Positions 1-64,000 of a DNA stretch of 64,000 nt are shown here, one piece after another. The position numbers and the translations under genes are program-made. This DNA is from Clostridia bacterium (GTDB lineage: Bacteria > Bacillota > Clostridia > Christensenellales > QALW01), in NCBI GenBank assembly GCA_045600705.1, contig JAZRYL010000042.1, positions 45,507 to 109,506 on the forward strand. The letters are read 5' to 3'. Under the pieces are notes generated by a model. The model saw nothing but the letters and a program-made list of their open reading frames with translations, was not told the origin of the DNA and did not search any database. The first letter of the stretch is position 1; each line of letters starts with the position of its first letter.

Positions 1-33
1 ATTTGGGCATATTACGTTCAGTTAAGCACTCAC

Positions 34-969
34 ATGTGGGATGACGAAACCGCCGAAAAGAGATTTATCTATCTTCCGCAGGGGTCAACGGGGGAACTGT
101 TTTCGGACTACAAGAACAATCTTATAGAGGAGTCCGCTTGGGACAAACTTATGAAAGATTTAGCCGAAAAGCACTTTAATACCGTTGTTATCGACTTGGG
201 CGACGGCGTTAAGTGGGATTCTCATCCGGAAATCTGTGCCGACAATGCGTGGAGCAAGGAACTGTTAAAGAAAAAGTTGGACGAAATCCGTGCTTTGGGA
301 ATGACTCCTATTCCGAAAATAAACTTTTCCGCTTGCCATGACACGTGGATGAAAGAATACAGAAGAATGGTTGGCTCAAGCGTTTATCTTAAATTCTGCG
401 AGGACCTTATTTGCGAGGCGTGCGAACTCTTTGACAAGCCCGAACTTTTCCATTTGGGACTTGACGAGGAATGTTCCGAGGGCTGCCACTCACACAGCGA
501 AGCTATGGTTATCCGCGGAACAGAACTTCTTTGGCACGATTATCATTTCTTTATGGACGTTTGCCGCAGAAACGACGCAAGACCTTGGATGTGGGCTGAC
601 TATTTCTGGGACCGCAACGAACTTTTCGTTAAGAATGTTCCTACCGATGTGCTTGTTTCCAACTGGTACTACAATAATTTCAGACCGTACACGCAGGAAA
701 CATGGCTCACCCGTTCTATGGACGCTTACGAAAATCTTAACAAGTACGGCTACGACCAGGTGCCGACTTCAAGCCTTGTTGCAGGCGCTATTTCCAACCC
801 TTACGAAACTATGATAAATGCTAAACTGAAAATTGACTCAAACAGACTTAAAGGCTTTATGACCGCTCCTTGGTACTCCACCACCGAGGTCAACCTGCCT
901 ATGCTTAAAACCGAAGCACACTATTTTGAATACGGCAGAAAACTCACTTTCCCCGAAACGCTGAAATAA
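34..969 (+). CDS. Hypothetical protein, possibly a GH20-like (beta-hexosaminidase-like) TIM-barrel C-terminal portion. The reading frame stays open to window position 1, so the gene is probably 5'-truncated by the window edge.
   Basis: Long ORF with no in-frame stop back to nt 1. The 'FHLGLDEE' motif resembles the GH20 'HxGGDE' catalytic motif. No signal peptide is visible in the retained part. Confidence 0.3.
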   Translation: MWDDETAEKRFIYLPQGSTGELFSDYKNNLIEESAWDKLMKDLAEKHFNTVVIDLGDGVKWDSHPEICADNAWSKELLKKKLDEIRALGMTPIPKINFSACHDTWMKEYRRMVGSSVYLKFCEDLICEACELFDKPELFHLGLDEECSEGCHSHSEAMVIRGTELLWHDYHFFMDVCRRNDARPWMWADYFWDRNELFVKNVPTDVLVSNWYYNNFRPYTQETWLTRSMDAYENLNKYGYDQVPTSSLVAGAISNPYETMINAKLKIDSNRLKGFMTAPWYSTTEVNLPMLKTEAHYFEYGRKLTFPETLK

Positions 970-1045
970 TCTCTCTTACTTTTCTTGTAAGAAAAGTAAG
1001 CAAAATAACTTTTGTTTCGCTTTGCGGCAATAGTTCAAACTTTAT

Positions 1046-1080
1046 AAAAAACGCCTCGCTTTACACAAGCGAGGTGTTTT
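1046..1080. terminator. Bidirectional rho-independent terminator between convergent genes.
   Basis: The GC-rich inverted repeat cctcgct...agcgagg has an A-tract upstream and a T-tract downstream. Confidence 0.6.
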
Positions 1081-1082
1081 GA

Positions 1083-1751
1083 CTATTTCGTAACAGAGTC
1101 CCAAAACTTGTCCTGCAATTTTGAGAACGCGCCGATAAGCGGAGCATTGATAAATGTAACCGCTACCGTACCTATTCCGATAACATCGAAGCGGAATTTT
1201 CCGAAGAAAACGAACATTAGTATAATTCCCATACCAAGTGATGAAAAATCGTATATCCACTTGACTTTTGTAAGATTAAACTTAAAATTATCGGCAATTT
1301 CCTTTACAACGAGTTCCCAAACAACCACGGGAAGCCATGTCTTGAAGAACAGTGCAACGGCAAAAGCGATAAGAATACATCCGATTATTGCAAGAATTAT
1401 TCGCACAAGCAATGTGTCGGCGGCAATCCACGAAAAAACGATATTCCAACCGTCCAAAATCAGGCCGTCCAAAAAAGCCGCTCCAAAGGAAAGCAAATAT
1501 CTCCACTTGAATTTTCTGATTGTGATGCACATTATAAGCAAAACGACCGTTTGCAAAGTGTATTCGGCGGTACCGTAGGTGAACCAACTGAAATACTGTG
1601 AAATTTTAAGATGTAAAGCGAACACCGGCGCTTCTATCATAGACACTCCGAAACTGCTTTTTACCGCAAAGCAGACACCCAACGGGCATAACAGCATTGC
1701 AAGAATCCACGAAACGATGGGCTGAATTTTATTTCTTTTTTCTAAAGTCAT
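1083..1751 (-). CDS. YczE/DUF6198-like polytopic membrane protein.
   Basis: The 222-aa product has 6-7 hydrophobic helices. Its overall layout is similar to Bacillus YczE-family proteins. An RBS is present upstream. Confidence 0.45.
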   Translation of the reverse strand: MTLEKRNKIQPIVSWILAMLLCPLGVCFAVKSSFGVSMIEAPVFALHLKISQYFSWFTYGTAEYTLQTVVLLIMCITIRKFKWRYLLSFGAAFLDGLILDGWNIVFSWIAADTLLVRIILAIIGCILIAFAVALFFKTWLPVVVWELVVKEIADNFKFNLTKVKWIYDFSSLGMGIILMFVFFGKFRFDVIGIGTVAVTFINAPLIGAFSKLQDKFWDSVTK

Positions 1752-1857
1752 TTTATTTTTCTCCGAATTAGAATAAAAACGGGAACCGTTAATTGAACGG
1801 GTTCGAATTTGTGTTATTACGCTAAACGGCTCACAAAAATGTGAGCCGCTGAATTTA

Positions 1858-3534
1858 TCAGAACAGACCGATTATTTTGCCGTTTTCGTCCACGTCGATT
1901 TTTTCTGCGGCGGGAACTTTCGGCAGACCGGGCATAGTCATAATATCGCCGGTAAGAACAACAACGAAGCCTGCACCTGCGGACACCTTAACATTCTTGA
2001 CCGTAACGGTAAAGTCTTCGGGCGCACCTATTTTTGTTGGGTCATCGGAAAAACTGTACTGAGTTTTCGCAATGCAAACGGGGCAATTTGAGAAACCGAG
2101 TTTTTCAAGCTGTTCGATTTGCTTTTTGGCATTGGGTAAAACGTTTATACCGCTTCCGCCGTAAACTTTTTTAACAACTGCTTCGATTTTCTCGGTAATT
2201 GACATTTCGTCGGTGTAGGAGAATGTGAAATCTCCCTTTTCTTCTTCGCAAAGGCGAACGACTTCACGGGCAAGAGCCTCGCCGCCTTTTCCGCCGTCAG
2301 CCCAAACTGTCGAAAGAACGGTGTTTACACCAAGTTCACGGCACTTCTTGATAATGAAATCAATTTCGGCATCCGTATCGGTGGGGAAGCGGTTTACCGC
2401 AACTACGCAGGGAAGCTTATATACGTTTTTAATGTTCGAAACGTGGCGCAAAAGGTTGGGAATACCCTTTTCAAGGGCAGAAAGGTCTTCTGTTCCCAAC
2501 TGCTTTTTGTCAAGTCCGCCGTGCATTTTAAGCGCACGGACGGTGGCAACCATAACTACCGCATCGGGGACAAGTCCTGCCATACGGCACTTGATATCAA
2601 GGAATTTTTCGGCACCTAAATCTGCACCGAAGCCTGCTTCGGTAACGGTGTAATCGCCCATTTTAAGCGCCATCTGCGTCGCCATAACCGAGTTACAGCC
2701 GTGAGCAATGTTGGCAAAAGGTCCGCCGTGAACAAATGCAGGAGTTCCCTCTAAGGTCTGAACAAGGTTCGGCTTGAGCGCATCTTTAAGAAGTGCGGTC
2801 ATAGCACCCTGTGCGTGTAAATCGCCTGCGGTGACCGGCTTGTCGTCATAAGTGTACGCAACGATGATTCTTGCAAGGCGCTCTTTTAAGTCGGAAATCG
2901 ACGTGGCAAGGCAGAATACCGCCATTATTTCGCTTGCAACGGTAATATCGAAGCCGTCTTCACGGGGCGTTCCGTTTACTTTTCCGCCGAGACCGTCCAC
3001 AACAAAACGAAGTTGACGGTCGTTCATATCAACACAGCGCTTCCAGGTTATTTTTTTAACGTCTATTCCGAGAGCGTTGCCCTGCTGAATATGATTGTCA
3101 AGCATTGCGGCAAGCAGGTTGTTAGCGGCACCGATTGCGTGGAAATCTCCCGTGAAATGAAGATTTATGTCTTCCATGGGAACGACCTGGGCATATCCGC
3201 CACCTGCCGCACCGCCCTTTATTCCGAATACGGGACCAAGCGACGGCTCACGAAGCGCAACGGTAACATCCTTGCCGATTCTTGCAAGGCCGTCCGCAAG
3301 ACCGATGGTGGTGGTCGTTTTGCCTTCGCCTGCCGGTGTGGGCGTAATTGCGGTTACAAGAATAAGTTTGCCGTTTGCTTTATCTGTATCCGAAAGCAGA
3401 GCAGGGTCAATTTTCGCCTTGTAATTGCCATACTGCTCAAGATATTTTTCGTCAACGTGCGCTCTCTTTGCAATTTCCGTAATGTGCTTCGGTTTGCATT
3501 GCTGAGCTATTTCAATATCTGATAAATATGCCAT
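1858..3534 (-). CDS. fhs: Formate--tetrahydrofolate ligase (formyl-THF synthetase).
   Basis: The 558-aa product has the FTHFS N-terminus [11 protein letters not shown]...YGNYKAKID and the P-loop [11 protein letters not shown], and is collinear with FTHFS along its full length. Confidence 0.93.
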
Positions 3535-3773
3535 TTTGATTTCTCCTTTTAAGTGTAAAATTTGCTACACCGCTATAATTGTACCCGAAAAATTCGATTC
3601 GGTCAAGGCGCATTTTCTCAGTTGGCTACCGAATGCTTGAACTTGTTCTTTTTATATAAAAAAAGAAAACTTAAAAAAATATCACTTGTATGTTGTGTTT
3701 TGTTGATATGGGTGATATACTATAAGTGAGTGTAAGATTTTTACACAATATTTTATAATAAGGAGTCTTTATT

Positions 3774-4460
3774 ATGAACAACAATCTTTTCAAAAAGGCG
3801 CTTGCCGAATTCGTCGGCACGTTCGTACTTGTGTTCTTCGCTTGCGGAGTCGCAGCATTTACCGGCGGAAATCTTGTTCCCACCGCACTCACATTCGGAC
3901 TTGTTATCGTCGCAATGGCTTATTCTGTGGGAAAAGTTTCGGGATGCCACATTAACCCTGCGGTTTCCATTGCTTGTCTTTTTGACGGCAGAATGAATGT
4001 TACCGAATTCATTGTTTATGTAGTTTCACAAATCGTGGGCGCAGTAGTAGGCGGAATCGCTATTTTCGGAATTGCCAAAATGGGCGGTCTTACTTTGGCA
4101 GGCGACGCTTGTAACGCAGTTCTTGCACAAAATGCAGGCGGCTACGTTGGTGCAATTTTGACTGAAATCATTCTTACCTGTGTGTTCACATACGTTATTC
4201 TTAACGTTACGGATGACAGCGGAGTTGCAGGCAAAAAAGCAGGAATCATCATCGGTCTTACGCTTACGCTTGTTCACCTTTTGGGAATCAACCTTACCGG
4301 AACAAGTGTAAATCCCGCAAGAAGCATCGGAACAGCAGTTGCAGCACTTATTTTTAACGGCAACGGAACACCTCTTGGCCAGGTTTGGGTATTTATTGTT
4401 GCTCCTCTTGCAGGCGGAATTTTGTCCGTAATGCTTTATAAGGCACTTAATAAAAAGTAA
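3774..4460 (+). CDS. aqpZ: MIP-family aquaporin (aquaporin Z-like water channel).
   Basis: The 228-aa product has two NPA boxes (HINPAVS and VNPARS) in a 6-TM topology. A good RBS (aggagt) lies upstream of the ATG. Confidence 0.85.
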   Translation: MNNNLFKKALAEFVGTFVLVFFACGVAAFTGGNLVPTALTFGLVIVAMAYSVGKVSGCHINPAVSIACLFDGRMNVTEFIVYVVSQIVGAVVGGIAIFGIAKMGGLTLAGDACNAVLAQNAGGYVGAILTEIILTCVFTYVILNVTDDSGVAGKKAGIIIGLTLTLVHLLGINLTGTSVNPARSIGTAVAALIFNGNGTPLGQVWVFIVAPLAGGILSVMLYKALNKK

Positions 4461-4599
4461 TTTACGGTACTTAAAAGTCGTCATTGCAACAGAAAGCGGA
4501 ACAGATAAACGAAATAATCCAAAAATAAACAGTCCGGAAAAAATTTTTCGGACTGTTTTTATACATTTGTTTAGTGAATTTTCAGGGATAACGATTGAA

Positions 4600-4860
4600 C
4601 TGTTACCGCAAAGCGAAATAAAAGTTCTTTTGCTTACTTTTCTTACAAAATGAATTTATTGTCAAAGAGTTGTACCTGTTATTATAATCTGCCGAGGGGT
4701 TTTTGAGAAAAGATTGAACTGTTACCGCAAAGCGAGGTAAAAGTTCTTTTGCTTACTTTTCTTACAAGAAAAGTAAGGAAGCAGTTCTTTTTGTTTCCTT
4801 TTCTTTCAAGAAAAGGAAAGAAACCGTTTTCTTTCCCAAAAGAAAAGTATGGTAATCAAT
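4600..4860. repeat. Cluster of palindromic intergenic repeat units (REP/MITE-like family). Other copies lie at 970-1035, 42290-42430 and 42660-42830.
   Basis: Repeated modules of the form ccgcaaagcgRRnnaagttcttttgcttacttttcttacaagaaaagtaag, with the imperfect palindrome CTTTTCTT-N-AAGAAAAG. The copy at 970-1035 matches at more than 85% in reverse orientation. Confidence 0.7.
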
Positions 4861-6040
4861 GGTGGAACAGACGCATACCGGTAAATGCCATTGCCATACC
4901 GTACTTATCGGCACATTCGATAACAAGGTCGTCACGAATAGAGCCGCCCGGCTCGGCAATATATTTTACACCGCTTCGATTTGCACGTTCGATGTTGTCG
5001 CTGAAGGGGAAGAATGCGTCAGAACCGAGAGCAACACCGTCAAAGGAATCAAGATACAACCTTATTTCCTCACTTGTAAGCGGTTCGGGGCGACGGGTAA
5101 AGTATTTCTGCCATATTCCGTTGGCGCAAACGTCTTCCTCGTTTTTGTTAATGTAGCCGTCAATAACGTTGTCACGGTCGGGACGTCCGAGAGTAGGCAG
5201 GAAAGGAAGTTGAAGAACTTTTTCGTGCATACGCAGGAACCATGTATCAGCCTTGCTTCCCGCAAGACGGGTGCAGTGAATTCGTGACTGCTGACCTGCG
5301 CCGACGCCGATAGCCTGACCGTCGTAAGCGTAGCACACGGAATTCGACTGAGTATATTTAAGAACAATAAGCGAAATTATCAAGTCACGAACGGCACTTT
5401 CGGGCAAAGACCTGTTTTCCGTCACAATGTTGGAAAGCAGTTCACGACCGATTTTGAAATTGTTTCTGCCCTGCTCAAAGGTGATTCCGAAAACCTGCTT
5501 GCGTTCCACAGGTTCGGGAACGTAGTTTTCGTCAATTTTAACAATATTGTAGTTGCCCTTGCGCTTGGTTTTAAGAATTTCAAGTGCTTCGTCGGTGTAT
5601 CCGGGTGCAATTATTCCGTCGGAAACCTCTCGCTTGAGCATAAGCGCAGTAGTCTTGTCACAAACGTCCGAAAGTGCCACCCAGTCGCCGAACGAACACA
5701 TACGGTCGGTGCCTCTTGCACGGGCATAAGCGCAGGCAATGGGGGAGTCGTCAAGACCTTCCACATCGTCAACAAAGCACGCTTTTTTCAGTTTTTCGGG
5801 AAGTTTTATTCCCACCGCCGCAGAAGTAGGACTAACATGCTTGAATGATGCCGCCGCAGGCAAATTAAGTGCTTCTTTAAGTTCTTTTACAAGCTGCCAC
5901 GAGTTGAACGCATCTAAAAAATTGATATATCCCGGCTTTCCGCACAGAATTTCAATGGGAAGGTCACTTCCGTCCTGCATAAAGATTCTTGACGGCTTTT
6001 GATTGGGATTGCAGCCGTATTTAAGTTCAAATTCGTTCAT
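4856..6040 (-). CDS. purH: AICAR transformylase (PurH C-terminal AICARFT domain only). It lacks the MGS-like IMP cyclohydrolase domain.
   Basis: The 394-aa product has an LKYGCNPNQ motif (compare LRYGENPHQ) and a C-terminus ...AFTGMRLFHH typical of PurH (RHFRH tail). Confidence 0.8.
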   Translation of the reverse strand: MNEFELKYGCNPNQKPSRIFMQDGSDLPIEILCGKPGYINFLDAFNSWQLVKELKEALNLPAAASFKHVSPTSAAVGIKLPEKLKKACFVDDVEGLDDSPIACAYARARGTDRMCSFGDWVALSDVCDKTTALMLKREVSDGIIAPGYTDEALEILKTKRKGNYNIVKIDENYVPEPVERKQVFGITFEQGRNNFKIGRELLSNIVTENRSLPESAVRDLIISLIVLKYTQSNSVCYAYDGQAIGVGAGQQSRIHCTRLAGSKADTWFLRMHEKVLQLPFLPTLGRPDRDNVIDGYINKNEEDVCANGIWQKYFTRRPEPLTSEEIRLYLDSFDGVALGSDAFFPFSDNIERANRSGVKYIAEPGGSIRDDLVIECADKYGMAMAFTGMRLFHH

Positions 6041-6049
6041 ATTTTCACC

Positions 6050-6769
6050 TCATTTATTGGAATTTATCAGTCGGTTTTCTTCTTTTCCGCTTTCAAGGTC
6101 GGTGTAACGAACATAAAGCGAAATTCGGTTGTCGCGGTCAAGTGCATTCCATAACAAATCGGTAAAGTCGTCGATACTGTCGGGAATAGCCACACGTTCC
6201 GGCTCGCCCACAAAGGTGGGAAGGGGATTTCCGTCGCAAACGTAGGTATGAATAAAATGCCCGAGTCCGTTTATCGGCGCATAGGAAAAAGTAAATCTGT
6301 TGCACGCAGAACCGTTTTCGTCGGCACTTTTGAGAATACTCATTTCGTATGTGAAGTTATTTTCGGAAAAATCAAGTATTCCGCTTATTCTCGGAGTAAA
6401 ATTCGGGGCGTCGGGTTCAAATTCCCGTGAAACAAGTGAAGATGCAAAGGATTTTCCGCTTTTAATTCCCTCAAAAACCGTGTCGGTTTGATCACCGTTT
6501 GTCACTATCAGTTTGTTCCCGATTTTCTTTTGCGCAGGATAGATAATAAGGCTCGGATCTTCAACCTTGGATGCATCAAAAGGCTGAGTGTAAAGCACAC
6601 CGTCCTTTTCAACAAAAATGCGGTTGCGGCTGTTGGCACTTCTGCCCATAATAAAATACGCCGAAACGGCACTTTTTCCGTTCTGCGACTTGCCGATAAC
6701 GATGCCTCGCCCAACGTAACTGTTGTTGCGTATAAGTTCGCCGATGTTGTGAATTTCGTAAACGTTCAT
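6050..6769 (-). CDS. purO: PurO-type (archaeal-type) IMP cyclohydrolase.
   Basis: The listed ORF starts at 6943 but is better trimmed to the internal ATG at 6767-6769, which is preceded by aaaggaga and gives MNVYEIHNIGELI.... The start at 6943 would run through the riboswitch and its terminator. The family was assigned by recognition of PurO-like sequence. Confidence 0.6.
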   Translation of the reverse strand: MNVYEIHNIGELIRNNSYVGRGIVIGKSQNGKSAVSAYFIMGRSANSRNRIFVEKDGVLYTQPFDASKVEDPSLIIYPAQKKIGNKLIVTNGDQTDTVFEGIKSGKSFASSLVSREFEPDAPNFTPRISGILDFSENNFTYEMSILKSADENGSACNRFTFSYAPINGLGHFIHTYVCDGNPLPTFVGEPERVAIPDSIDDFTDLLWNALDRDNRISLYVRYTDLESGKEENRLINSNK

Positions 6770-6788
6770 ATTCTTTCTCCTTTTTTTT

Positions 6789-6952
6789 GAAAAATAAAAG
6801 GGCACAGATTTACATTGGCGTGACTTTAAGAATGTTACGCTAACGTAAAACTGTGCCCAGACGGTCGGCATATAAGGTTCCCGCTCCCATGCAGTTGCCT
6901 GCTTTGCGAATTTTTTTCGCATTTCCGTCAGTAACGGGGACACATAAAGAAT
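6789..6952 (-). ncRNA. ZTP (pfl-motif) riboswitch with a terminator expression platform, upstream of purO-purH.
   Basis: The minus-strand RNA reads GUCCCCGUUACUGACGGAAAU, then a P2 hairpin GCGAAaaaaaUUCGC, then CAUGGGAGCGGGAAC, a linker, and the conserved 3' pseudoknot strand CCGACCGUCUGGGCAC. The GGGCACAG...CUGUGCCC hairpin plus U-tract overlaps the pseudoknot strand. The genomic context (purH, fhs) is classic for ZTP. Confidence 0.6.
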
Positions 6953-7069
6953 AACACGGTAAATTGATTATGTCAATCAAATTAGTTCGTACCGCTTCGA
7001 ATAATACTCGAAATCGGCAGAACATACCTTATATTATATATAAGGCGAATTTGGACGGCTTTTGAAGAA

Positions 7070-9451
7070 TTATTTTTTCAAAAACGCATCAAGTTTTTCA
7101 AACTGTAATTCCGCTTTCTGCTTTTCAAAGGGCAGAACAAAGGGCGTCAAAGATTCAAGCACATCGCAAAATCCCGATGACTTGTAATTTTCCATTTGAG
7201 TAAATTCCACGGTGGACAGGTTGTAACCGAGGTCATCAAGAATGTGTCTTATTTTTGCGTTGTAAACCATCGGAAGCACTTTTTTGCCCATGTTAAGTCC
7301 GAGAATAACGGAATGAAGTCGTGTACCGATAATGTATTCCGACTGCGCAAGAACTTCAAGCACTTGGTCTTTCGTTTGGAACGAATAGCCCAACACATCG
7401 GTTTTTTCACGTTCGGAGTCGGACAATTCGGCTAAAATTCTGTCGATAAACGAGTTGTCACCCTCAAAAGAACAAAAACTGATAATGCTTGTTTTTCTGC
7501 CCGCCGCCACGGAAGTTTTAACGGTATTAACGAGGGCTTGCAGATATGCGGAAGCGTCGCTCTCGCTGATTTTTCTTGAAGGCAGGAAGGGGTCACACAC
7601 GGAAATGGCAAGACTGCCCGGAATTTCCGCTTTTTTCGGAATGTTGTAGGAGAACAAAAGGTCCGGAGCGCAGCGCACCTGCCTTAAATCCTTGAAAAGT
7701 TCCGCGGAATAGGTTTCACGGAAGCAGATGTCCTCGAATTTTTTGAACTGTTTTACCCACATCTGCTTGAATTCATCGGTTTCAAAGGTGCCGAAATTGC
7801 AGGAAACGGAGAAAAACGGCTTAAAAGGACGCTTTCTTCTTTTTCTGAGTTTGTAATCAAGCATATAGTCGCCGACCTGCTGATAAATCGAACCGCCCAA
7901 GTGCAGAGTTGCATCGCTTTTTGAGAGCAGGAAGTATTCAAACAGGTCACGGATACCGAACTTTTCGCCGAACTTGTTGAGTTTGGCAACAAAGCCGTCA
8001 CCGGCGTAGAAGAACTTTACGTTATCGAAACGGTTGGCAAAAGCGGAATAATCCCACCCGCAATAGAATATAAATAATGTGTCGGGGTAACGCTTAAGCA
8101 ATGTTTCAAAAAACAAATCATCACCTAAGTTCATGGCAAAGTAGCCGTAAAGCATAACGGTGCGCTTATATTTTCTGCCGTCCCTGCCACGGAGAAAAAG
8201 GAAGTGCTTTAAGTGCTTTATGGGCGAAAGAACCTTGCCGAACTTCGATTTAATACGAAAATCAAGAGTGCGGTGAAGCTGTGCGGTAACACTGTTCAGT
8301 TCGCCTAAGGTGCGGGACAGTTCGCCCGAAGTGCGTGAAAGTTCACCTTGAAGACGTGCAATTTCGTTATTTGCCGCATCTCGCTGAGTTTCGGCGATAG
8401 TGCGCAAATTTATTTGGTGAGTAAGGGTTGCGTTAAGTTCGTTTATTTCGGCAGCGTCGTACAGATATTTTGATGCCTCACGGTCGTAGAAGCCACGGAT
8501 ATCAAGACCGAATTTATCCCTTGCTATTTCAACATTGCGGTAATCTCTGAAAAGTTCGGAAAATTTCAAAATTCCGAGAATGCTGTTTTCCGGCATAAAA
8601 ATGAGTCCCTTTTCCAAAAGAAACGCTTTTTCAATTTCCGTTTCCGCATGGGTGTGTTCGCCCTTTAAGCGAAGTCTGTCGGAGAATGCTTCAAGAAACA
8701 GACCGTCGGGACAGTCGTTTATCATCGAATATATGATTTGCGCATATTCCACGTTGTGAACGTTCGTCTTTTTTTCGTTAAGTCCGCTGTTGTGAGTTTC
8801 AAGGGAACTTATACGGTATTTTGCCATAGGCTTTTCAAAAAGTTTTATGGGGTGCTTTATTACAAGCCGTGCCCAGTAATCGAAATCGTGAAGATAACAG
8901 TATGAGGGATAGTGAGGCCCTAATTCGTCAACGGCGGATTTGCGCATTACCGTTCCCGCATAGGAAAGATGGTTCGATGCATCGAAGAACAAACGGACAA
9001 AATCTGCTTGGGTTTCGGCGGAAACGTCAAAAACGTCCTCAAGCCACTTGTAACTTTCACCGGCAGGAGTTCCGTCTTCATTGACGATTACGGGCTTGAA
9101 AAAGCAGGCGGCACATTCGGGAACACCGTTAAGATAATTTACGGCGGTTTCGATAAGTTCCGGGTCCATAAGGTCGTCCGAATCTATGTGAGCGATAAAT
9201 TCTCCCCGTGCGTGGCTGAACGCCTCGTTGTTGGCATTTGAAATGTGACCGTTGCGGGGGAGTTCGTAAAGTTCTATGCGCCGGTCGGGGAAAGACTTTA
9301 CAATTTCGGCCGTGTTGTCGGCAGAACAGTCGTCCACCACGATGACCTGAAGATTAGTGTACGTCTGACCGCAAACCGATTTAAGGGTTTCACTGATAGT
9401 TTTTGATGCGTTGTACGCATTGATACATACGCTTACTAACTGTTCGTTCAT
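7070..9451 (-). CDS. Bifunctional polysaccharide-modifying enzyme with an N-terminal GT2 glycosyltransferase domain and a C-terminal polysaccharide pyruvyl transferase (CsaB/WcaK-like) domain.
   Basis: N-terminus VSVCINAYNASKTISETLKSV...VVDDCSADNT...DSDD (GT2 DxD), a central coiled coil with GELSRT repeats, and a C-terminus ...LHLGGSIYQ...RLHSVILGL typical of PS_pyruv_trans. Confidence 0.65.
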   Translation of the reverse strand: MNEQLVSVCINAYNASKTISETLKSVCGQTYTNLQVIVVDDCSADNTAEIVKSFPDRRIELYELPRNGHISNANNEAFSHARGEFIAHIDSDDLMDPELIETAVNYLNGVPECAACFFKPVIVNEDGTPAGESYKWLEDVFDVSAETQADFVRLFFDASNHLSYAGTVMRKSAVDELGPHYPSYCYLHDFDYWARLVIKHPIKLFEKPMAKYRISSLETHNSGLNEKKTNVHNVEYAQIIYSMINDCPDGLFLEAFSDRLRLKGEHTHAETEIEKAFLLEKGLIFMPENSILGILKFSELFRDYRNVEIARDKFGLDIRGFYDREASKYLYDAAEINELNATLTHQINLRTIAETQRDAANNEIARLQGELSRTSGELSRTLGELNSVTAQLHRTLDFRIKSKFGKVLSPIKHLKHFLFLRGRDGRKYKRTVMLYGYFAMNLGDDLFFETLLKRYPDTLFIFYCGWDYSAFANRFDNVKFFYAGDGFVAKLNKFGEKFGIRDLFEYFLLSKSDATLHLGGSIYQQVGDYMLDYKLRKRRKRPFKPFFSVSCNFGTFETDEFKQMWVKQFKKFEDICFRETYSAELFKDLRQVRCAPDLLFSYNIPKKAEIPGSLAISVCDPFLPSRKISESDASAYLQALVNTVKTSVAAGRKTSIISFCSFEGDNSFIDRILAELSDSEREKTDVLGYSFQTKDQVLEVLAQSEYIIGTRLHSVILGLNMGKKVLPMVYNAKIRHILDDLGYNLSTVEFTQMENYKSSGFCDVLESLTPFVLPFEKQKAELQFEKLDAFLKK

Positions 9452-9944
9452 AAATACCTCTCAATCATATACTGTTATGACAGTAAATATAATACCATAC
9501 ATTATATTATATGTAAACATCGTAGTGAAAAAAATATTTTTGTAACATTTTTTACTGCTTGGAACATATATATAGTATGGATGAACAGAAAAATGAATAT
9601 ATATTCACTATATACGCATTTTTTTGAAGACGTGCGGAACGAAAAACGAAAAAATTTTTAAAAAAAGTGTTTGACATAAAATGTACTATAGATATAATAT
9701 GTATATGTAGCTTGAATGCATCGTATTTGGTACGGAAAAGCATTTTTGTGATATAAGCGTATTCCGAAAAAAACGCTTCCACGATTTGCCAAAAACCCCG
9801 ATAAATAGGGCATTATGAACAAATTGTGAACAAAAAATATCTAAATTATTTACAAAAAAATAATTTGAATATTTTTTCAAAAAAATCGAAAAAAATGCTT
9901 GACAAGTATAAAAAACGATGATACAATTCAGGTACAAAATTTAA

Positions 9945-10072
9945 GAACATTGCCAAACCCGTGGAAACATGGGGACGGAAAGCTCAGGAGTCTAAAGCAT
10001 AATATGCAATGACAGTCCGGTTGCAAAATAAAGATTTTTTGCACGGGCTGCTTTTTTATTGCCCGTGGAGAG
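9945..10072 (+). ncRNA. Candidate c-di-GMP-I (GEMM) riboswitch in the 5' leader of the gene at 10082.
   Basis: UUGCCAAACC, then a CCCGUG-GAAA-CAUGGG GNRA hairpin, then GGGACGGAAAGCU, then a hairpin containing UCUAAAGC. This matches the GEMM-I signature (GGCAAACC...GNRA...GGGACGCAAAGCC...CCUAAA), followed by the stable hairpin cacgggc...gcccgtg just before the RBS. Confidence 0.55.
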
Positions 10073-10081
10073 GAGACCATT

Positions 10082-11275
10082 ATGAAAAAATTTGTATCTT
10101 TATTTCTTGCCTTAACGATGTTCGTAGCAGTATTCGCAACATTAGGTTTGACAGTAGGCGCTACTTCGGAAATTCAGTATTCCGATCACATGCAGGGCGC
10201 AACCCGTTATGAAATCACAGACAGCTCCATTGCTTGGGTTAAACAGGCAACCGGCGCTCTTATCTGGGTATACGGCGACGACACTCGCACAAAAGCAGAA
10301 ATCGTTGCTCAGGCTAAAAACGCAGACCCCTCACTTAAGAATGCTTGCAACGCATTTGAAGTTTTGAGAGGCGTTGGTATTAAGTACACACCCAATGCAA
10401 ACGGTTCAAAAACTAAGGTTACAGTTGCTGAAGAAGACGGAAAACTTTATATGATTCTCGGCGGAAACTACAGCCACTTCGTAAAAGGTGACGGCGGCAA
10501 AGCAGTTGCTCCCACACCTGTTCCTACAGCAGTTCCCACAGCAGCTCCTACAGCAGCTCCCACTGCTACACCTGCTCCCGGTACCACAGCAGAACCTACA
10601 GCAGTTCCCACTGCTACACCTGCTCCCACAGCAGCTCCCGTAGTTCCTGAAACTCCCGCTACCGGCGAAACAATCAACATCAGAATCGATACCGCTAAGA
10701 AAATGGCAGTTAGATTTGAAGACGGTAACGTTTATTACAACGGCGACCTTAAGGAAATCGAAATCGGTAAAGAATATCTTTTCCAGATCTGCTCAGTAAA
10801 CTGGGAAAACGGCATCTACGACGATGAAGGCAACGGCCTTTGCGGTACAGTTGTTTACAGAATGAAAGTCGTTCATGAAAAAGAATTCAAGACCATCAGA
10901 GAAATCGCTCTTCAGAACCCCGAAAGATACACCGTTAAGGGTATGGATATCATCGATAACCTTAACAAAGTAATCATCATTAACTGCGACGCTGAAAACT
11001 TCCATCTTGAAACAGACGTTAACAACTTCTTCATGGCTTATCGCTTCCACTTTGAAAAGGGCGACTACAACAAGCAGACCGGTATCAAGAACGTTGTTAA
11101 TCCTACCGAAAGCCTTTCGGTAAACCTTCCTCTTGGAACAACAGTTACTGCTGATGCTTATGCAAAGTTCTCAAAGATTGCTTCTGCTGCTATCCTTGTT
11201 GAAAACAACAACGGCACAGGCGTTTATGAAAACGTATATCTTACAAGCGTAAACGATTATACTTGGAACTACTAA
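10082..11275 (+). CDS. Secreted protein with a Pro/Thr/Ala-rich linker. Function unknown; possibly surface-associated or an adhesin.
   Basis: Signal peptide MKKFVSLFLALTMFVAVFATLG; a PT-rich low-complexity linker (APTPVPTAVPTAAPTAAPTATPAP...); RBS ggagag upstream. Confidence 0.6.
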   Translation: MKKFVSLFLALTMFVAVFATLGLTVGATSEIQYSDHMQGATRYEITDSSIAWVKQATGALIWVYGDDTRTKAEIVAQAKNADPSLKNACNAFEVLRGVGIKYTPNANGSKTKVTVAEEDGKLYMILGGNYSHFVKGDGGKAVAPTPVPTAVPTAAPTAAPTATPAPGTTAEPTAVPTATPAPTAAPVVPETPATGETINIRIDTAKKMAVRFEDGNVYYNGDLKEIEIGKEYLFQICSVNWENGIYDDEGNGLCGTVVYRMKVVHEKEFKTIREIALQNPERYTVKGMDIIDNLNKVIIINCDAENFHLETDVNNFFMAYRFHFEKGDYNKQTGIKNVVNPTESLSVNLPLGTTVTADAYAKFSKIASAAILVENNNGTGVYENVYLTSVNDYTWNY

Positions 11276-11348
11276 TATCTGTTTCTTATCGTAAAAAGAA
11301 CATCTAAACCCATGTGGATATCTTAGGATTTATCTTGTATGAATAATC

Positions 11349-11394
11349 GGCCACACAGGTACACAGTTCTTGTGTGCCTGTGGCTGATTTTTTT
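11349..11394 (+). terminator. Rho-independent terminator.
   Basis: Stem ggccacacaggtacac...gtgtgcctgtggc followed by tttttttt. Confidence 0.65.
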
Positions 11395-11482
11395 CACCGA
11401 ATAAAATCAGAATATTACAGTTGTGTTACACAACGTGAAAAAACATAAAAATTAACGTATTTTATTGAAATGTGGTGCTTTT

Positions 11483-13024
11483 ATGGACGGATTTAAGAAA
11501 TCACTTTTTGGCGGATATAAAAAGAAAGCCGTTGATAACGCTATGAACGAAATCAACGAAAAACTTAAAGATTGCCAGAACGACAACATATATCTTAAAA
11601 GAACTTCCGAGGAGTCTATTTCGAGAGCAACCGAACTTGAAAAGAAACTTCAGGAGTTAAGCGCAGAGAATATCAGACTTCAAAGCGAAACCGACAAGTT
11701 CAAAAATGAGCAGGAATGGTACAAAATCGAAACCGAAAGAGCCCGTAACGAACAGAATGCCATTAGGTCCGAAAAGGAAAGATTCGTTCAGGAACGTGAG
11801 AAATTTGCTCAGGAATTGGAACTTTGCAGACAGGAATTGCAGAACAACAAGCAAGAACTTGCCAAAGCAAAGCAGGACCTTGCACAGGCAAAGCAGGAAC
11901 AGTATTCACGTCCTGCTGAGCGTTCCGAAAACGTGGACGTATATAAGAATATTGAAAAGATTTACAGACGTGCTTACGGTACCGGCCACGAAATCGTTGC
12001 AGAGTCAAAAGAAGTTGCTCAGGAAATGCTCACAAAGGTTGATGAACGTTTCGATAAGACTATGGGCGACTCCACACAGATTGTAAACGATTACCAGGCA
12101 ATTTATGAGGACCTTGAAAAGCTTATTACCGCACTTTCGGCAGATATTTCCTGCGTGCAGAAAAATGCTGATGTGGTAATGAAAAAGGCACAGACGTTCT
12201 TGGGTGTTTATGACGAACTCGGAAGCGTTGTAAAAGCCGCTAAAACAAAGAACGAGGATATGCTTGCAATTTACGAATCGGATATCTCCGAATTTGTTGA
12301 CAGTTGTGCCGTTCAGGCAAAACTTCAGAGCCAGACAGAAACATCCGATTCAACACAGAACGAAGCTGAAAAGCCCGTTGAAACAGTTGAAGCATTTGCC
12401 GAGCAGACCTTGAACGTTGCCGAAAACAATGCTGAAACGGCTCCCGAATCATTTGAACAGAGCAATTTCAGAGTAATTCCGGCACATATTCCGTACGAAA
12501 GCGAACCCGTTCGCCGTGCGGATACCGAATTTAACAATACTCCCGCTTATGCGACAAACGTAAACAATGCACCCGTATATACCGCACATGCAACACCTGT
12601 TTACAGTGCGCCTGCATACACAACGCCGGTAAATAATGCGCCTGCATACGCAGTACCCGCAGCACCGGCAAATAATACACCTGCATACACTGCACCCGCA
12701 ACGCCGGTAAATAATGCGCCTGCTTATACCGAAAATGCTGATTCCACCGTTAATACGGCAGAAAATGTAGCGGCAAATGCGGCAGTAATCAATGCGGTAC
12801 GCATGGCAGTTGCCGATAACAACACACAGGAATCACCTGCACAGAGCGCGGCAGATACCGCTGCACAGAGCGCAGCACCTGCAAATCAGCCGGCTTCTCA
12901 GCCGAGCGCAAACAACAATGCCCGCAGTACTGACTTTACACAGTTCGGCAGAAAGAGCCGTGTTTCCTCAGAGGAACGCAGTGAACTGCTCAGAAAGGCA
13001 CTGCTTAAAAACGGCGGCAGGTAA
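11483..13024 (+). CDS. DivIVA-domain coiled-coil protein with a C-terminal Ala/Pro/Thr/Tyr-rich low-complexity tail.
   Basis: N-terminus MDGFKKSLFGGYKKKAVDNAMNEI matches the DivIVA N-terminal motif. A long heptad-rich coiled coil follows (ELEKKLQELSAENIRLQ...), then degenerate 'NAPAYT/ATPV' repeats. The ORF could also start at 11465. Confidence 0.55.
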   Translation: MDGFKKSLFGGYKKKAVDNAMNEINEKLKDCQNDNIYLKRTSEESISRATELEKKLQELSAENIRLQSETDKFKNEQEWYKIETERARNEQNAIRSEKERFVQEREKFAQELELCRQELQNNKQELAKAKQDLAQAKQEQYSRPAERSENVDVYKNIEKIYRRAYGTGHEIVAESKEVAQEMLTKVDERFDKTMGDSTQIVNDYQAIYEDLEKLITALSADISCVQKNADVVMKKAQTFLGVYDELGSVVKAAKTKNEDMLAIYESDISEFVDSCAVQAKLQSQTETSDSTQNEAEKPVETVEAFAEQTLNVAENNAETAPESFEQSNFRVIPAHIPYESEPVRRADTEFNNTPAYATNVNNAPVYTAHATPVYSAPAYTTPVNNAPAYAVPAAPANNTPAYTAPATPVNNAPAYTENADSTVNTAENVAANAAVINAVRMAVADNNTQESPAQSAADTAAQSAAPANQPASQPSANNNARSTDFTQFGRKSRVSSEERSELLRKALLKNGGR

Positions 13025-13047
13025 TAAAAAAGCCGTTTTTCAAAAAA

Positions 13048-13167
13048 AGTAAAAAGGCAAAACACGTGAAAGCGTGTGACGCAAAGTTGTGAATCTAAAA
13101 CCGAAAGGTCATGATAGTCAAACTGCACTAATAAAGGGTTACTATACTTTATTTGTGCAGTTTTTTC
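13048..13167 (+). ncRNA. Candidate c-di-GMP-I (GEMM) riboswitch with an intrinsic terminator, upstream of the operon that starts at 13203.
   Basis: GGCAAAAC, then an ACACGU-GAAA-GCGUGU GNRA hairpin, then GACGCAAAGUU, then a hairpin with AUCUAAAACC. This is followed by the terminator ctgcac...gtgcag plus tttttt at 13123-13167. Confidence 0.55.
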
Positions 13168-13202
13168 TATTTTTCTGAACTGAAAAGGAGTTTTTTTGCA
13201 TT

Positions 13203-13874
13203 ATGGAAAAAGCAAAACTGTTTTTTCAAAAGGCATTCAAAAGAACAAAAGCAATCGGATTGGTATTGGTGCTTGTGATGCTTACGGGAATGCTTTGTTC
13301 GTGTAACAATGTAAATCCCAATGTCGGCACCGATAAAGAAGAAACGAACAAAAACAATTACACTTCGTCCACATCAAAGGTTGATAAATCGGTTCCGGAA
13401 TATGTCAACGGCGACGACCTTGCCAACCGCAGTTACGAATTAAGTTTTTTGCTTGCGCAAAAGAAGTTCAATTCGCCCAATGAAATAGGTGTAAATGCAC
13501 TTGTACAGTATTCGTTCTGTCACCTTTACTACGATAATTTGATTGAAATTCCCACCAACGGAACTCAGTTGAGAACGGCTACCGTGGATGAAATGGCGGA
13601 TGAAATCAAAAAGGAATTCGGTGACGTTACCACGGATATAAAGACTTCCGATTTGTACAACGGAGCGAAAAACTGCTTCGAAATGTGGGAACCGCCCTAC
13701 GGCAGAGATATTTACTACGATGTTGAAGTATCGGGACAGGGAAACGACACATACAAAGCGAACACAACGTTCTATACGGATTCAACAAAAGAAGAAATTC
13801 TCGGAAGAACGATTTTAACGGTTAAAGACGTAAATCAAAAAATGGTAATACAAAGATTAACATCAAGTAATTAA
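13203..13874 (+). CDS. Putative secreted protein or lipoprotein of unknown function.
   Basis: N-terminus MEKAKLFFQKAFKRTKAIGLVLVLVMLTGMLCSC with Cys shortly after the hydrophobic segment. It is the first gene downstream of riboswitch candidate #2. Confidence 0.5.
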   Translation: MEKAKLFFQKAFKRTKAIGLVLVLVMLTGMLCSCNNVNPNVGTDKEETNKNNYTSSTSKVDKSVPEYVNGDDLANRSYELSFLLAQKKFNSPNEIGVNALVQYSFCHLYYDNLIEIPTNGTQLRTATVDEMADEIKKEFGDVTTDIKTSDLYNGAKNCFEMWEPPYGRDIYYDVEVSGQGNDTYKANTTFYTDSTKEEILGRTILTVKDVNQKMVIQRLTSSN

Positions 13875-13889
13875 ACGAGGTGCGAAACA

Positions 13890-14090
13890 ATGGATGAGTA
13901 TTTATCAATAGAAGAATTAAAGAAAGAAAACCAGGAATTAAAGAACCTGCTTGCAAAAATTCTTAAAGCATACGACCTTGTAAGTGACGAACTTGAAGAG
14001 TATAAAATAAAGATTATGACTCAGCAGAACGCAACCGTAAGCAGTACGGACGACGTTAAAAAACTTTTGGAAAAGTATTCTCGCTTGTAA
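13890..14090 (+). CDS. Small coiled-coil protein (66 aa), unknown function.
   Basis: RBS gaggtg; heptad-rich sequence EELKKENQELKNLLAKILKAY; tightly spaced within the operon. Confidence 0.4.
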   Translation: MDEYLSIEELKKENQELKNLLAKILKAYDLVSDELEEYKIKIMTQQNATVSSTDDVKKLLEKYSRL

Positions 14091-14102
14091 GGTGAAAAAC
14101 TA

Positions 14103-16334
14103 ATGAATAATGACGGACAGTTTTTGCAAAAATTAAAAGAATTCGGAAGCAAAATCAAAAAACAGGGCGACACTCTGATTTATTTTGAACTTGCGGTAGT
14201 TTTGACGGTAATAATCGTTGCCGTAAACTATATGTTCCAATATACCGAGAATAAGATTTCAAACGCCAAATCGATAAAAGCGTGGGAATACGTTTACACC
14301 GACAGTGAAGACGAAAAATTCAACGGCGATTTGAGAAATGCCAATAACCTTGTTCCTATGGAAAAGGAAAAGCTTGGCTCCTATCTTCACGTTAAAGCGA
14401 AAATCGATGCGTCAGACAATGACAGAACACTTATCGTTAATACGGACTATGCACCGATCAAAATAATTTTGAACGGCAAGGAAAGATACAATAACTACTA
14501 CGGAAAAGCAGATTACGTGGGAAATTCGTACAATGCGATAAAAATTCCCGCTTCCTCTTCACCTACGGAAATACGTATTTCGGCACGTCTTCCGTTCTCC
14601 ACTACGTTCACTATGCAGACGGTGGAGGGTGTGGCTCACCCCGACTTTTCGGTGGATGTACACATTATTTTTTCGGCGGTTGTAATCCTGCTTAGCATCG
14701 GATTTTTCGTATTTTCCGCAGTTATTAAGTCCGTTAAGCATAAAAAAATTAAATTTATCGCCGTGTTTGCGGCAATACTTGTTTACGGCATCGCTACGGC
14801 AGCTAAAGCGCTGACGCAGGATACCTATTACGTAAATATGCCGAATTTCTATAACATTTCAGTGGCACTTGAAAACGTAAGTTTGGCTATTATTATGTTC
14901 ATTTCGGCACGGCTTGTTTCAATGAAAAATAAGACTGTTTATGTGCTAATATTCGTCGATATTCTTGCAGCCGCGGCAACCTGCATCTTCACAAACCTGT
15001 GGATAGCAAGAATTTCGTTCATCGCTTCGGATATTCTTATACTGGGCACGCTTCTTTTGATGGTAAAAGAAAACTATCCTATGCTTGACAGACGTGTTCA
15101 GTACGCCAAAATCACATATCTTATGCTTCTTGCTTCGGTGATGATCCATGTTCTCTGCGGTATTATGATGAATACCGTGAGACTCAGAGTAACTTATTAT
15201 TACTGCCAGAATATTATGATGGTCGTATTCCTGTGCTATAACGTATTCGCTCAGATTGAAAAGACCATTGAATTCACCAATCCGGAAGAAATACAGCAAA
15301 AAATCAATCAGTACAATCTGTTTGTTGAAAAAGTTGCCGAACTGATTAAGAATATCATGGCGGTTAATACGGAAAACGAAATCTGCCGTGAGGCTTGCGA
15401 AGGTATTAGTTCTCTTTGCCATGAGATGGGCAAGTTCGATGATGAAAATGAACTGACCGTTACCGCTTTAATTAAGGAAAACGGCGAGTACAGTACCATG
15501 TACAGTATCGGTAATCCCGGAACAATAAACCCCTTTGTTGTGGAAAACCGCTGTCTTCTTGAAGAAAAGTTCTGCATTTATAACGAAACTTACTTCGATA
15601 TGGTTTTCGTTACAGAAAATGACTTCCATATTATTGTTCACGTTGAAAACGTCAAGGACGGACTTGATAATTTCTTCATCAGCATTATGGACACGATTTT
15701 CAGTTGCGTTCGTGCAAAATACATTCGTATGACAGAAGAAGACGTTGACTGCATTGATGCAGATATGCAAATATTCGTAGACCTTGCCGAAAACTGTGAA
15801 AGCGGTACGGCGGACAACAACGAACACCTCGGATCCGTTTGCTTCTATACCAAAACGATTATGGAACAAATGGGTTATCCCGAAGAAATTTGCGAAATCG
15901 TTTCAAAAGCCGCAATGCTTCACGATATCGGAAAAATCGCAATTCCTTTGGAAATCGGCTCAAAGGGCGCTCTGCTTAACGAGGAGGAGCGCACCATTAT
16001 GAAAAAACACACCGACTTCGGATATTCACTTTTGTCGGTGTTCGACAGTGACTTCCTTATGGTCGCTTCCATGATTGCAAAGCACCACCACGAAAAGTAT
16101 GACGGAACCGGCTATGCGGGCATCAAGGGCGAGGATATCAACGAATTCGCACGTATCGTATCCGTTTCCGACGTTATGGACGCACTTATGGCAAAGCGTT
16201 CGTATAAAGACCCGTGGCCCTTTGAAAAGGTTATGGATTATATTAAAGCAGGTTCGGGCAAAATGTTCGACCCCAAGGTAGTAGAAGCAACTCTTGCCTG
16301 CACGGAGATATTCAGAAGTAACACAGAAAAATAA
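14103..16334 (+). CDS. 7TM-receptor (7TMR-DISM-like) membrane sensor with a C-terminal HD-GYP domain; a c-di-GMP phosphodiesterase candidate.
   Basis: One N-terminal TM, an extracytoplasmic domain of about 150 aa, then about 7 TM helices, a cytoplasmic linker, and an HD-GYP domain (HDIGKIAIP ... KHHHEKYDGTGYAG, a GYA variant of GYP). Confidence 0.65.
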   Translation: MNNDGQFLQKLKEFGSKIKKQGDTLIYFELAVVLTVIIVAVNYMFQYTENKISNAKSIKAWEYVYTDSEDEKFNGDLRNANNLVPMEKEKLGSYLHVKAKIDASDNDRTLIVNTDYAPIKIILNGKERYNNYYGKADYVGNSYNAIKIPASSSPTEIRISARLPFSTTFTMQTVEGVAHPDFSVDVHIIFSAVVILLSIGFFVFSAVIKSVKHKKIKFIAVFAAILVYGIATAAKALTQDTYYVNMPNFYNISVALENVSLAIIMFISARLVSMKNKTVYVLIFVDILAAAATCIFTNLWIARISFIASDILILGTLLLMVKENYPMLDRRVQYAKITYLMLLASVMIHVLCGIMMNTVRLRVTYYYCQNIMMVVFLCYNVFAQIEKTIEFTNPEEIQQKINQYNLFVEKVAELIKNIMAVNTENEICREACEGISSLCHEMGKFDDENELTVTALIKENGEYSTMYSIGNPGTINPFVVENRCLLEEKFCIYNETYFDMVFVTENDFHIIVHVENVKDGLDNFFISIMDTIFSCVRAKYIRMTEEDVDCIDADMQIFVDLAENCESGTADNNEHLGSVCFYTKTIMEQMGYPEEICEIVSKAAMLHDIGKIAIPLEIGSKGALLNEEERTIMKKHTDFGYSLLSVFDSDFLMVASMIAKHHHEKYDGTGYAGIKGEDINEFARIVSVSDVMDALMAKRSYKDPWPFEKVMDYIKAGSGKMFDPKVVEATLACTEIFRSNTEK

Positions 16335-16353
16335 TAAGTAATGCTACGGAGAA

Positions 16354-19300
16354 TTGATAATGGATGAAAATTTGAATGGCAATCAGCCGGAATTCACCGC
16401 TTCGACGGACGAAAACGGCGTTGCACCGATAAATGAGCAGACCGCTGAAGGTTTTTCTGCTGAGAACGAGCAGACCGCAGAAGGTCTTTCCGCCGATGGC
16501 GAGCAGGTAGCCGAAAACGGTGTTCCTGCCGATGGCGAACAGGCAGCAAACGGCGTCAATCTTGCGGGAATGCAGGAAAACACCTCCGACCAGGTTGCGT
16601 TCAATCCGGAAGCGGAGCAGGAAAAGAAAACCGAAGATAAGGTGGCAAATGCCAAAAAGCATAAAAAGACCAAGTGGTTTTTTATAATTCCCTTGATATT
16701 TCTTATTCTTATTTCGTTACTGTTCATCATTTGGCAGATAAGTCCCAAAAAGGGTATGAACGTATGCGTTCTTGACAAAACAATACTGACCGTTGAGGAA
16801 AACAACGATATCAATATTGATTCTGTTTACAGAAAGCATCAAGGACTGTTCTGGCTGCTTGAACAGCAGAAGTACGTTTTCCAGAACGGTGACTTCTATG
16901 ATACAAAGCAGGACTATTTCGGACCTATTCTTGACGAAGAAGGTCAGATAAAAGAGGAAAGAGCCCTTAAAGACCTTGATTATGAGCCGGATTTGATGTA
17001 TGTTTCCGACGTGTACGGCGCAGTAAACGACACCTACGGCTATTACGACAAGAACGACGCCAAAAATGCGGGTGTAACTGTCGATGAAATGTCGGTTATT
17101 TCCTACGCATACGAGAGCAATGCCACAATCGTTGCGGAAATGGAACTTTTCAATTCCAACTTGAACAGTTCAATCCACTCTCAGCTTGCGAGTCTTTGCG
17201 GCGTTAAGCCCACCGGCTGGGTAGGAAGATACATTTACGATTTGCAGGATTTCACCGACGTTCCCGACTGGGCTCCTCCCATGTACGAACAGCAGGAAGG
17301 TGTTGAGTGGCAGTTCTCAGGCCCCGGAATTTTGCTTGTTTCCGATGAAAAAATCATCATTCTTGAGCAGAAAACCGACTTTGAATCACGAAATCTTTTG
17401 CAGATTTTCATAACAGACGAATACAAAAAAGAATTTAAGCACTGTGACCGTGTTAATTTCTATAACTGGTTCGAAATCGTAGAGCCGGTGGGAAATACTG
17501 AGGTTATTGCAAACTTTGAATTCGATGTAAACGCAACCGGTATGGAAAAACTTAAAGGCGTGCTCAGGTCGCCTGTATTCTGTGCCGCAACACGCAAGGT
17601 AAGTACGGGAAAGGCTCCCGTTTACTACTTTGCCGCCGACTTTAACGATTACGTTTCGCATCTTAACTACAACAGATTTATGTTTGCAAACACGGTTTAC
17701 AGATGGATAGCATTTGACCGTCAGGGCGATATTACCAACTTCTATTGGAACTTCTATGACCCGCTGATGACGAAAATTCTTTCCTATGTGAACACCCGTG
17801 AAATTATCAAAAATCCCGACGAAAACGCCGCTAATGTTGACAGAACAACGCATTTCAGCGTAAGCGACAACGGATTCAGAATAAAGGGCGAAGACGATTG
17901 GGAAAAAATATCGTTTAATGCGGTAAGCATAAACGCCCACGAACCGGGCAAGAGTACCTATTCACGAAATTACGGTTTTTACGAAAACCTTGTCCGTGAA
18001 ACGGTTACAATGGGTGCGAACTGTATTTACGCAAAGGATATTCTTCCGCCCGAGTTTTACCGTGCAATATACGCAAACAATTCTTCCGAAAAAGCAAAAA
18101 AGGTGTACTTGATACAAAACATCACTCCTCCGGACGAAATTTCTCAGGAGGAATGGCAGAAAAAAGCGGAAGCGGCAGTTAATGTTCTTAACGGAAAAGG
18201 CTCTTATTCCATCGGAAACACCGACGACGCAATAAGATACTTCATTGACACTTCCAACTTCGTTGCGGCGATAACCTTCGACGGCTTCGACCCGCAGCAG
18301 CAACTTTCATATAGCGGTGAGTTCGCTTCCGGCGAAGGTCAGACCGGCTATCCTGCGTTTATTTACGATACTATTCAAAAGTACGCCAAGGACGAATTCG
18401 ATATGCAGGTTCCCATCGGAATAAATCTTCCGGCAGGGCTTGTTAAGGGAACCGGACTTGAGGGCGAAAACGCAATAAGCATCAGCGATATTATCACTGA
18501 CAGCGAATGTAAAAACAATTATTCCTTTACGGTTATTTCATATAAGGACACTAACGGACTTGTTACCGAGCAGGGCGAAAAAATCACTACTGACGGTGAC
18601 AAAATGGGTGGCGCATTCGCACTTTTCCGTGAGGCCACAAACGGACGCTATATGGTAAATAACATCGTGTTCTCGGCAAATTGCGGAACGGGTAACGACG
18701 ATAAAGTAACCGAAAAGCAACAAGGTCAGCAGACGGTTGCCGCATTAAGAATGGCAAAGGGCTCCGGCGCACTGTGTGCGATTGCTTCCGACCTTAACGA
18801 CGACTGGTCGGAACTTTCCGATAGTATGTATGCGTTCACATCGCCTTTGGAAAACAACAGTATGTGGCAGAACGTGGCAGACCCTGCACAGACAACGGGC
18901 TTTATCGCACTCGACCCCGAAGAACCCGAAAAAGTCGGAATAAATATGACCGATGACGACCGTGTGCAGATGCTTTCACTGTCGTCCAACGAAGGATATT
19001 TCTATCTGACCGCACAGTTGCTTACGGATATTGACTACGAAAAAGAAAAACTGTTTATCGGTATCGACACATATCAGCGAAACGACGGTGAATACTACTA
19101 TTCAAAGGAATATACACCTACATCGCTTTCCGGAATGGAATTCGTGCTTGCCTTTGACAGTAAACAGCAGGCAGGGTTGTACGTTACTTCAACATACGAC
19201 AAAAAAGCGGGAAGATATGCTACAAAAGAAAGTTATACCGGTGATTACGGTCTTGTTTCGCAACTGACCTACGGCGGTTTCTCCTCGGTTGACAATCAGT

Positions 19301-19623
19301 TCTATCAGTCAGGTTCTACGATTTACATTCGTATTCCTTGGGCGTGGCTGAACGTTACCGACCCGTCACAGAAAATCGTTATCAACAACGACGGTGAAAT
19401 TTCCGGTCAGGCAAAAACGGTCACCACAAACGGTGCAGTCGTTTCCGTACTGATTGCAGATAAGCAAACAAAGGACCAGTTGTATCTGTTCCCCGAAACA
19501 AAACAGGAACCGTCCTACAAAACATACAAGTGGGCAACGTGGGAAAAGGTTTCCTATTCAATGAGAGAAAAAGAAAGTTTTACAATTCTTAAAAACTACT
19601 TCAGTAAAGAAAACGGTAATTAG
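16354..19623 (+). CDS. Large membrane-anchored extracytoplasmic protein (1089 aa). It is a paralog of the two downstream GH-like proteins and a putative polysaccharide-processing component.
   Basis: Acidic N-terminal tandem repeat (NEQTAEGFSAENEQTAEGLSADGEQVAENG...), one TM (WFFIIPLIFLILISLLFIIW), then a region homologous to genes 22178 and 24400 (e.g. ...GANCIYAKDILPPEFYRAIYAN...KVYLIQNI versus ...NANCVRIYTLMPPQFYQAL...NVYLFQGIW). It also shares the C-terminal motif IYIRIPWAWLNVTDPS. Confidence 0.55.
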   Translation: MIMDENLNGNQPEFTASTDENGVAPINEQTAEGFSAENEQTAEGLSADGEQVAENGVPADGEQAANGVNLAGMQENTSDQVAFNPEAEQEKKTEDKVANAKKHKKTKWFFIIPLIFLILISLLFIIWQISPKKGMNVCVLDKTILTVEENNDINIDSVYRKHQGLFWLLEQQKYVFQNGDFYDTKQDYFGPILDEEGQIKEERALKDLDYEPDLMYVSDVYGAVNDTYGYYDKNDAKNAGVTVDEMSVISYAYESNATIVAEMELFNSNLNSSIHSQLASLCGVKPTGWVGRYIYDLQDFTDVPDWAPPMYEQQEGVEWQFSGPGILLVSDEKIIILEQKTDFESRNLLQIFITDEYKKEFKHCDRVNFYNWFEIVEPVGNTEVIANFEFDVNATGMEKLKGVLRSPVFCAATRKVSTGKAPVYYFAADFNDYVSHLNYNRFMFANTVYRWIAFDRQGDITNFYWNFYDPLMTKILSYVNTREIIKNPDENAANVDRTTHFSVSDNGFRIKGEDDWEKISFNAVSINAHEPGKSTYSRNYGFYENLVRETVTMGANCIYAKDILPPEFYRAIYANNSSEKAKKVYLIQNITPPDEISQEEWQKKAEAAVNVLNGKGSYSIGNTDDAIRYFIDTSNFVAAITFDGFDPQQQLSYSGEFASGEGQTGYPAFIYDTIQKYAKDEFDMQVPIGINLPAGLVKGTGLEGENAISISDIITDSECKNNYSFTVISYKDTNGLVTEQGEKITTDGDKMGGAFALFREATNGRYMVNNIVFSANCGTGNDDKVTEKQQGQQTVAALRMAKGSGALCAIASDLNDDWSELSDSMYAFTSPLENNSMWQNVADPAQTTGFIALDPEEPEKVGINMTDDDRVQMLSLSSNEGYFYLTAQLLTDIDYEKEKLFIGIDTYQRNDGEYYYSKEYTPTSLSGMEFVLAFDSKQQAGLYVTSTYDKKAGRYATKESYTGDYGLVSQLTYGGFSSVDNQFYQSGSTIYIRIPWAWLNVTDPSQKIVINNDGEISGQAKTVTTNGAVVSVLIADKQTKDQLYLFPETKQEPSYKTYKWATWEKVSYSMREKESFTILKNYFSKENGN

Positions 19624-19640
19624 AAAACCGTCACAAAGGG

Positions 19641-20732
19641 GTGAATTTATTGCATTACGAGTTAATCGCAATTTTATGCGTTTTGTTCTGCCTGTTCATA
19701 CTTGCGCTGGAATATCTGTGGCTCGCCTCCCTTGCAAAAAGGCAGGAGGACGATGCGAAAAAGTACGATACCATTTCGCAAAAAGTGTACAGCATCGTTG
19801 AAGGAATTTTGTACAGTCCTTCCGAGGCAAGCAGAAAAAACGAAATAAAAGAACTTAAAAAAATAATGAAGGATGACGTTCGCACCTTTGAAATCATCAA
19901 TGCTCAGCTTTGCTTCTGGGACGAATACGGCGAAGATGATGCATTCGTGAACAAGCAGGAAGTCATTGATGCGGTTTACGAAGAACTTAAACCTATCGAA
20001 CTTTATGCAAAAATTCTTAAGAAAAAGGATAAGTATAAAATCGGTTACGCCTGCCGCCGACTTGCTGACTTCGATGCTTACGATTACCTTAACGACATTT
20101 ACGACCTTTCCAAATCAAAGAACCGTAACGTTTCGTACAGTGCGGCAATGGCACTTTCAAGACTCGGCTACACTGACGGCGTTGCCGAATACATTCTTGA
20201 CATTCAGGACGACAAAAAGTATTCCTGCCGTATCGTAAACGAAATTTTCGATACATTCAGTTCCGACCGTGCAGAACTTGCCGAAATTCTTTTGGAAAAA
20301 TGCAACAATTATATGAAAGCGGTTATTATCAAGGCCATTGCGGCATACAAGTTCGAACAGTTCGAAAAAATGTACATTGACGGAACGGTCAGCAAGGATA
20401 TGCAGATGCGTATTGCCTGCATTAAAGCCCTTGGCTATCTGGCAAAACGTGAAAACGAACACATTCTTGCAATTGCGGCAAAGGATAAGGACTGGGTAGT
20501 TCGCTGCGCCGCCATTGACGGACTGAAACGTCTTGATACCGTAACTGCAATCAACTGCGTTAAAGAAGGAGTCAAAGACAAGGAGTGGTGGGTTCGCCAG
20601 AATGCGGCACGTGCCCTTGCCGATATGAACGTAAACATTTCCGTAATCGAAGACATTTTGAGCGGATACGACAAATATGCTTCCGATGCGGCAAAATATG
20701 CACTTTACCGCCATGTAAACCTTAATCACTAA
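19641..20732 (+). CDS. Membrane-anchored HEAT-repeat (PBS-lyase-like) protein.
   Basis: N-terminal TM (LIAILCVLFCLFILALEYLWL), then HEAT-like repeats (DKDWVVRCAAIDGLKRL; EWWVRQNAARALADM). Confidence 0.55.
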   Translation: MNLLHYELIAILCVLFCLFILALEYLWLASLAKRQEDDAKKYDTISQKVYSIVEGILYSPSEASRKNEIKELKKIMKDDVRTFEIINAQLCFWDEYGEDDAFVNKQEVIDAVYEELKPIELYAKILKKKDKYKIGYACRRLADFDAYDYLNDIYDLSKSKNRNVSYSAAMALSRLGYTDGVAEYILDIQDDKKYSCRIVNEIFDTFSSDRAELAEILLEKCNNYMKAVIIKAIAAYKFEQFEKMYIDGTVSKDMQMRIACIKALGYLAKRENEHILAIAAKDKDWVVRCAAIDGLKRLDTVTAINCVKEGVKDKEWWVRQNAARALADMNVNISVIEDILSGYDKYASDAAKYALYRHVNLNH

Positions 20733-20768
20733 AGTATGATTCCACAATCATGGAAAGAATAGGTAACT

Positions 20769-22181
20769 ATGAGTTTTATTACTATTGTACGAGCATTTAT
20801 ATCATTCTTTAACTATTTCTGTATGGCATTTACATTGCTGCTCAGCGTGATATATATTGTTCAGTTGATAATTTCATTATTTTCCGTAACGAAAAACGAC
20901 AAATACCGTCAGTCCAACGACTTCGGACGGTACGTTGACAGTGAAAATATTCTTCCTATTTCGCTTCTTATACCTGCGTATAACGAACAGGAAAATATCG
21001 TGCAGAACATTAAATCGCTTATGACCATTGACTATCCCGAATTTGAAATATGCGTTGTAAACGACGGTTCTACGGACAGAACTCACGACCTTATCGTTGA
21101 GGCGTTCCACCTTTATAAAATTGAATCTTCCTTTAAGACCTCCATACCCACGCAGGAGGTTCGAGGCATTTATTACAATACCGAATATCCCAACCTTATC
21201 TACGTTGATAAGGAAAACGGCGGTAAATCCGATGCTCTTAATGCAGGAATAAACGTTTCATCGTATCCGCTGTTCGCCTGCCTTGATGCGGACTCCCGTA
21301 TCGAGCCGGACGCTCTGCTTAAACTTTCAACGGAATTCTTGAAAAACTCCGATACTATCGTTGCCGGCGGACTTGTTCGTATTGCCAACGGCTTCAAAAT
21401 CAAGGACGGCGTAGTCAGCGAATTTACAATGCCGCCCAAAATGGTTGAACGTTTCCAAATCGTTGAATATTACCGTTCTTTCCTTTCGGGAAGAGTAGGA
21501 TGGGGCGCCGCTAACGCAATGCTTATCGTTTCGGGCGCATTCGGTGTATTCAGAAAATCCTCCGTTATCGAGGTAGGCGGCTACAAGACGAATACCATCG
21601 GTGAGGATATGGAAATTGTCGTTCGTTTGCACAAATATTACAGAAGTCACCATAAAAAATACAAGGTTATTTTCTGTGAAGACTCGGTTTGCTGGACTCA
21701 GGGCCCCATGTCAATGAAGGATATCCGAAGCCAGCGCCGTCGTTGGCAGATAGGTCTGCTTGATACACTTTTAACACACAAAACAATGTTCTTTAACATC
21801 CGCTACGGCATTGTAGGTTTGCTTGCAATTCCGTACAACTGGATATTCGAGCTTCTCGGCGCCGTTATCGAGGTTTTGGGTTATGCGCTCATACCGTTCT
21901 CGCTGATAATGGGCGAATTGAATATGTTCTTCTTCATAATTTACTTCCTGCTTGCGGTGCTTTTGGGTATTATCCTTTCAATGGGAAGTCTTGTTCTTGA
22001 ACAGTTCACGAGAAAATCCATTATGACCGCAAAACAGTGCCTTATGCTTTCAATCTATACGATTCTTGAAAACTTCGGCTACCGTCAAGCGATTACAATT
22101 TTCCGTGTTGAGGGAATACTTAAATACCGTAAACTTCGCAGAACGTGGGGTAAGATTCAAAGAAAGGGTATTGAACAATGA
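20769..22181 (+). CDS. Family-2 processive beta-glycosyltransferase (synthase-type; PgaC/IcaA/BcsA/NodC-like).
   Basis: N-terminal TM, then LLIPAYNEQENI...VVNDGSTDRT, GGKSDALNAG, DADS (DxD), and the QxxRW motif SQRRRWQIG, followed by a C-terminal TM bundle. No PilZ domain is present. Confidence 0.8.
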   Translation: MSFITIVRAFISFFNYFCMAFTLLLSVIYIVQLIISLFSVTKNDKYRQSNDFGRYVDSENILPISLLIPAYNEQENIVQNIKSLMTIDYPEFEICVVNDGSTDRTHDLIVEAFHLYKIESSFKTSIPTQEVRGIYYNTEYPNLIYVDKENGGKSDALNAGINVSSYPLFACLDADSRIEPDALLKLSTEFLKNSDTIVAGGLVRIANGFKIKDGVVSEFTMPPKMVERFQIVEYYRSFLSGRVGWGAANAMLIVSGAFGVFRKSSVIEVGGYKTNTIGEDMEIVVRLHKYYRSHHKKYKVIFCEDSVCWTQGPMSMKDIRSQRRRWQIGLLDTLLTHKTMFFNIRYGIVGLLAIPYNWIFELLGAVIEVLGYALIPFSLIMGELNMFFFIIYFLLAVLLGIILSMGSLVLEQFTRKSIMTAKQCLMLSIYTILENFGYRQAITIFRVEGILKYRKLRRTWGKIQRKGIEQ

Positions 22182-24403
22182 AAAAAATTGCAATTTCAGT
22201 TATCGCAACTCTTTTGGTACTCGTATTTCTTGCCCAAATCGGCGTTCTTGAAAGATTCGGAATTCACGGAATTTCCGTTTTCACCAAGAAAAAAGAAGAC
22301 ACTTCTTCTTCGTCGTCGGAAAATACCGCAGAAACATATATTGATTCCACTACAAATGTAAGTTACCGCTTCAAAACAAAGGGTGACTACTTCTATCAGT
22401 ATGTGGACGGCGATTGGGAACAGCTTTTTATGCGCGGCGTAAACATCGGTGCTACCGAACCCGCTTTGTTCCCCGGTGACCTTACCATTTCCTACGACAG
22501 TTATCTTCGCTGGTTCGGCTATATCAGCGAAATGAACGCAAACTGCGTTCGAATTTACACGCTTATGCCTCCGCAGTTCTATCAGGCATTGGCGGATTTT
22601 AACAAAAGTACAAAAAAGAACGTTTACCTTTTCCAAGGAATTTGGGTAAACGAAGAAGATATTGAACGTCTTTCCGATGCGTATGCGGAAAACGAAAAAA
22701 TTCTTAACGATTTCACCGCCGACGCAATAAACCTGGTGGACGTTATTCACGGCAACGCAAAAGTGGCGGAAAGCCCCGGTGAAGCATCGGGTACCTACAC
22801 CGCCGACGTTTCAAAATGGCTCGCAGGGTGGATTATCGGTATCGAATGGGACCCGAACTTCGTTATGAACACGGACCAGCAGCACCCGGACAAGAAAGAT
22901 TTTGACGGTGAGTATCTGTACACACAGACCGCCTCACCTTTCGAAGCGTTCCTTTGTCGAGTGGGCAATTCAATGATAAAGTACGAAACGGATACCTATA
23001 ATTTCCAAACTCCGCTTGCTTTCACAAACTGGATTACTACCGACCCGCTTACACACCCCAACGAACCCCACTTCGATGAGGATAAGGCAACGGTAAATAC
23101 AGAAAACGTTAAGTACAGAGATTTTGGACCCGGTATGTTTGCTTCGTACCACATTTACCCGTACTATCCCGACAGTCTTAACTATCAGACAGACTATCTT
23201 CAGTACATTGACGAGGACGGCAACGTAAACACCTACCTTGCTTATCTTGAAGACCTTAAGCTTGCACACACTATGCCTATCATCGTTGCCGAATTCGGTA
23301 TTCCCACCTCACGAGGCTTGGGCCATAAGAGTGTTATGGGTTACGACCAGGGCGGCGTTGATGAGATGGACCAAGGCGAAATGATTATAAATATGCTCAG
23401 GTATATTGAAGATACTAAATATGCGGGAGCAATTATTTTCACATGGCAGGATGAATGGTTTAAGAGAACGTGGAACAACGTTATGTACGATATCGCTGAC
23501 CGCCGTCCTTTCTGGACGAACATTCAGACAACGGAACAGTGCTTCGGCGTAATGGCATTCGACCCCGGTCAGGAAAAGTGCGTTTGCTACGTTGACGGCG
23601 AAACAAACGATTGGAATTCATTTTCACCTGTGGTTTCAACGTCGCAGGGCGACCTTTATGTTACAAGCGACGAAAGATACGTGTATTTTATGGTGGATGC
23701 CAAGGACTACGACTTCGAAAACGATACGCTTGTCATTCCCGTAAACACCATTGCAGACCAGGGAAACAGTGCGGCAACCGCTTACGGTGCACAGTTCGAC
23801 AAGGATGCCGACTTCCTTATTTACATCAACGGCAAGGAAGATTCCCATATCTTCGTTGACAGATATTACGATGCTTTCAACTACTATTTCCTTAACTCCA
23901 AAAAGCTCAGCGATATTCCCGAGGAAGAAAATGCCAACGTTAAAAACAGCGGTAATTTCGACATTATGCGCCTCTGCTACGGCTATAACCTTACCGTAAA
24001 GGGAACGGGCGAGGTGGTTACCGATAAGGCTTACGAAACGGGCAAACTTCTTTTCGGAAACGGCAATCCCGATGCGGAAAATTACAGGTCGTTAAGTGAT
24101 TTCTGCTACAAAAACGGCAAACTTGAAATAAGAATTCCGTGGCAGCTTCTTAACATTATGGACCCGTCGGGCAAAAAGCAGATTTCCGATTTCTGGCAGA
24201 CGCAGGTTATTTCGCCCCAGGATTACACGGAATTCAATATGGGCTTTGGGTACAGAAGCAACACAAGCACCGATACGCTTCAGGTTTCCCTTTCCGGCTC
24301 CTACGACTACAAAGCGTGGAATATGCCCACGTGGCACGAGCGTCTTAAACCTGCATATTATCAGTTGCAGGAATATCTTTCAAAATTCGTGGAGGAACAA
24401 TGA
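22178..24403 (+). CDS. Secreted or membrane-anchored clan GH-A-like TIM-barrel protein (putative glycoside hydrolase of unknown family), 741 aa.
   Basis: Its start overlaps the stop of the upstream gene (ATGA), and it has an N-terminal TM or signal. MNANCVRIYT resembles the clan-A GFNAVRIP motif. IIVAEFGIPTSRG looks like a clan-A nucleophile motif (xxxxEFG). Conserved C-terminal motif LEIRIPWQLLNIMDPSG. Confidence 0.5.
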   Translation: MKKIAISVIATLLVLVFLAQIGVLERFGIHGISVFTKKKEDTSSSSSENTAETYIDSTTNVSYRFKTKGDYFYQYVDGDWEQLFMRGVNIGATEPALFPGDLTISYDSYLRWFGYISEMNANCVRIYTLMPPQFYQALADFNKSTKKNVYLFQGIWVNEEDIERLSDAYAENEKILNDFTADAINLVDVIHGNAKVAESPGEASGTYTADVSKWLAGWIIGIEWDPNFVMNTDQQHPDKKDFDGEYLYTQTASPFEAFLCRVGNSMIKYETDTYNFQTPLAFTNWITTDPLTHPNEPHFDEDKATVNTENVKYRDFGPGMFASYHIYPYYPDSLNYQTDYLQYIDEDGNVNTYLAYLEDLKLAHTMPIIVAEFGIPTSRGLGHKSVMGYDQGGVDEMDQGEMIINMLRYIEDTKYAGAIIFTWQDEWFKRTWNNVMYDIADRRPFWTNIQTTEQCFGVMAFDPGQEKCVCYVDGETNDWNSFSPVVSTSQGDLYVTSDERYVYFMVDAKDYDFENDTLVIPVNTIADQGNSAATAYGAQFDKDADFLIYINGKEDSHIFVDRYYDAFNYYFLNSKKLSDIPEEENANVKNSGNFDIMRLCYGYNLTVKGTGEVVTDKAYETGKLLFGNGNPDAENYRSLSDFCYKNGKLEIRIPWQLLNIMDPSGKKQISDFWQTQVISPQDYTEFNMGFGYRSNTSTDTLQVSLSGSYDYKAWNMPTWHERLKPAYYQLQEYLSKFVEEQ

Positions 24404-26559
24404 AAAAACTGATTTCGGCTTTGCTTGCGGCTCTTGTGATTTTATCGGCAACGGGCTGCAACAGTCCGCTTGTTAATCCGGATGAAAAAAAGAATAACAA
24501 CGGTAATTATCCCTCGCCGGAATCGTCGGTCGCAGCACCTAACGGCTACGGTGTCGATTTTGATTTTTTCACACATTCCAACGGATATTTCTACAAAAAC
24601 GGTGAGAATACGGAACTTACCTACATTCGAGGCGTGAATATGGGACTTTCCGAAGCCACCACGGATTTGGCAAATCCCGATATCACCTACGATACGTTCA
24701 GCGAATGGTTCTCGCAAATCAAGGAAATGAACGCCAATACGGTGCGTGTCTTTTCCGTTATGAACCCGGATTTCTATAATGCGCTTTACGATTTCAACAA
24801 GGAACATTCCGATTCTCCGCTTTACCTTATTCAGGGAATATGGTTTTCCGAGGACCTTATGTACGAACTGACCGATGCTCTGGAAAGCGATGAAATTCTT
24901 ATTTCCGCGTTCAAGCGCTCTGTTACTGAAACAATCGACATTGTTCACGGAAACAGCAACTATACCACCTACGGCAAAATTTCGCCGGCTATTTACAAAA
25001 AAGACGTTTCAAAGTATTGCATAGGCTATATTCTCGGCCTTGAATATCCTGCCGAATTCGTTATTGAAACGAATGCTTCGCACCCGGATAAAAAGGAATT
25101 TTCGGGAACATATCTTTATACCGACACCGGCGCATCGCCGTTTGAATATTTTCTGTGCGACGTTGGCGAAACGCTTATCGCATACGAAACAGACAATTAT
25201 TCCCACCAGACACCCATTGCGTTTCTTAACTGGCAGACGCTTGACACCATAAGACATTCCAACGAGCCCTTTGTGGACGAGGAAGATGCGGTCAGCGTAA
25301 ATACCGAAAATATTATGAAAACGTCAATGTACGTTCCAGGACTTTTTGCCGCAGTAGATATTTACCCCTATTACCCGGAATTTATGAATCACCAAGGCGA
25401 ATATCTTGAATACCGTGACGAAAACGGCAACAGTGACACTTACAGAGCGTATCTTAATGACCTTAAAAAGCAGTATTCCGTGCCGGTTCTTGTTGCCGAA
25501 TACGGACTTCCCACATCAAGAGCCGTTGCACATCTTTCGGTTAACGGCTACAATCAAGGCGGATTGACCGAGCAGGAGCAGGGCGAATACTGCGCACAAA
25601 TGACAAGAAGCATTGCGCTTGAAGGCTATTGCGGCGGACTTCTTTTCTCGTGGCAGGACGAATGGTTCAAAAGAACGTGGAATACCACAATGTACTATCC
25701 CGAAAATCCCTCGGAAAGAACGCACAATCTGTCCTCCGCCGAGCAGAGTTACGGAATTGTAAGTTATGACGTTTCAAAATACTATCCCGACGGTGATTTT
25801 TCTGAATGGACTGATTTGGATTTCATTCAAAACACCAACGTAAAGGTTCGCTACGATGCGGAATATATGCACGTCTACGTGGAACTTCCGTCGAATTTCA
25901 ATTTTGAAAAGGATAAATACTACGTTCCCATCTCGGTTTTGGGCGCAGGAAGCACCGAATGTAAAGATAAAAATCTTTCGTTTGATAAAAATTGCGATTT
26001 CCTGCTTGAAATAAACGGCGAACAAAATACCCGAATACTGTGCGACGAATACGTGGATTTGTTCAAATTCAAGTATTACGTGCAGAAAAACGTGTTCGGA
26101 AACGTGGCAAGCCTTGCGGATAATACCGGCAAATACAACAAAATTCAGATGATTGTTGCAAACGAAATGTACTTGCCCGACGATGACAAAACTATTCCTC
26201 CTCAGTCCTACGAAACGGGACTTCTCAGATACGGCATCGCCAATCCCGATTCGGAACAGTTTAATTCTCAGGCAGATTTCTATTATAAGGACGGCGAGGT
26301 GGAAATTCGCATTGCGTGGCACTTGCTTAACGTTGCGAATGCTCGGCTGAGTATGTGCATTGACAAGTTCACCGGCGATGAAGTCACTTTCACGGGCTTT
26401 AAGGACATTTATATCGGCAGCGGCACAAGCGGCGAAATATCGTTAAATCCCACATACTTCGAAGCGCCTAAGTTCGTTAAGGTGAAAAAACGTCTTAAAG
26501 CTTCATATAAATATATGAAAGACGCCTTTGCCGAACTGAAAGAAAATATCAGCAACTGA
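24400..26559 (+). CDS. Lipoprotein paralog of the previous GH-A-like protein, 719 aa.
   Basis: Start overlaps the stop of the upstream gene. Lipobox LSATGC. About 40-45% identity to the 22178 product over its length (IQGIWFSEDLMYELTDALESDEIL...; VLVAEYGLPTSRA; VEIRIAWHLLNVAN). Confidence 0.5.
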   Translation: MKKLISALLAALVILSATGCNSPLVNPDEKKNNNGNYPSPESSVAAPNGYGVDFDFFTHSNGYFYKNGENTELTYIRGVNMGLSEATTDLANPDITYDTFSEWFSQIKEMNANTVRVFSVMNPDFYNALYDFNKEHSDSPLYLIQGIWFSEDLMYELTDALESDEILISAFKRSVTETIDIVHGNSNYTTYGKISPAIYKKDVSKYCIGYILGLEYPAEFVIETNASHPDKKEFSGTYLYTDTGASPFEYFLCDVGETLIAYETDNYSHQTPIAFLNWQTLDTIRHSNEPFVDEEDAVSVNTENIMKTSMYVPGLFAAVDIYPYYPEFMNHQGEYLEYRDENGNSDTYRAYLNDLKKQYSVPVLVAEYGLPTSRAVAHLSVNGYNQGGLTEQEQGEYCAQMTRSIALEGYCGGLLFSWQDEWFKRTWNTTMYYPENPSERTHNLSSAEQSYGIVSYDVSKYYPDGDFSEWTDLDFIQNTNVKVRYDAEYMHVYVELPSNFNFEKDKYYVPISVLGAGSTECKDKNLSFDKNCDFLLEINGEQNTRILCDEYVDLFKFKYYVQKNVFGNVASLADNTGKYNKIQMIVANEMYLPDDDKTIPPQSYETGLLRYGIANPDSEQFNSQADFYYKDGEVEIRIAWHLLNVANARLSMCIDKFTGDEVTFTGFKDIYIGSGTSGEISLNPTYFEAPKFVKVKKRLKASYKYMKDAFAELKENISN

Positions 26560-26590
26560 AAAATTTCACGATAACAGTAAAATAATAAAT

Positions 26591-26630
26591 CAGCCCCCTG
26601 CGGATTGAACGCAGGGGGCTTTGCTGTTTT
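26591..26630. terminator. Bidirectional rho-independent terminator between convergent genes.
   Basis: An 11-bp GC-rich stem agccccctgcg / cgcagggggct flanked by an A-rich 5' side and ttgctgtttt on the 3' side. Confidence 0.7.
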
Positions 26631-26648
26631 AGATTACTGTTAATTTGA

Positions 26649-29600
26649 TTAGTCTGCTGTGTATTCAACAGTGGAAGCGGTTTTATATGCACATCCTGCA
26701 AGGTTGGCGGTAACTGTTTCGTCGTTCAAACAAGATACTGACATTGTTCCGCTGAACGTTGTGCCGGCGAACATATATCTTATTCCCATTGTATCATACG
26801 ATACTTTTTCGCCTAAACTGTCGTATGCACCTGCGGTGAGCGATCCTACAAGATTTGAGAAATAGCATTCACGGGGAACTGTAAGTGTTATGACCGTTTC
26901 TTCACCGGGGGCAAGGTTTACGTTACATCTTGCAGAAGTGATGGGGGTAAGATTTTCATCGGCATAAGCCACGTGACCCCAGTTGTAATTCAGTGATACC
27001 CATGTAACAGTTGCCGTAGTGTTGTTCTTGATAAGAAGTTGAACTTCTTTTTCAGTTTCGCCGTCTTCAAAAACAAGATCGGAGAAAGGCAGACTTGATG
27101 CGTTAGCACCCGACGTGCTGACAATGTAAAGATTTTGTCCAGCAAGCGTGTAACGGGCACAAGCCGTGTTTTCACAGAAAAGGCACTGTGCATCGTTATA
27201 ATCAATGATGCTTTGGAGATTTTCGGGCAACAGAGTAGCACGGGTAACATTTTCGAATGTATCTTGTGCGCTCATTGAACCTGTTGCGGATAAGCCAACT
27301 GTTACGGCAGGGTCGTTAAGACAGGTAACGTACAGACTTCCGTCAGCGGTATTGCTAAATCCGAATTTAATTCCGAAATCTTTATAAGAAATCTGCTCGC
27401 CTAAACTGTCGTACGCACCTTGAGTGAGCTGCCCCGGCTGATTTGAGAAATAACACATTTTGGGAACGGTCAATTCGATAACCGCATATTCACCGGGGAG
27501 AATACGTTCTGATGAGTACGTGCCGGATATACGGACAAGTTGGTCAGCAGAGGGATATGCCAAATATCCCCAGTTATAGCAAAGGGTGGCTCCCGTAAGA
27601 GTTGCATTTGTGTCGTTGTAAACAAGGAAGCGGTAAAGTTTACTGTCTTCGTTACCCATATCTGAGAATTTGAATGGTGTAACTCTGCTTGAACCGGATT
27701 TTGATACAACGTAATTTCTTGTTCCTGCAAGAGTAATCTTGGCAACATCCACGTTGTGGTGACCCGTGGCGGGAAGTGAAACAATGTTTTCTGTTACTCC
27801 TTCGCAATGGACACATTTGTCACCGTATCTAAAACCGTCAATGCAATCGGCAATGCTTCTTGTTCCGATATAGCCAATCCGTTCAAGTTCTTGAACAAGG
27901 TCTTCGGGTACTGAGAGTTTATTCGATATCAGGCTTGCATTAACATGTCTGCCGCCGTTGGCACCGGCCTGCGATAATGCATAATTGAGTGTGGCTTCGT
28001 TAAGTCCGGAAACGTAAAGAGTGCCGTCGTTTACTGCACCGTCAAACATAAACCTTAATCCTACGGAATGATAGTCAATAAGTTGACCTAAACTGTCAGA
28101 ACTTCCGTCTGTTGCGTTGTTGCGCAAATTGGAGTAAATTGCTTGGCGGGGCAAGGTAAGAGTGATTTCAATTCCCTGGCCGGGCATAAGCTCAAGTGAT
28201 TTGGCCGTATTGGGAATACGTGTAAGATTGTCAGCATCGGGATAAGCATAGAAGCCCCAATTATAGTTAAGCGTAACGCTTGTAAGTTTTTTGTTTGTGC
28301 CGTTGTACAGATACAAGTGAATTTCTTTTTCGTTTTCATCACCCATATCCACGAACTTAAAGGGTGAATATTCAACTCCGGGACGGGTAACTAAGTATGA
28401 ACCGTTAATGTCGTTAAAACCAACGGTTTCAAATGACTTGTGACTGAGTGCCGGAACAATAGTATCACTTGTGATGCGGCCGCATCGTGTGCAGGCGGAA
28501 ATTTCAAATCCATCAGCGTCGCAGGTGGGTGCAATGTAGGAAGTAACCTTATCGTTATGACCGAGGGAAGCAATCCTCTCCGTTTTAGTAGCGTTACAAC
28601 GGGTGCAGGCAAAATATTTTGTTCCTTCTGCTTCGCAGGTAGCGGGAGCGGTGGAGGTAAGAACAAAATCATGACCTAATGCGCTATGCATCGTCTGACC
28701 GCAGATTTCGCATACCTGAGCGGTAAGGCAAGTTGCTTCAGCACCGGGCGTATGCGCACCGTAGTCTTCAAGGGCAGTTTGAGTCATTTCAGCGGAGCAG
28801 TGTACGCAAAGATTGGAAGAATGACCTTTGTGCATACAGTCGTGTTCAAAAAGTCCGATCTTTGAAAAACCGCAGGCGGTAAGTCCGTCATTGACATAGT
28901 TGGGAACTGCCGTGTTCTGCAACAGCGCAACGGGTTCGTCGTTGAAGCAAGCCGTTTTTGAAAGGCAGGCATTGATGTTTCCTGCTTCCACACCGTCGGA
29001 ATTTATGCAGGTAATGTAAACGTTTCCGGTGGCATTGCCGCCGCCGAACATAATACGAAGTCCCAAATCCTCATAGGAAACTATCTCGCCGTTGCTGTCG
29101 GTAGAACCGTCGGTAAGGTAGCCCGATTTATTGGACATTATGCAATTCTTGGGAACGGTCAGTGTAACTTGGATGCCGTTGTGAGGTGCAAGAGAGCCGT
29201 TCCAACAGGTGTTTGGAATACGTGTAAGTGTTCCGTTGGCAGGATAAGCGTAGTATCCCCAACGGTAGCCGAGTGAGAATGTTGTAATAGTCTTATCCGT
29301 ATCATTGAAGAGATAAAAACTTACTTGTTTGGAATCTCCGCTCATACTCATTGTCTTAAAGGGAGTGAGTTTATCTGCACCGGCATTTGTAACGACGTAA
29401 TAGTAAGCACCGTTTACGGAAATGCGAACAGTTTCTGTTTCGGCGTGATTCAAAGCACTGATGTTGTCGGTTTCAACGATTCGGCAGCGAGTACAGATGT
29501 GATCTACTTTTCCTGCTTCGGTGCAGGTAGCGGGAACAGAACTGTTTTCAAAATCGTGACCTAAAGCGTCATTGATGATAGCATGACAATTTCTGCAAAC

Positions 29601-32600
29601 TTGCGGTGCCGTGCAGGTTGCGTTAGCTCCGCCTTGATGCGGAAGCAGGGGTGAAGCGGTAAGTGAACCGGATATTATACTGTTGCAGTCCGCACAGTAG
29701 GTGTATGCGCCGTGACCGCGACGTGCGCAGGTGGAATTCATTGAACCAAATATAACGGTATTTGAATGTGCGCAGGAAGCATTGGCACGACAAACGTAAA
29801 GCGCCATATCGCAGGTTTCTTTTTCAGTAACATTCCACGTTCCGGAGGACGAGGCGGTGAAACTGCCGGCCGAATCAATTTGACCTGTAACGGGATTAAA
29901 CCATATATAATTATATGAAGCATTAGCTGTTAAGTGACCTAAAACACCGGTTTTTACAGCATTTTCGGGTGTTGCGTTAGGTGTTCTTGCAATAGTAGTA
30001 TCACTGAAATTGTAGAAGTAAACTACTGCCTTGCTTGAGTCATTCGCAGAAGCGCAAATGGGGAATACTCCGTTGTTTTCGGGCGTAAAGTATTCCGTAT
30101 AGTCAAAGCGAGGAACAAGGTCGTACCAATTTCCAACCAAGTTGGACATAAATTCGTGCAGATAGCCTAACTGATAAGTGCTTGGATATTCAAGTGAACT
30201 TTCCCACGTTGCGGCAACTTTATCTGCGGCGGTAATAATATCTACACCGTCGGTACTGTCTTCGTCTTCACCGTAGGAACTTAAATAGCACCATGTGTCC
30301 TGACCGCCCCATGCGGCACCGTACATTCCGCTGAGGTATGCCATCCAGCCCTGAACTCTTGCACCGAAATTTTTTGTCCAAAGGTAACAGTATTTTCCCT
30401 CGTAAAGAACTACCGGTTTACCTTGACCGTTCTGCCAATAATCCATAGGTGCAGTTTGATTTATTTTTACATTGTAACTTTGTGACCACTGTGAAGCATA
30501 CCAAGTATGCGCTGAACAGTCACGGAAAGCAGAATCTGAAGCGGCGGTACTGCCGGAATATTCCTGATGAGCGGTCAACGGATGCGAGTAGGCATCGTGA
30601 TGAGCGATACGTTCAGCAACATAAACGTAGGGGTTGTTTACGTATGACCATTCCATGTGACTGTTATATTCACTTCTATCCCAATAGAAGTCGTTGTCAA
30701 CCTCTTGACCGAGAGTCCAGAAAACGGGATAAGCACCGTAACGGGCAACCCAGTATCTTGAAATAAGGTCAAGTGCTTCTTTTGCCGAATCGGATAAATC
30801 GTACACGGTAACGTTTGAATGATTTTCGTTTGCTGTGCCTACGGGGGTATTTGACCATCCGCCGTTATTATTGATAAATGATTTCATATCCGACGGGAAG
30901 AAGAATTCCGCATTTGAATGGCACAATCCGTAGGAGGCGATTATGTCGAATTTTTCGTCATTAACGTGGAAACCGTCAATATCTTCTTGGGTGATGCCGT
31001 TTTTTGCATTGAAGCCTGCACCAATCGGTTCGGACTGAATAACGGTGAAGTTCTGCTGAACACGTTTTTTTACTACTGTTTTAATGTTTGAAACGGGTTC
31101 GGAGCCCATTCCCCAATGGGTATCGCCGAGATAGAAGAACGGTGTTCCGTCTGCATAGGTGAAATATTTTGTTGATCCGGTTTTTACGAATCCGTGACGG
31201 TAAATATCAAGAGTTCCTGCGTAAGGTGTGCAGATAACTGTTCCGGTCTGATTGTGAAGCCCCCCATCAAGGGTGTTTGAACAATCGGTGTAATAAGTCC
31301 ATGTTCCGGGTTCGGTGCAAACAAAACGGGCACGCCAAATATTGCTTCCGTCCCAGAATGCGGGAACGGTGTAGGTGACTGTTCCGTTTGTAAGGACAAG
31401 GTCGAGAGTTACGTCCTTATAGGGGTTCGAGTAAGTGTTTTTTGCAACAAAGACTGCCTCGTTGAGTGTCCATGTGGAAGCACGGCCTACTTCGTGAGCA
31501 TAGTCGCTGCCGTCGTCAATAAGAATAATGCGGAAATTGTCTATTTTTATATTTGTTACGTCGGCAGCAATCATGTGAAAACCGAATTTCCACCAACCCG
31601 AAGCGTTAACGTCGGCATCGGAAACGGTAAAAGTGTCTTCGTAAGAATACCACTGATTACCTGCCTTTGTGCCTGCACCCTTTAAGCCTCTGTAGTTTGT
31701 AAAATTACAGAAAGAATACTGTTTATCAGTACGGATAACGCAGGAGAAAGGCTGTTCGGCGGTAGTATTGTTCGCTTTGTAGTCAAATGAAATCTTATAT
31801 GTACCTGCACGGTCAATTCTTGTTTTAATATTTATTGCAGCGGTGTGGAATGAATAACTGCTTCCTGAATTTTTTGTAAATTTAAAACAGTTGCCGTCCT
31901 TGCCGTCAGCAGAAATGGCCGTTGTGACTGAACCGAATGATTCCGTCCACATAGTGTCGTTTACGTTTGAAACATTATCAAAGGAAGAAGAACTTTCGGG
32001 AATTATATTTGCCGATTCGGAAGCGATAACCTTTACATTGTCAATGTAAATTTCCGAAACGGAGTTGTGAATTTGATGTAAGCAAAGATCCCACTTATTT
32101 TTGGATGCAAAATCTGCTTCGGTGAAAGTGAGAGTAGCGGTGTATGTGTACCATACGCCCGATGAACCGAATTTTGCCTGAGACAGTTCACCGTAATAAT
32201 TATCACCGTAAAGTCTTGCAAATGAATACTGCTTGTCGGTACGAATAAGTACTGTGAACGGCTGACATTCGGATGAAGAGGTTACCGAGTAGTCGAACAG
32301 AAGTGTGTATGTACCGGGGTGATCTATATAAGGAGCAAGATTTAATGCGGCTGAAGCATACGATCCGCCGGAAGCGGGTTTTACCACTTTGAGGCATTTT
32401 CCGGGGTTGCCTAAATCAACTACCGACATGTTAGGCGAACCGTAGTGGTTACCCCAACCTGCATCGATAGGAGAAACTGCACTGTCAAAATTACTTGCTT
32501 TGTCCGGAATAATATTTCCGGCACGGCAGATAAGGCTGTTTTCTGTTGCCGATACATTAAGCGCAAGCATTGGAAATACAGACAGAATCATTGTAAGGCT

Positions 32601-32639
32601 AATCAGAATACTCAAAAATTTAGTATGTGTTTTTTTCAT
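26649..32639 (-). CDS. Giant secreted multidomain carbohydrate-active protein (1996 aa): two N-terminal CBM-like domains, a DUF4038/GH140-like TIM-barrel domain, Cys-rich modules, and four tandem C-terminal domains of about 170 aa.
   Basis: Signal peptide MKKTHTKFLSILISLTMILSVFPMLALNVSA. Central domain with FFYLGDTHW, WTLGQEVDN (clan-A acid/base-like) and VLYEGKY motifs. Repeated Cys modules (ALGHDF..PATC..G.....CTRC). Four repeats of the ...NYNWG(F/Y)(L/Y)AYP...TRIPNT... domain. Confidence 0.6.
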   Translation of the reverse strand: MKKTHTKFLSILISLTMILSVFPMLALNVSATENSLICRAGNIIPDKASNFDSAVSPIDAGWGNHYGSPNMSVVDLGNPGKCLKVVKPASGGSYASAALNLAPYIDHPGTYTLLFDYSVTSSSECQPFTVLIRTDKQYSFARLYGDNYYGELSQAKFGSSGVWYTYTATLTFTEADFASKNKWDLCLHQIHNSVSEIYIDNVKVIASESANIIPESSSSFDNVSNVNDTMWTESFGSVTTAISADGKDGNCFKFTKNSGSSYSFHTAAINIKTRIDRAGTYKISFDYKANNTTAEQPFSCVIRTDKQYSFCNFTNYRGLKGAGTKAGNQWYSYEDTFTVSDADVNASGWWKFGFHMIAADVTNIKIDNFRIILIDDGSDYAHEVGRASTWTLNEAVFVAKNTYSNPYKDVTLDLVLTNGTVTYTVPAFWDGSNIWRARFVCTEPGTWTYYTDCSNTLDGGLHNQTGTVICTPYAGTLDIYRHGFVKTGSTKYFTYADGTPFFYLGDTHWGMGSEPVSNIKTVVKKRVQQNFTVIQSEPIGAGFNAKNGITQEDIDGFHVNDEKFDIIASYGLCHSNAEFFFPSDMKSFINNNGGWSNTPVGTANENHSNVTVYDLSDSAKEALDLISRYWVARYGAYPVFWTLGQEVDNDFYWDRSEYNSHMEWSYVNNPYVYVAERIAHHDAYSHPLTAHQEYSGSTAASDSAFRDCSAHTWYASQWSQSYNVKINQTAPMDYWQNGQGKPVVLYEGKYCYLWTKNFGARVQGWMAYLSGMYGAAWGGQDTWCYLSSYGEDEDSTDGVDIITAADKVAATWESSLEYPSTYQLGYLHEFMSNLVGNWYDLVPRFDYTEYFTPENNGVFPICASANDSSKAVVYFYNFSDTTIARTPNATPENAVKTGVLGHLTANASYNYIWFNPVTGQIDSAGSFTASSSGTWNVTEKETCDMALYVCRANASCAHSNTVIFGSMNSTCARRGHGAYTYCADCNSIISGSLTASPLLPHQGGANATCTAPQVCRNCHAIINDALGHDFENSSVPATCTEAGKVDHICTRCRIVETDNISALNHAETETVRISVNGAYYYVVTNAGADKLTPFKTMSMSGDSKQVSFYLFNDTDKTITTFSLGYRWGYYAYPANGTLTRIPNTCWNGSLAPHNGIQVTLTVPKNCIMSNKSGYLTDGSTDSNGEIVSYEDLGLRIMFGGGNATGNVYITCINSDGVEAGNINACLSKTACFNDEPVALLQNTAVPNYVNDGLTACGFSKIGLFEHDCMHKGHSSNLCVHCSAEMTQTALEDYGAHTPGAEATCLTAQVCEICGQTMHSALGHDFVLTSTAPATCEAEGTKYFACTRCNATKTERIASLGHNDKVTSYIAPTCDADGFEISACTRCGRITSDTIVPALSHKSFETVGFNDINGSYLVTRPGVEYSPFKFVDMGDENEKEIHLYLYNGTNKKLTSVTLNYNWGFYAYPDADNLTRIPNTAKSLELMPGQGIEITLTLPRQAIYSNLRNNATDGSSDSLGQLIDYHSVGLRFMFDGAVNDGTLYVSGLNEATLNYALSQAGANGGRHVNASLISNKLSVPEDLVQELERIGYIGTRSIADCIDGFRYGDKCVHCEGVTENIVSLPATGHHNVDVAKITLAGTRNYVVSKSGSSRVTPFKFSDMGNEDSKLYRFLVYNDTNATLTGATLCYNWGYLAYPSADQLVRISGTYSSERILPGEYAVIELTVPKMCYFSNQPGQLTQGAYDSLGEQISYKDFGIKFGFSNTADGSLYVTCLNDPAVTVGLSATGSMSAQDTFENVTRATLLPENLQSIIDYNDAQCLFCENTACARYTLAGQNLYIVSTSGANASSLPFSDLVFEDGETEKEVQLLIKNNTTATVTWVSLNYNWGHVAYADENLTPITSARCNVNLAPGEETVITLTVPRECYFSNLVGSLTAGAYDSLGEKVSYDTMGIRYMFAGTTFSGTMSVSCLNDETVTANLAGCAYKTASTVEYTAD

Positions 32640-32682
32640 AACGATACATCTCTTTCCTTATTTTTCTTTTGGCTTCGAAAAC

Positions 32683-32711
32683 ATTATAGCATACCGCTTT
32701 TTCAATTTCAA
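32683..32711 (-). promoter_or_regulatory. Sigma-A-type promoter for the giant gene at 26649..32639.
   Basis: Read on the minus strand: TTGAAA, a 17-nt spacer, then TGcTATAAT (extended -10), about 40 nt upstream of the ATG. RBS aaggaaagag. Confidence 0.45.
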
Positions 32712-33030
32712 GAGGAAATTTAATTATTTGTTAAATATTTGTACATAATTTCAAAACACCGAAAAGTGCGGTGATTACTGCGTTTTCGTGAATTCGGGAC
32801 AAAAAATATTCTTATTATAATATAGTAATGAAGCGATTATTCGGTGAGAAAATGAAAATTTGGTATTGACAAACGGTTCATTTTATGCAATCATAAAAAT
32901 GCAGGGGAAAGTGGCTCTTATGACATTTTCCGTACGCATAACGGTATGAATCAGAAACTAATCAAATTTGCAAAAAAAGTTGTGTCTTTATTACTTTATT
33001 CGTATTTTCATCATTTGCGGGGAATAGACT

Positions 33031-34707
33031 ATGAACGATTACAAAAGAACTGTTCTCATAGTGGACGATAACGAGTTTAACCGTGATTTTTTAACAGAAT
33101 TACTTTCAGATGAGTATTTTGTTCTTAAAGCGGAAAACGGTCAAGTCGCTTTTGATTTGCTGAAAAGCGACGACGGAATGATTTCTGCGGTTTTGCTCGA
33201 TATGCACATGCCGGTTATGGACGGAGCGACGTTTCTCGACGCCGCCGGCAAGGATGCCAAAATTTCCAAGATACCCGTAATAATAATGACCACATCAGAC
33301 GATATTAAAACTGAAGTAAGTTGGCTTAACAAAGGCGCAGTGGACTTTATTCCCAAGCCGTTTCATCCCGATGCGGTAAAAGCACGACTTAAAAATGCCA
33401 TCAATCTCCGTGAATCGGTGGCAATGCTTTCCGCCACGGAATTTGACGAACTCACGGGTTTTTACACCCGAGGCGCATTCTTGAAGCACGCAGAAATTCT
33501 GCTGCAAAAGCGGCCGGACGTTCGTTTTGACCTTGTGACCGCAACTATATTCGACTTTGACCAGATCAGTTACAAATACGGCTCGGACATGGCGACTGAG
33601 GTGGTTCGCTGCATCGGTCAGAACGTGCTTGAAGGAGACACTGAGTATTGCATTACGGGAAGATTCGATAACGAACAGTTTGCTGCACTGATTCAGGTGG
33701 ATGCCGACGGAGCAGACGGCATGGAACAAATCAAAAAGACACAAATTGCGATAGAAACTAACTCGCCGGTGAAGGACGTTAAACTTAAATATGCGATATA
33801 CGAAAACGTTGAGCATAACATTCCCGTCTACGTTTTGTGCAGCCGTGCGTTCAATGCGCTTCAGCAAATCAGACACAGTTACGGCGTGACCTGTGCCAAG
33901 TATTCGCCGGAAGTCCAAAAAGAAATAGACATTCTTAACGAATTGGAAGACGGCATGGTCAAAGCACTTGAAGAAAAGCAGTTTGAAGTGTATTATCAGC
34001 CGAAATTCTACGTTGCGGACGGAAAAGACCGCATTGCGGGTGCGGAAGCGCTTGTCAGATGGGTGCATCCTGACAAGGGATTTATCAAGCCGGACGTGTT
34101 TATCGGTATGTTCGAAAAAAACGGATTTATCAGCAAACTTGACAGATATATGCTTGAAAACGTTTGCCGTGACATTAAGGAATGGCGTGAACAGGGTATT
34201 CCCGTGTTTCCCGTTTCGGTTAATTTGTCCCGTGTTGACTTTTCAATAGCCGACCTTGCTCAGCGTGCCGAGGAAATAGTGGATTCTTATGGAATTCCTC
34301 ACGAACTTATCCATTTTGAAGTTACCGAATCTGCATTTACCAAGCATGACGGTTTGCTGAAAACGATAATTCATCAGTTACATTCGGCAGGCTTTTCCAT
34401 TGAACTTGACGATTTCGGAACGGGATATTCTTCGCTTTCGTCGTTGCAGAGCCTTGACCTTGACATGGTAAAACTCGATATGAGCCTTATTCGTGAGGAC
34501 GACCCGAATTCCGGCAAAAGCGTGCTTGAATTGGCACATAACATTGTGAATATGATGAAAATGAAAACAGTTCAGGAGGGCGTGGAAACACAAAGCGAAC
34601 TTGAACGTGTTCGAGATTTGGGGTGTGCGTTCGTGCAGGGATTTTATTTTTCCAAGCCCCTTTGCAAAAAAGATTTTGTTACATTTATTAAAAATATGAA
34701 AGTATAA
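33031..34707 (+). CDS. Response-regulator c-di-GMP phosphodiesterase: REC, degenerate GGDEF, and EAL domains.
   Basis: REC (VLIVDDNEF...LLDMHMPVMDG); a GGDEF-like region with RFDNEQF in place of GGDEF; an EAL domain with YYQPKF, EALVRW, DDFGTGYSS and KLDMSLI motifs. Confidence 0.8.
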   Translation: MNDYKRTVLIVDDNEFNRDFLTELLSDEYFVLKAENGQVAFDLLKSDDGMISAVLLDMHMPVMDGATFLDAAGKDAKISKIPVIIMTTSDDIKTEVSWLNKGAVDFIPKPFHPDAVKARLKNAINLRESVAMLSATEFDELTGFYTRGAFLKHAEILLQKRPDVRFDLVTATIFDFDQISYKYGSDMATEVVRCIGQNVLEGDTEYCITGRFDNEQFAALIQVDADGADGMEQIKKTQIAIETNSPVKDVKLKYAIYENVEHNIPVYVLCSRAFNALQQIRHSYGVTCAKYSPEVQKEIDILNELEDGMVKALEEKQFEVYYQPKFYVADGKDRIAGAEALVRWVHPDKGFIKPDVFIGMFEKNGFISKLDRYMLENVCRDIKEWREQGIPVFPVSVNLSRVDFSIADLAQRAEEIVDSYGIPHELIHFEVTESAFTKHDGLLKTIIHQLHSAGFSIELDDFGTGYSSLSSLQSLDLDMVKLDMSLIREDDPNSGKSVLELAHNIVNMMKMKTVQEGVETQSELERVRDLGCAFVQGFYFSKPLCKKDFVTFIKNMKV

Positions 34708-34779
34708 CGAAAATCATTCGATTTTCAAACTTGACCGCCAAAGGCATTTTGTTCTGTATAATATGGGGGAAATATATAT

Positions 34780-35127
34780 ATGGACGTTAAAAAGTTTTAC
34801 GATAGTATAGGCGGAGATTACGACAATGCAAAATCACGTCTGACCAGCGATGAACAACTCGAAAAATTCCTTAAAAGGTTTCCTGCTTACGTTGATATTG
34901 AGGGACTTACAACAGCGGTGAACAATAAGGATTACCGCACCGTATTCGACATAACGCATACGGTTAGGGGAATGTGTCTTAATTTGGAACTGACTCCGCT
35001 GACGAAAAGCAGTTCGGCGCTTTGCGAATCCGTTCGCAACGGTGCGCCTGCGGAAGACATTCAGCCGCTGCTTGAAAAATTCAGAAAAAATTTCGACAAG
35101 GTAAAACAGTGCCTGCAAAACGGTTAG
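34780..35127 (+). CDS. Putative Hpt (histidine phosphotransfer) domain protein.
   Basis: The 115-aa helical protein has HTVRGMCLNLEL, which resembles the Hpt motif HxxKGxxxNLG. It sits immediately downstream of the REC-EAL gene. Confidence 0.4.
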   Translation: MDVKKFYDSIGGDYDNAKSRLTSDEQLEKFLKRFPAYVDIEGLTTAVNNKDYRTVFDITHTVRGMCLNLELTPLTKSSSALCESVRNGAPAEDIQPLLEKFRKNFDKVKQCLQNG

Positions 35128-35164
35128 GAACTGTAAAAAGTTACTTGTTATAATTGAACAGCCA

Positions 35165-35209
35165 TAAAAAAGCCTCGAAAGTGTATTAACTTTCGAGGCT
35201 TTTTTTTAT
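35165..35209. terminator. Bidirectional rho-independent terminator.
   Basis: aaaaaagcctcgaaag...ctttcgaggcttttttttt. Confidence 0.75.
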
Positions 35210-35243
35210 AAGTTGTATTTTTGTTACTTAAATATGCAGTTGC

Positions 35244-35789
35244 TTAATTTTCAAGACCTGCTTCTTTGTGTTCTTCAAAGCGGGCGGTGTATGAAAAAGC
35301 AAGGGCGGTGAAAATAATCAGAGGCATAATAATTTTGATTGCGATAAGCAAATTATGACTGCTTGCGCAAATGAATTCAACGGTCTGTCCGGCAATAAGA
35401 AGCGCACCTGAAATTATCAAAAGAATTATGTTCTTTTCGATTTTGTTCAGTCTGCCTGCAATATATGAAGCGTTAATTGCCGCAACCATGCTGAGAAAAC
35501 CGTTGACGTCGTTATATGTAGTGAGTGCAACAGTGCCCAAAAATCCGGCAAAAATGAAAAATATCGCTCTTAACATATTTCCGTGAGGCTTTTTATAACC
35601 CATCAGCGTATAGAAAAATGTAGCAATAATAATAACAATTCTGAGAGAAATCAATGTAATTGCCAAGGGATTGGGATTATTCAAACTAACCAAACTCATA
35701 ATTTCGCCGATCAGTGCGATAACACAAAGCACCGCAGAAGCAATCAGTCCGATTTTTGTTCCCTTTTTCAAATTTTTGTAACTATCCAT
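35244..35789 (-). CDS. Small polytopic membrane protein, unknown function.
   Basis: The 181-aa product has about 5 hydrophobic helices; terminator downstream. Confidence 0.45.
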   Translation of the reverse strand: MDSYKNLKKGTKIGLIASAVLCVIALIGEIMSLVSLNNPNPLAITLISLRIVIIIATFFYTLMGYKKPHGNMLRAIFFIFAGFLGTVALTTYNDVNGFLSMVAAINASYIAGRLNKIEKNIILLIISGALLIAGQTVEFICASSHNLLIAIKIIMPLIIFTALAFSYTARFEEHKEAGLEN

Positions 35790-35824
35790 AAAGTATAATC
35801 CTTTTATTGATTTGTTTTTTTCGA

Positions 35825-37471
35825 TTATTGAATAATAATGCGTTCACCCGCTGTGCGATATGCGGAAAAATCATTATTCAATGAAATAATATAATTTGCA
35901 ATAACCTGATAATCGGGAGCGATTTCGTCCAATAACGCAGGATGATCTTTCAGCAAAATTGTCATACCGCTGCCGCCATTTTTTAAGATGTAATTGGTGC
36001 ACGCCATTGTGTAGTTCTCTTGCGGATCAAGCGGAACGTATTCTCCGTTCTTGAGTATTTGCACGTCGGAAACTCGACGTGTTTCGCCAATACCGATGAG
36101 CGCATCACTGTCATCCTTTTTAACTGAAGAAGCAATATCGGTGTGCACGGTACATTTCAAACCCGAAAATTGTCCGAAACTTCCGTTTTCACCTATGGCA
36201 AGTCCGTTCTTAGAATAATCCGCTTTGACTTTTTCGTAAAAATATTCAAGCATATCCAAAACTTCCTGCCCGCTGACCTCGGTCATACAAATCATATTTC
36301 CGTAGGGGGAGATGTTAATTATGTCGCCGTACGTAATGTCGCCTGCAAGAAGATCGGCACGAATTCCGCCGCCGTTGATATAAGCAAAATCTGCGTCGGT
36401 TACGGCACGGTACGAGTCGGAAATTAAATCGCCCAAAGCGATTTCGCGTGAACGCACTAAACGAATTCCGTTTTCGTCAGTGGTTTTTATATCAAAATCC
36501 AATTTTGCTATGCTCTCACTCATCATGTTATCTACTGCTGCGGTGATTTCGGCAAGGCGGGCATCGGTATCGGGATCTTTTTTCTCATAATCGGAAATGT
36601 AACCCACCGAAATATATCCGTCGGTGGAAATTACAAGTTGACCTATATGCGTGAGTTTTGTTCCCGTCTGTGCAATAATAACGTCTTCTCCGAGTTCGTT
36701 CTGCTCAATACGGCTCGGAATTTCGGAATGAGAATGTCCGTCAAGAATTACATCTACGCCTTGAGTGTTCTGCGCAATGGCGTAGGAAGTGAAAGGCATG
36801 GAATTTTCATCTACGCCCATGTGCATCATCAAAATGACGTAATCGGCGCCCTGAGCACGGCAGGCATCTACGTTTTCCTGCACCGTGGAATATAACGCTT
36901 CGCCGTCGGTTCCGCAGAAATCGTAAACGTTGTTTCCGTTTTCCTGAAAATAAGCCGGCGCTGATGAAGACTTGCTTTCGGGTGTGGATATGCCCACAAA
37001 ACCGACTTTCACATAGCCGAAATCACGGATATCGTACGGCTTTGTGTATTCCAACGGAGTTTTGCCGCTGCCGGTGTACGTCACGTTGCAACACAGATAT
37101 GTTGCATTTGCTTTCTGTACAAGCTTGGTAAGTTGCTCCATTCCGTAATCGAATTCATGATTGCCGAATACGGCGTAGTCATAGCCGATGATATTCATTG
37201 CGTCGATCGCTGATTCTCCGGCGGAAATAGCCGTTTGATACGTGCCTTGCAACGCATCACCGCAGTCAACGGTCACAACGTTGGGCGTACGTGTTAAAAC
37301 GGATTTCTTGTAAGCGGCAAGGCCGGAATAACCGATATTGTCGTTTATAGCACCGTGAACGTCATTGGTGAAAAGAACGACCACATCCTGCTTTGCGGTT
37401 TTTGTACCTGTGCAGGCGGTAAATGACAGTAAAACTGACAGAATCAGAATAAATGAAAATATTTTTTTCAT
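35825..37471 (-). CDS. Bifunctional metallophosphatase / 5'-nucleotidase (UshA-like) lipoprotein.
   Basis: Start moved to the ATG at 37469-37471 (RBS aaggaag), giving MKKIFSFILILSVLLSFTAC (lipobox). Motifs LFTNDVHG, DCGDALQG, GNHEFDYG and GHSH are typical of the calcineurin-like 5'-nucleotidase N-terminus, with a 5'-nucleotidase C-terminal domain. Confidence 0.8.
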   Translation of the reverse strand: MKKIFSFILILSVLLSFTACTGTKTAKQDVVVLFTNDVHGAINDNIGYSGLAAYKKSVLTRTPNVVTVDCGDALQGTYQTAISAGESAIDAMNIIGYDYAVFGNHEFDYGMEQLTKLVQKANATYLCCNVTYTGSGKTPLEYTKPYDIRDFGYVKVGFVGISTPESKSSSAPAYFQENGNNVYDFCGTDGEALYSTVQENVDACRAQGADYVILMMHMGVDENSMPFTSYAIAQNTQGVDVILDGHSHSEIPSRIEQNELGEDVIIAQTGTKLTHIGQLVISTDGYISVGYISDYEKKDPDTDARLAEITAAVDNMMSESIAKLDFDIKTTDENGIRLVRSREIALGDLISDSYRAVTDADFAYINGGGIRADLLAGDITYGDIINISPYGNMICMTEVSGQEVLDMLEYFYEKVKADYSKNGLAIGENGSFGQFSGLKCTVHTDIASSVKKDDSDALIGIGETRRVSDVQILKNGEYVPLDPQENYTMACTNYILKNGGSGMTILLKDHPALLDEIAPDYQVIANYIISLNNDFSAYRTAGERIIIQ

Positions 37472-37664
37472 AAAACTTCCTTTTGCAGACGAATATTGGT
37501 TTTGTCGGTACGGCATTCGCTGCAAACATTACTTTGACTTGAAAAGTGGAAGCACCACTCGGAAAATATAAACCGACATCGCAAAATATTATATCATATC
37601 CGCACCGAAAATGCAAAATCTTTTAGTGTAGAAGATGTGATGATGAAGCAAAGTTGCCCAGCGG

Positions 37665-38486
37665 TTATATGGGCTTTTTGCTTTTGCGGTATTCACTCGG
37701 AGTTTTGCCGGTAATGCTCTTAAAAAGTCTTCGGAAATATATTGCCGATTCAAAGCCGTAAGTATATGCTATATCCTCTATTTTTTCATTCGGCTCGCTG
37801 ACAAGAGTGTTCATTGCGTGACGGATACGAATTTTGTTTTTATAATCAATCGGCGTCATTCCCGTTTCATTCTTGAAAGCCGTGAAGAAGCGAACCTCAC
37901 TCATATAGCAAAGCGACGCAAGATATTTTACGGAAACTTTTTTATCAAAATTCATTTCCAAATAGTCGAGCGCAGGCTGAATTGTGGTGCTTTCCGAAAT
38001 TTCGGTATATTTAAGTTGTGAAAAGGTGTCCGCACAAAGCGAATAAAACGTACTCACGAAAGAAAACGATTCCGAGTTTGTGTCATTCTGATGCTCGTAA
38101 ATGTACTTCATTTTCGCTTCCGAGTCCGCATTTCCCTTTAATATTTGGATATGTATTAACTTGTTTTTCAAAGGGTCGTAGCGCCAATCAAAGTCAAAAT
38201 GTGCCGTGATTGACTCTATTATTCCTTTTCCGTGCCACCGATACCGGTATGTGCACCCTTTCGGGATAAACGCAAAATTTCCCGCATACGCCGTAACAAA
38301 ATTTCCGTTTTCTTCAAAATCGACTTGACCGCTTATTACGTAAGACAGATTGTGGCTCGGTCGTGGAGTTGTTGAAAAATCATCGCTGACTTCATCTTTA
38401 TATTCATACGAATCTGTAACAAAATACTTCAGCCCCTGCTTCGGACAGTACATAATCAGTTTCCTTTCTTTAGTGCAACAATACAA
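37665..38486 (-). CDS. AraC-family transcriptional regulator (cupin sensor plus HTH_AraC).
   Basis: The C-terminus has two HTH motifs of the AraC type (...LASLCYMSEVRFFTAFKNETGMTPIDYKNKIRIRHA...). The N-terminal half is cupin-like. The start may be the internal ATG at 38453. Confidence 0.75.
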   Translation of the reverse strand: MYCCTKERKLIMYCPKQGLKYFVTDSYEYKDEVSDDFSTTPRPSHNLSYVISGQVDFEENGNFVTAYAGNFAFIPKGCTYRYRWHGKGIIESITAHFDFDWRYDPLKNKLIHIQILKGNADSEAKMKYIYEHQNDTNSESFSFVSTFYSLCADTFSQLKYTEISESTTIQPALDYLEMNFDKKVSVKYLASLCYMSEVRFFTAFKNETGMTPIDYKNKIRIRHAMNTLVSEPNEKIEDIAYTYGFESAIYFRRLFKSITGKTPSEYRKSKKPI

Positions 38487-38638
38487 ATCCTACGGACTTT
38501 AATATATTGTTACGTTAGAATAAGTTTCATTTATTGTATTATAAGTTATTGTATATGTTACGTCAATATGATATTATAAGCTTGTGAAAATTTGTAATTC
38601 ATAAATTGATGCAAAAGCAATAAAAAAGGAGAAGAGAT

Positions 38639-41600
38639 ATGAAAAAAACACGTTTTTTAATTGCATTGATGCTGATTTTAGCATTAGTCGTATCATGCTT
38701 GCAGGTCGTTTCGGTGCCTGCCCTTGCAAAGAGCGATTACGTTGCATTTTCAATTACAAACGGAAATCAGTATTATCATCTAATAAAGAATATTTTTTCG
38801 TTTGAAAATCGAAAAAGCGAAACGTTTGAAAGAAAATATAATGTTTATAATCCCACCGACCACGATGTTTGGGTACAGTTTGAGGTAATAGACCTCGCAA
38901 CGTGGGGACCCACCGCAAAAAGCGGTGAAATACTTGTTGCGGCAGGAGGATCAACAGAAATTTCCACCGGCAACATTACGGTTGACGGAAGCGGAAAAAT
39001 CACCTGCTCAACACAAGCGGGCAACGTAACACAAATAGCCGTTACTGCGGCAACGCTTCGTGTTAACATTCTCGGCAGTGCCGGACCTACAAAGTTCGAC
39101 AATCAGTTAGCTGAGGGCGAAAAAATATATTTTGAACCCTTGGACCAGGCAGAGCTTTCGTGGTACAACAACGGCACAACGACGGATGCCACCTTGTATT
39201 CAAGCTCGTCTAATGCGGCTTTTGAAACACGTCTTCCCGAAGTTGGAAAATACATCGGTTGGAAAATTTCCGGCGCTACTAAGTGCTATCACATAATGAA
39301 CGAAACGTTCTCATTTGAAACGGACAGAGCAGGCACAACCTTTGTACGTTCGTACGACATATATAACTTATCCGACAGCGAAATTCACGTTATGGTTGAA
39401 TTGGACGGCAGTTGGAAAGAATATGCAATGGGTACTCAAGTAACTATTCCTGCCGGCGGTCACGAAGAGGTTTCCACAAAGAATATTGTTGTTGATGCAG
39501 ACGGAAAAATTCTTGATTATAACGGAGCAAACCCCATTCCGCTGACAAATGCAAGAATAAGATTTAATATAGGACACACAAGTGCGTACGACGGTTATGA
39601 AAATACCGACTGCTATATTGTTGCCAAAGATGAAAGAGAAATCGCATGGCTGCAGGATAACGAACCTTCGGGCAGTCTTATGGGTGCAACCATAGAAAGG
39701 GTTAAAAAGGCAGATTTGGAAAATGATTTCCCCGAACTTGCAGAGTTTATCGGTTGGAAGCTTTCCGGCGCTACTCAGTATTATCACATGATAAACGGAA
39801 CGTTCTCCTTTGAAACGGACAGAGCCGATTCAACCTTTGTACGTACTTACGATGTGTACAATTTGTCAGACAGAGAAATCTATGTTCAAGCCGAATTGGA
39901 CGGCAGTTGGAAAGAGTATGCAATAGGAACTCGAGTAACTATTCCTGCCGGCGGTCACGACGCAGTTTCCACAAAGAATATTGTTGTTGACGCAGACGGA
40001 AAAATTCTTGATAATAACGGAGCAAATCCCATTCCGCTGACAAGTGCAAGAATAAGATTTAATATAGGACACACAAGTTCGTTCGGCGATTTTGCCGATG
40101 CTGACTGCTATATTCTTCCGAGAGATGAAGAAGAACTTGCATGGCTGCAGGATAACGAACCTGCGGGCAACCTCGGCGCAACCGTAAAGAAAATAAAGAT
40201 GTCAGATATCGGCGGAAACGGCGGACTTCTTATGAAGCAAACGATTGATTTTTCCGACCCCAACCTTATGATATCGGGACGTTACACGGAAAATGCAGAC
40301 GGTTCAAGAACAATTGGCTTTGAGCCGTACACGGAATTGAACTTTACGGGAACTTCCGTTTCGGTAAACGGTTCGGGAAGCTGCTATCTTGAAATAGACG
40401 GCGTTCCCTATAAGGTAAACGGACAGTACAAATGTATTGCACTTTCTTCCAATAAAGGCCTTGCGGAAAATCTTCCCGAGGGCAACCACTGTGTAAGACT
40501 TTACGCATTCTCACAGCGCTGCAACTATACGATAAAAGAATTCTATATTGACCTTAATGCACAGACTCTGCCCCCGGAATACAATAAGACTATCGAATTT
40601 ATCGGTTCGTCCTCGCTTGTTGCGTACACCGATGCACGTGATCCTCACGAAGAATACGATACAAACACAAGTTATATGATTTCTTTTGCATACCAGACGG
40701 GCAAGATGCTTCAGAATGACGGTTTCCGCTTTAATACCGTCGCATACGGCGGAAGCGGTGTTGTATATCATTCATCTGCAAACGGCGCTTCAGCAGACGG
40801 AGATAAGGACTATCTCACCATGCAGGACCGTTACAAATTAGTGCATGAATATTTGGGCGGAAAGGGCAATCCCGAACCGACACCTGTAGCCGCTTGGGAT
40901 CACTCAAAATACGTTCCCGATTATATTGCTCTCTATCTTGGCGCAAATGATTTGGGACAGGGCTTGGACGTATTCAAAACAAATTACAAGGGCTTTATTG
41001 ATCAGCTTTTGGGATATTATCCCGATGCGGTTATAATTGCAATGGCTCCGTATAATTCCAACGAAAGCTATGCAAAGGCATTGGAAAGCGTTGTAAATGA
41101 ATATCACAGTATGCAGGTAAGATATGTAAATACCTTGAATTGGGGCGTAAGTGCAAGTCCCACCGACGGCATGCATGCCGTTGCGGCAGACCATGTAGTG
41201 CTTGCACAAAAGCTTTACCCCGAATTGCAGAAAATATGCCTCACGGATACTTTTGAATTTGATTCCAAAAATCTTGCTCTTGAAAATAGTCTTACGTTCC
41301 GTTTCAAAGGATTCCTGCACGATAAAACTCCGGCAGATGATGCTTATATGGAATTCAAAATCGGCGATGTTCGCACGGAAAACATTCCTCTTTCAAAGGC
41401 AACTACCGATGAAAAGGGCAGATACGTATTTAATTGTCACGTAAACGTTCTTGAGCTTGACGAAAAGATAGAACCGATCTTCCACGACGGCGAAAAGACC
41501 GTTGAAAGACAAAATCCGGTTTCGGTAACAGATTATCTTGAGCAGGTTCTTGCAAACCATAAAGGCGGAACGGCAGAAGATATAAAGAACGTCAACATTG

Positions 41601-42148
41601 TCAATGCAATATCAAACTACGCACACTATGCGCAGATAGCACTTGACGAAACCCATGAGGCGTACACCGTCGGCGCTGACGGAAAATATCACGGCACAGC
41701 GGCAAGAACTGCAATTACTCAGAAAACTGTTGACCAACTTTTGGACTATAAGGCAGTAAAGAATGTTGCAGGCGAATTTACCGATGTAACGGCTACTTCA
41801 CGAAGCCTTGCACTTTATGACAAAACGGCAATAATCGTTTACATTACACCTGCAAACAGCAGTTATATTCCTGATGTTAAGGTAACCGACAAGTTCGGCG
41901 AAAATGCAGATTTCACCTGCGAAAAGCAAGCAGACGGCAGATATATGGTTGTTATCTCCGGCATTGCGGCGCACATGCTGGGCAGCGGATATACAGTAGA
42001 CATTGACAACGGCAAACTGACTTACACTAACCTTTCTGCACTTTCGTATGCTTATTCAATTCTTTTAAGCAGCAACAGTGAAGCATCTAAAAATGCAGTG
42101 TCTGCATTATATGACTATTTTGTAGCCGCAGATAATTTTAAGAAGTGA
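38639..42148 (+). CDS. Large secreted protein (1169 aa) with three copies of an uncharacterised domain of about 160 aa and a C-terminal SGNH/GDSL hydrolase (carbohydrate esterase-like) domain.
   Basis: Signal peptide MKKTRFLIALMLILALVVSCLQVVSVPALA. Repeated domains contain YHxxNxTFSFETDRA...IPAGGHExVSTKNIVVDADGKILD. SGNH blocks: FIGSSSL, LGANDLG, DGMHAV. Confidence 0.6.
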   Translation: MKKTRFLIALMLILALVVSCLQVVSVPALAKSDYVAFSITNGNQYYHLIKNIFSFENRKSETFERKYNVYNPTDHDVWVQFEVIDLATWGPTAKSGEILVAAGGSTEISTGNITVDGSGKITCSTQAGNVTQIAVTAATLRVNILGSAGPTKFDNQLAEGEKIYFEPLDQAELSWYNNGTTTDATLYSSSSNAAFETRLPEVGKYIGWKISGATKCYHIMNETFSFETDRAGTTFVRSYDIYNLSDSEIHVMVELDGSWKEYAMGTQVTIPAGGHEEVSTKNIVVDADGKILDYNGANPIPLTNARIRFNIGHTSAYDGYENTDCYIVAKDEREIAWLQDNEPSGSLMGATIERVKKADLENDFPELAEFIGWKLSGATQYYHMINGTFSFETDRADSTFVRTYDVYNLSDREIYVQAELDGSWKEYAIGTRVTIPAGGHDAVSTKNIVVDADGKILDNNGANPIPLTSARIRFNIGHTSSFGDFADADCYILPRDEEELAWLQDNEPAGNLGATVKKIKMSDIGGNGGLLMKQTIDFSDPNLMISGRYTENADGSRTIGFEPYTELNFTGTSVSVNGSGSCYLEIDGVPYKVNGQYKCIALSSNKGLAENLPEGNHCVRLYAFSQRCNYTIKEFYIDLNAQTLPPEYNKTIEFIGSSSLVAYTDARDPHEEYDTNTSYMISFAYQTGKMLQNDGFRFNTVAYGGSGVVYHSSANGASADGDKDYLTMQDRYKLVHEYLGGKGNPEPTPVAAWDHSKYVPDYIALYLGANDLGQGLDVFKTNYKGFIDQLLGYYPDAVIIAMAPYNSNESYAKALESVVNEYHSMQVRYVNTLNWGVSASPTDGMHAVAADHVVLAQKLYPELQKICLTDTFEFDSKNLALENSLTFRFKGFLHDKTPADDAYMEFKIGDVRTENIPLSKATTDEKGRYVFNCHVNVLELDEKIEPIFHDGEKTVERQNPVSVTDYLEQVLANHKGGTAEDIKNVNIVNAISNYAHYAQIALDETHEAYTVGADGKYHGTAARTAITQKTVDQLLDYKAVKNVAGEFTDVTATSRSLALYDKTAIIVYITPANSSYIPDVKVTDKFGENADFTCEKQADGRYMVVISGIAAHMLGSGYTVDIDNGKLTYTNLSALSYAYSILLSSNSEASKNAVSALYDYFVAADNFKK
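39240..40180 (+). repeat. Intragenic tandem DNA repeat: two units of about 440 bp at roughly 85-90% identity inside the 1169-aa gene.
   Basis: 39240-39700 and 39730-40180 are nearly collinear (e.g. ggcagttggaaagaatatgcaatgggtactcaagtaactattcctgccggcggtcacga in both). A third, more diverged copy lies at 38750-39230. Confidence 0.7.
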
Positions 42149-42158
42149 GGGTAATAAT

Positions 42159-42290
42159 ATGAAAGCCGAAAAGAAAATGTATGAAAACCCCGAATTAGAG
42201 ATTATCGGCCTTACAAAAGAAGACGTTTTCACCAACGACAGCAGCACGAGTTGGAAAGACCCTGCAGAGCTTGAGGAAATTCCCGACTAA
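42159..42290 (+). CDS. Small ORF (43 aa) missed by the ORF track, giving an acidic peptide: MKAEKKMYENPELEIIGLTKEDVFTNDSSTSWKDPAELEEIPD.
   Basis: ATG 10 nt after the stop of the 1169-aa gene, with the RBS-like gagggtaataat upstream. It is followed by repeat elements and terminators. No Cys residues; coding status uncertain. Confidence 0.3.
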   Translation: MKAEKKMYENPELEIIGLTKEDVFTNDSSTSWKDPAELEEIPD

Positions 42291-42430
42291 ACTTACTTTT
42301 TTCTGCTTACTTTTTCTTGAAAGAAAAGGAAGCGAAAAGAACTTTTATCTCACTTCGTGACAACTTACTTTTCTTATAAGAAAAGTAAGCAAAAGAATTT
42401 TTATCTCACTTCGTGGCAATAGAATAAATT
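42290..42430. repeat. Two tandem copies of the palindromic intergenic repeat family (variant with a ...tctcacttcgtgRcaa tail).
   Basis: cttactttttcttgaaagaaaaggaagcgaaaagaacttttatctcacttcgtgacaac, then cttacttttcttataagaaaagtaagcaaaagaatttttatctcacttcgtggcaatag, which is about 80% identical to the 970-1035 copy. Confidence 0.65.
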
Positions 42431-42435
42431 TTATA

Positions 42436-42467
42436 CAAAAAGGACGGTATTAAACCGTCCTTTTTCG
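42436..42467 (+). terminator. Rho-independent terminator.
   Basis: aaaaaggacggtattaaaccgtcctttttcg. Confidence 0.65.
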
Positions 42468-42659
42468 TTGCTTTTATTTATGCCAATAGCTCATTTAACC
42501 AAAAAAAGCCTCCCTTGTGCAAAGGGAGGTGTTGAGCGTAGCGAAACGGAGGGATTGTATATAAAGTATAAACAAAAGACGGTTGTTTTCATATTACCCT
42601 CAACACAATCCCTCAGTCACTTCGTGCCAGCTCCCTTTACACAAGGGAGCCTTATTATA

Positions 42660-42830
42660 TACAAAAGATTATTGTATTGCCGCAAAGCGAAATCAGCTTT
42701 CTTTTGCCTACTTTTCTTTCCCGAAAGAAAAGTACGGTGCCGCAAAGCGGAAGCAGCTTTCTTTTGCCTACTTTCCTTTCCCGAAAGAAAAGTACGGTAC
42801 CGCAAAGCGAGGCAATAAAATCTGTGATTT
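42660..42830. repeat. About 2.5 direct tandem copies (around 67 bp each) of the palindromic intergenic repeat, in inverted orientation.
   Basis: ccgcaaagcgaaatcagctttcttttgcctacttttctttcccgaaagaaaagtacggtg is repeated, with variants ccgcaaagcggaagc and ccgcaaagcgaggc. Each unit contains the palindrome cttttctttcccgaaagaaaag. Confidence 0.7.
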
Positions 42831-43011
42831 TGACGGAGAAATTGCATATAATGCAGTAATTTTTAGCAAATAAATACATATTTTTACTTGCAATATTATT
42901 TAATGTTGAGAATGAGGGCTGCAAACGAAAAATTATTACGTACTATTGACATTTTCAAATAACTGTGATATTCTTATTTCATACAATATTATTGTATATT
43001 AGGAGAGTTTT

Positions 43012-43644
43012 ATGGGACTTTTCGACACATTGAAAAAAGCGGCAACAGATGCCTTGAAAAGTAACGTTTCAAGCGCCACGAGAAAGGCGATGAATAATGT
43101 TACGACTGCCACGTCAAATGCAATCAACAAAGCGTTTACGCCTAAGGAGTCAAAAACATTTACATTTGAAGCTTTGCCGAATACTTTGGACGAAATGAAG
43201 GCACTTCCGGAAGCAACACTTGATACCCCGTTCAAGACGGCGGCTCTTTCGGTTTGCGCACTCTGCACTTTCGGCGAAAACAGAGCGGTAGCAAAGGAAA
43301 TGCTCAATTTCCTTAAGGGACCAAGTCCACTTACGCCCTCGGAGGAACAGTTTATTGCAAACAGATTTATGGACGGCAAAAAGTATATTCCCGTTTCATA
43401 TTTTGAGGGTGCAGTTCCGACCAACGATTACAAACCCAATGTTCCGTACAAAATAACGGTTATGGCAGGCCCGTATTCGTTCAAGGACCCCAACTATGCA
43501 ACACTTTTCATTAAATCCGGCGGTGCGGATTCCGAACGCCAGATAACGCTCAGAAAAAAAGGCGAAACAGGACAGTGGTTCATGTGGGAACAGTTCCTGC
43601 TTCCCGATATTCGCCAGCCTAAGTCGGCTGACCCCTGGGCATAA
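43012..43644 (+). CDS. Hypothetical protein (210 aa), first gene of the SPFH/zinc-ribbon/TPM module.
   Basis: Good RBS (aggagag). The N-terminus MGLFDTLKKAA resembles the amphipathic N-terminal helix of PspA- and SPFH-associated proteins. No recognisable catalytic motifs. Confidence 0.4.
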   Translation: MGLFDTLKKAATDALKSNVSSATRKAMNNVTTATSNAINKAFTPKESKTFTFEALPNTLDEMKALPEATLDTPFKTAALSVCALCTFGENRAVAKEMLNFLKGPSPLTPSEEQFIANRFMDGKKYIPVSYFEGAVPTNDYKPNVPYKITVMAGPYSFKDPNYATLFIKSGGADSERQITLRKKGETGQWFMWEQFLLPDIRQPKSADPWA

Positions 43645-43724
43645 CTTTTCTGCCGAAATCATCGGCTGATAAATTCATTTTATTTGAATTAAGCACTACA
43701 AATAATTTTTTATGAGGTGATATT

Positions 43725-45047
43725 ATGGGACTTATTAAAGCAGCAATCGGCGCAGTTGGCGGCAACCTTGCAGATCAGTGGAAAGAGTTCTTTTCCTGCG
43801 ATGCATTACCCGCAGACGTGCTTGTAAGACAGGGAAATAAACAAATCGGAAAACGTTCGTCAAACACAAAGGGAAGCGACAACGTTATCAGCGACGGTTC
43901 GGGAATTGCAGTTGCCGACGGTCAGTGTATGATTATCGTTGAGCAGGGCAAGGTAGTAGAAGTCTGCGCTGAACCCGGTGTGTTCACGTACAGAACAAAT
44001 CTTGCACCCAGTCTGTTTACCGGAAGCCTCGGCGAAAGCATTAAGGCAACATTTAAGGATATCGGCGCTCGTTTCACCATGGGCGGCGCTACCGGTAAGG
44101 ATCAGCGAGTTTACTATTTCAACACAAAGGAAATCGTTGACAATAAATTCGGCACGGCAAACCCCATTCCGTTCCGTGTAGTTGACAACAAAATCGGTCT
44201 TGACATCGACGTTTCTCTGAGAATGAACGGTGTATATTCATACAAGATTGCCGATCCTATTCTTTTCTACACCAACGTTTGCGGAAACGTAGGCGAAGAA
44301 TATACCCGTGAAGAAATCGACAGTCAGCTTAAAACCGAATTCGTAAGTGCTTTGCAGCCTGCATTTGCACGTCTTTCGGATATGGAAATCCGTCCCAATC
44401 AGATAATTGCTCACAACACAGAACTTGAGCAGGCTATGAACGTTTCACTTTCGGATAAGTGGGGCAATCTCCGTGGTTTGAAGGTCGTTTCGGTGGCACT
44501 TGGTTCCGTAACACTTCCCGAAGAAGATCAGCAGCTTATCAAGGACGCTCAGAGAGCCGCTATGTACAAGGATCCCACAATGGCTGCGGCGAACCTTGCA
44601 GGCGCTCAGGCAGATGCTATGCGTACTGCGGCAGGAAACACGGCAGGCGCAATGACCGGCTTTATGGGCATGGGAATGGCTATGAACGCAGGCGGCGGTA
44701 TGGCGAATATTCAAAACCTTTACGCAATGGGCCAGCAGAATCAGGCACAGCAAGCACAGCAAAATCAGTCTGCTCCGGCAGAAAACGGTTGGAAATGTTC
44801 CTGCGGTGCAACGGCTACCGGCAAGTTCTGCACAGAATGCGGAAAAGCAAAACCGGCAGACGGATGGACCTGCACCTGCGGTGCGGTAAACCAAGGCAAA
44901 TTCTGCCCCAACTGCGGCGCAAAGAAGCCTGAGGGCGCACCCTTATACCGTTGCGACAAGTGCGGATGGACTCCGGAAGATCCTCACAATCCCCCGAAAT
45001 TCTGCCCCGAATGCGGCGACGTTTTCGACGATAACGACAAACAGTAA
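43725..45047 (+). CDS. SPFH/band-7 (YdjI-like) domain protein with three C-terminal zinc-ribbon repeats.
   Basis: N-terminus MGLIKAAIGAVGGNLADQWKEF, then an SPFH-like core. The C-terminus has three CxxC...CxxC ribbons: GWKCSCGATATGKFCTECG, GWTCTCGAVNQGKFCPNCG and YRCDKCGW...KFCPECG. Confidence 0.6.
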   Translation: MGLIKAAIGAVGGNLADQWKEFFSCDALPADVLVRQGNKQIGKRSSNTKGSDNVISDGSGIAVADGQCMIIVEQGKVVEVCAEPGVFTYRTNLAPSLFTGSLGESIKATFKDIGARFTMGGATGKDQRVYYFNTKEIVDNKFGTANPIPFRVVDNKIGLDIDVSLRMNGVYSYKIADPILFYTNVCGNVGEEYTREEIDSQLKTEFVSALQPAFARLSDMEIRPNQIIAHNTELEQAMNVSLSDKWGNLRGLKVVSVALGSVTLPEEDQQLIKDAQRAAMYKDPTMAAANLAGAQADAMRTAAGNTAGAMTGFMGMGMAMNAGGGMANIQNLYAMGQQNQAQQAQQNQSAPAENGWKCSCGATATGKFCTECGKAKPADGWTCTCGAVNQGKFCPNCGAKKPEGAPLYRCDKCGWTPEDPHNPPKFCPECGDVFDDNDKQ

Positions 45048-45158
45048 TAAATAAAGAGTTATGGGCTGTTTTGTGAAATGCAAGACAGCCCTTATAATAA
45101 ATGTAGCAATCCGGTTTGAATTTTATAGGGTTGCGACAGATTATAAGGAAGTGATTAT

Positions 45159-46259
45159 ATGCCCGATATGGAACAGTACAAGTGTCCCTCCTGCGGCGGC
45201 GCTCTTGAATTTGACAGTAAGTCGCAAAAACTGAAATGTCCCTATTGCGACGGCGAATTTGATATTGAAGTATTAAATGAAATTTCCGAAGCGGAACAGA
45301 AAATCGGAACGGAAGATAAAATGGACGGCTGGCAGAACAACCAAAGCCAAAATATGTCCAATGAAGAAAATTCTTCCGTAGCCACGTATATTTGTAAGTC
45401 CTGCGGCGGCGAGGTAATAGCAAATGTGAACACGGGTGCGACTACTTGCCCGTTCTGCGGAAACAACGTTGTAATCAACGAAAAGTTTGCGGAAACACTG
45501 CGCCCCGACCTTGTTATTCCGTTCAAACTTGACAAAAAAGCCGCAAAGGAAGCATTTATCAAGCACTTGTCCGGCAAGAAACTTTTGCCGAAGTTTTTCA
45601 GGTCGGAAAACCACGTTGACGAAATCAAAGGCGTGTATGTTCCGTTCTGGCTTTACAATGCGGACGTTGACGGCGCAGTAAAATATAACGCCACGAAAGT
45701 CAGAATGTGGTCAAGCGGCAAGTATGATTACACGGAAACAAAGTATTACGAAATATACCGTGAGGGTGGAGTGGGATTTCAGAATATTCCCGTTGACGCT
45801 TCCACAAAAATGGCGGACGATTTGATGGATTCGCTTGAACCCTTCGACTTGCACGAGGCGGTGGACTTTAATACCGCTTATCTTGCAGGATATCTTGCGG
45901 ATAAATACGATGTTACCGTTGAGGAAAACATTCCACGTATAAACACGAGGGTAAAGTCAAGTACCGAGGACGTTTTCAGAGGCACGGTAACTGAATTGTA
46001 CAATACTCTTTCAGTTAAGGATTCGTATATCGACCTTAAAAACGGAAACGCAAGATATGCACTTCTGCCCGTTTGGATACTTAACACCACGTGGAAAGAT
46101 AAAAAATACGTTTTCGCAATGAACGGTCAAACGGGAAAATTCGTGGGCAATCTGCCTATGGATAAAAAACTTTATTGGAAGTATTGGCTCATATCGTTTT
46201 TGTGCGCCATTCCCATCGGCTTGATTATATCGCTGATTGTTCAGTGGATTTGCAAGTAA
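45159..46259 (+). CDS. YdjG-like zinc-ribbon protein with a C-terminal transmembrane anchor.
   Basis: N-terminal double zinc ribbons (YKCPSCGGALEF...LKCPYCDGEF; YICKSCGGEVI...TTCPFCGNNVV), a central domain of unknown function, and a C-terminal TM (YWLISFLCAIPIGLIISLIVQWI). Confidence 0.55.
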   Translation: MPDMEQYKCPSCGGALEFDSKSQKLKCPYCDGEFDIEVLNEISEAEQKIGTEDKMDGWQNNQSQNMSNEENSSVATYICKSCGGEVIANVNTGATTCPFCGNNVVINEKFAETLRPDLVIPFKLDKKAAKEAFIKHLSGKKLLPKFFRSENHVDEIKGVYVPFWLYNADVDGAVKYNATKVRMWSSGKYDYTETKYYEIYREGGVGFQNIPVDASTKMADDLMDSLEPFDLHEAVDFNTAYLAGYLADKYDVTVEENIPRINTRVKSSTEDVFRGTVTELYNTLSVKDSYIDLKNGNARYALLPVWILNTTWKDKKYVFAMNGQTGKFVGNLPMDKKLYWKYWLISFLCAIPIGLIISLIVQWICK

Positions 46260-46272
46260 GGAGGGCGAAAAA

Positions 46273-47406
46273 ATGAAAAAACTGATTTCTGTATTAGTTG
46301 CATTTGTTATCGCCGTTTCCTGCATAAGCATTTCAGCATTTGCTCTTGACGATTTGGCGCCCGGCACGTTCTTTACTGCCGAGCAGGCGGAAAAAGCCCA
46401 AAAAATAAAAGAAAAGTTCGGGTTTGACGCAATTTTCTTTTGCACCGAAGAAACCGGAAGTTTAAGCGAACTGACGCAAGACTATCTTGCAACCAACGGC
46501 ATTACCGAAAAATATCTTATTCTTTCGACTAATGATGAGTATTATTACTGCAACTGGTCAAAAGACCTTGACGGAATATTCCACAGTGCCGACAGCAGTT
46601 TTCTGTTTGAATCCGTTTGGTATGACGGAAATGGCATCGAACTTTCGCCTCAGGAAGCAGAGGACAATTTCTTTGAACTTGTTCCGAAAACCGTGGAAAA
46701 CAGAATAAACTGTCCGTATAAGTACATAAAGGACCAGGCAGATGTTCTGACAGATGAACAGGAAAAGGAACTTGAAGGAATTCTTGCTTCGTTTAGCGAA
46801 AGCAACAACGCCGATTTTGCGGTAGTGTTTGCCAACGGAATAGATAACGGCGATTATAAAAATGACGACCGTATGGCATTCGCAGACGACTATTATGATT
46901 ACAACGGTTACGCCAAGGACGGCACGTTGCTTCTTGTAAATATCGGCGCACACGGTATTTATTCACGGGGTAACAGTTGGATTTCCACTTCGGGAAAATG
47001 TATTTATTCCGTTGACGACAGCGATATTTCAAGCATAGGCTCGAAACTTACGCCGATGCTTATCAGCGGTGAATATTTTGAGGCGGTAAAAAGTTATTCG
47101 TCTATGACGGAAAAATACCTTAAACAAGATAAAAATGAGGGAATTTCTTTGGTTGCTATTATAACTATTGTTTTAAGCATTATTGTTGCATTTATTTACA
47201 CGGGAAAACTTAAAAAACAACTTAAATCCGTAAAGGATGCTACCGACGCAAACGATTATATCGTTGACGGCTCGCTGAATATTTCCCGTGCTTACGACCA
47301 TTTCCTTTATGCACACGTTACGAAAACGGCAAGGGAAAGCAGTAGCAGCAGCGGCGGTTCGCATACGTCGTCTTCCGGCTCGTCCCATGGCGGCGGCGGA
47401 TTTTAG
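46273..47406 (+). CDS. TPM-domain (YgcG/YdjH-like) membrane protein with a Gly/Ser-rich tail.
   Basis: Signal/TM MKKLISVLVAFVIAVSCISISAFA. TPM-like core (IKDQADVLTDEQEKELEGIL...ADFAVVFANG...DGTLLLVNIGAHGIYSRGNS), a TM helix, and a C-terminal SSSSSGGSHTSSSGSSHGGGGF typical of the family. The start is taken at 46273 rather than at the listed 46237. Confidence 0.6.
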   Translation: MKKLISVLVAFVIAVSCISISAFALDDLAPGTFFTAEQAEKAQKIKEKFGFDAIFFCTEETGSLSELTQDYLATNGITEKYLILSTNDEYYYCNWSKDLDGIFHSADSSFLFESVWYDGNGIELSPQEAEDNFFELVPKTVENRINCPYKYIKDQADVLTDEQEKELEGILASFSESNNADFAVVFANGIDNGDYKNDDRMAFADDYYDYNGYAKDGTLLLVNIGAHGIYSRGNSWISTSGKCIYSVDDSDISSIGSKLTPMLISGEYFEAVKSYSSMTEKYLKQDKNEGISLVAIITIVLSIIVAFIYTGKLKKQLKSVKDATDANDYIVDGSLNISRAYDHFLYAHVTKTARESSSSSGGSHTSSSGSSHGGGGF

Positions 47407-47551
47407 CATAACAATATAAGTCAAACGGCTGATGCACAAAGGCTGAACGGCAGAACAAAGCAAACCGAAACGGCTGATGCACCAATATTAAATGACAACG
47501 GCACAAAACCGAATGGCGGCTTAATAAATAACTACAAGACATTTTCTAAAG

Positions 47552-47590
47552 AAAAAATCAACAAAGCAAGTTTGTTGATTTTTTTGTTTT
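47552..47590 (+). terminator. Rho-independent terminator closing the SPFH/ZnR/TPM operon.
   Basis: atcaacaaagcaagtttgttgat followed by tttttttgtttt. Confidence 0.6.
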
Positions 47591-47791
47591 ATAAAAAGAA
47601 GAAAAAACTGTGAAATATACATATTTTGCCTGAAAAATATGGCTTGATTGACTTGACAAAAAATAAAGTGTGTTATAGAACGAATTATGATTACATAATA
47701 GCATACCTATATGCCGAAGAATAGGTTTTGGGATTTAAGTAAGTAAAAAATACTTCCCGAAAACTGTTTTTTATTTGAAAGGAGAAAGGCG

Positions 47792-48682
47792 ATGGCCGCA
47801 AAAACAAAAGGCGTAAAGATTTTAACGTCTGTTATTGGCATTATACTGTGCATTGTTTTTAGCGTTTCCCTGATCGTAAATATTGTAATAATAGTAAAGG
47901 GCTTTTCTGATCCGAATAACCCGCCGTCTGTTTTCGGCGTTGTTCCGATGGTCGTACAATCGGGTTCTATGAGTATATGGAATGATGCGGATGACCATTC
48001 GGCAGGCTATGTAGTGCATAAGGTTTTTCCGGATGAAATAGCCGATATGGACCGAGATAGCGTTACTTCGCTTAAAAAGGGCGACGTTATTTGGTCGTAT
48101 GAGGAGAAGTATAAAGTCAGAAATGAAGTTGTTGCCGTAATTGACAGCGGTGATGACGGCGTTTGGGTAAATACTGTTCGCCCTGCCGACGATCATATAG
48201 AAGTCGGTGATATGATTTTCTCCAAGAAAATTGATGCAAAGGACTTAAAAGTCGGGGATGTCATATCATATCTTGAAGACAGTGTTGTGGTAACGCACCG
48301 TATTATAAGAATTGATACTGCGGAAGACGGCACAATTGAATTCGTTACCAAGGGCGATGCAAACTTGTCTAAGGACGAAAAACCGGTTCCTCAGTCCAAG
48401 GTAATAGGAATTTACACGCTGAGAATAGCAAAAATAGGCGATCTTGCAATGTTTATGCAAAAACCGTTGGGAATGCTCTTGTTTGTGGGTGTTCCTCTGT
48501 TGGCATTCATTGTCTATGATATAATAAGAAGACAGTCTGCCGTTAGCAAAGCAGGAAGCAAGGATGCTGAAAAAGAAGAACTGGAGAGAAAGGCAGCGGA
48601 AATGCAGGCGGAGATTGAACGCTTACGCAAACTTTCCGAGAAAAAAGAAGAGAACGAAGAAAAACCTTCGGATACTCAATAA
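47792..48682 (+). CDS. sipW: SipW-type (archaeal/ER-type, S26B) signal peptidase I with a long C-terminal extension, copy 1.
   Basis: N-terminal TM, then VVQSGSMS, which corresponds to the SipW catalytic motif SGSMEP. C-terminal TM, then a charged coiled-coil tail. Confidence 0.55.
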   Translation: MAAKTKGVKILTSVIGIILCIVFSVSLIVNIVIIVKGFSDPNNPPSVFGVVPMVVQSGSMSIWNDADDHSAGYVVHKVFPDEIADMDRDSVTSLKKGDVIWSYEEKYKVRNEVVAVIDSGDDGVWVNTVRPADDHIEVGDMIFSKKIDAKDLKVGDVISYLEDSVVVTHRIIRIDTAEDGTIEFVTKGDANLSKDEKPVPQSKVIGIYTLRIAKIGDLAMFMQKPLGMLLFVGVPLLAFIVYDIIRRQSAVSKAGSKDAEKEELERKAAEMQAEIERLRKLSEKKEENEEKPSDTQ

Positions 48683-48861
48683 AATTATTATCAGTTTTTG
48701 ATGTTTTGCCGTGCCAATGCCACTGGCACGTTGTAAATACATACGGGAGTAATGTTTGCTCCCGGAAATCGGAGATTATAAGAGAGATAACATACTGCCA
48801 CGATGAATAAATATCTCAATTGTAAACTCATAGCTCTACTTTATATAGGAGGAAATCAAAA

Positions 48862-49560
48862 ATGAAAAAGAATTGGACAATGAGAGTTGCCGCTTTGATG
48901 GCTATTCTCACTCTTGCTACCAGTTGCTTTGTTGGCGGTACTTTCGCTAAATACGTAAGAACAGGCGCTGGCGATGATAATGCACGTGTTGCTAAATTCG
49001 GTGTTGGTATTACAGGAACCGGCGATTTGTTCAACACCACTTATGCAAAACATGACACCAGCTTCGGTATTGCAGCAGATTCAGTTGTTACATCACCCAC
49101 AGGAGATGGCAAAAAACTTGTTGCTCCCGGTACTGATGGCAATCTTGCCGCATTTGAACTTACCGGTATTCCCGAAGTTGCAGTTCGTGTAAGCTACACA
49201 GTAAACGATTTTACACTTACCAACTGGGCTGTCGGAACTGAATTCTATTGCCCGCTTATCATCAAGGTTGGCACCACAGAATTCTGCGGTCTTGACTATA
49301 CTGATGCTGATGATTTCATAGCAGATGTTAAAGTTGCAATCGAAGACACAACCTATGATTACGAAGCAAACACCGATTTGAGCGCACAGACTGCTGACGA
49401 TCTTGCTATTGCATGGAAATGGGTATTTGATGATTCTAAGGCTGATTATCCTGCAGGTCAGACCGACGTAAAGGATACTTACCTCGGAGACCGTGCTGCT
49501 GCAGGCGCTGCAGCTACAATCGCTCTTGAAGTTACCTGCGCAGTAACTCAGATCGACTAA
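48862..49560 (+). CDS. TasA/CalY (camelysin-like) family secreted protein with a SipW-cognate signal peptide.
   Basis: The signal peptide ends in FVGGTFAKYVRTG (compare TasA GGGTWAAFND; TIGR04088-type). Core motif LVAPGTDGNLAAFELTG matches the TasA box PG-x5-(F/V)-x-(F/L)-x-N-x-G. Confidence 0.5.
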   Translation: MKKNWTMRVAALMAILTLATSCFVGGTFAKYVRTGAGDDNARVAKFGVGITGTGDLFNTTYAKHDTSFGIAADSVVTSPTGDGKKLVAPGTDGNLAAFELTGIPEVAVRVSYTVNDFTLTNWAVGTEFYCPLIIKVGTTEFCGLDYTDADDFIADVKVAIEDTTYDYEANTDLSAQTADDLAIAWKWVFDDSKADYPAGQTDVKDTYLGDRAAAGAAATIALEVTCAVTQID

Positions 49561-49708
49561 TTGCAAAAATAATTACTTAATGTTTTTTTGCCTGCCATTG
49601 TGGCAGTGGCAGGCAAAAAATATTTCGTTTTTTGAGAAAAGTTATGTATTCTCAAAGGCAAATATATAGCTTTTCTGAAAAAATATTGCGAAAGGAAAAA
49701 ACAGCATA

Positions 49709-50497
49709 ATGAGCTTTTTAAGGAAGCAAAAAGTCTGGATTCTTCCTACGATTATCGTTCTTTTCATACTTGAAATACTTACATTTCCATTAGTTGTTTC
49801 GCTGACCTATGCAGGAAAAAGCGAAAGTCCCGAACATATTATTACTTATAATACCGGGAAACTGATATGGGATGACAATACTAAAGTGCGTGCAGACGGA
49901 ACAGGAGAATTAACATTATTTGATACCTTGTATCAGAATGTAAACAGTGACAACGGCGAGAAGGTTTTGGCTCCCGGTACGGAAGGGGACAACATCGTTC
50001 GACTTCATAACAAGTGCGGAAACGAAGTAACCTATACCGCTATTATGTACACTATACGTTCTGTGGGTAATTTGCCGGTTGTTGCAGTTATGGATGGCGA
50101 CGGCAATGATACTGAGGACTTTTCTTTACCAAACGGCATCGAAAAGGACAGTGTTGTCAAGGCTTTGAGCGGTAAACTTTCGGACGGACAGATTGCGGAT
50201 TTTAATATAGATTGGCATTGGACCTTCGAACAGGGAACCGAGCAGGATATCATTGATACGGCATTCGGAGATAAGGCCGCACAAGATGAAGCCGACAATG
50301 TTGTTATGGGCATATATATCGTGGTGGAAGATCAGGGATCGAAAGTGCGTCCTAATCCGCCTAAAACCGGTGATGACACCGTTATTTTCGGCTACATTAC
50401 TTTGTGTGCTATCAGTTTTATTGCAATAATTCTGCTTCTTATAACGGATAGGAAAAAGCGCAAGGAAGATGAAAGTTGCATTGAGCAAGATACTTAA
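49709..50497 (+). CDS. TasA-like protein carrying a C-terminal sortase-type sorting signal.
   Basis: TasA box VLAPGTEGDNIVRLHNKCGNEV. The C-terminus has PPKTGDD, then a hydrophobic helix (TVIFGYITLCAISFIAIILLLI), then RKKRKEDE, which is the architecture of an LPXTG-like cell-wall sorting signal. Confidence 0.5.
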   Translation: MSFLRKQKVWILPTIIVLFILEILTFPLVVSLTYAGKSESPEHIITYNTGKLIWDDNTKVRADGTGELTLFDTLYQNVNSDNGEKVLAPGTEGDNIVRLHNKCGNEVTYTAIMYTIRSVGNLPVVAVMDGDGNDTEDFSLPNGIEKDSVVKALSGKLSDGQIADFNIDWHWTFEQGTEQDIIDTAFGDKAAQDEADNVVMGIYIVVEDQGSKVRPNPPKTGDDTVIFGYITLCAISFIAIILLLITDRKKRKEDESCIEQDT

Positions 50498-50999
50498 ATG
50501 GATCGGTAGGATATTTACATTTCTTCTCATTTTAATTTTAGGCTTTAACGTTTACATTATTGTTATGCGTAGCTGTTTTAATGTTAAGATGCCTACGGTT
50601 TTCGGGTTTTCAAATGCCATAGTTTTGACGGGCAGTATGGAACCGACGATTCATGTAAATGATATGATAATTGTGAAATCACAGGACGTTTACAACGAAG
50701 GCGATATAGTAACTTATATTCCCGAAAACAACGGCACGCCTGTGACACACAGAATAATAGAAAAAAGAGATAATATTTTTATAACGCAAGGCGATGCAAA
50801 TAATACTGCAGATCCGGGAATTAAAGCGGAACAGGTTGTCGGACGTGTGGTGTTGACAATACCGTTTGTCGGAAGCATTGTTGCATTGCTTACTACACCG
50901 TTGGGACTGATGATTTTTATAATAATCGGTATTGCGGTGTTCGGCTTGGTACGGTTGATTGAAACCGTAAAAAATAAAAAGCAAACTCCGGATGAATAA
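50469..50999 (+). CDS. sipW: SipW-type signal peptidase I, copy 2.
   Basis: N-terminal TM, the exact SipW motif LTGSMEPTI, a C-terminal TM, and a size of about 176 aa typical of SipW. It overlaps the upstream gene by 29 nt. Confidence 0.65.
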   Translation: MKVALSKILKWIGRIFTFLLILILGFNVYIIVMRSCFNVKMPTVFGFSNAIVLTGSMEPTIHVNDMIIVKSQDVYNEGDIVTYIPENNGTPVTHRIIEKRDNIFITQGDANNTADPGIKAEQVVGRVVLTIPFVGSIVALLTTPLGLMIFIIIGIAVFGLVRLIETVKNKKQTPDE

Positions 51000-51019
51000 T
51001 AAGGAAAGAGAGGGACATC

Positions 51020-51670
51020 ATGTCGGAAAAGAGCGAAAAAAGTTTTTCTAAAATTCCGTTTAGGGTATACATTGTATACCTGTTAGTTGCGTCCTTCCTT
51101 TTTACAGGCGTTGCTTTTTCTAAATACGTTACATCCGGCTTCATAAACGACAGAGCACGTGTTGCAAGCATCGGAGAGGTAATTATTACCGAAACGGGCG
51201 ACTTTTCATCGTCATCCGTGGACGGTGATACCACCGAGAATTCTTATATTGTGATACCCGGAGTCGATTTAACAAAAGACGTTCGGCTTCGCTTTGACGG
51301 GTCGGAAATGGCATGCTACGTTTTCTTGCAGGTTGACCCGAACGGCTTTACCACAACGGATAATTATCACTTTGCACAGGGAAAAATTTCGTGGGCGATT
51401 GATGACTCATGGACGTTCCTTAAAGAAGACGGCGGCGTTTACGTTTATTATCATATAGTTGCCGCAAACGCTGCAATCGAAAATAAAGCTATACTTGAAG
51501 ATTCAAAAGTTACTGTAAATGAACAACTGATAAGGTCGGAACTTAACAGTCTTCCGGGTCTTCTTAACATAACCTTCAAAGCTACAGCCGCCCAGTATGA
51601 CGGTTTTGGAAATTTTGATACCGAAGAAGAACATGCTCTTGCTGCATGGAATTCGGTTAGTGCACATTGA
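51020..51670 (+). CDS. TasA/CalY-family secreted protein with a SipW-cognate signal peptide.
   Basis: Signal ...FTGVAFSKYVTSG. Core IVIPGVDLTKDVRLRFDG closely matches TasA KPGDKLTKDFQFENNG. Confidence 0.55.
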   Translation: MSEKSEKSFSKIPFRVYIVYLLVASFLFTGVAFSKYVTSGFINDRARVASIGEVIITETGDFSSSSVDGDTTENSYIVIPGVDLTKDVRLRFDGSEMACYVFLQVDPNGFTTTDNYHFAQGKISWAIDDSWTFLKEDGGVYVYYHIVAANAAIENKAILEDSKVTVNEQLIRSELNSLPGLLNITFKATAAQYDGFGNFDTEEEHALAAWNSVSAH

Positions 51671-51703
51671 TCTGTTATTAAGCATAAAGGAGGATAGAGA
51701 GCT

Positions 51704-54700
51704 GTGCATATATTCAATAAAATTAAAAAATCAAAAATAAGTATCAGAGTAATCTCAGCGGTTCTCTGCCTTTCTTATATGATATCTGTTTTTCAGCTGT
51801 TGCCAATGCTGACTAAAGCATTTGACGATGTTGACATTTATGTTGTCCGTGACGGCGAGAAGATAGATGAACTTATCATAAACTCCAACGAACATGTAAA
51901 TATCTCGGCAAAAACATCGGGATTTGTTACAACACGCTATCAGTGGCAGATTTTGGCTGACCGCCAAAATGAACTGTGGGTAGACGTTTACGATATGAGA
52001 AGCGAAGAAGCAGAAGTATCGTATGCACTTATTTCGCCTGTTATGGACGAATCAAACAGCGCATATATTCGATGTGTAGCCATACTTCCGGATAAGACGG
52101 TTTGCAGCAGCCCCGTATGCGTTACAGTACACGAACAGGCAAAATCAAACGTTCAGGGTAGCCTCGGCGCTCCTGTTTTAAGCGCTGCCCGTGCAAAAGC
52201 ACCGGTTTTATTAGGCGAACCGGCACCGGAATATGCGTATATTACCATAAATTATCTTAGTGCTGAATCCCCCGACAAAAAAGTTTTTACACCTTATGTT
52301 GCAAAAATTGCATACGATTCTACGTATTCTCAGGTCGTACCCAGCCCCACACAAATCGGATTTGCACCGTATTATTCCGGCGTGTCAGGAGATTCCGATC
52401 CCGAAAATGCCGAATACAGCGCACAGGCTATCAGTGTAAACTATAATCCGGGCGACGGTGACATCGTTTACAACGTTTATTACAAAGCCATTGACGTTCC
52501 CTATGCCGTAAAATATTTCTTCCAGAATATCAACGATGACGGATATACGCCAAATGCTTCCATATCCTTCAACGGAATGGCTAAAACCGGAACTATTGTT
52601 TCGGATGAAACTCTTAACCAACCCGTATTTGATTATTTCGGCGTTGACGAGAACGAAGATTTCGGATTTTCACCTCTTTACCATTATCCCGAATCGGTTG
52701 CTGCCGACGGTTCGACAGTATTCGAATGTTACTACGACAGAAACTATTATTTGATAAAATTTGACCTTGACGGCGGCTACGGCGTTGAACCTATTTATGC
52801 CCGTTTTGGCTCGTCATTCGTAATTACTCCCCCAAACAAGGCAGGATTTGTCTTCAAAGGATGGGATATCATCGACTCATACACGTATGACGTGTATATT
52901 GACGTTGACGGCACAGAAGTTAAAGTTGACACGGTTGTTCTTAATGCGGAACAGTACGTGGAAAAGGGAAGTCCGTCTGCGTTTGTAGGTTATTATACGT
53001 CGGGCGGAACTGAATACCCGGATGCAGTTTATAAGTTCGTTAAGGCAAGCGGCGACGGCATACCCGATAAACCCGAAGATACTTCAAAAATTCCGCTTGT
53101 ATATAACGGAACTGTTGAAGCTAAGGCCGCAAACTACAAGGCAATTTGGGAAACAACAACTACTACGTATACAATCGTTTATTGGGCTGAAAATGCCGAC
53201 GATAGCGGTTACAGTTATTGGGGCAATAAATTGGTTTCGACACAGTCAGCCACTGTTCTGACAGATTTCGATGCAATCGTTGCCGCAAACTCGGCCGCAA
53301 GCGCTTCGCTTACTGACGCAAAGTACTTTACCTATAATAGTGATAAGACAAAATTTGTGAACGGCGACGGCGTTTTGGTAGAAGGTGACGGTTCTACTAT
53401 CATAAACGTTTATTACAGCAGAAATACCTACGACCTTCTGTTCTATGATAGCGTGACCAAGTGTTACGTTCCGGAACATGTACATTCCGATTCGTGTTAT
53501 GCGTATGACTGCACATCTACACACGTTCACACCGCAGATTGCTGTAAATACGGCTTGAATGAAAATCCGCATACAGAGCTCTGTTGCGGACTTGAAAATC
53601 ACGCACACGGTGAAGAATGTCTTGTGAATTGCACTATTCCGGAGCATACTCACACTGTTGCGTGCTGTACGCTTTCGGAGCATACTCATACTGCTGCGTG
53701 CTGTAATAAAGAAGTGCACACTCATACCGCTGCGTGCATAACCTGTTCGCACGTACATACGGCGGCTTGCTATGGCGTCACCATTGCCGGATCTGCAACA
53801 GTGCCGAACGGTAACGGTTGGGATAATAGGAACGATAATAAAGACTTTATGAATCAGTTGGGTCTTACGTCCGGATATGTCTATTATTATGATGACCGTA
53901 AGGTGAATAACGCAAAGGATCACTACATTCTGTATCTCGACGGAATGTACTATAATCTGACCCAGGCAGAGTTTAATAATATAAAAGACGGAGATGAGGT
54001 TGCGAGCGGTGATTTTACCGGTACCGGTACTCTCCCTATGAAGGATTACTTTTACAAGTATAAAGCTAAGATTGTTACCGCCAAGTGCACCCATCCCACT
54101 CACGATGATTCCTGCTATAGTTGCGGCAAAACGGAGCATACGCACAGCGACGGAACCTGTACGTATAATTGCGGACAAATCGTTCATACTCACGGCGACG
54201 GAAATTGTAATCACGGCTGCGGAATGGTGGAGCATACTCATTCTGCGGCATGCAGATACAGATGTGCAAAGATAGAACATACTCATTCAAATTCGTGTTG
54301 TACCGTGCCCGCACATACGCATCAGCGTTCGTGCTATACGCTGTCCGGTACATTCAGGTCAAATAACCGAGATAGAGAAATTTCACTCGGAAATGCAACG
54401 ACGCCTACATGGACAGACAAAAGATCGGTGACAGTAAAAGGTGTCACTCTTTGGTATGATAACCAAGCGAACACTAACCAAAAGTATTTATACCTTAAGA
54501 TAGGTGAGTCCTATTACAGACTTAATTATAGCGGTACAACGGGAATCACTTACAGTAATATAAACAATATTACCGCTCTTAACTTAAACAGAACCTGTGC
54601 CTATGATGTAGAGCACACACACGGTGACGGAAACTGCACATATAATTGCATTGGCTATGAACACACACATACCGACAGCTGTTATGGATGCGGTAAAAAA

Positions 54701-57700
54701 GAACATATACACGGCGACGGAAACTGCAATTTTGCTGCATGTACAGATCCTACGCATCATGTTCACACCAGCGATTGTTTGGTATGCGGTTTTTTATCCG
54801 AGCACGTTCATGATGAAAGTTGCCCACGTGTTCTTGAATGCACGCAGACAGAACATTCGCACACTGACGGTACCTGCCGTACAACGGCATCCGGAAGCCA
54901 GGTAGACAGCGCTACACGTTATCTTGTATACAAAATAACTGCCAAATATAATGCGGATATTCACGCTCATTGGCCGATAAACGGATATAACGGAACAACG
55001 TATTCTTCCGCAAACCTTTACCGTTGGGACCCGGACAGAAGCAACAAGTTAGGATTAGATTCAGTTCTTGTTTATATGGACCGTATGCCGGGTATGGAAA
55101 GCGAAACCAATAAATCGCTTACGTTGCTCGCACAAAAGTCAAGCGGTAAATCAAATATCACCATGCACTATTGCGTACAGACAATTCCCGGTGATTCAAC
55201 GGCACAATACGTGAACTATTTAGGCGAACCGGCTGCAATAAACGCAGGTAAAGGCGGTGCAAGCGGTTATCAGTTTGTAACCGATTACCGTCGTGCCGGC
55301 GCATATTATACCGGTATCACCATGGACGTTGACTTCATCGACCTTGAAGGCTTTGAAAAATACCGTCTTTATACAAACAGCGGTGTAGATATTGCATACG
55401 CAAATAACACGACTACACGTAACGGTACGGACGACTATTTCTACTATCTCAGAAAACAGTACAATCTTTCGTTCTATAACTACAACGCCGATTGGGGTAC
55501 AACCAACAAGATATATTACGAACAGAATATGAATCCGTTCAATCCCGGTGAACCGCCGTATCCTTCAAGCCTTGAAGCCGGTGCATACGAGTTCGAAGCG
55601 TGGTACACTACGCCCGAATGTTATCCGGGAACCGAGTTCGATTGGAATGCGGTAAACAAGATGCCGGCGAAAGACGTTAAGTTATACGCAAAATGGGTTC
55701 CCGTTAAACACACGGTTAGATTCTTTGAAACCTACGACAAGATGAAAGAGTATGAACGCAGTGTTGCAAACGGTACTCCCGACGAAAGTCTTGTTTACGT
55801 CAAAGAATCCATGCCTACTGTTCCGTATAGCATGAAAGTCGATCACGGATCGTTTGTCGGTTCATTGCCTAACCCGGACAAATTGCTTGTTCAAAATTCC
55901 GGCGGATCAACCAGTGAGTATGACTTTGCAGGATGGTTTGCCGTTGAAAACGAGCAGAAAAAAGCGTTCACTCCTCTTGATATGCCTATTACGAAGGATA
56001 TGAACGTTTACGCCGATTGGGGTACGCATACAGCACAGCCCTATGCGGTTTACTACATCGTCAATGATTACGAAACAAATTCCATGTGGCTTAACATGCT
56101 CGGTGAACCTACGGAAGGCCAGAAGTGGAAGTCAAAATCGGTTACCATCGGAGGCCAACATCGCAATTATCTGTGTGTTGAGGAAAACGGTGTGTACCGT
56201 TGGTACCGTGAAGTTGCCGATAAAACAAGAGGATATGCTTACCAGGGTACTACACGAACCTTCCCTGCAAAAGCGGGCGAGTCGTTACATCAGTTATACA
56301 CAGATTACGATATAGACTTTAACCAAGGATATTATCCGACACCTGCTTCACACTCAATAACCATGGTGTATGAAGAAAACAGCTTGGAACCGATTAACAA
56401 CGTATTCGCTTTCAAGTATGTTCACGTCGATAATGTAAACTATACGGTTCGTTATCTTGATGCTGCAAACCCGGATCCCGGTAATCCTCTCCACGAGGAA
56501 AAGGTTGTTAGCACAGGAAATGCTATTGTAACGGAAAGATTCGTTCCTATACCGAACTACGTTCCGGATGCTTTCTACAAACAGTGCATTCTTGCGGTTA
56601 CTGAAGACCCGGATCATCCCGGCGTGTTCGTTTCTTCGCAGGATAACGTAATTACATTCTATTATTCAAAGAATACCACATCAGCTCGATATACTGTTCA
56701 CTTCCTTCTGCAAAAAGCAGACAGCGAACCGCTGAATGATAGTGATTTCAATGTATCCTTTGATACGAATTTGTATAGCGAATCCTACGGTACATACTCA
56801 TTCTCAAGTAAATTTGAGGAGTCCGGTTCTCGTATTGACGGTGTTGCCGATAAGGATACTCAGATACAAATAAGTCCTATCGACTTCGCAGGATTTAATC
56901 TTGTAGAGAATAAAGCAAAATATTCAAACGGTATGGGCGCCGCACAAAATGCTGCTTATTCCGGCGGCTCGTATAGCATTACGCCTGTACTTGACGGAAC
57001 CGATCTTTTCATTTTCTATGAAAGAGAATCGTATCCGTACAAGGTCTACTACTTAAAGTATGAAACACCTGTTTCAACAAGTGACCTTGCAACCTATATT
57101 ACCAAGGATGAAGCAAGAGGCGTTTTGGCCGACACAAAAGGAATGAGCGGAGATTTAATTGCACTTTACGGCAATACCTATTCCGAAAATGCGATTGATA
57201 TTGACGGATACGTTTGCGTATCGGCTCATACTATTGAAAAAGCAATTACACCGGTAGTTGAAAGCAACTATATTGTATTCTTCTACGTTCCCGAACAGTT
57301 TACTGTTCAGTACGTTGTCGCCGGCGGAAAAGGCGGAGAATTGTCCGCAACTAACGAAACCGGTTCTGCAACGTCCATAATGGGATCTGTTGCAATGGCA
57401 CTTCCCGGATACAAATTTGCGGGTTGGTTTATCGACCCGGAATGTACAATTCCGGCAATGTATGACCCGTCCACAAATCCGGACGGAAAAGGTACTACAT
57501 ATACAAGCACCTTAAAGGAAACAGAAGCCGTGGGCGAAAACGGTATTTACGTTATGCCCGACGTTGCAAAGATGATTCCTAACGGACAAGAGGGCGCAAA
57601 CAACAACATCTTCTATGCTAAATTTGATCCGCTTGTGGGCGAATTGACCGTTATTCGAAATAATTCGGATAATGAGGGCAACGGTGATCAGGTATTCGTT

Positions 57701-57958
57701 TACGAAATCAGAAATAAGACGACCGGTGCGGTATATTATGTTACTATTACAGGCAACGGATCGGCTACCGTTAAGGGTATTCCTCTCGGCGAATATACTG
57801 TGACACAGCAAAATGATTGGTCACATAGATTTGCTGACGCTTCAAAAGACGTTACAGTATCTCACTTGACAGGTGACAGCGTTACTTTTGAGGATGCCGC
57901 TGTAAAAAATAAGTGGCTGAACGGTAACGGCCACGTGGCTGTTAACAAAAAGGGGTGA
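51704..57958 (+). CDS. Giant secreted protein (2084 aa) with about 20 tandem His/Cys-rich 'EHTH...C' repeats and a C-terminal Cna-B/SpaA-like (prealbumin-fold) domain; a putative fibre-associated or metal-binding surface protein.
   Basis: Signal peptide ending LPMLTKAFDD (SipW-cognate-like). Residues around 590-1065 carry repeats CTIPEHTHTVACC, LSEHTHTAACC, KTEHTHSDGTC, MVEHTHSAAC, GYEHTHTDSC and so on. C-terminus GELTVIRNN...VKGIPLGEYTVTQ typical of the Cna B / SpaA isopeptide domain. Confidence 0.6.
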   Translation: MHIFNKIKKSKISIRVISAVLCLSYMISVFQLLPMLTKAFDDVDIYVVRDGEKIDELIINSNEHVNISAKTSGFVTTRYQWQILADRQNELWVDVYDMRSEEAEVSYALISPVMDESNSAYIRCVAILPDKTVCSSPVCVTVHEQAKSNVQGSLGAPVLSAARAKAPVLLGEPAPEYAYITINYLSAESPDKKVFTPYVAKIAYDSTYSQVVPSPTQIGFAPYYSGVSGDSDPENAEYSAQAISVNYNPGDGDIVYNVYYKAIDVPYAVKYFFQNINDDGYTPNASISFNGMAKTGTIVSDETLNQPVFDYFGVDENEDFGFSPLYHYPESVAADGSTVFECYYDRNYYLIKFDLDGGYGVEPIYARFGSSFVITPPNKAGFVFKGWDIIDSYTYDVYIDVDGTEVKVDTVVLNAEQYVEKGSPSAFVGYYTSGGTEYPDAVYKFVKASGDGIPDKPEDTSKIPLVYNGTVEAKAANYKAIWETTTTTYTIVYWAENADDSGYSYWGNKLVSTQSATVLTDFDAIVAANSAASASLTDAKYFTYNSDKTKFVNGDGVLVEGDGSTIINVYYSRNTYDLLFYDSVTKCYVPEHVHSDSCYAYDCTSTHVHTADCCKYGLNENPHTELCCGLENHAHGEECLVNCTIPEHTHTVACCTLSEHTHTAACCNKEVHTHTAACITCSHVHTAACYGVTIAGSATVPNGNGWDNRNDNKDFMNQLGLTSGYVYYYDDRKVNNAKDHYILYLDGMYYNLTQAEFNNIKDGDEVASGDFTGTGTLPMKDYFYKYKAKIVTAKCTHPTHDDSCYSCGKTEHTHSDGTCTYNCGQIVHTHGDGNCNHGCGMVEHTHSAACRYRCAKIEHTHSNSCCTVPAHTHQRSCYTLSGTFRSNNRDREISLGNATTPTWTDKRSVTVKGVTLWYDNQANTNQKYLYLKIGESYYRLNYSGTTGITYSNINNITALNLNRTCAYDVEHTHGDGNCTYNCIGYEHTHTDSCYGCGKKEHIHGDGNCNFAACTDPTHHVHTSDCLVCGFLSEHVHDESCPRVLECTQTEHSHTDGTCRTTASGSQVDSATRYLVYKITAKYNADIHAHWPINGYNGTTYSSANLYRWDPDRSNKLGLDSVLVYMDRMPGMESETNKSLTLLAQKSSGKSNITMHYCVQTIPGDSTAQYVNYLGEPAAINAGKGGASGYQFVTDYRRAGAYYTGITMDVDFIDLEGFEKYRLYTNSGVDIAYANNTTTRNGTDDYFYYLRKQYNLSFYNYNADWGTTNKIYYEQNMNPFNPGEPPYPSSLEAGAYEFEAWYTTPECYPGTEFDWNAVNKMPAKDVKLYAKWVPVKHTVRFFETYDKMKEYERSVANGTPDESLVYVKESMPTVPYSMKVDHGSFVGSLPNPDKLLVQNSGGSTSEYDFAGWFAVENEQKKAFTPLDMPITKDMNVYADWGTHTAQPYAVYYIVNDYETNSMWLNMLGEPTEGQKWKSKSVTIGGQHRNYLCVEENGVYRWYREVADKTRGYAYQGTTRTFPAKAGESLHQLYTDYDIDFNQGYYPTPASHSITMVYEENSLEPINNVFAFKYVHVDNVNYTVRYLDAANPDPGNPLHEEKVVSTGNAIVTERFVPIPNYVPDAFYKQCILAVTEDPDHPGVFVSSQDNVITFYYSKNTTSARYTVHFLLQKADSEPLNDSDFNVSFDTNLYSESYGTYSFSSKFEESGSRIDGVADKDTQIQISPIDFAGFNLVENKAKYSNGMGAAQNAAYSGGSYSITPVLDGTDLFIFYERESYPYKVYYLKYETPVSTSDLATYITKDEARGVLADTKGMSGDLIALYGNTYSENAIDIDGYVCVSAHTIEKAITPVVESNYIVFFYVPEQFTVQYVVAGGKGGELSATNETGSATSIMGSVAMALPGYKFAGWFIDPECTIPAMYDPSTNPDGKGTTYTSTLKETEAVGENGIYVMPDVAKMIPNGQEGANNNIFYAKFDPLVGELTVIRNNSDNEGNGDQVFVYEIRNKTTGAVYYVTITGNGSATVKGIPLGEYTVTQQNDWSHRFADASKDVTVSHLTGDSVTFEDAAVKNKWLNGNGHVAVNKKG

Positions 57959-58509
57959 TGAGCGTGAAGAAGAAAAAAAAGCTTGTTCTTGCATTGCTGT
58001 TGATTTTGATTCTTGCGCTTATTGCTGCCGGTGTAACAATAGCCTATATGCTGCGTAGCTCCGGCAAAATAAACAACATTTTTGAAAAAGCAGTTGTTTC
58101 ATGTGCTGTTGTAGAGGATTTTGACTCTGAAACCGGTGTTAAGAGCAGTGTTAAAGTAAGAAACACCGGAAATATCAACGGTTTTATAAGAGTTCGTCTT
58201 GTATCTTATTGGGTAGACGGTGAAGGCAATATTGTCGGAAAACCGTCTGAAATGCCAAGCGTTTCGTATGATTCCGAAAAATGGATCAAAGGAGCAAACG
58301 ACACGTATTATTGTAAAGAACCGGTAATGGTCGGGGAAGAAACTCCGGAATTTTTAGATGCGAATATTCAATTGAAATATCCGCCTGATGAAGAATATTA
58401 CCAGGTGCTTGAAGTAATTCCCGAGGCGATACAGTCCGCACCTGCAAAGGCAGTTAAAGAGGCGTGGGGAATGTATGTCAAAGACGGCAAGATATCTAAC
58501 GAGCCTTGA
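57955..58509 (+). CDS. Small TasA/camelysin-like secreted protein with a SipW-cognate signal.
   Basis: Its start overlaps the stop of the giant gene (ATGA). Signal ...AAGVTIAYMLRSSG. Core VKVRNTGNINGFIRVRL resembles the TasA FQFENNGSLAIKEV box. Confidence 0.5.
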   Translation: MMSVKKKKKLVLALLLILILALIAAGVTIAYMLRSSGKINNIFEKAVVSCAVVEDFDSETGVKSSVKVRNTGNINGFIRVRLVSYWVDGEGNIVGKPSEMPSVSYDSEKWIKGANDTYYCKEPVMVGEETPEFLDANIQLKYPPDEEYYQVLEVIPEAIQSAPAKAVKEAWGMYVKDGKISNEP

Positions 58510-58529
58510 TAAAAGAATGCATTAAATGA

Positions 58530-58563
58530 AAAACGGCAGAGAATTTTCTCTGTCGTTTTTTTG
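58530..58563 (+). terminator. Rho-independent terminator ending the SipW/TasA-like operon.
   Basis: acggcagagaattttctctgtcg followed by tttttttg. Confidence 0.7.
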
Positions 58564-58603
58564 ATAAATCCCTGCATTAAAAATAACACCGAAATAATTT
58601 TTA

Positions 58604-58632
58604 TTGAAAATATAACGGTTATCGTGTATAAT
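58604..58632 (+). promoter_or_regulatory. Sigma-A-type promoter for the LuxR-family gene.
   Basis: TTGAAA (58604-58609), a 17-nt spacer, and TATAAT (58627-58632), about 90 nt upstream of the ATG at 58726. Confidence 0.5.
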
Positions 58633-58725
58633 ATATGTCGTAATGCTAACCGCTTGGCGGTGCGTTTCAGCGGCAAAACGGAATACGGCATTGTTCGTAT
58701 TTGCGTAAAAAAAACGGAGCGAAAA

Positions 58726-60600
58726 ATGAAAAAACGGTTATATAATAAAGCCATACAGATATTTGTGCTTGTTTTGGGCTTTTCACTGATTTTAATGAAT
58801 ATTCCTGCTTTTGCAGTGTCGGATGTGCCTATGGCTACAACGGTAAAAGAATTCACCGATGCACTTGTGAACGCAAAAGACGGTGACACGGTGCTTGTGG
58901 GGGATATCACGTTCAAGCCGATGCCTATGGGCATGATATCCGTGCAGAAGAATGTTAAAATCAAAAGCGGCAAGGACACAAATGCGATTTTTACCAATGC
59001 GACATTTGCGTTTAACGGTTCGGTTGCGGATTCGGCGCCGCTCAGTGTTCAGTTTGAAAATATTGATTTCCGAGGCGATTGCTTCGGCAAGGAAATAAAC
59101 CCTGCCTCTCCACCCGAAATCAGTTCTAAAATTCCGAGCATTATGAAAACCATGTGTGCGGGAATTTTCAAAATGAACGTGAACGCTTCGTACAGTAACT
59201 GTACCTTTGAGGGCTACCATTACGGCTACGGCGGAGTTTTCAGCGCAATTTATTCTTCCGATGACAACAAAAATATGCTTAATTTGTCCCTTGACGGATG
59301 CACTTTCAAAAACAATGCGGCAAAATACGGCGGAAGCATATATTTGTCCGGCTACGGGCATAACATCAATTTTGATGCTCGCCATTGCATTTTTGAAGAT
59401 AACTGTGCCACCACCGGCGGAGCAATTTGGGCGGAGGATGCAAATGTGCATTTGCTTGATTGCTCGCTTACGGGAAACCGTTACATAGAGGAAGACGTTA
59501 CCGAACCTAACGGCGGAGCGCTGGCACTTTATAATTGCGGAGTGGACCTTGACGGATGCCTGATTGCCAATAACACGTCCGGCGGCGACGGGGCGGGAGT
59601 GTACTGTTCCATTTCGCCGTTCAAAACGCTGATTATGGAAAACTGTACCGTAATCGGCAATGAAGCGTCTGCGGATAAAGGTATTTCGGTGGCTCTTGAA
59701 AAAACGAAACTTGACACTTCTGCGGCGGCACACATTTACTTCTCGTCGCTTTTCGGAGAACAGAATTTTTCCGACAATGTGGAACTTTTCGGATGCCTTA
59801 TCGTCGAAAAAAATATTGATGAAAAGGAACCGACCGAAGAAAATAACTACTGTCTTGAACTGACCGAGGAAACCGCACGGGAAAAAGGACTTGTTCCCGA
59901 TTTAGCGGAAAATGCCGAGCATATAAGCGTTCCGCAGGGAGAATACACGGTTCCGCAGGAAGCGATAGACAAGGTTGCCGGCGGAAAGTTCTCCCAAAGT
60001 ATGGGCATATTGCAGGTGGGCGATAATTACCGCAAGGAAGAAACGGTTCAAGTCAAAATTACTCCCGAACGCACGGAAAATGTGACAGTTGCATACGGCG
60101 AAGAACTGACCTTGCCCGAACCGGAAAGAAAAGGCTTTTCGTTTGAAAAGTGGGAAAGTCCGCTTGATGCCGATAAAACGGTGTTTATGGGTGGCGAACT
60201 TCCCGAAACACCTATTAAGGCACAGTGGCACTTTGATTTTTTCGACAAACTGTATGTTGTTTGGATACTGATATTTGCATTTGCTCTTGCAATCGCCTTT
60301 TTGATTTATCAGCGCAGAAGAAAATCGACGGAGGCTGTTCCTCTTGCCGAAAACGGCGACAATCTGCCTCTTTCGGACGATTGGATAAATAAGGTCTGCG
60401 AAAGTCCGGAAATCACCGCACTTATTTCAAAGCGCGAACTTGAAGTGTTACATAAACTTCTTGAGGGAAAAAGCCGAAAACAAATAGCAGAGGAACTTTT
60501 TATTACGGAAGCGACTATTCGCAAACATTCCACAAATATTTATTCAAAACTTGAAGTGCATAACCGAACCGAACTCGTTTATAAATTAACAAAGCACTGA
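58726..60600 (+). CDS. Membrane-anchored LuxR/GerE-family transcriptional regulator with an extracytoplasmic parallel beta-helix (pectin-lyase-fold) domain.
   Basis: The start is taken at MKKRLYNK (RBS ggag), not at the listed 58561. Signal/TM, then PbH1-like repeats (NNAAKYGGSIYL; CATTGGAIWAED; NNTSGGDGAGVYC), a TM (LYVVWILIFAFALAIAFLIY), and a C-terminal HTH_LuxR (SKRELEVLHKLLEGKSRKQIAEELFITEATIRKHSTNIYSKL). Confidence 0.65.
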   Translation: MKKRLYNKAIQIFVLVLGFSLILMNIPAFAVSDVPMATTVKEFTDALVNAKDGDTVLVGDITFKPMPMGMISVQKNVKIKSGKDTNAIFTNATFAFNGSVADSAPLSVQFENIDFRGDCFGKEINPASPPEISSKIPSIMKTMCAGIFKMNVNASYSNCTFEGYHYGYGGVFSAIYSSDDNKNMLNLSLDGCTFKNNAAKYGGSIYLSGYGHNINFDARHCIFEDNCATTGGAIWAEDANVHLLDCSLTGNRYIEEDVTEPNGGALALYNCGVDLDGCLIANNTSGGDGAGVYCSISPFKTLIMENCTVIGNEASADKGISVALEKTKLDTSAAAHIYFSSLFGEQNFSDNVELFGCLIVEKNIDEKEPTEENNYCLELTEETAREKGLVPDLAENAEHISVPQGEYTVPQEAIDKVAGGKFSQSMGILQVGDNYRKEETVQVKITPERTENVTVAYGEELTLPEPERKGFSFEKWESPLDADKTVFMGGELPETPIKAQWHFDFFDKLYVVWILIFAFALAIAFLIYQRRRKSTEAVPLAENGDNLPLSDDWINKVCESPEITALISKRELEVLHKLLEGKSRKQIAEELFITEATIRKHSTNIYSKLEVHNRTELVYKLTKH

Positions 60601-60818
60601 TTGCCATTCTGCGGAAAAGGTAAAACAGTGAAAAATGCGCTCTTGAGGGTGTTTTTTAGGCATATTACTAAAAAAGTAAACCCATTTACTCACAAAGGTA
60701 GACTTTTTTCTAATACCGTTTTACCGCAGATATAAGTATAATATATAATAGAATATGGGGGATTGACATACATCCAACCCGTTCAAAATTTCTTAAACAA
60801 GTTAGGAGAAAAAAGAAA

Positions 60819-61343
60819 ATGAAAAAAATTGTTGCAATTATTCTTTCCGCAATGCTTGTTCTTTCGCTTGCTGCCTGCGGCGCAAAAAAAGACAATGACA
60901 CCAACGAAGTTTCCGATTATCAGGGCGAGGTAACGGAGCAGAAGCAGGACACAGAGGACAAACAGGATAAAAAAGACGACAAAAAAGATGACAAAAAAGA
61001 CGAGGATAAAAAAGATGCGGACGACGATTATCAACTTGACATAAAAGAGGATGATCATACGGTAATTCTCACCGTCGGAAACGTTAAAATGGTATTTACC
61101 CACGACGGCAAGAACGTAACCGGATGCACGTCATACGTTGAAGCCGAAAATGCTGAAGCAGCAAAAGAGGCGGCAGATGCAATGAACAAAAATCTTGAAC
61201 TTTTCAAGACTGAGGGAATGAAGTCCGTAAAAGCAAAAGGCAAGTATGTTATTACCGAGTACACGGAAGACGGATTTGCATATACCACCTATGAAGAACT
61301 TCACGAAGCGGCAGAAACATACAAGAATTTAACGAATCAATAA
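60819..61343 (+). CDS. Lipoprotein with a Lys/Asp-rich low-complexity region.
   Basis: Lipobox LSLAAC; KDDKKDDKKDEDKKD repeats; RBS aggag. Confidence 0.6.
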   Translation: MKKIVAIILSAMLVLSLAACGAKKDNDTNEVSDYQGEVTEQKQDTEDKQDKKDDKKDDKKDEDKKDADDDYQLDIKEDDHTVILTVGNVKMVFTHDGKNVTGCTSYVEAENAEAAKEAADAMNKNLELFKTEGMKSVKAKGKYVITEYTEDGFAYTTYEELHEAAETYKNLTNQ

Positions 61344-61346
61344 AGG

Positions 61347-62093
61347 TTGATGAAAATGAAAAAAGTTTTAGCGATTATTCTTACGTTGATTTTGGCAATC
61401 GGAATGCTTACGGTTACTGCTTTTGCTAAGGATTATACGGAATTTAATATTACATTCGACGAAAAAGACGGCGAAAAGGTAAACGAAACAAAAATCACCG
61501 TTTTGGCATCGGTTGGCGATGGCGCAATGGTTGACCGCACCTCCGAATTCACAATGGAAGGCGTGGAATGGACCAAGTACGTTTCCGCACCCGAAGAGGG
61601 CAAAACTGCCGATGATTACGACTATGTTGACGAAGAACTGAAAATTTACGGTATGCTTTGCACTGACGAGGACGTTTTCGAAAGCGAAAATTATTCGTAT
61701 TTTCTGCGTATCTCAAGACTTTATGCTCAGGAAGATGATTCTTTCGACAGAAATATAAAAATAAACGGAAAAGGTATAGACGAACTAAACGGAATTTGCT
61801 ATAATACAGGTAATGAGTTTTTTATTAAAACCGTAACGAACGGATTTAAGGGAACACCCACCGAGGAAACCGAGCCGACTCCGATAAACATTGAGCCCGA
61901 TACGGAGCCTATTATCGAGTCCGAAGACGTTTTGGAAGAAGCGGCTGAAGAAAAATGCAAGGTGTGCGGAATTTGCCCGATTCAACCTCTCGGAATATGC
62001 CTGTTTATTTGGATCGCAATTATTCTTCTTGCAATCATCTTCATCGTTATCGTTGTTTCCGTTGCAAAAAAGAAAAACGGTAAAAATAAATAA
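61347..62093 (+). CDS. Secreted protein with a C-terminal Cys-rich segment and membrane anchor, unknown function.
   Basis: Signal MKKVLAIILTLILAIGMLTVTAFA. C-terminal CKVCGICPIQPLGIC, then a TM helix and a KKKNGKNK tail. Confidence 0.5.
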   Translation: MMKMKKVLAIILTLILAIGMLTVTAFAKDYTEFNITFDEKDGEKVNETKITVLASVGDGAMVDRTSEFTMEGVEWTKYVSAPEEGKTADDYDYVDEELKIYGMLCTDEDVFESENYSYFLRISRLYAQEDDSFDRNIKINGKGIDELNGICYNTGNEFFIKTVTNGFKGTPTEETEPTPINIEPDTEPIIESEDVLEEAAEEKCKVCGICPIQPLGICLFIWIAIILLAIIFIVIVVSVAKKKNGKNK

Positions 62094-62140
62094 ATTCAAA
62101 TTAGCAGACGGCATTCCGTCTTAAAAAAGGAGTAATTAAA

Positions 62141-62530
62141 ATGGCTGATCTTAACGAAAAATTCAATGAATTCAACAACACCAACGATTCCACAAACGAA
62201 TTTGATCCTGCCGACATTCAGCAGAACAAGGTAATGGGCATTTTGGCTTACATTTCATGGCTTGTACTTGTTCCGATTTTCGGCGCAAAGAATTCAAAAT
62301 TTGCTCGCTTCCATGCTAATCAGGGACTCGTTCTTGCTATTGCAGAAATCATCTGCTGGGTAGTTCTTGGCATCCTTATAAGAATTCCCTATATCGGTTG
62401 GATTTTTGCAATCATTGAATCTCTTTTCAGTCTTGTTTGCATTGGCTTTGCAGTTATCGGTATCGTAAATGCCGCTAACGGAAAAGCAAAGGAACTTCCT
62501 ATCGTAGGCAAATTCAAGATTTTGAAATAA
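62141..62530 (+). CDS. DUF4870-like small membrane protein.
   Basis: ILAYISWLVLVPIFGAKNSKFARFHANQGLVLAIAEII matches the DUF4870 signature (...fvrFHAnQgL...). Two TM helices. Confidence 0.55.
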   Translation: MADLNEKFNEFNNTNDSTNEFDPADIQQNKVMGILAYISWLVLVPIFGAKNSKFARFHANQGLVLAIAEIICWVVLGILIRIPYIGWIFAIIESLFSLVCIGFAVIGIVNAANGKAKELPIVGKFKILK

Positions 62531-62599
62531 TAATTGATACAAGTAAAACAAAAAAGGGCATTGAAAAAATCAATGTCCTTTTTGCATTTTTGATGATTT

Positions 62600-62875
62600 T
62601 TATTGCAGATTAGCGGCAATTGAAGCAAGCAATGCTGCACCGCCGATGGCGTAAATAATAACAATAACAACCAGCGCAATAACAAGTGAGCAGAAGAAAC
62701 TTCTTGCAAAACTGCGTCTGTTAATGTTGCTGTCGCTAAATGAAAAAATAATCAAAAAAATTAAGCCGACTATCGGAACGGCAAACAGTATTGACAGTCC
62801 CCAATAACTCCAAGCGGAAAGAGGTCTGTATTTTTCGGGAAGGTTTTCAATTTCAACTTTTTCGGCACTATTCAT
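62600..62875 (-). CDS. Small membrane protein, unknown function.
   Basis: The 91-aa product has two hydrophobic helices; terminator-free tight spacing. Confidence 0.35.
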   Translation of the reverse strand: MNSAEKVEIENLPEKYRPLSAWSYWGLSILFAVPIVGLIFLIIFSFSDSNINRRSFARSFFCSLVIALVVIVIIYAIGGAALLASIAANLQ

Positions 62876-62955
62876 AATAAATTCTCCTTAACAATGATTT
62901 TGGTATTTTTCTTGATTTAATTATAATATATGAGTTATAAAATATCAAGAATTTT

Positions 62956-63171
62956 TTATTTGTTTATCGCAGGGTTATCTGTTCGGCATAAAATATAGTC
63001 AATACTGACATTATAGAAATCTGCTAAACAAATTAGCGTTTCCGTCGGCGGAACTCTTTCCCCGTTTTCAAATTTCGATAAAAGTGCTTGTTCGATTCCT
63101 GTTTTTGTCTGCAAACATATCTGTGTCAAATTCGCTTTTTTTCTTAACTCTTTTAACCGATTTTTCATCAT
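62956..63171 (-). CDS. XRE-family HTH transcriptional regulator.
   Basis: The HTH_XRE signature LKELRKKANLTQICLQTKTGIEQALLSKFENGERVP is present. Confidence 0.7.
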   Translation of the reverse strand: MMKNRLKELRKKANLTQICLQTKTGIEQALLSKFENGERVPPTETLICLADFYNVSIDYILCRTDNPAINK

Positions 63172-63230
63172 ACCACCTCAATGACATTATTTGTAACGGT
63201 GCAATTTAATTGCTCCGCTGTTTTTTACGG

Positions 63231-63437
63231 TTAAAAATAAAACAGTTCTTCAAATTTCTTGTCGAGCGCAACACACAGAATAAGGGCAAGTTTTGCGGTT
63301 GGGTTAAACTGTCCCGTTTCTATTGAACTGATAGTATTTCTTGATACGCCTACCGTTTTAGCCAATTCGTTTTGCGATAAACCGAGTTCCGTCCGTGCTT
63401 GTTTAATATTGTTTTTTAACACTAATTCTTCATTCAT
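63231..63437 (-). CDS. XRE-family HTH transcriptional regulator.
   Basis: IKQARTELGLSQNELAKTVGVSRNTISSIETGQFNPT is a canonical HTH_XRE. Confidence 0.8.
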   Translation of the reverse strand: MNEELVLKNNIKQARTELGLSQNELAKTVGVSRNTISSIETGQFNPTAKLALILCVALDKKFEELFYF

Positions 63438-63763
63438 TATATAACACCTACTGTTGACAATACAAATAAAGTCCCCATAAGAATTGCCGCCGCCGTATAA
63501 ATAATTGATACGACTAATTCGTGCTTTTTCTTGAGTTTAACGTATTTGGTTATGAAAATTCCGCTTTCCACCACGAAAAATATAAAGAATGCACCGTAAT
63601 TTGTTTTGTGTTCAATAAATCCGGTAACCGCAAGAACAACGGCTATGGCTATCCAACCGGCAACAGTTCCTGCAAAAGCGGCGGTTTTGTACGTATCTTG
63701 TTCCACTAAATCATTATTTTTGTTTTCTTTTCTGCTCATTTCGAGTATTTCTTCTTTACGCAT
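63437..63763 (-). CDS. Small membrane protein co-transcribed upstream of the XRE regulator.
   Basis: The 108-aa product has 3 TM helices, and its stop overlaps the start of the XRE gene. Confidence 0.45.
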   Translation of the reverse strand: MRKEEILEMSRKENKNNDLVEQDTYKTAAFAGTVAGWIAIAVVLAVTGFIEHKTNYGAFFIFFVVESGIFITKYVKLKKKHELVVSIIYTAAAILMGTLFVLSTVGVI

Positions 63764-63870
63764 AATAATTCTCCTTCTGTGCCAAGTTTACTTGGCACGG
63801 TTAGATTATATCATTGCCAAGTAAACTTGTCAATATTTTTTTGAACATTTTATAAATTTCCTCTTTTGAC

Positions 63871-63901
63871 AAAAAAAGTCCCCATTCTTGCGAATGGGGA
63901 C
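63871..63901 (-). terminator. Rho-independent terminator of tuf.
   Basis: On the minus strand: agtccccattcgcaagaatggggac followed by ttttttt. Confidence 0.7.
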
Positions 63902-63936
63902 TTTGCGTTTATAAAGTTTTCAAGCGTTAAGCAAAA

Positions 63937-64000
63937 TTACTTAATGATTGATGAAACGATACCTGCGCCAACGGTTCTTCCGCCTTCACGGATAGCGAAG
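63937..64000 (-). CDS. tuf: Elongation factor Tu, 3' end only (the gene continues beyond the window).
   Basis: The minus-strand translation ...FAIREGGRTVGAGIVSSIIK* matches the conserved EF-Tu C-terminus (RFAIREGGRTVGAGVV...). Confidence 0.8.
   Translation of the reverse strand, partial: FAIREGGRTVGAGIVSSIIK

Follow-up and report, generated by a model that had tools for sequence, protein, structure and literature searches.

Four described systems come closest to the locus analysed here. The CCHC zinc knuckle (PF00098) is likewise a very small Cys/His module (12–14 residues) without a hydrophobic core, and several units of the present repeat, which we call the CHHC unit, read C-x2-C-G-K-x-E-H, compared with C-x2-C-G-K-x-G-H in the nucleocapsid knuckle. 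However, the CHHC unit has two His, with one Cys on either side of HxH, and its units are extracellular, bacterial and arranged in arrays of up to 40, whereas the known knuckles bind nucleic acid inside cells. With arrays of C2H2 fingers it has in common the Cys2His2 stoichiometry and the tandem arrangement of many units, and the last two ligands are predicted to lie on a short helical turn, as in those fingers. In contrast to them, it is 12 rather than about 28 residues long, has the ligand order C-H-H-C and no conserved hydrophobic core residues, and is carried by secreted bacterial surface proteins. The stalk repeats of fibrillar adhesins (Cna_B, Ig-like, G5-E; PMC9210967) are also found in tandem and in variable copy number in giant secreted or surface proteins with adhesin-type domains, but the known stalk domains are beta-sandwiches of 70–100 aa with hydrophobic cores, isopeptide bonds or Ca2+. 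Moreover, the relatives with the largest CHHC arrays place them distal to the adhesive domain, not between the adhesive domain and the wall. The C. perfringens bsa operon (sipW-bsaA-bsaB-bsaC; bioRxiv 10.1101/2024.11.04.621531) and Bacillus tapA-sipW-tasA resemble the locus rather than the repeat. What they have in common with it is a SipW-type peptidase together with small TasA/BsaA-like proteins and a single large accessory protein that is secreted.

The window, i.e. the whole 64,000-nucleotide stretch of DNA that was analysed, contains an open reading frame (51704..57958, + strand) for a 2084-aa protein with a signal-like N-terminus, Flg_new repeats and three CHHC arrays. The N-terminus supports secretion of the protein, as do the signal-like N-termini of 135 of 153 relatives, in agreement with the first-pass annotation, which had called the repeat extracellular. 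An LPXTG anchor is absent from the 2084-aa protein. The Flg_new family (PF09479, Listeria-Bacteroides repeat) matched with 40 bits against a cutoff of 27, in four stretches of which the best is aa 1866–1925, and TIGR02543 matched with 30.2 bits against a cutoff of 20.95. All of these matches lie outside aa 587–1058, and the family membership is that of the whole protein, not of the Cys/His units. Over its full length the orthologue at a second locus, L001, shares 55% identity with it, and this orthologue carries one additional array-plus-domain module.

We located the units at nt 53462–54877 (aa 587–1058) and counted 18 canonical and two degenerate ones, 20 in total. The unit spans 12 residues, Cys-x4-His-x-His-x3-Cys, with linkers of 0–4 residues between units; the canonical units conform to HxH-x3-4-C with a Cys ahead of each, and the degenerate ones read C614..H623..C627 and C795-x-H-x2-H-x3-C804. 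The regular expression C-x(1-5)-HxH-x(3-4)-C gave 23 overlapping matches in the 2084-aa protein, compared to a mean of 0.01 when the whole protein was shuffled 2000 times. When the Cys/His-rich segment alone was shuffled, which holds 40 of the 51 Cys and 42 of the 63 His of the protein, the mean was 0.22 and the maximum 4. Thus, the estimate of about 20 His/Cys units made in the first-pass annotation was confirmed. Its statement that some 480 residues are built from such units was not, as the units form three arrays (8+6+6) of 281 aa in total, split by two mutually homologous, beta-rich non-repeat domains of about 90–100 aa.

All five segments are encoded on the + strand. Array 1 (53462..53773, aa 587–690) comprises seven canonical units and one degenerate unit, with 16 Cys and 15 His in 104 aa. 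It is followed by beta-rich domain 1 (53774..54085, aa 691–794), which shows the motifs G-Y-V-Y and Y-I-L-Y-L-D-G-M-Y-Y and, as alignments show, shares homology with domain 2 and with the domain that most relatives carry in single copy. Array 2 (54086..54334, aa 795–877) has five canonical units and one degenerate unit (12 Cys and 13 His in 83 aa), beta-rich domain 2 (54335..54595, aa 878–964) is a predicted antiparallel beta-meander, and array 3 (54596..54877, aa 965–1058) has six canonical units (12 Cys and 13 His in 94 aa). The 16, 12 and 12 Cys of the arrays partition exactly into 8, 6 and 6 C..HxH..C units.

The DNA had been described as correspondingly repetitive and possibly prone to expansion or contraction. 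It is not repetitive to any meaningful extent, and a tendency to slippage was not supported: Tandem Repeats Finder reported no array there, exact direct repeats reach at most 14 nt, and the direct repeat copies in the array DNA (25–48 nt) are 60–83% identical. A comparison of copy number among relatives, which had been proposed as a check, gave 2–40 units and the extra module of the L001 orthologue, i.e. variation over evolutionary time. The 346-aa open reading frame on the opposite strand (53246..54286, – strand) had rightly been regarded as an artefact. It lies in exact codon-antisense register and spans sense codons 515–861, the only long stretch of the giant gene free of TTA, CTA and TCA; its bounds, sense codons 515 and 862, are stops on the opposite strand. 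It has no Pfam match, and in the L001 orthologue the corresponding register is broken into several shorter reading frames. It is a codon-register artefact, not a gene.

The CHHC units had not been recognised as a named domain, and they gave no significant match in Pfam, NCBIfam, PDB sequences or PDB folds. The solved Zn modules in the PDB showed no significant sequence or fold similarity to the CHHC region, and no structural neighbour of the units was found in the PDB. The weak best matches were all zinc modules, namely the retroviral nucleocapsid knuckle (E 0.16) and zf-CCHC (E 0.1), both non-significant. In the profile comparison with zf-CCHC (PF00098) array 2 scored best, with 13.2 bits against a cutoff of 20.8 (E 0.1), and across 43 family members only one reached E 0.083. 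The ligands also differ: zf-CCHC has C-x2-C-x4-H-x4-C, with three Cys and one His, whereas the consensus here is C-x4-H-x-H-x3-C, with two near-invariant His. The classical C2H2 spacing C-x2-4-C-x12-H-x3-5-H is absent from the sequence, and no C2H2 finger was matched in Pfam at E≤1 with the protein or at E≤10 with the arrays. The PDB match to PhtD, of the pneumococcal Pht repeats (HxxHxH), is at chance level (E 2.3) and falls on the beta domain rather than on the units; Pht repeats had no Pfam match in the protein or the arrays. Attachment of c-type haem was rejected, as there is no CxxCH and no Cys pair of the arrays is directly followed by His.

An exhaustive search with a profile of the module formed by units, domain and units detected 486 protein clusters, defined at 50% identity, with E≤1e-3; 186 of them reached E≤1e-10, and the matches in relatives span the entire module. 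The family proteins are mostly secreted and 1000–3200 aa long; relatives combine the units with pAdhesive_15, Cna_B, VWA and LPXTG, and the contigs that encode them are nearly all gut or rumen Clostridia MAGs. Each of the 153 relatives examined has at least two units (median 7, maximum 40). The family consensus is C-G-x-x-E-H-T-H-x-x-x-C-Y; among 1290 units C is found at –5 in 72% and E at –1 in 45%, followed by H, T and H, with C at +6 in 85% and Y at +7 in 38%. When a Cys-x10-Cys pair was the sole condition, His occupied +5 and +7 in 798 of 889 cases (90%). These results indicate that the CHHC unit is a large, conserved and so far uncatalogued repeat family.

The composition of the family arrays is distinctive. 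Cys and His occur at 2043:2029 (1.007) and each make up about 13.5% of array residues, compared to 0.9% Cys and 1.6% His outside the arrays. F (0.5%), W (0.1%), M (0.6%) and L (4%) are scarce, and D+E amount to 16.6% with K+R at 4.2%. In 123 diverged modules the ligand columns adjoining the beta domain are 96–100% conserved, against a mean of 33% in the other columns. Exactly one Cys precedes the first HxH and exactly one follows the last in 83% of arrays; the number of Cys is exactly double that of the units in 52%, and about half of the arrays deviate by at least one from two Cys per unit. The family thus has the four conserved ligand positions and the 1:1 ratio of Cys to His generally expected of Cys2His2 sites, and the conservation pattern of the unit supports its assignment as a probable four-ligand metal site. 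The suggestion of metal coordination, drawn in the first-pass annotation from the spacing, is in line with this pattern; both the binding and the identity of the metal are inferred.

The regular solenoid proposed for checking with AlphaFold was not predicted. AlphaFold2 modelled the units at pLDDT <50 with only 6 sequences, and with 43 relatives at about 75–86, as small knuckles (75–86 for the last three units of array 2 and about 84 for the first three of array 3). With the 43 sequences pTM was only 0.51, so that the modelled arrangement of the units relative to each other is of low confidence; the models have no long secondary-structure elements and contain no ions. In the recurring predicted shape a beta-bridge links the first His to a residue located 5–7 positions upstream of it, and the last Cys is the end of a helical turn of three residues. 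This predicted shape resembles a compressed knuckle-plus-helix zinc finger.

The giant gene is part of a conserved SipW/BsaA-like operon, all genes of which mentioned here are on the + strand. The first operon gene (47792..48682) encodes a signal peptidase I of the SipW (archaeal) type whose N-terminus carries a long extension; the protein scored 70.1 bits with TIGR02228 (cutoff 51.85) and is 65% identical to its L001 counterpart. It is followed by a gene for a small secreted protein of 232 aa (48862..49560; 52% identical in L001), in which an N-terminal GGTFAKY may be read as a TasA/BsaA-like signal; this protein has no Pfam or NCBIfam match and is weakly related to a 216-aa paralogue. The 262-aa product of 49709..50497 (58% identical in L001) ends in PPKTGD, a hydrophobic stretch and RKKRK, which resembles a sortase sorting signal, with TIGR01167 at E 0.07, below cutoff. 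A second SipW-type signal peptidase I (50469..50999; TIGR02228, 88.6 bits against the same cutoff of 51.85) also matches Peptidase_S26 and Peptidase_S24. The 216-aa small secreted protein (51020..51670) is encoded directly upstream of the giant gene, and relatives of it were detected by tblastn at this position in at least 15 of 36 loci. Directly downstream, the start of a gene for a 184-aa BsaA-family-like protein (57955..58509) overlaps the giant-gene stop by 4 nt; TIGR04090 (BsaA family) matched at E 1.2e-9, its 38.3 bits falling short of the cutoff of 60, and at least 16 of 36 loci have a relative downstream of the giant gene. The other small operon proteins have no family match in Pfam or NCBIfam. 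Synteny of this arrangement extends to L001 and to at least 14 further loci, and SipW-type peptidase genes stand beside the genes of their substrates, as in SipW-dependent matrix or fibre operons. In contrast to the bsa operon, where the accessory protein is a 70-kDa VWA protein without Cys/His arrays, this locus has the 2084-aa protein and two SipW paralogues, and its small proteins are only sub-threshold similar to the BsaA family.

We propose, with the chances about evenly balanced, that the three arrays are strings of knuckles in which each unit coordinates a single metal ion through its two Cys and two His, tetrahedral Zn(II) being the most probable. Because the arrays are acidic and almost without hydrophobic residues, the metal would substitute for a hydrophobic core. 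Without metal the chain would be floppy and sensitive to proteases; with metal it would become a row of small, rigid beads. This row would keep the beta domains and the distal adhesin-type domains apart and display them on the giant secreted protein, which is encoded in a putative extracellular-fibre operon of the SipW/BsaA type in an anaerobic gut Clostridia-type bacterium. To our knowledge, few of the known zinc fingers bind one structural Zn through two His at i and i+2. The gut lumen is rich in sulfide and poor in free Zn, which may not favour some 20 Zn sites per molecule. As to a stalk role, the arrays of the largest-array relatives lie at the distal N-terminal end, away from the wall anchor, a position that fits a binding role at least as well.

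The same Cys and His could be arranged differently. If the two Cys of each unit closed a 12-residue disulfide loop displaying HxH, the His pairs could bind metal between loops or molecules, in a "zinc zipper" type of adhesion, or sense pH. The C-x10-C spacing with a central HxH suits a closed loop, and Zn-dependent self-association is known from staphylococcal G5-E surface repeats. Disulfide-forming enzymes are encoded by some clostridia (PMC12453122). However, Cys is largely excluded from exported proteins of Firmicutes, and those of anaerobic Gram-positives show neither an even-Cys bias nor another disulfide signature (PMC2823432), and it is in gut or rumen Clostridia MAGs that nearly all loci of relatives are found. 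The Cys number is odd in 31% of arrays, no thiol-disulfide oxidoreductase occurs among the scanned operon genes, and the 1:1 ratio with four near-invariant positions is more simply explained by one four-ligand site. We therefore consider disulfides unlikely as the alternative to metal.

We regard it as equally improbable that metal capture is the primary function and structure secondary, with the arrays acting as an extracellular sponge or reservoir of 20–40 sites per molecule for Zn, Ni, Co or Cu, in acquisition under host restriction or in detoxification. The very high density of sites, the variation in unit number from 2 to 40 and the exposed distal position of the arrays in some relatives would fit this function, and Cys/His-rich storage proteins for Ni and Zn exist. 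Yet the conserved operon, with its SipW peptidases and BsaA/TasA-like proteins, contains no metal transporter, metallochaperone or metal-responsive regulator. The units are also tightly integrated with the conserved beta domain, and the 96–100% conservation of the two flanking units is typical of structural sites; Cys2His2 Zn sites are usually too tight for metal exchange.

That the units bind no metal, and instead serve as a flexible low-complexity linker or undergo post-translational Cys chemistry, for instance thioether crosslinking, appears very unlikely. The low AlphaFold2 confidence on a shallow alignment and the lack of a structural neighbour in the PDB are compatible with it, but linkers do not hold four positions at 96–100% over 123 diverged modules or maintain a 1:1 ratio of Cys to His, and no radical-SAM or other modifying enzyme is encoded in the conserved operon. 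A redox-active chain of Cu or Fe sites serving as an extracellular electron conduit is the least credible, since beyond the ligand chemistry, Cys and His being combined also in CuA, blue copper and Rieske ligand sets, and the close regular spacing of many sites nothing favours it, while the spacing is unlike those three, the sequence has no CxxCH or Rieske pattern, no cupredoxin or Fe-S family is matched in Pfam, and genes for redox partners or cofactor assembly are absent nearby.

Returning to the metal knuckle, a broader and more tentative claim, which we think somewhat less likely to hold than to fail, is that it represents a new metal-stapled fold and the first extracellular bacterial poly-"zinc-finger" arrays, with 20–40 metals per molecule, replacing Ig-like stalk domains in giant surface proteins of gut Clostridia; the stiffness of the SipW/BsaA-type fibre apparatus, its protease resistance or adhesion would then vary with the metal that is available in the gut. 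A curated model of the unit and of the module with its beta domain would annotate hundreds of blank regions in metagenomic proteins. If metal is bound, Cys2His2 sites would be used extracellularly, as an unusual bacterial analogue of zinc fingers, by a phylum that normally keeps cysteine out of its exported proteins, and the repertoire of zinc fingers would gain a novel ligand spacing and, probably, a novel mini-fold, in the form of a 12-residue, core-less and tandemly stackable block of interest for protein design. Metal binding would also link the mechanics of these giant surface proteins, which belong to gut commensals that are abundant and mostly uncultured, to a metal availability that the host actively manipulates.

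The Cys- and His-rich segment belongs to a 2084-aa protein with a signal-like N-terminus (51704..57958, + strand), referred to here as the giant protein. The repeat, which we call the CHHC unit, is a 12-residue Cys-x4-His-x-His-x3-Cys element, and a unit was counted as canonical when HxH was followed by Cys after 3-4 residues and preceded by Cys 1-5 residues upstream. Eighteen canonical units were detected within aa 587-1058 (nt 53462-54877), together with two degenerate ones, C614...H623...C627 and C795-x-H-x2-H-x3-C804. The first-pass annotation was thus right about the position and the count of about 20, but the roughly 480 residues that it described as one repeat region are three arrays: array 1 (aa 587-690, 8 units, 16 Cys), array 2 (aa 795-877, 6 units, 12 Cys) and array 3 (aa 965-1058, 6 units, 12 Cys). 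Between them lie two stretches without repeats, of about 100 and 87 aa and here called beta domains, which can be aligned with each other and share the motifs G-Y-V-Y and Y-x-Y-L-x-x-G-x-x-Y-Y. Residues 587-1058 contain 40 of the 51 Cys and 42 of the 63 His of the giant protein. A regular expression for the unit gave 23 overlapping matches, compared with a mean of 0.01 after shuffling of the whole protein, and a mean of 0.22 and a maximum of 4 after shuffling of the Cys/His-rich segment. A second giant secreted protein in the window (26649-32639, - strand; 1996 aa) has 58 Cys and 46 His and not a single CHHC unit.

The family was uncovered by an exhaustive profile search rather than by word-indexed homology search, which returned four proteins for the 478-aa segment and 12 in a later run. 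Each of the four fragments consisted of 2-4 units, a domain of about 90 aa and a further 2-3 units, an arrangement that we refer to as the module. A profile of this module, searched against 1.84 billion cluster representatives, matched 486 proteins at E<=1e-3, of which 186 remained at E<=1e-10 and 13 at E<=1e-30; the majority of the matches span the whole module and come from proteins of 1000-3200 aa. All 153 relatives that were retrieved carry at least two units (median 7, maximum 40), 135 have a signal-like N-terminus and a few end in an LPXTG tail. The largest arrays, of 24-40 units, are pure N-terminal arrays in five proteins (P0014, P0027, P0031, P0113 and P0118), where they are joined to pAdhesive_15, CHAP, VWA and Cna_B domains and an LPXTG anchor and are built from a two-unit super-repeat, CGxxEHxHxxxCYDxxGxLxCxxxEHxHDxxCY. 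Use of the CHHC unit is thus not tied to the beta domain found in the window. Among species-representative genomes, a scan yielded 36 loci encoding relatives, nearly all in gut or rumen MAGs (Oscillospiraceae, Ruminococcaceae, Acutalibacteraceae, Lachnospiraceae and unclassified Clostridia), and two in cultured isolates, Clostridium sp. SGI.024 and Bilifractor porci. Two loci, L016 and L023, fall outside Clostridia, in MAGs labelled as Akkermansia and Bacteroidaceae; for contigs this short (9.4 and 4.2 kb), mis-binning and horizontal transfer are equally likely. The CHHC repeat is therefore real, strongly non-random and widely conserved.

We then derived a consensus from 1290 units of the family, C(-5, 72%)-G-x-x-E(45%)-H-T(49%)-H-[TS]-x-x-C(+6, 85%)-Y(38%). 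Because this consensus is conditioned on HxH, the count was repeated by conditioning on Cys alone, and 798 of 889 Cys-x10-Cys pairs (90%) had His at both +5 and +7. Within the arrays Cys and His occur at 2043:2029, each making up about 13.5% of residues; outside the arrays they account for 0.9 and 1.6%, respectively. Array composition is acidic (D+E 16.6%, K+R 4.2%), and large hydrophobic residues are scarce (F 0.5%, W 0.1%, M 0.6%, L 4%). Across 123 profile-aligned modules, the ligand columns (Cys and His) in units adjoining the beta domain are 96-100% conserved, with a mean conservation of 33% for the other 130 columns.

Searches of curated libraries agreed with the first-pass annotation, which did not recognise the repeat as a named domain. 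Pfam and NCBIfam were queried with the whole giant protein, each array and beta domain singly, four array-rich relatives and 43 family modules. The whole protein matched only Listeria-Bacteroides repeats (Flg_new), outside the unit region, and all matches across these queries (Flg_new, adhesin, CHAP, VWA, Cna_B and LPXTG) likewise fell outside the units. With the arrays and beta domains alone, at E<=10, a sub-threshold zf-CCHC match appeared (E 0.1, 13.2 bits against a cutoff of 20.8), the rest being chance matches, and the 43 family members reached a best E of 0.05. In a sequence search of the PDB with two profiles, the best match was a retroviral nucleocapsid knuckle at E 0.16, with nothing else of note. 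Literature searches on the motif, on CHHC or zinc extracellular repeats, on Cys/His stalks of fibrillar adhesins, on LPXTG proteins with zinc- or Cys-rich repeats and on Cys2His2 surface proteins of Gram-positive bacteria turned up no account of the repeat. None of the curated libraries, solved structures or publications searched contains the CHHC repeat.

The four ligand positions could be grouped in two ways, either as C-H-H-C, with a Cys on either side of HxH, or as C-x3-C-x4-H-x-H, with both Cys upstream. For 235 arrays with at least three units, Cys residues were counted within 12 residues before the first HxH; exactly one was found in 83% of the arrays, and exactly one followed the last HxH, also in 83%. 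In 52% of these arrays there are exactly twice as many Cys as units. In the giant protein, the 16, 12 and 12 Cys divide exactly into 8, 6 and 6 C...HxH...C units, which begin and finish at the borders of the beta domains. Furthermore, an optional unit directly after the beta domain is CHHC in 67 modules, while in about 25 all four positions are gapped or non-ligand; the remaining modules are partial or misaligned, so that the unit is mostly either there or missing in its entirety. The array ends, the exact partition of Cys in the window and the mostly all-or-none optional unit together favour C-H-H-C as the ligand grouping. We rejected C-x3-C-x4-H-x-H, as the array ends show one Cys on each side and not two before and none after.

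Structure prediction depended on the depth of the alignment. With six sequences, AlphaFold2 modelled the beta domain at pLDDT 84-91 and the units below 50. With 43 diverse modules, the unit blocks had mean pLDDT values of 75-86, and all five models were concordant (mean pLDDT 69.9-72.4), although pTM reached only 0.51. DSSP of the deeper model placed a beta bridge between the first His of a unit and a residue 5-7 positions upstream (Y17/H24, C31/H36, Y145/H152), and a three-residue helical turn finishing at the last Cys (N28-C30, R40-C42, D156-C158). The model therefore predicts a recurring local pattern of bridge and turn and not the regular solenoid that had been proposed as a check, a shape that we take to resemble a compressed knuckle-plus-helix zinc module. 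The beta domain contains aromatic-rich hairpins and has a weak, non-significant likeness to lectin blades; on these two features, ligand binding is a reasonable guess for this domain, and no more.

At the DNA level, the first-pass annotation had called the coding sequence correspondingly repetitive and prone to expansion or contraction. Tandem Repeats Finder detected no tandem repeat; direct repeats form families of 25-48 nt whose copies share 60-83% identity, and no exact direct repeat exceeds 14 nt. This DNA is thus a poor substrate for slippage or frequent recombination, and we rejected a slippage-prone repeat. Expansion and contraction hold over evolutionary time, as seen in the range of 2-40 units among relatives and in the closest comparable protein, the 55%-identical full-length orthologue at locus L001: it has four arrays (8, 2, 7 and 6 canonical units) and three beta domains, compared with three arrays (7, 5 and 6 canonical units) and two beta domains in the window. 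A metagenome scan for closer relatives, aimed at strain-level copy number, returned none. The antisense ORF at 53246..54286 (- strand), previously taken for an artefact, proved to be one. Its frame is in exact antisense register with the codons of the giant gene, where stops arise only from sense TTA, CTA and TCA codons, and it covers sense codons 515-861, the sole long gap without these codons (0 in 347 codons, compared with about 6.5 expected from the codon usage of the gene itself). A Pfam scan of the ORF gave no match, and in the L001 orthologue the corresponding register is broken into several shorter ORFs; a genuine gene was therefore rejected. As the orthologue does not preserve the ORF whole, the gap probably reflects chance together with the selection of the longest ORF.

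The operon that includes the giant gene (47792-58509, + strand) begins with a gene for a SipW-type signal peptidase, followed by genes for a small secreted protein and a 262-aa protein, then by a second SipW gene and genes for a small 216-aa protein (51020..51670, +), the giant protein and a 184-aa protein (57955..58509, +). This order is kept at L001, in an Acutalibacteraceae MAG (2255-13685), and more loosely at a further locus, L005 (4035-14247). By tblastn, at least 14 of the 36 loci, which are most of those with sufficient flanking DNA, have SipW upstream of the giant gene, a 216-aa-like gene immediately before it and a 184-aa-like gene immediately after it. Both SipW-type peptidases score above the TIGR02228 cutoff, and the 184-aa protein shows similarity, below the cutoff, to BsaA, a family of matrix proteins that depend on SipW. 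The sipW-bsaA-bsaB-bsaC operon of Clostridium perfringens produces an extracellular fibre of BsaA and also encodes a single large accessory secreted protein (bioRxiv 10.1101/2024.11.04.621531), whose position is analogous to that of the giant protein. The C-terminus of the 262-aa protein (49709-50497, +), PPKTGD followed by a hydrophobic stretch and RKKRK, resembles a sortase signal (TIGR01167, sub-threshold at E 0.07), and the protein could be the wall anchor of a putative fibre. Scans of the operon neighbours found no metal transporter, redox partner, thiol-disulfide oxidoreductase or peptide-modifying enzyme. Upstream of the operon (43725-47406, +), three adjacent genes encode an SPFH/Band-7 protein that ends in a zinc ribbon, a protein with multiple zinc-ribbon motifs and a TPM-domain protein. 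Downstream, a 679-aa protein (58561-60600, +) has beta-helix/PMP-like repeats and a stretch weakly resembling Flg_new, as well as a hydrophobic segment resembling a membrane span; a LuxR/GerE DNA-binding domain forms its C-terminus. The protein may be a regulator, tethered to the membrane, that is encoded next to the operon, and no counterpart was found beside the related loci.

Four near-invariant ligand positions, a 1:1 ratio of Cys to His, the lack of a hydrophobic core and an acidic residue before the first His are together the signature of a small metal-stabilised module. An acidic residue preceding the His of a zinc site could act as a second-shell partner, and tetrahedral Zn(II) is the commonest occupant of Cys2His2 sites. 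Metal binding of some kind is thus the leading explanation for the units, and a likely one. The main alternative, loops closed by disulfides, is improbable: it leaves the two invariant His unexplained, 31% of arrays have an odd number of Cys, and the hosts are anaerobic Firmicutes, whose exported proteins largely exclude Cys and show no bias towards even Cys numbers (PMC2823432). It is similarly doubtful that the arrays serve as a metal sponge or reservoir. A redox chain, or no metal whatsoever, is a minor alternative, and haem attachment was rejected because the CxxCH motif is absent. Within the metal-binding explanation, we predict, with evenly balanced confidence, that each C-H-H-C unit would hold one structural Zn and so stiffen the chain. 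The CHHC units are best classed as putative small Cys/His metal modules, of a kind already known, in an unusual setting, being extracellular, bacterial and arranged in long arrays.
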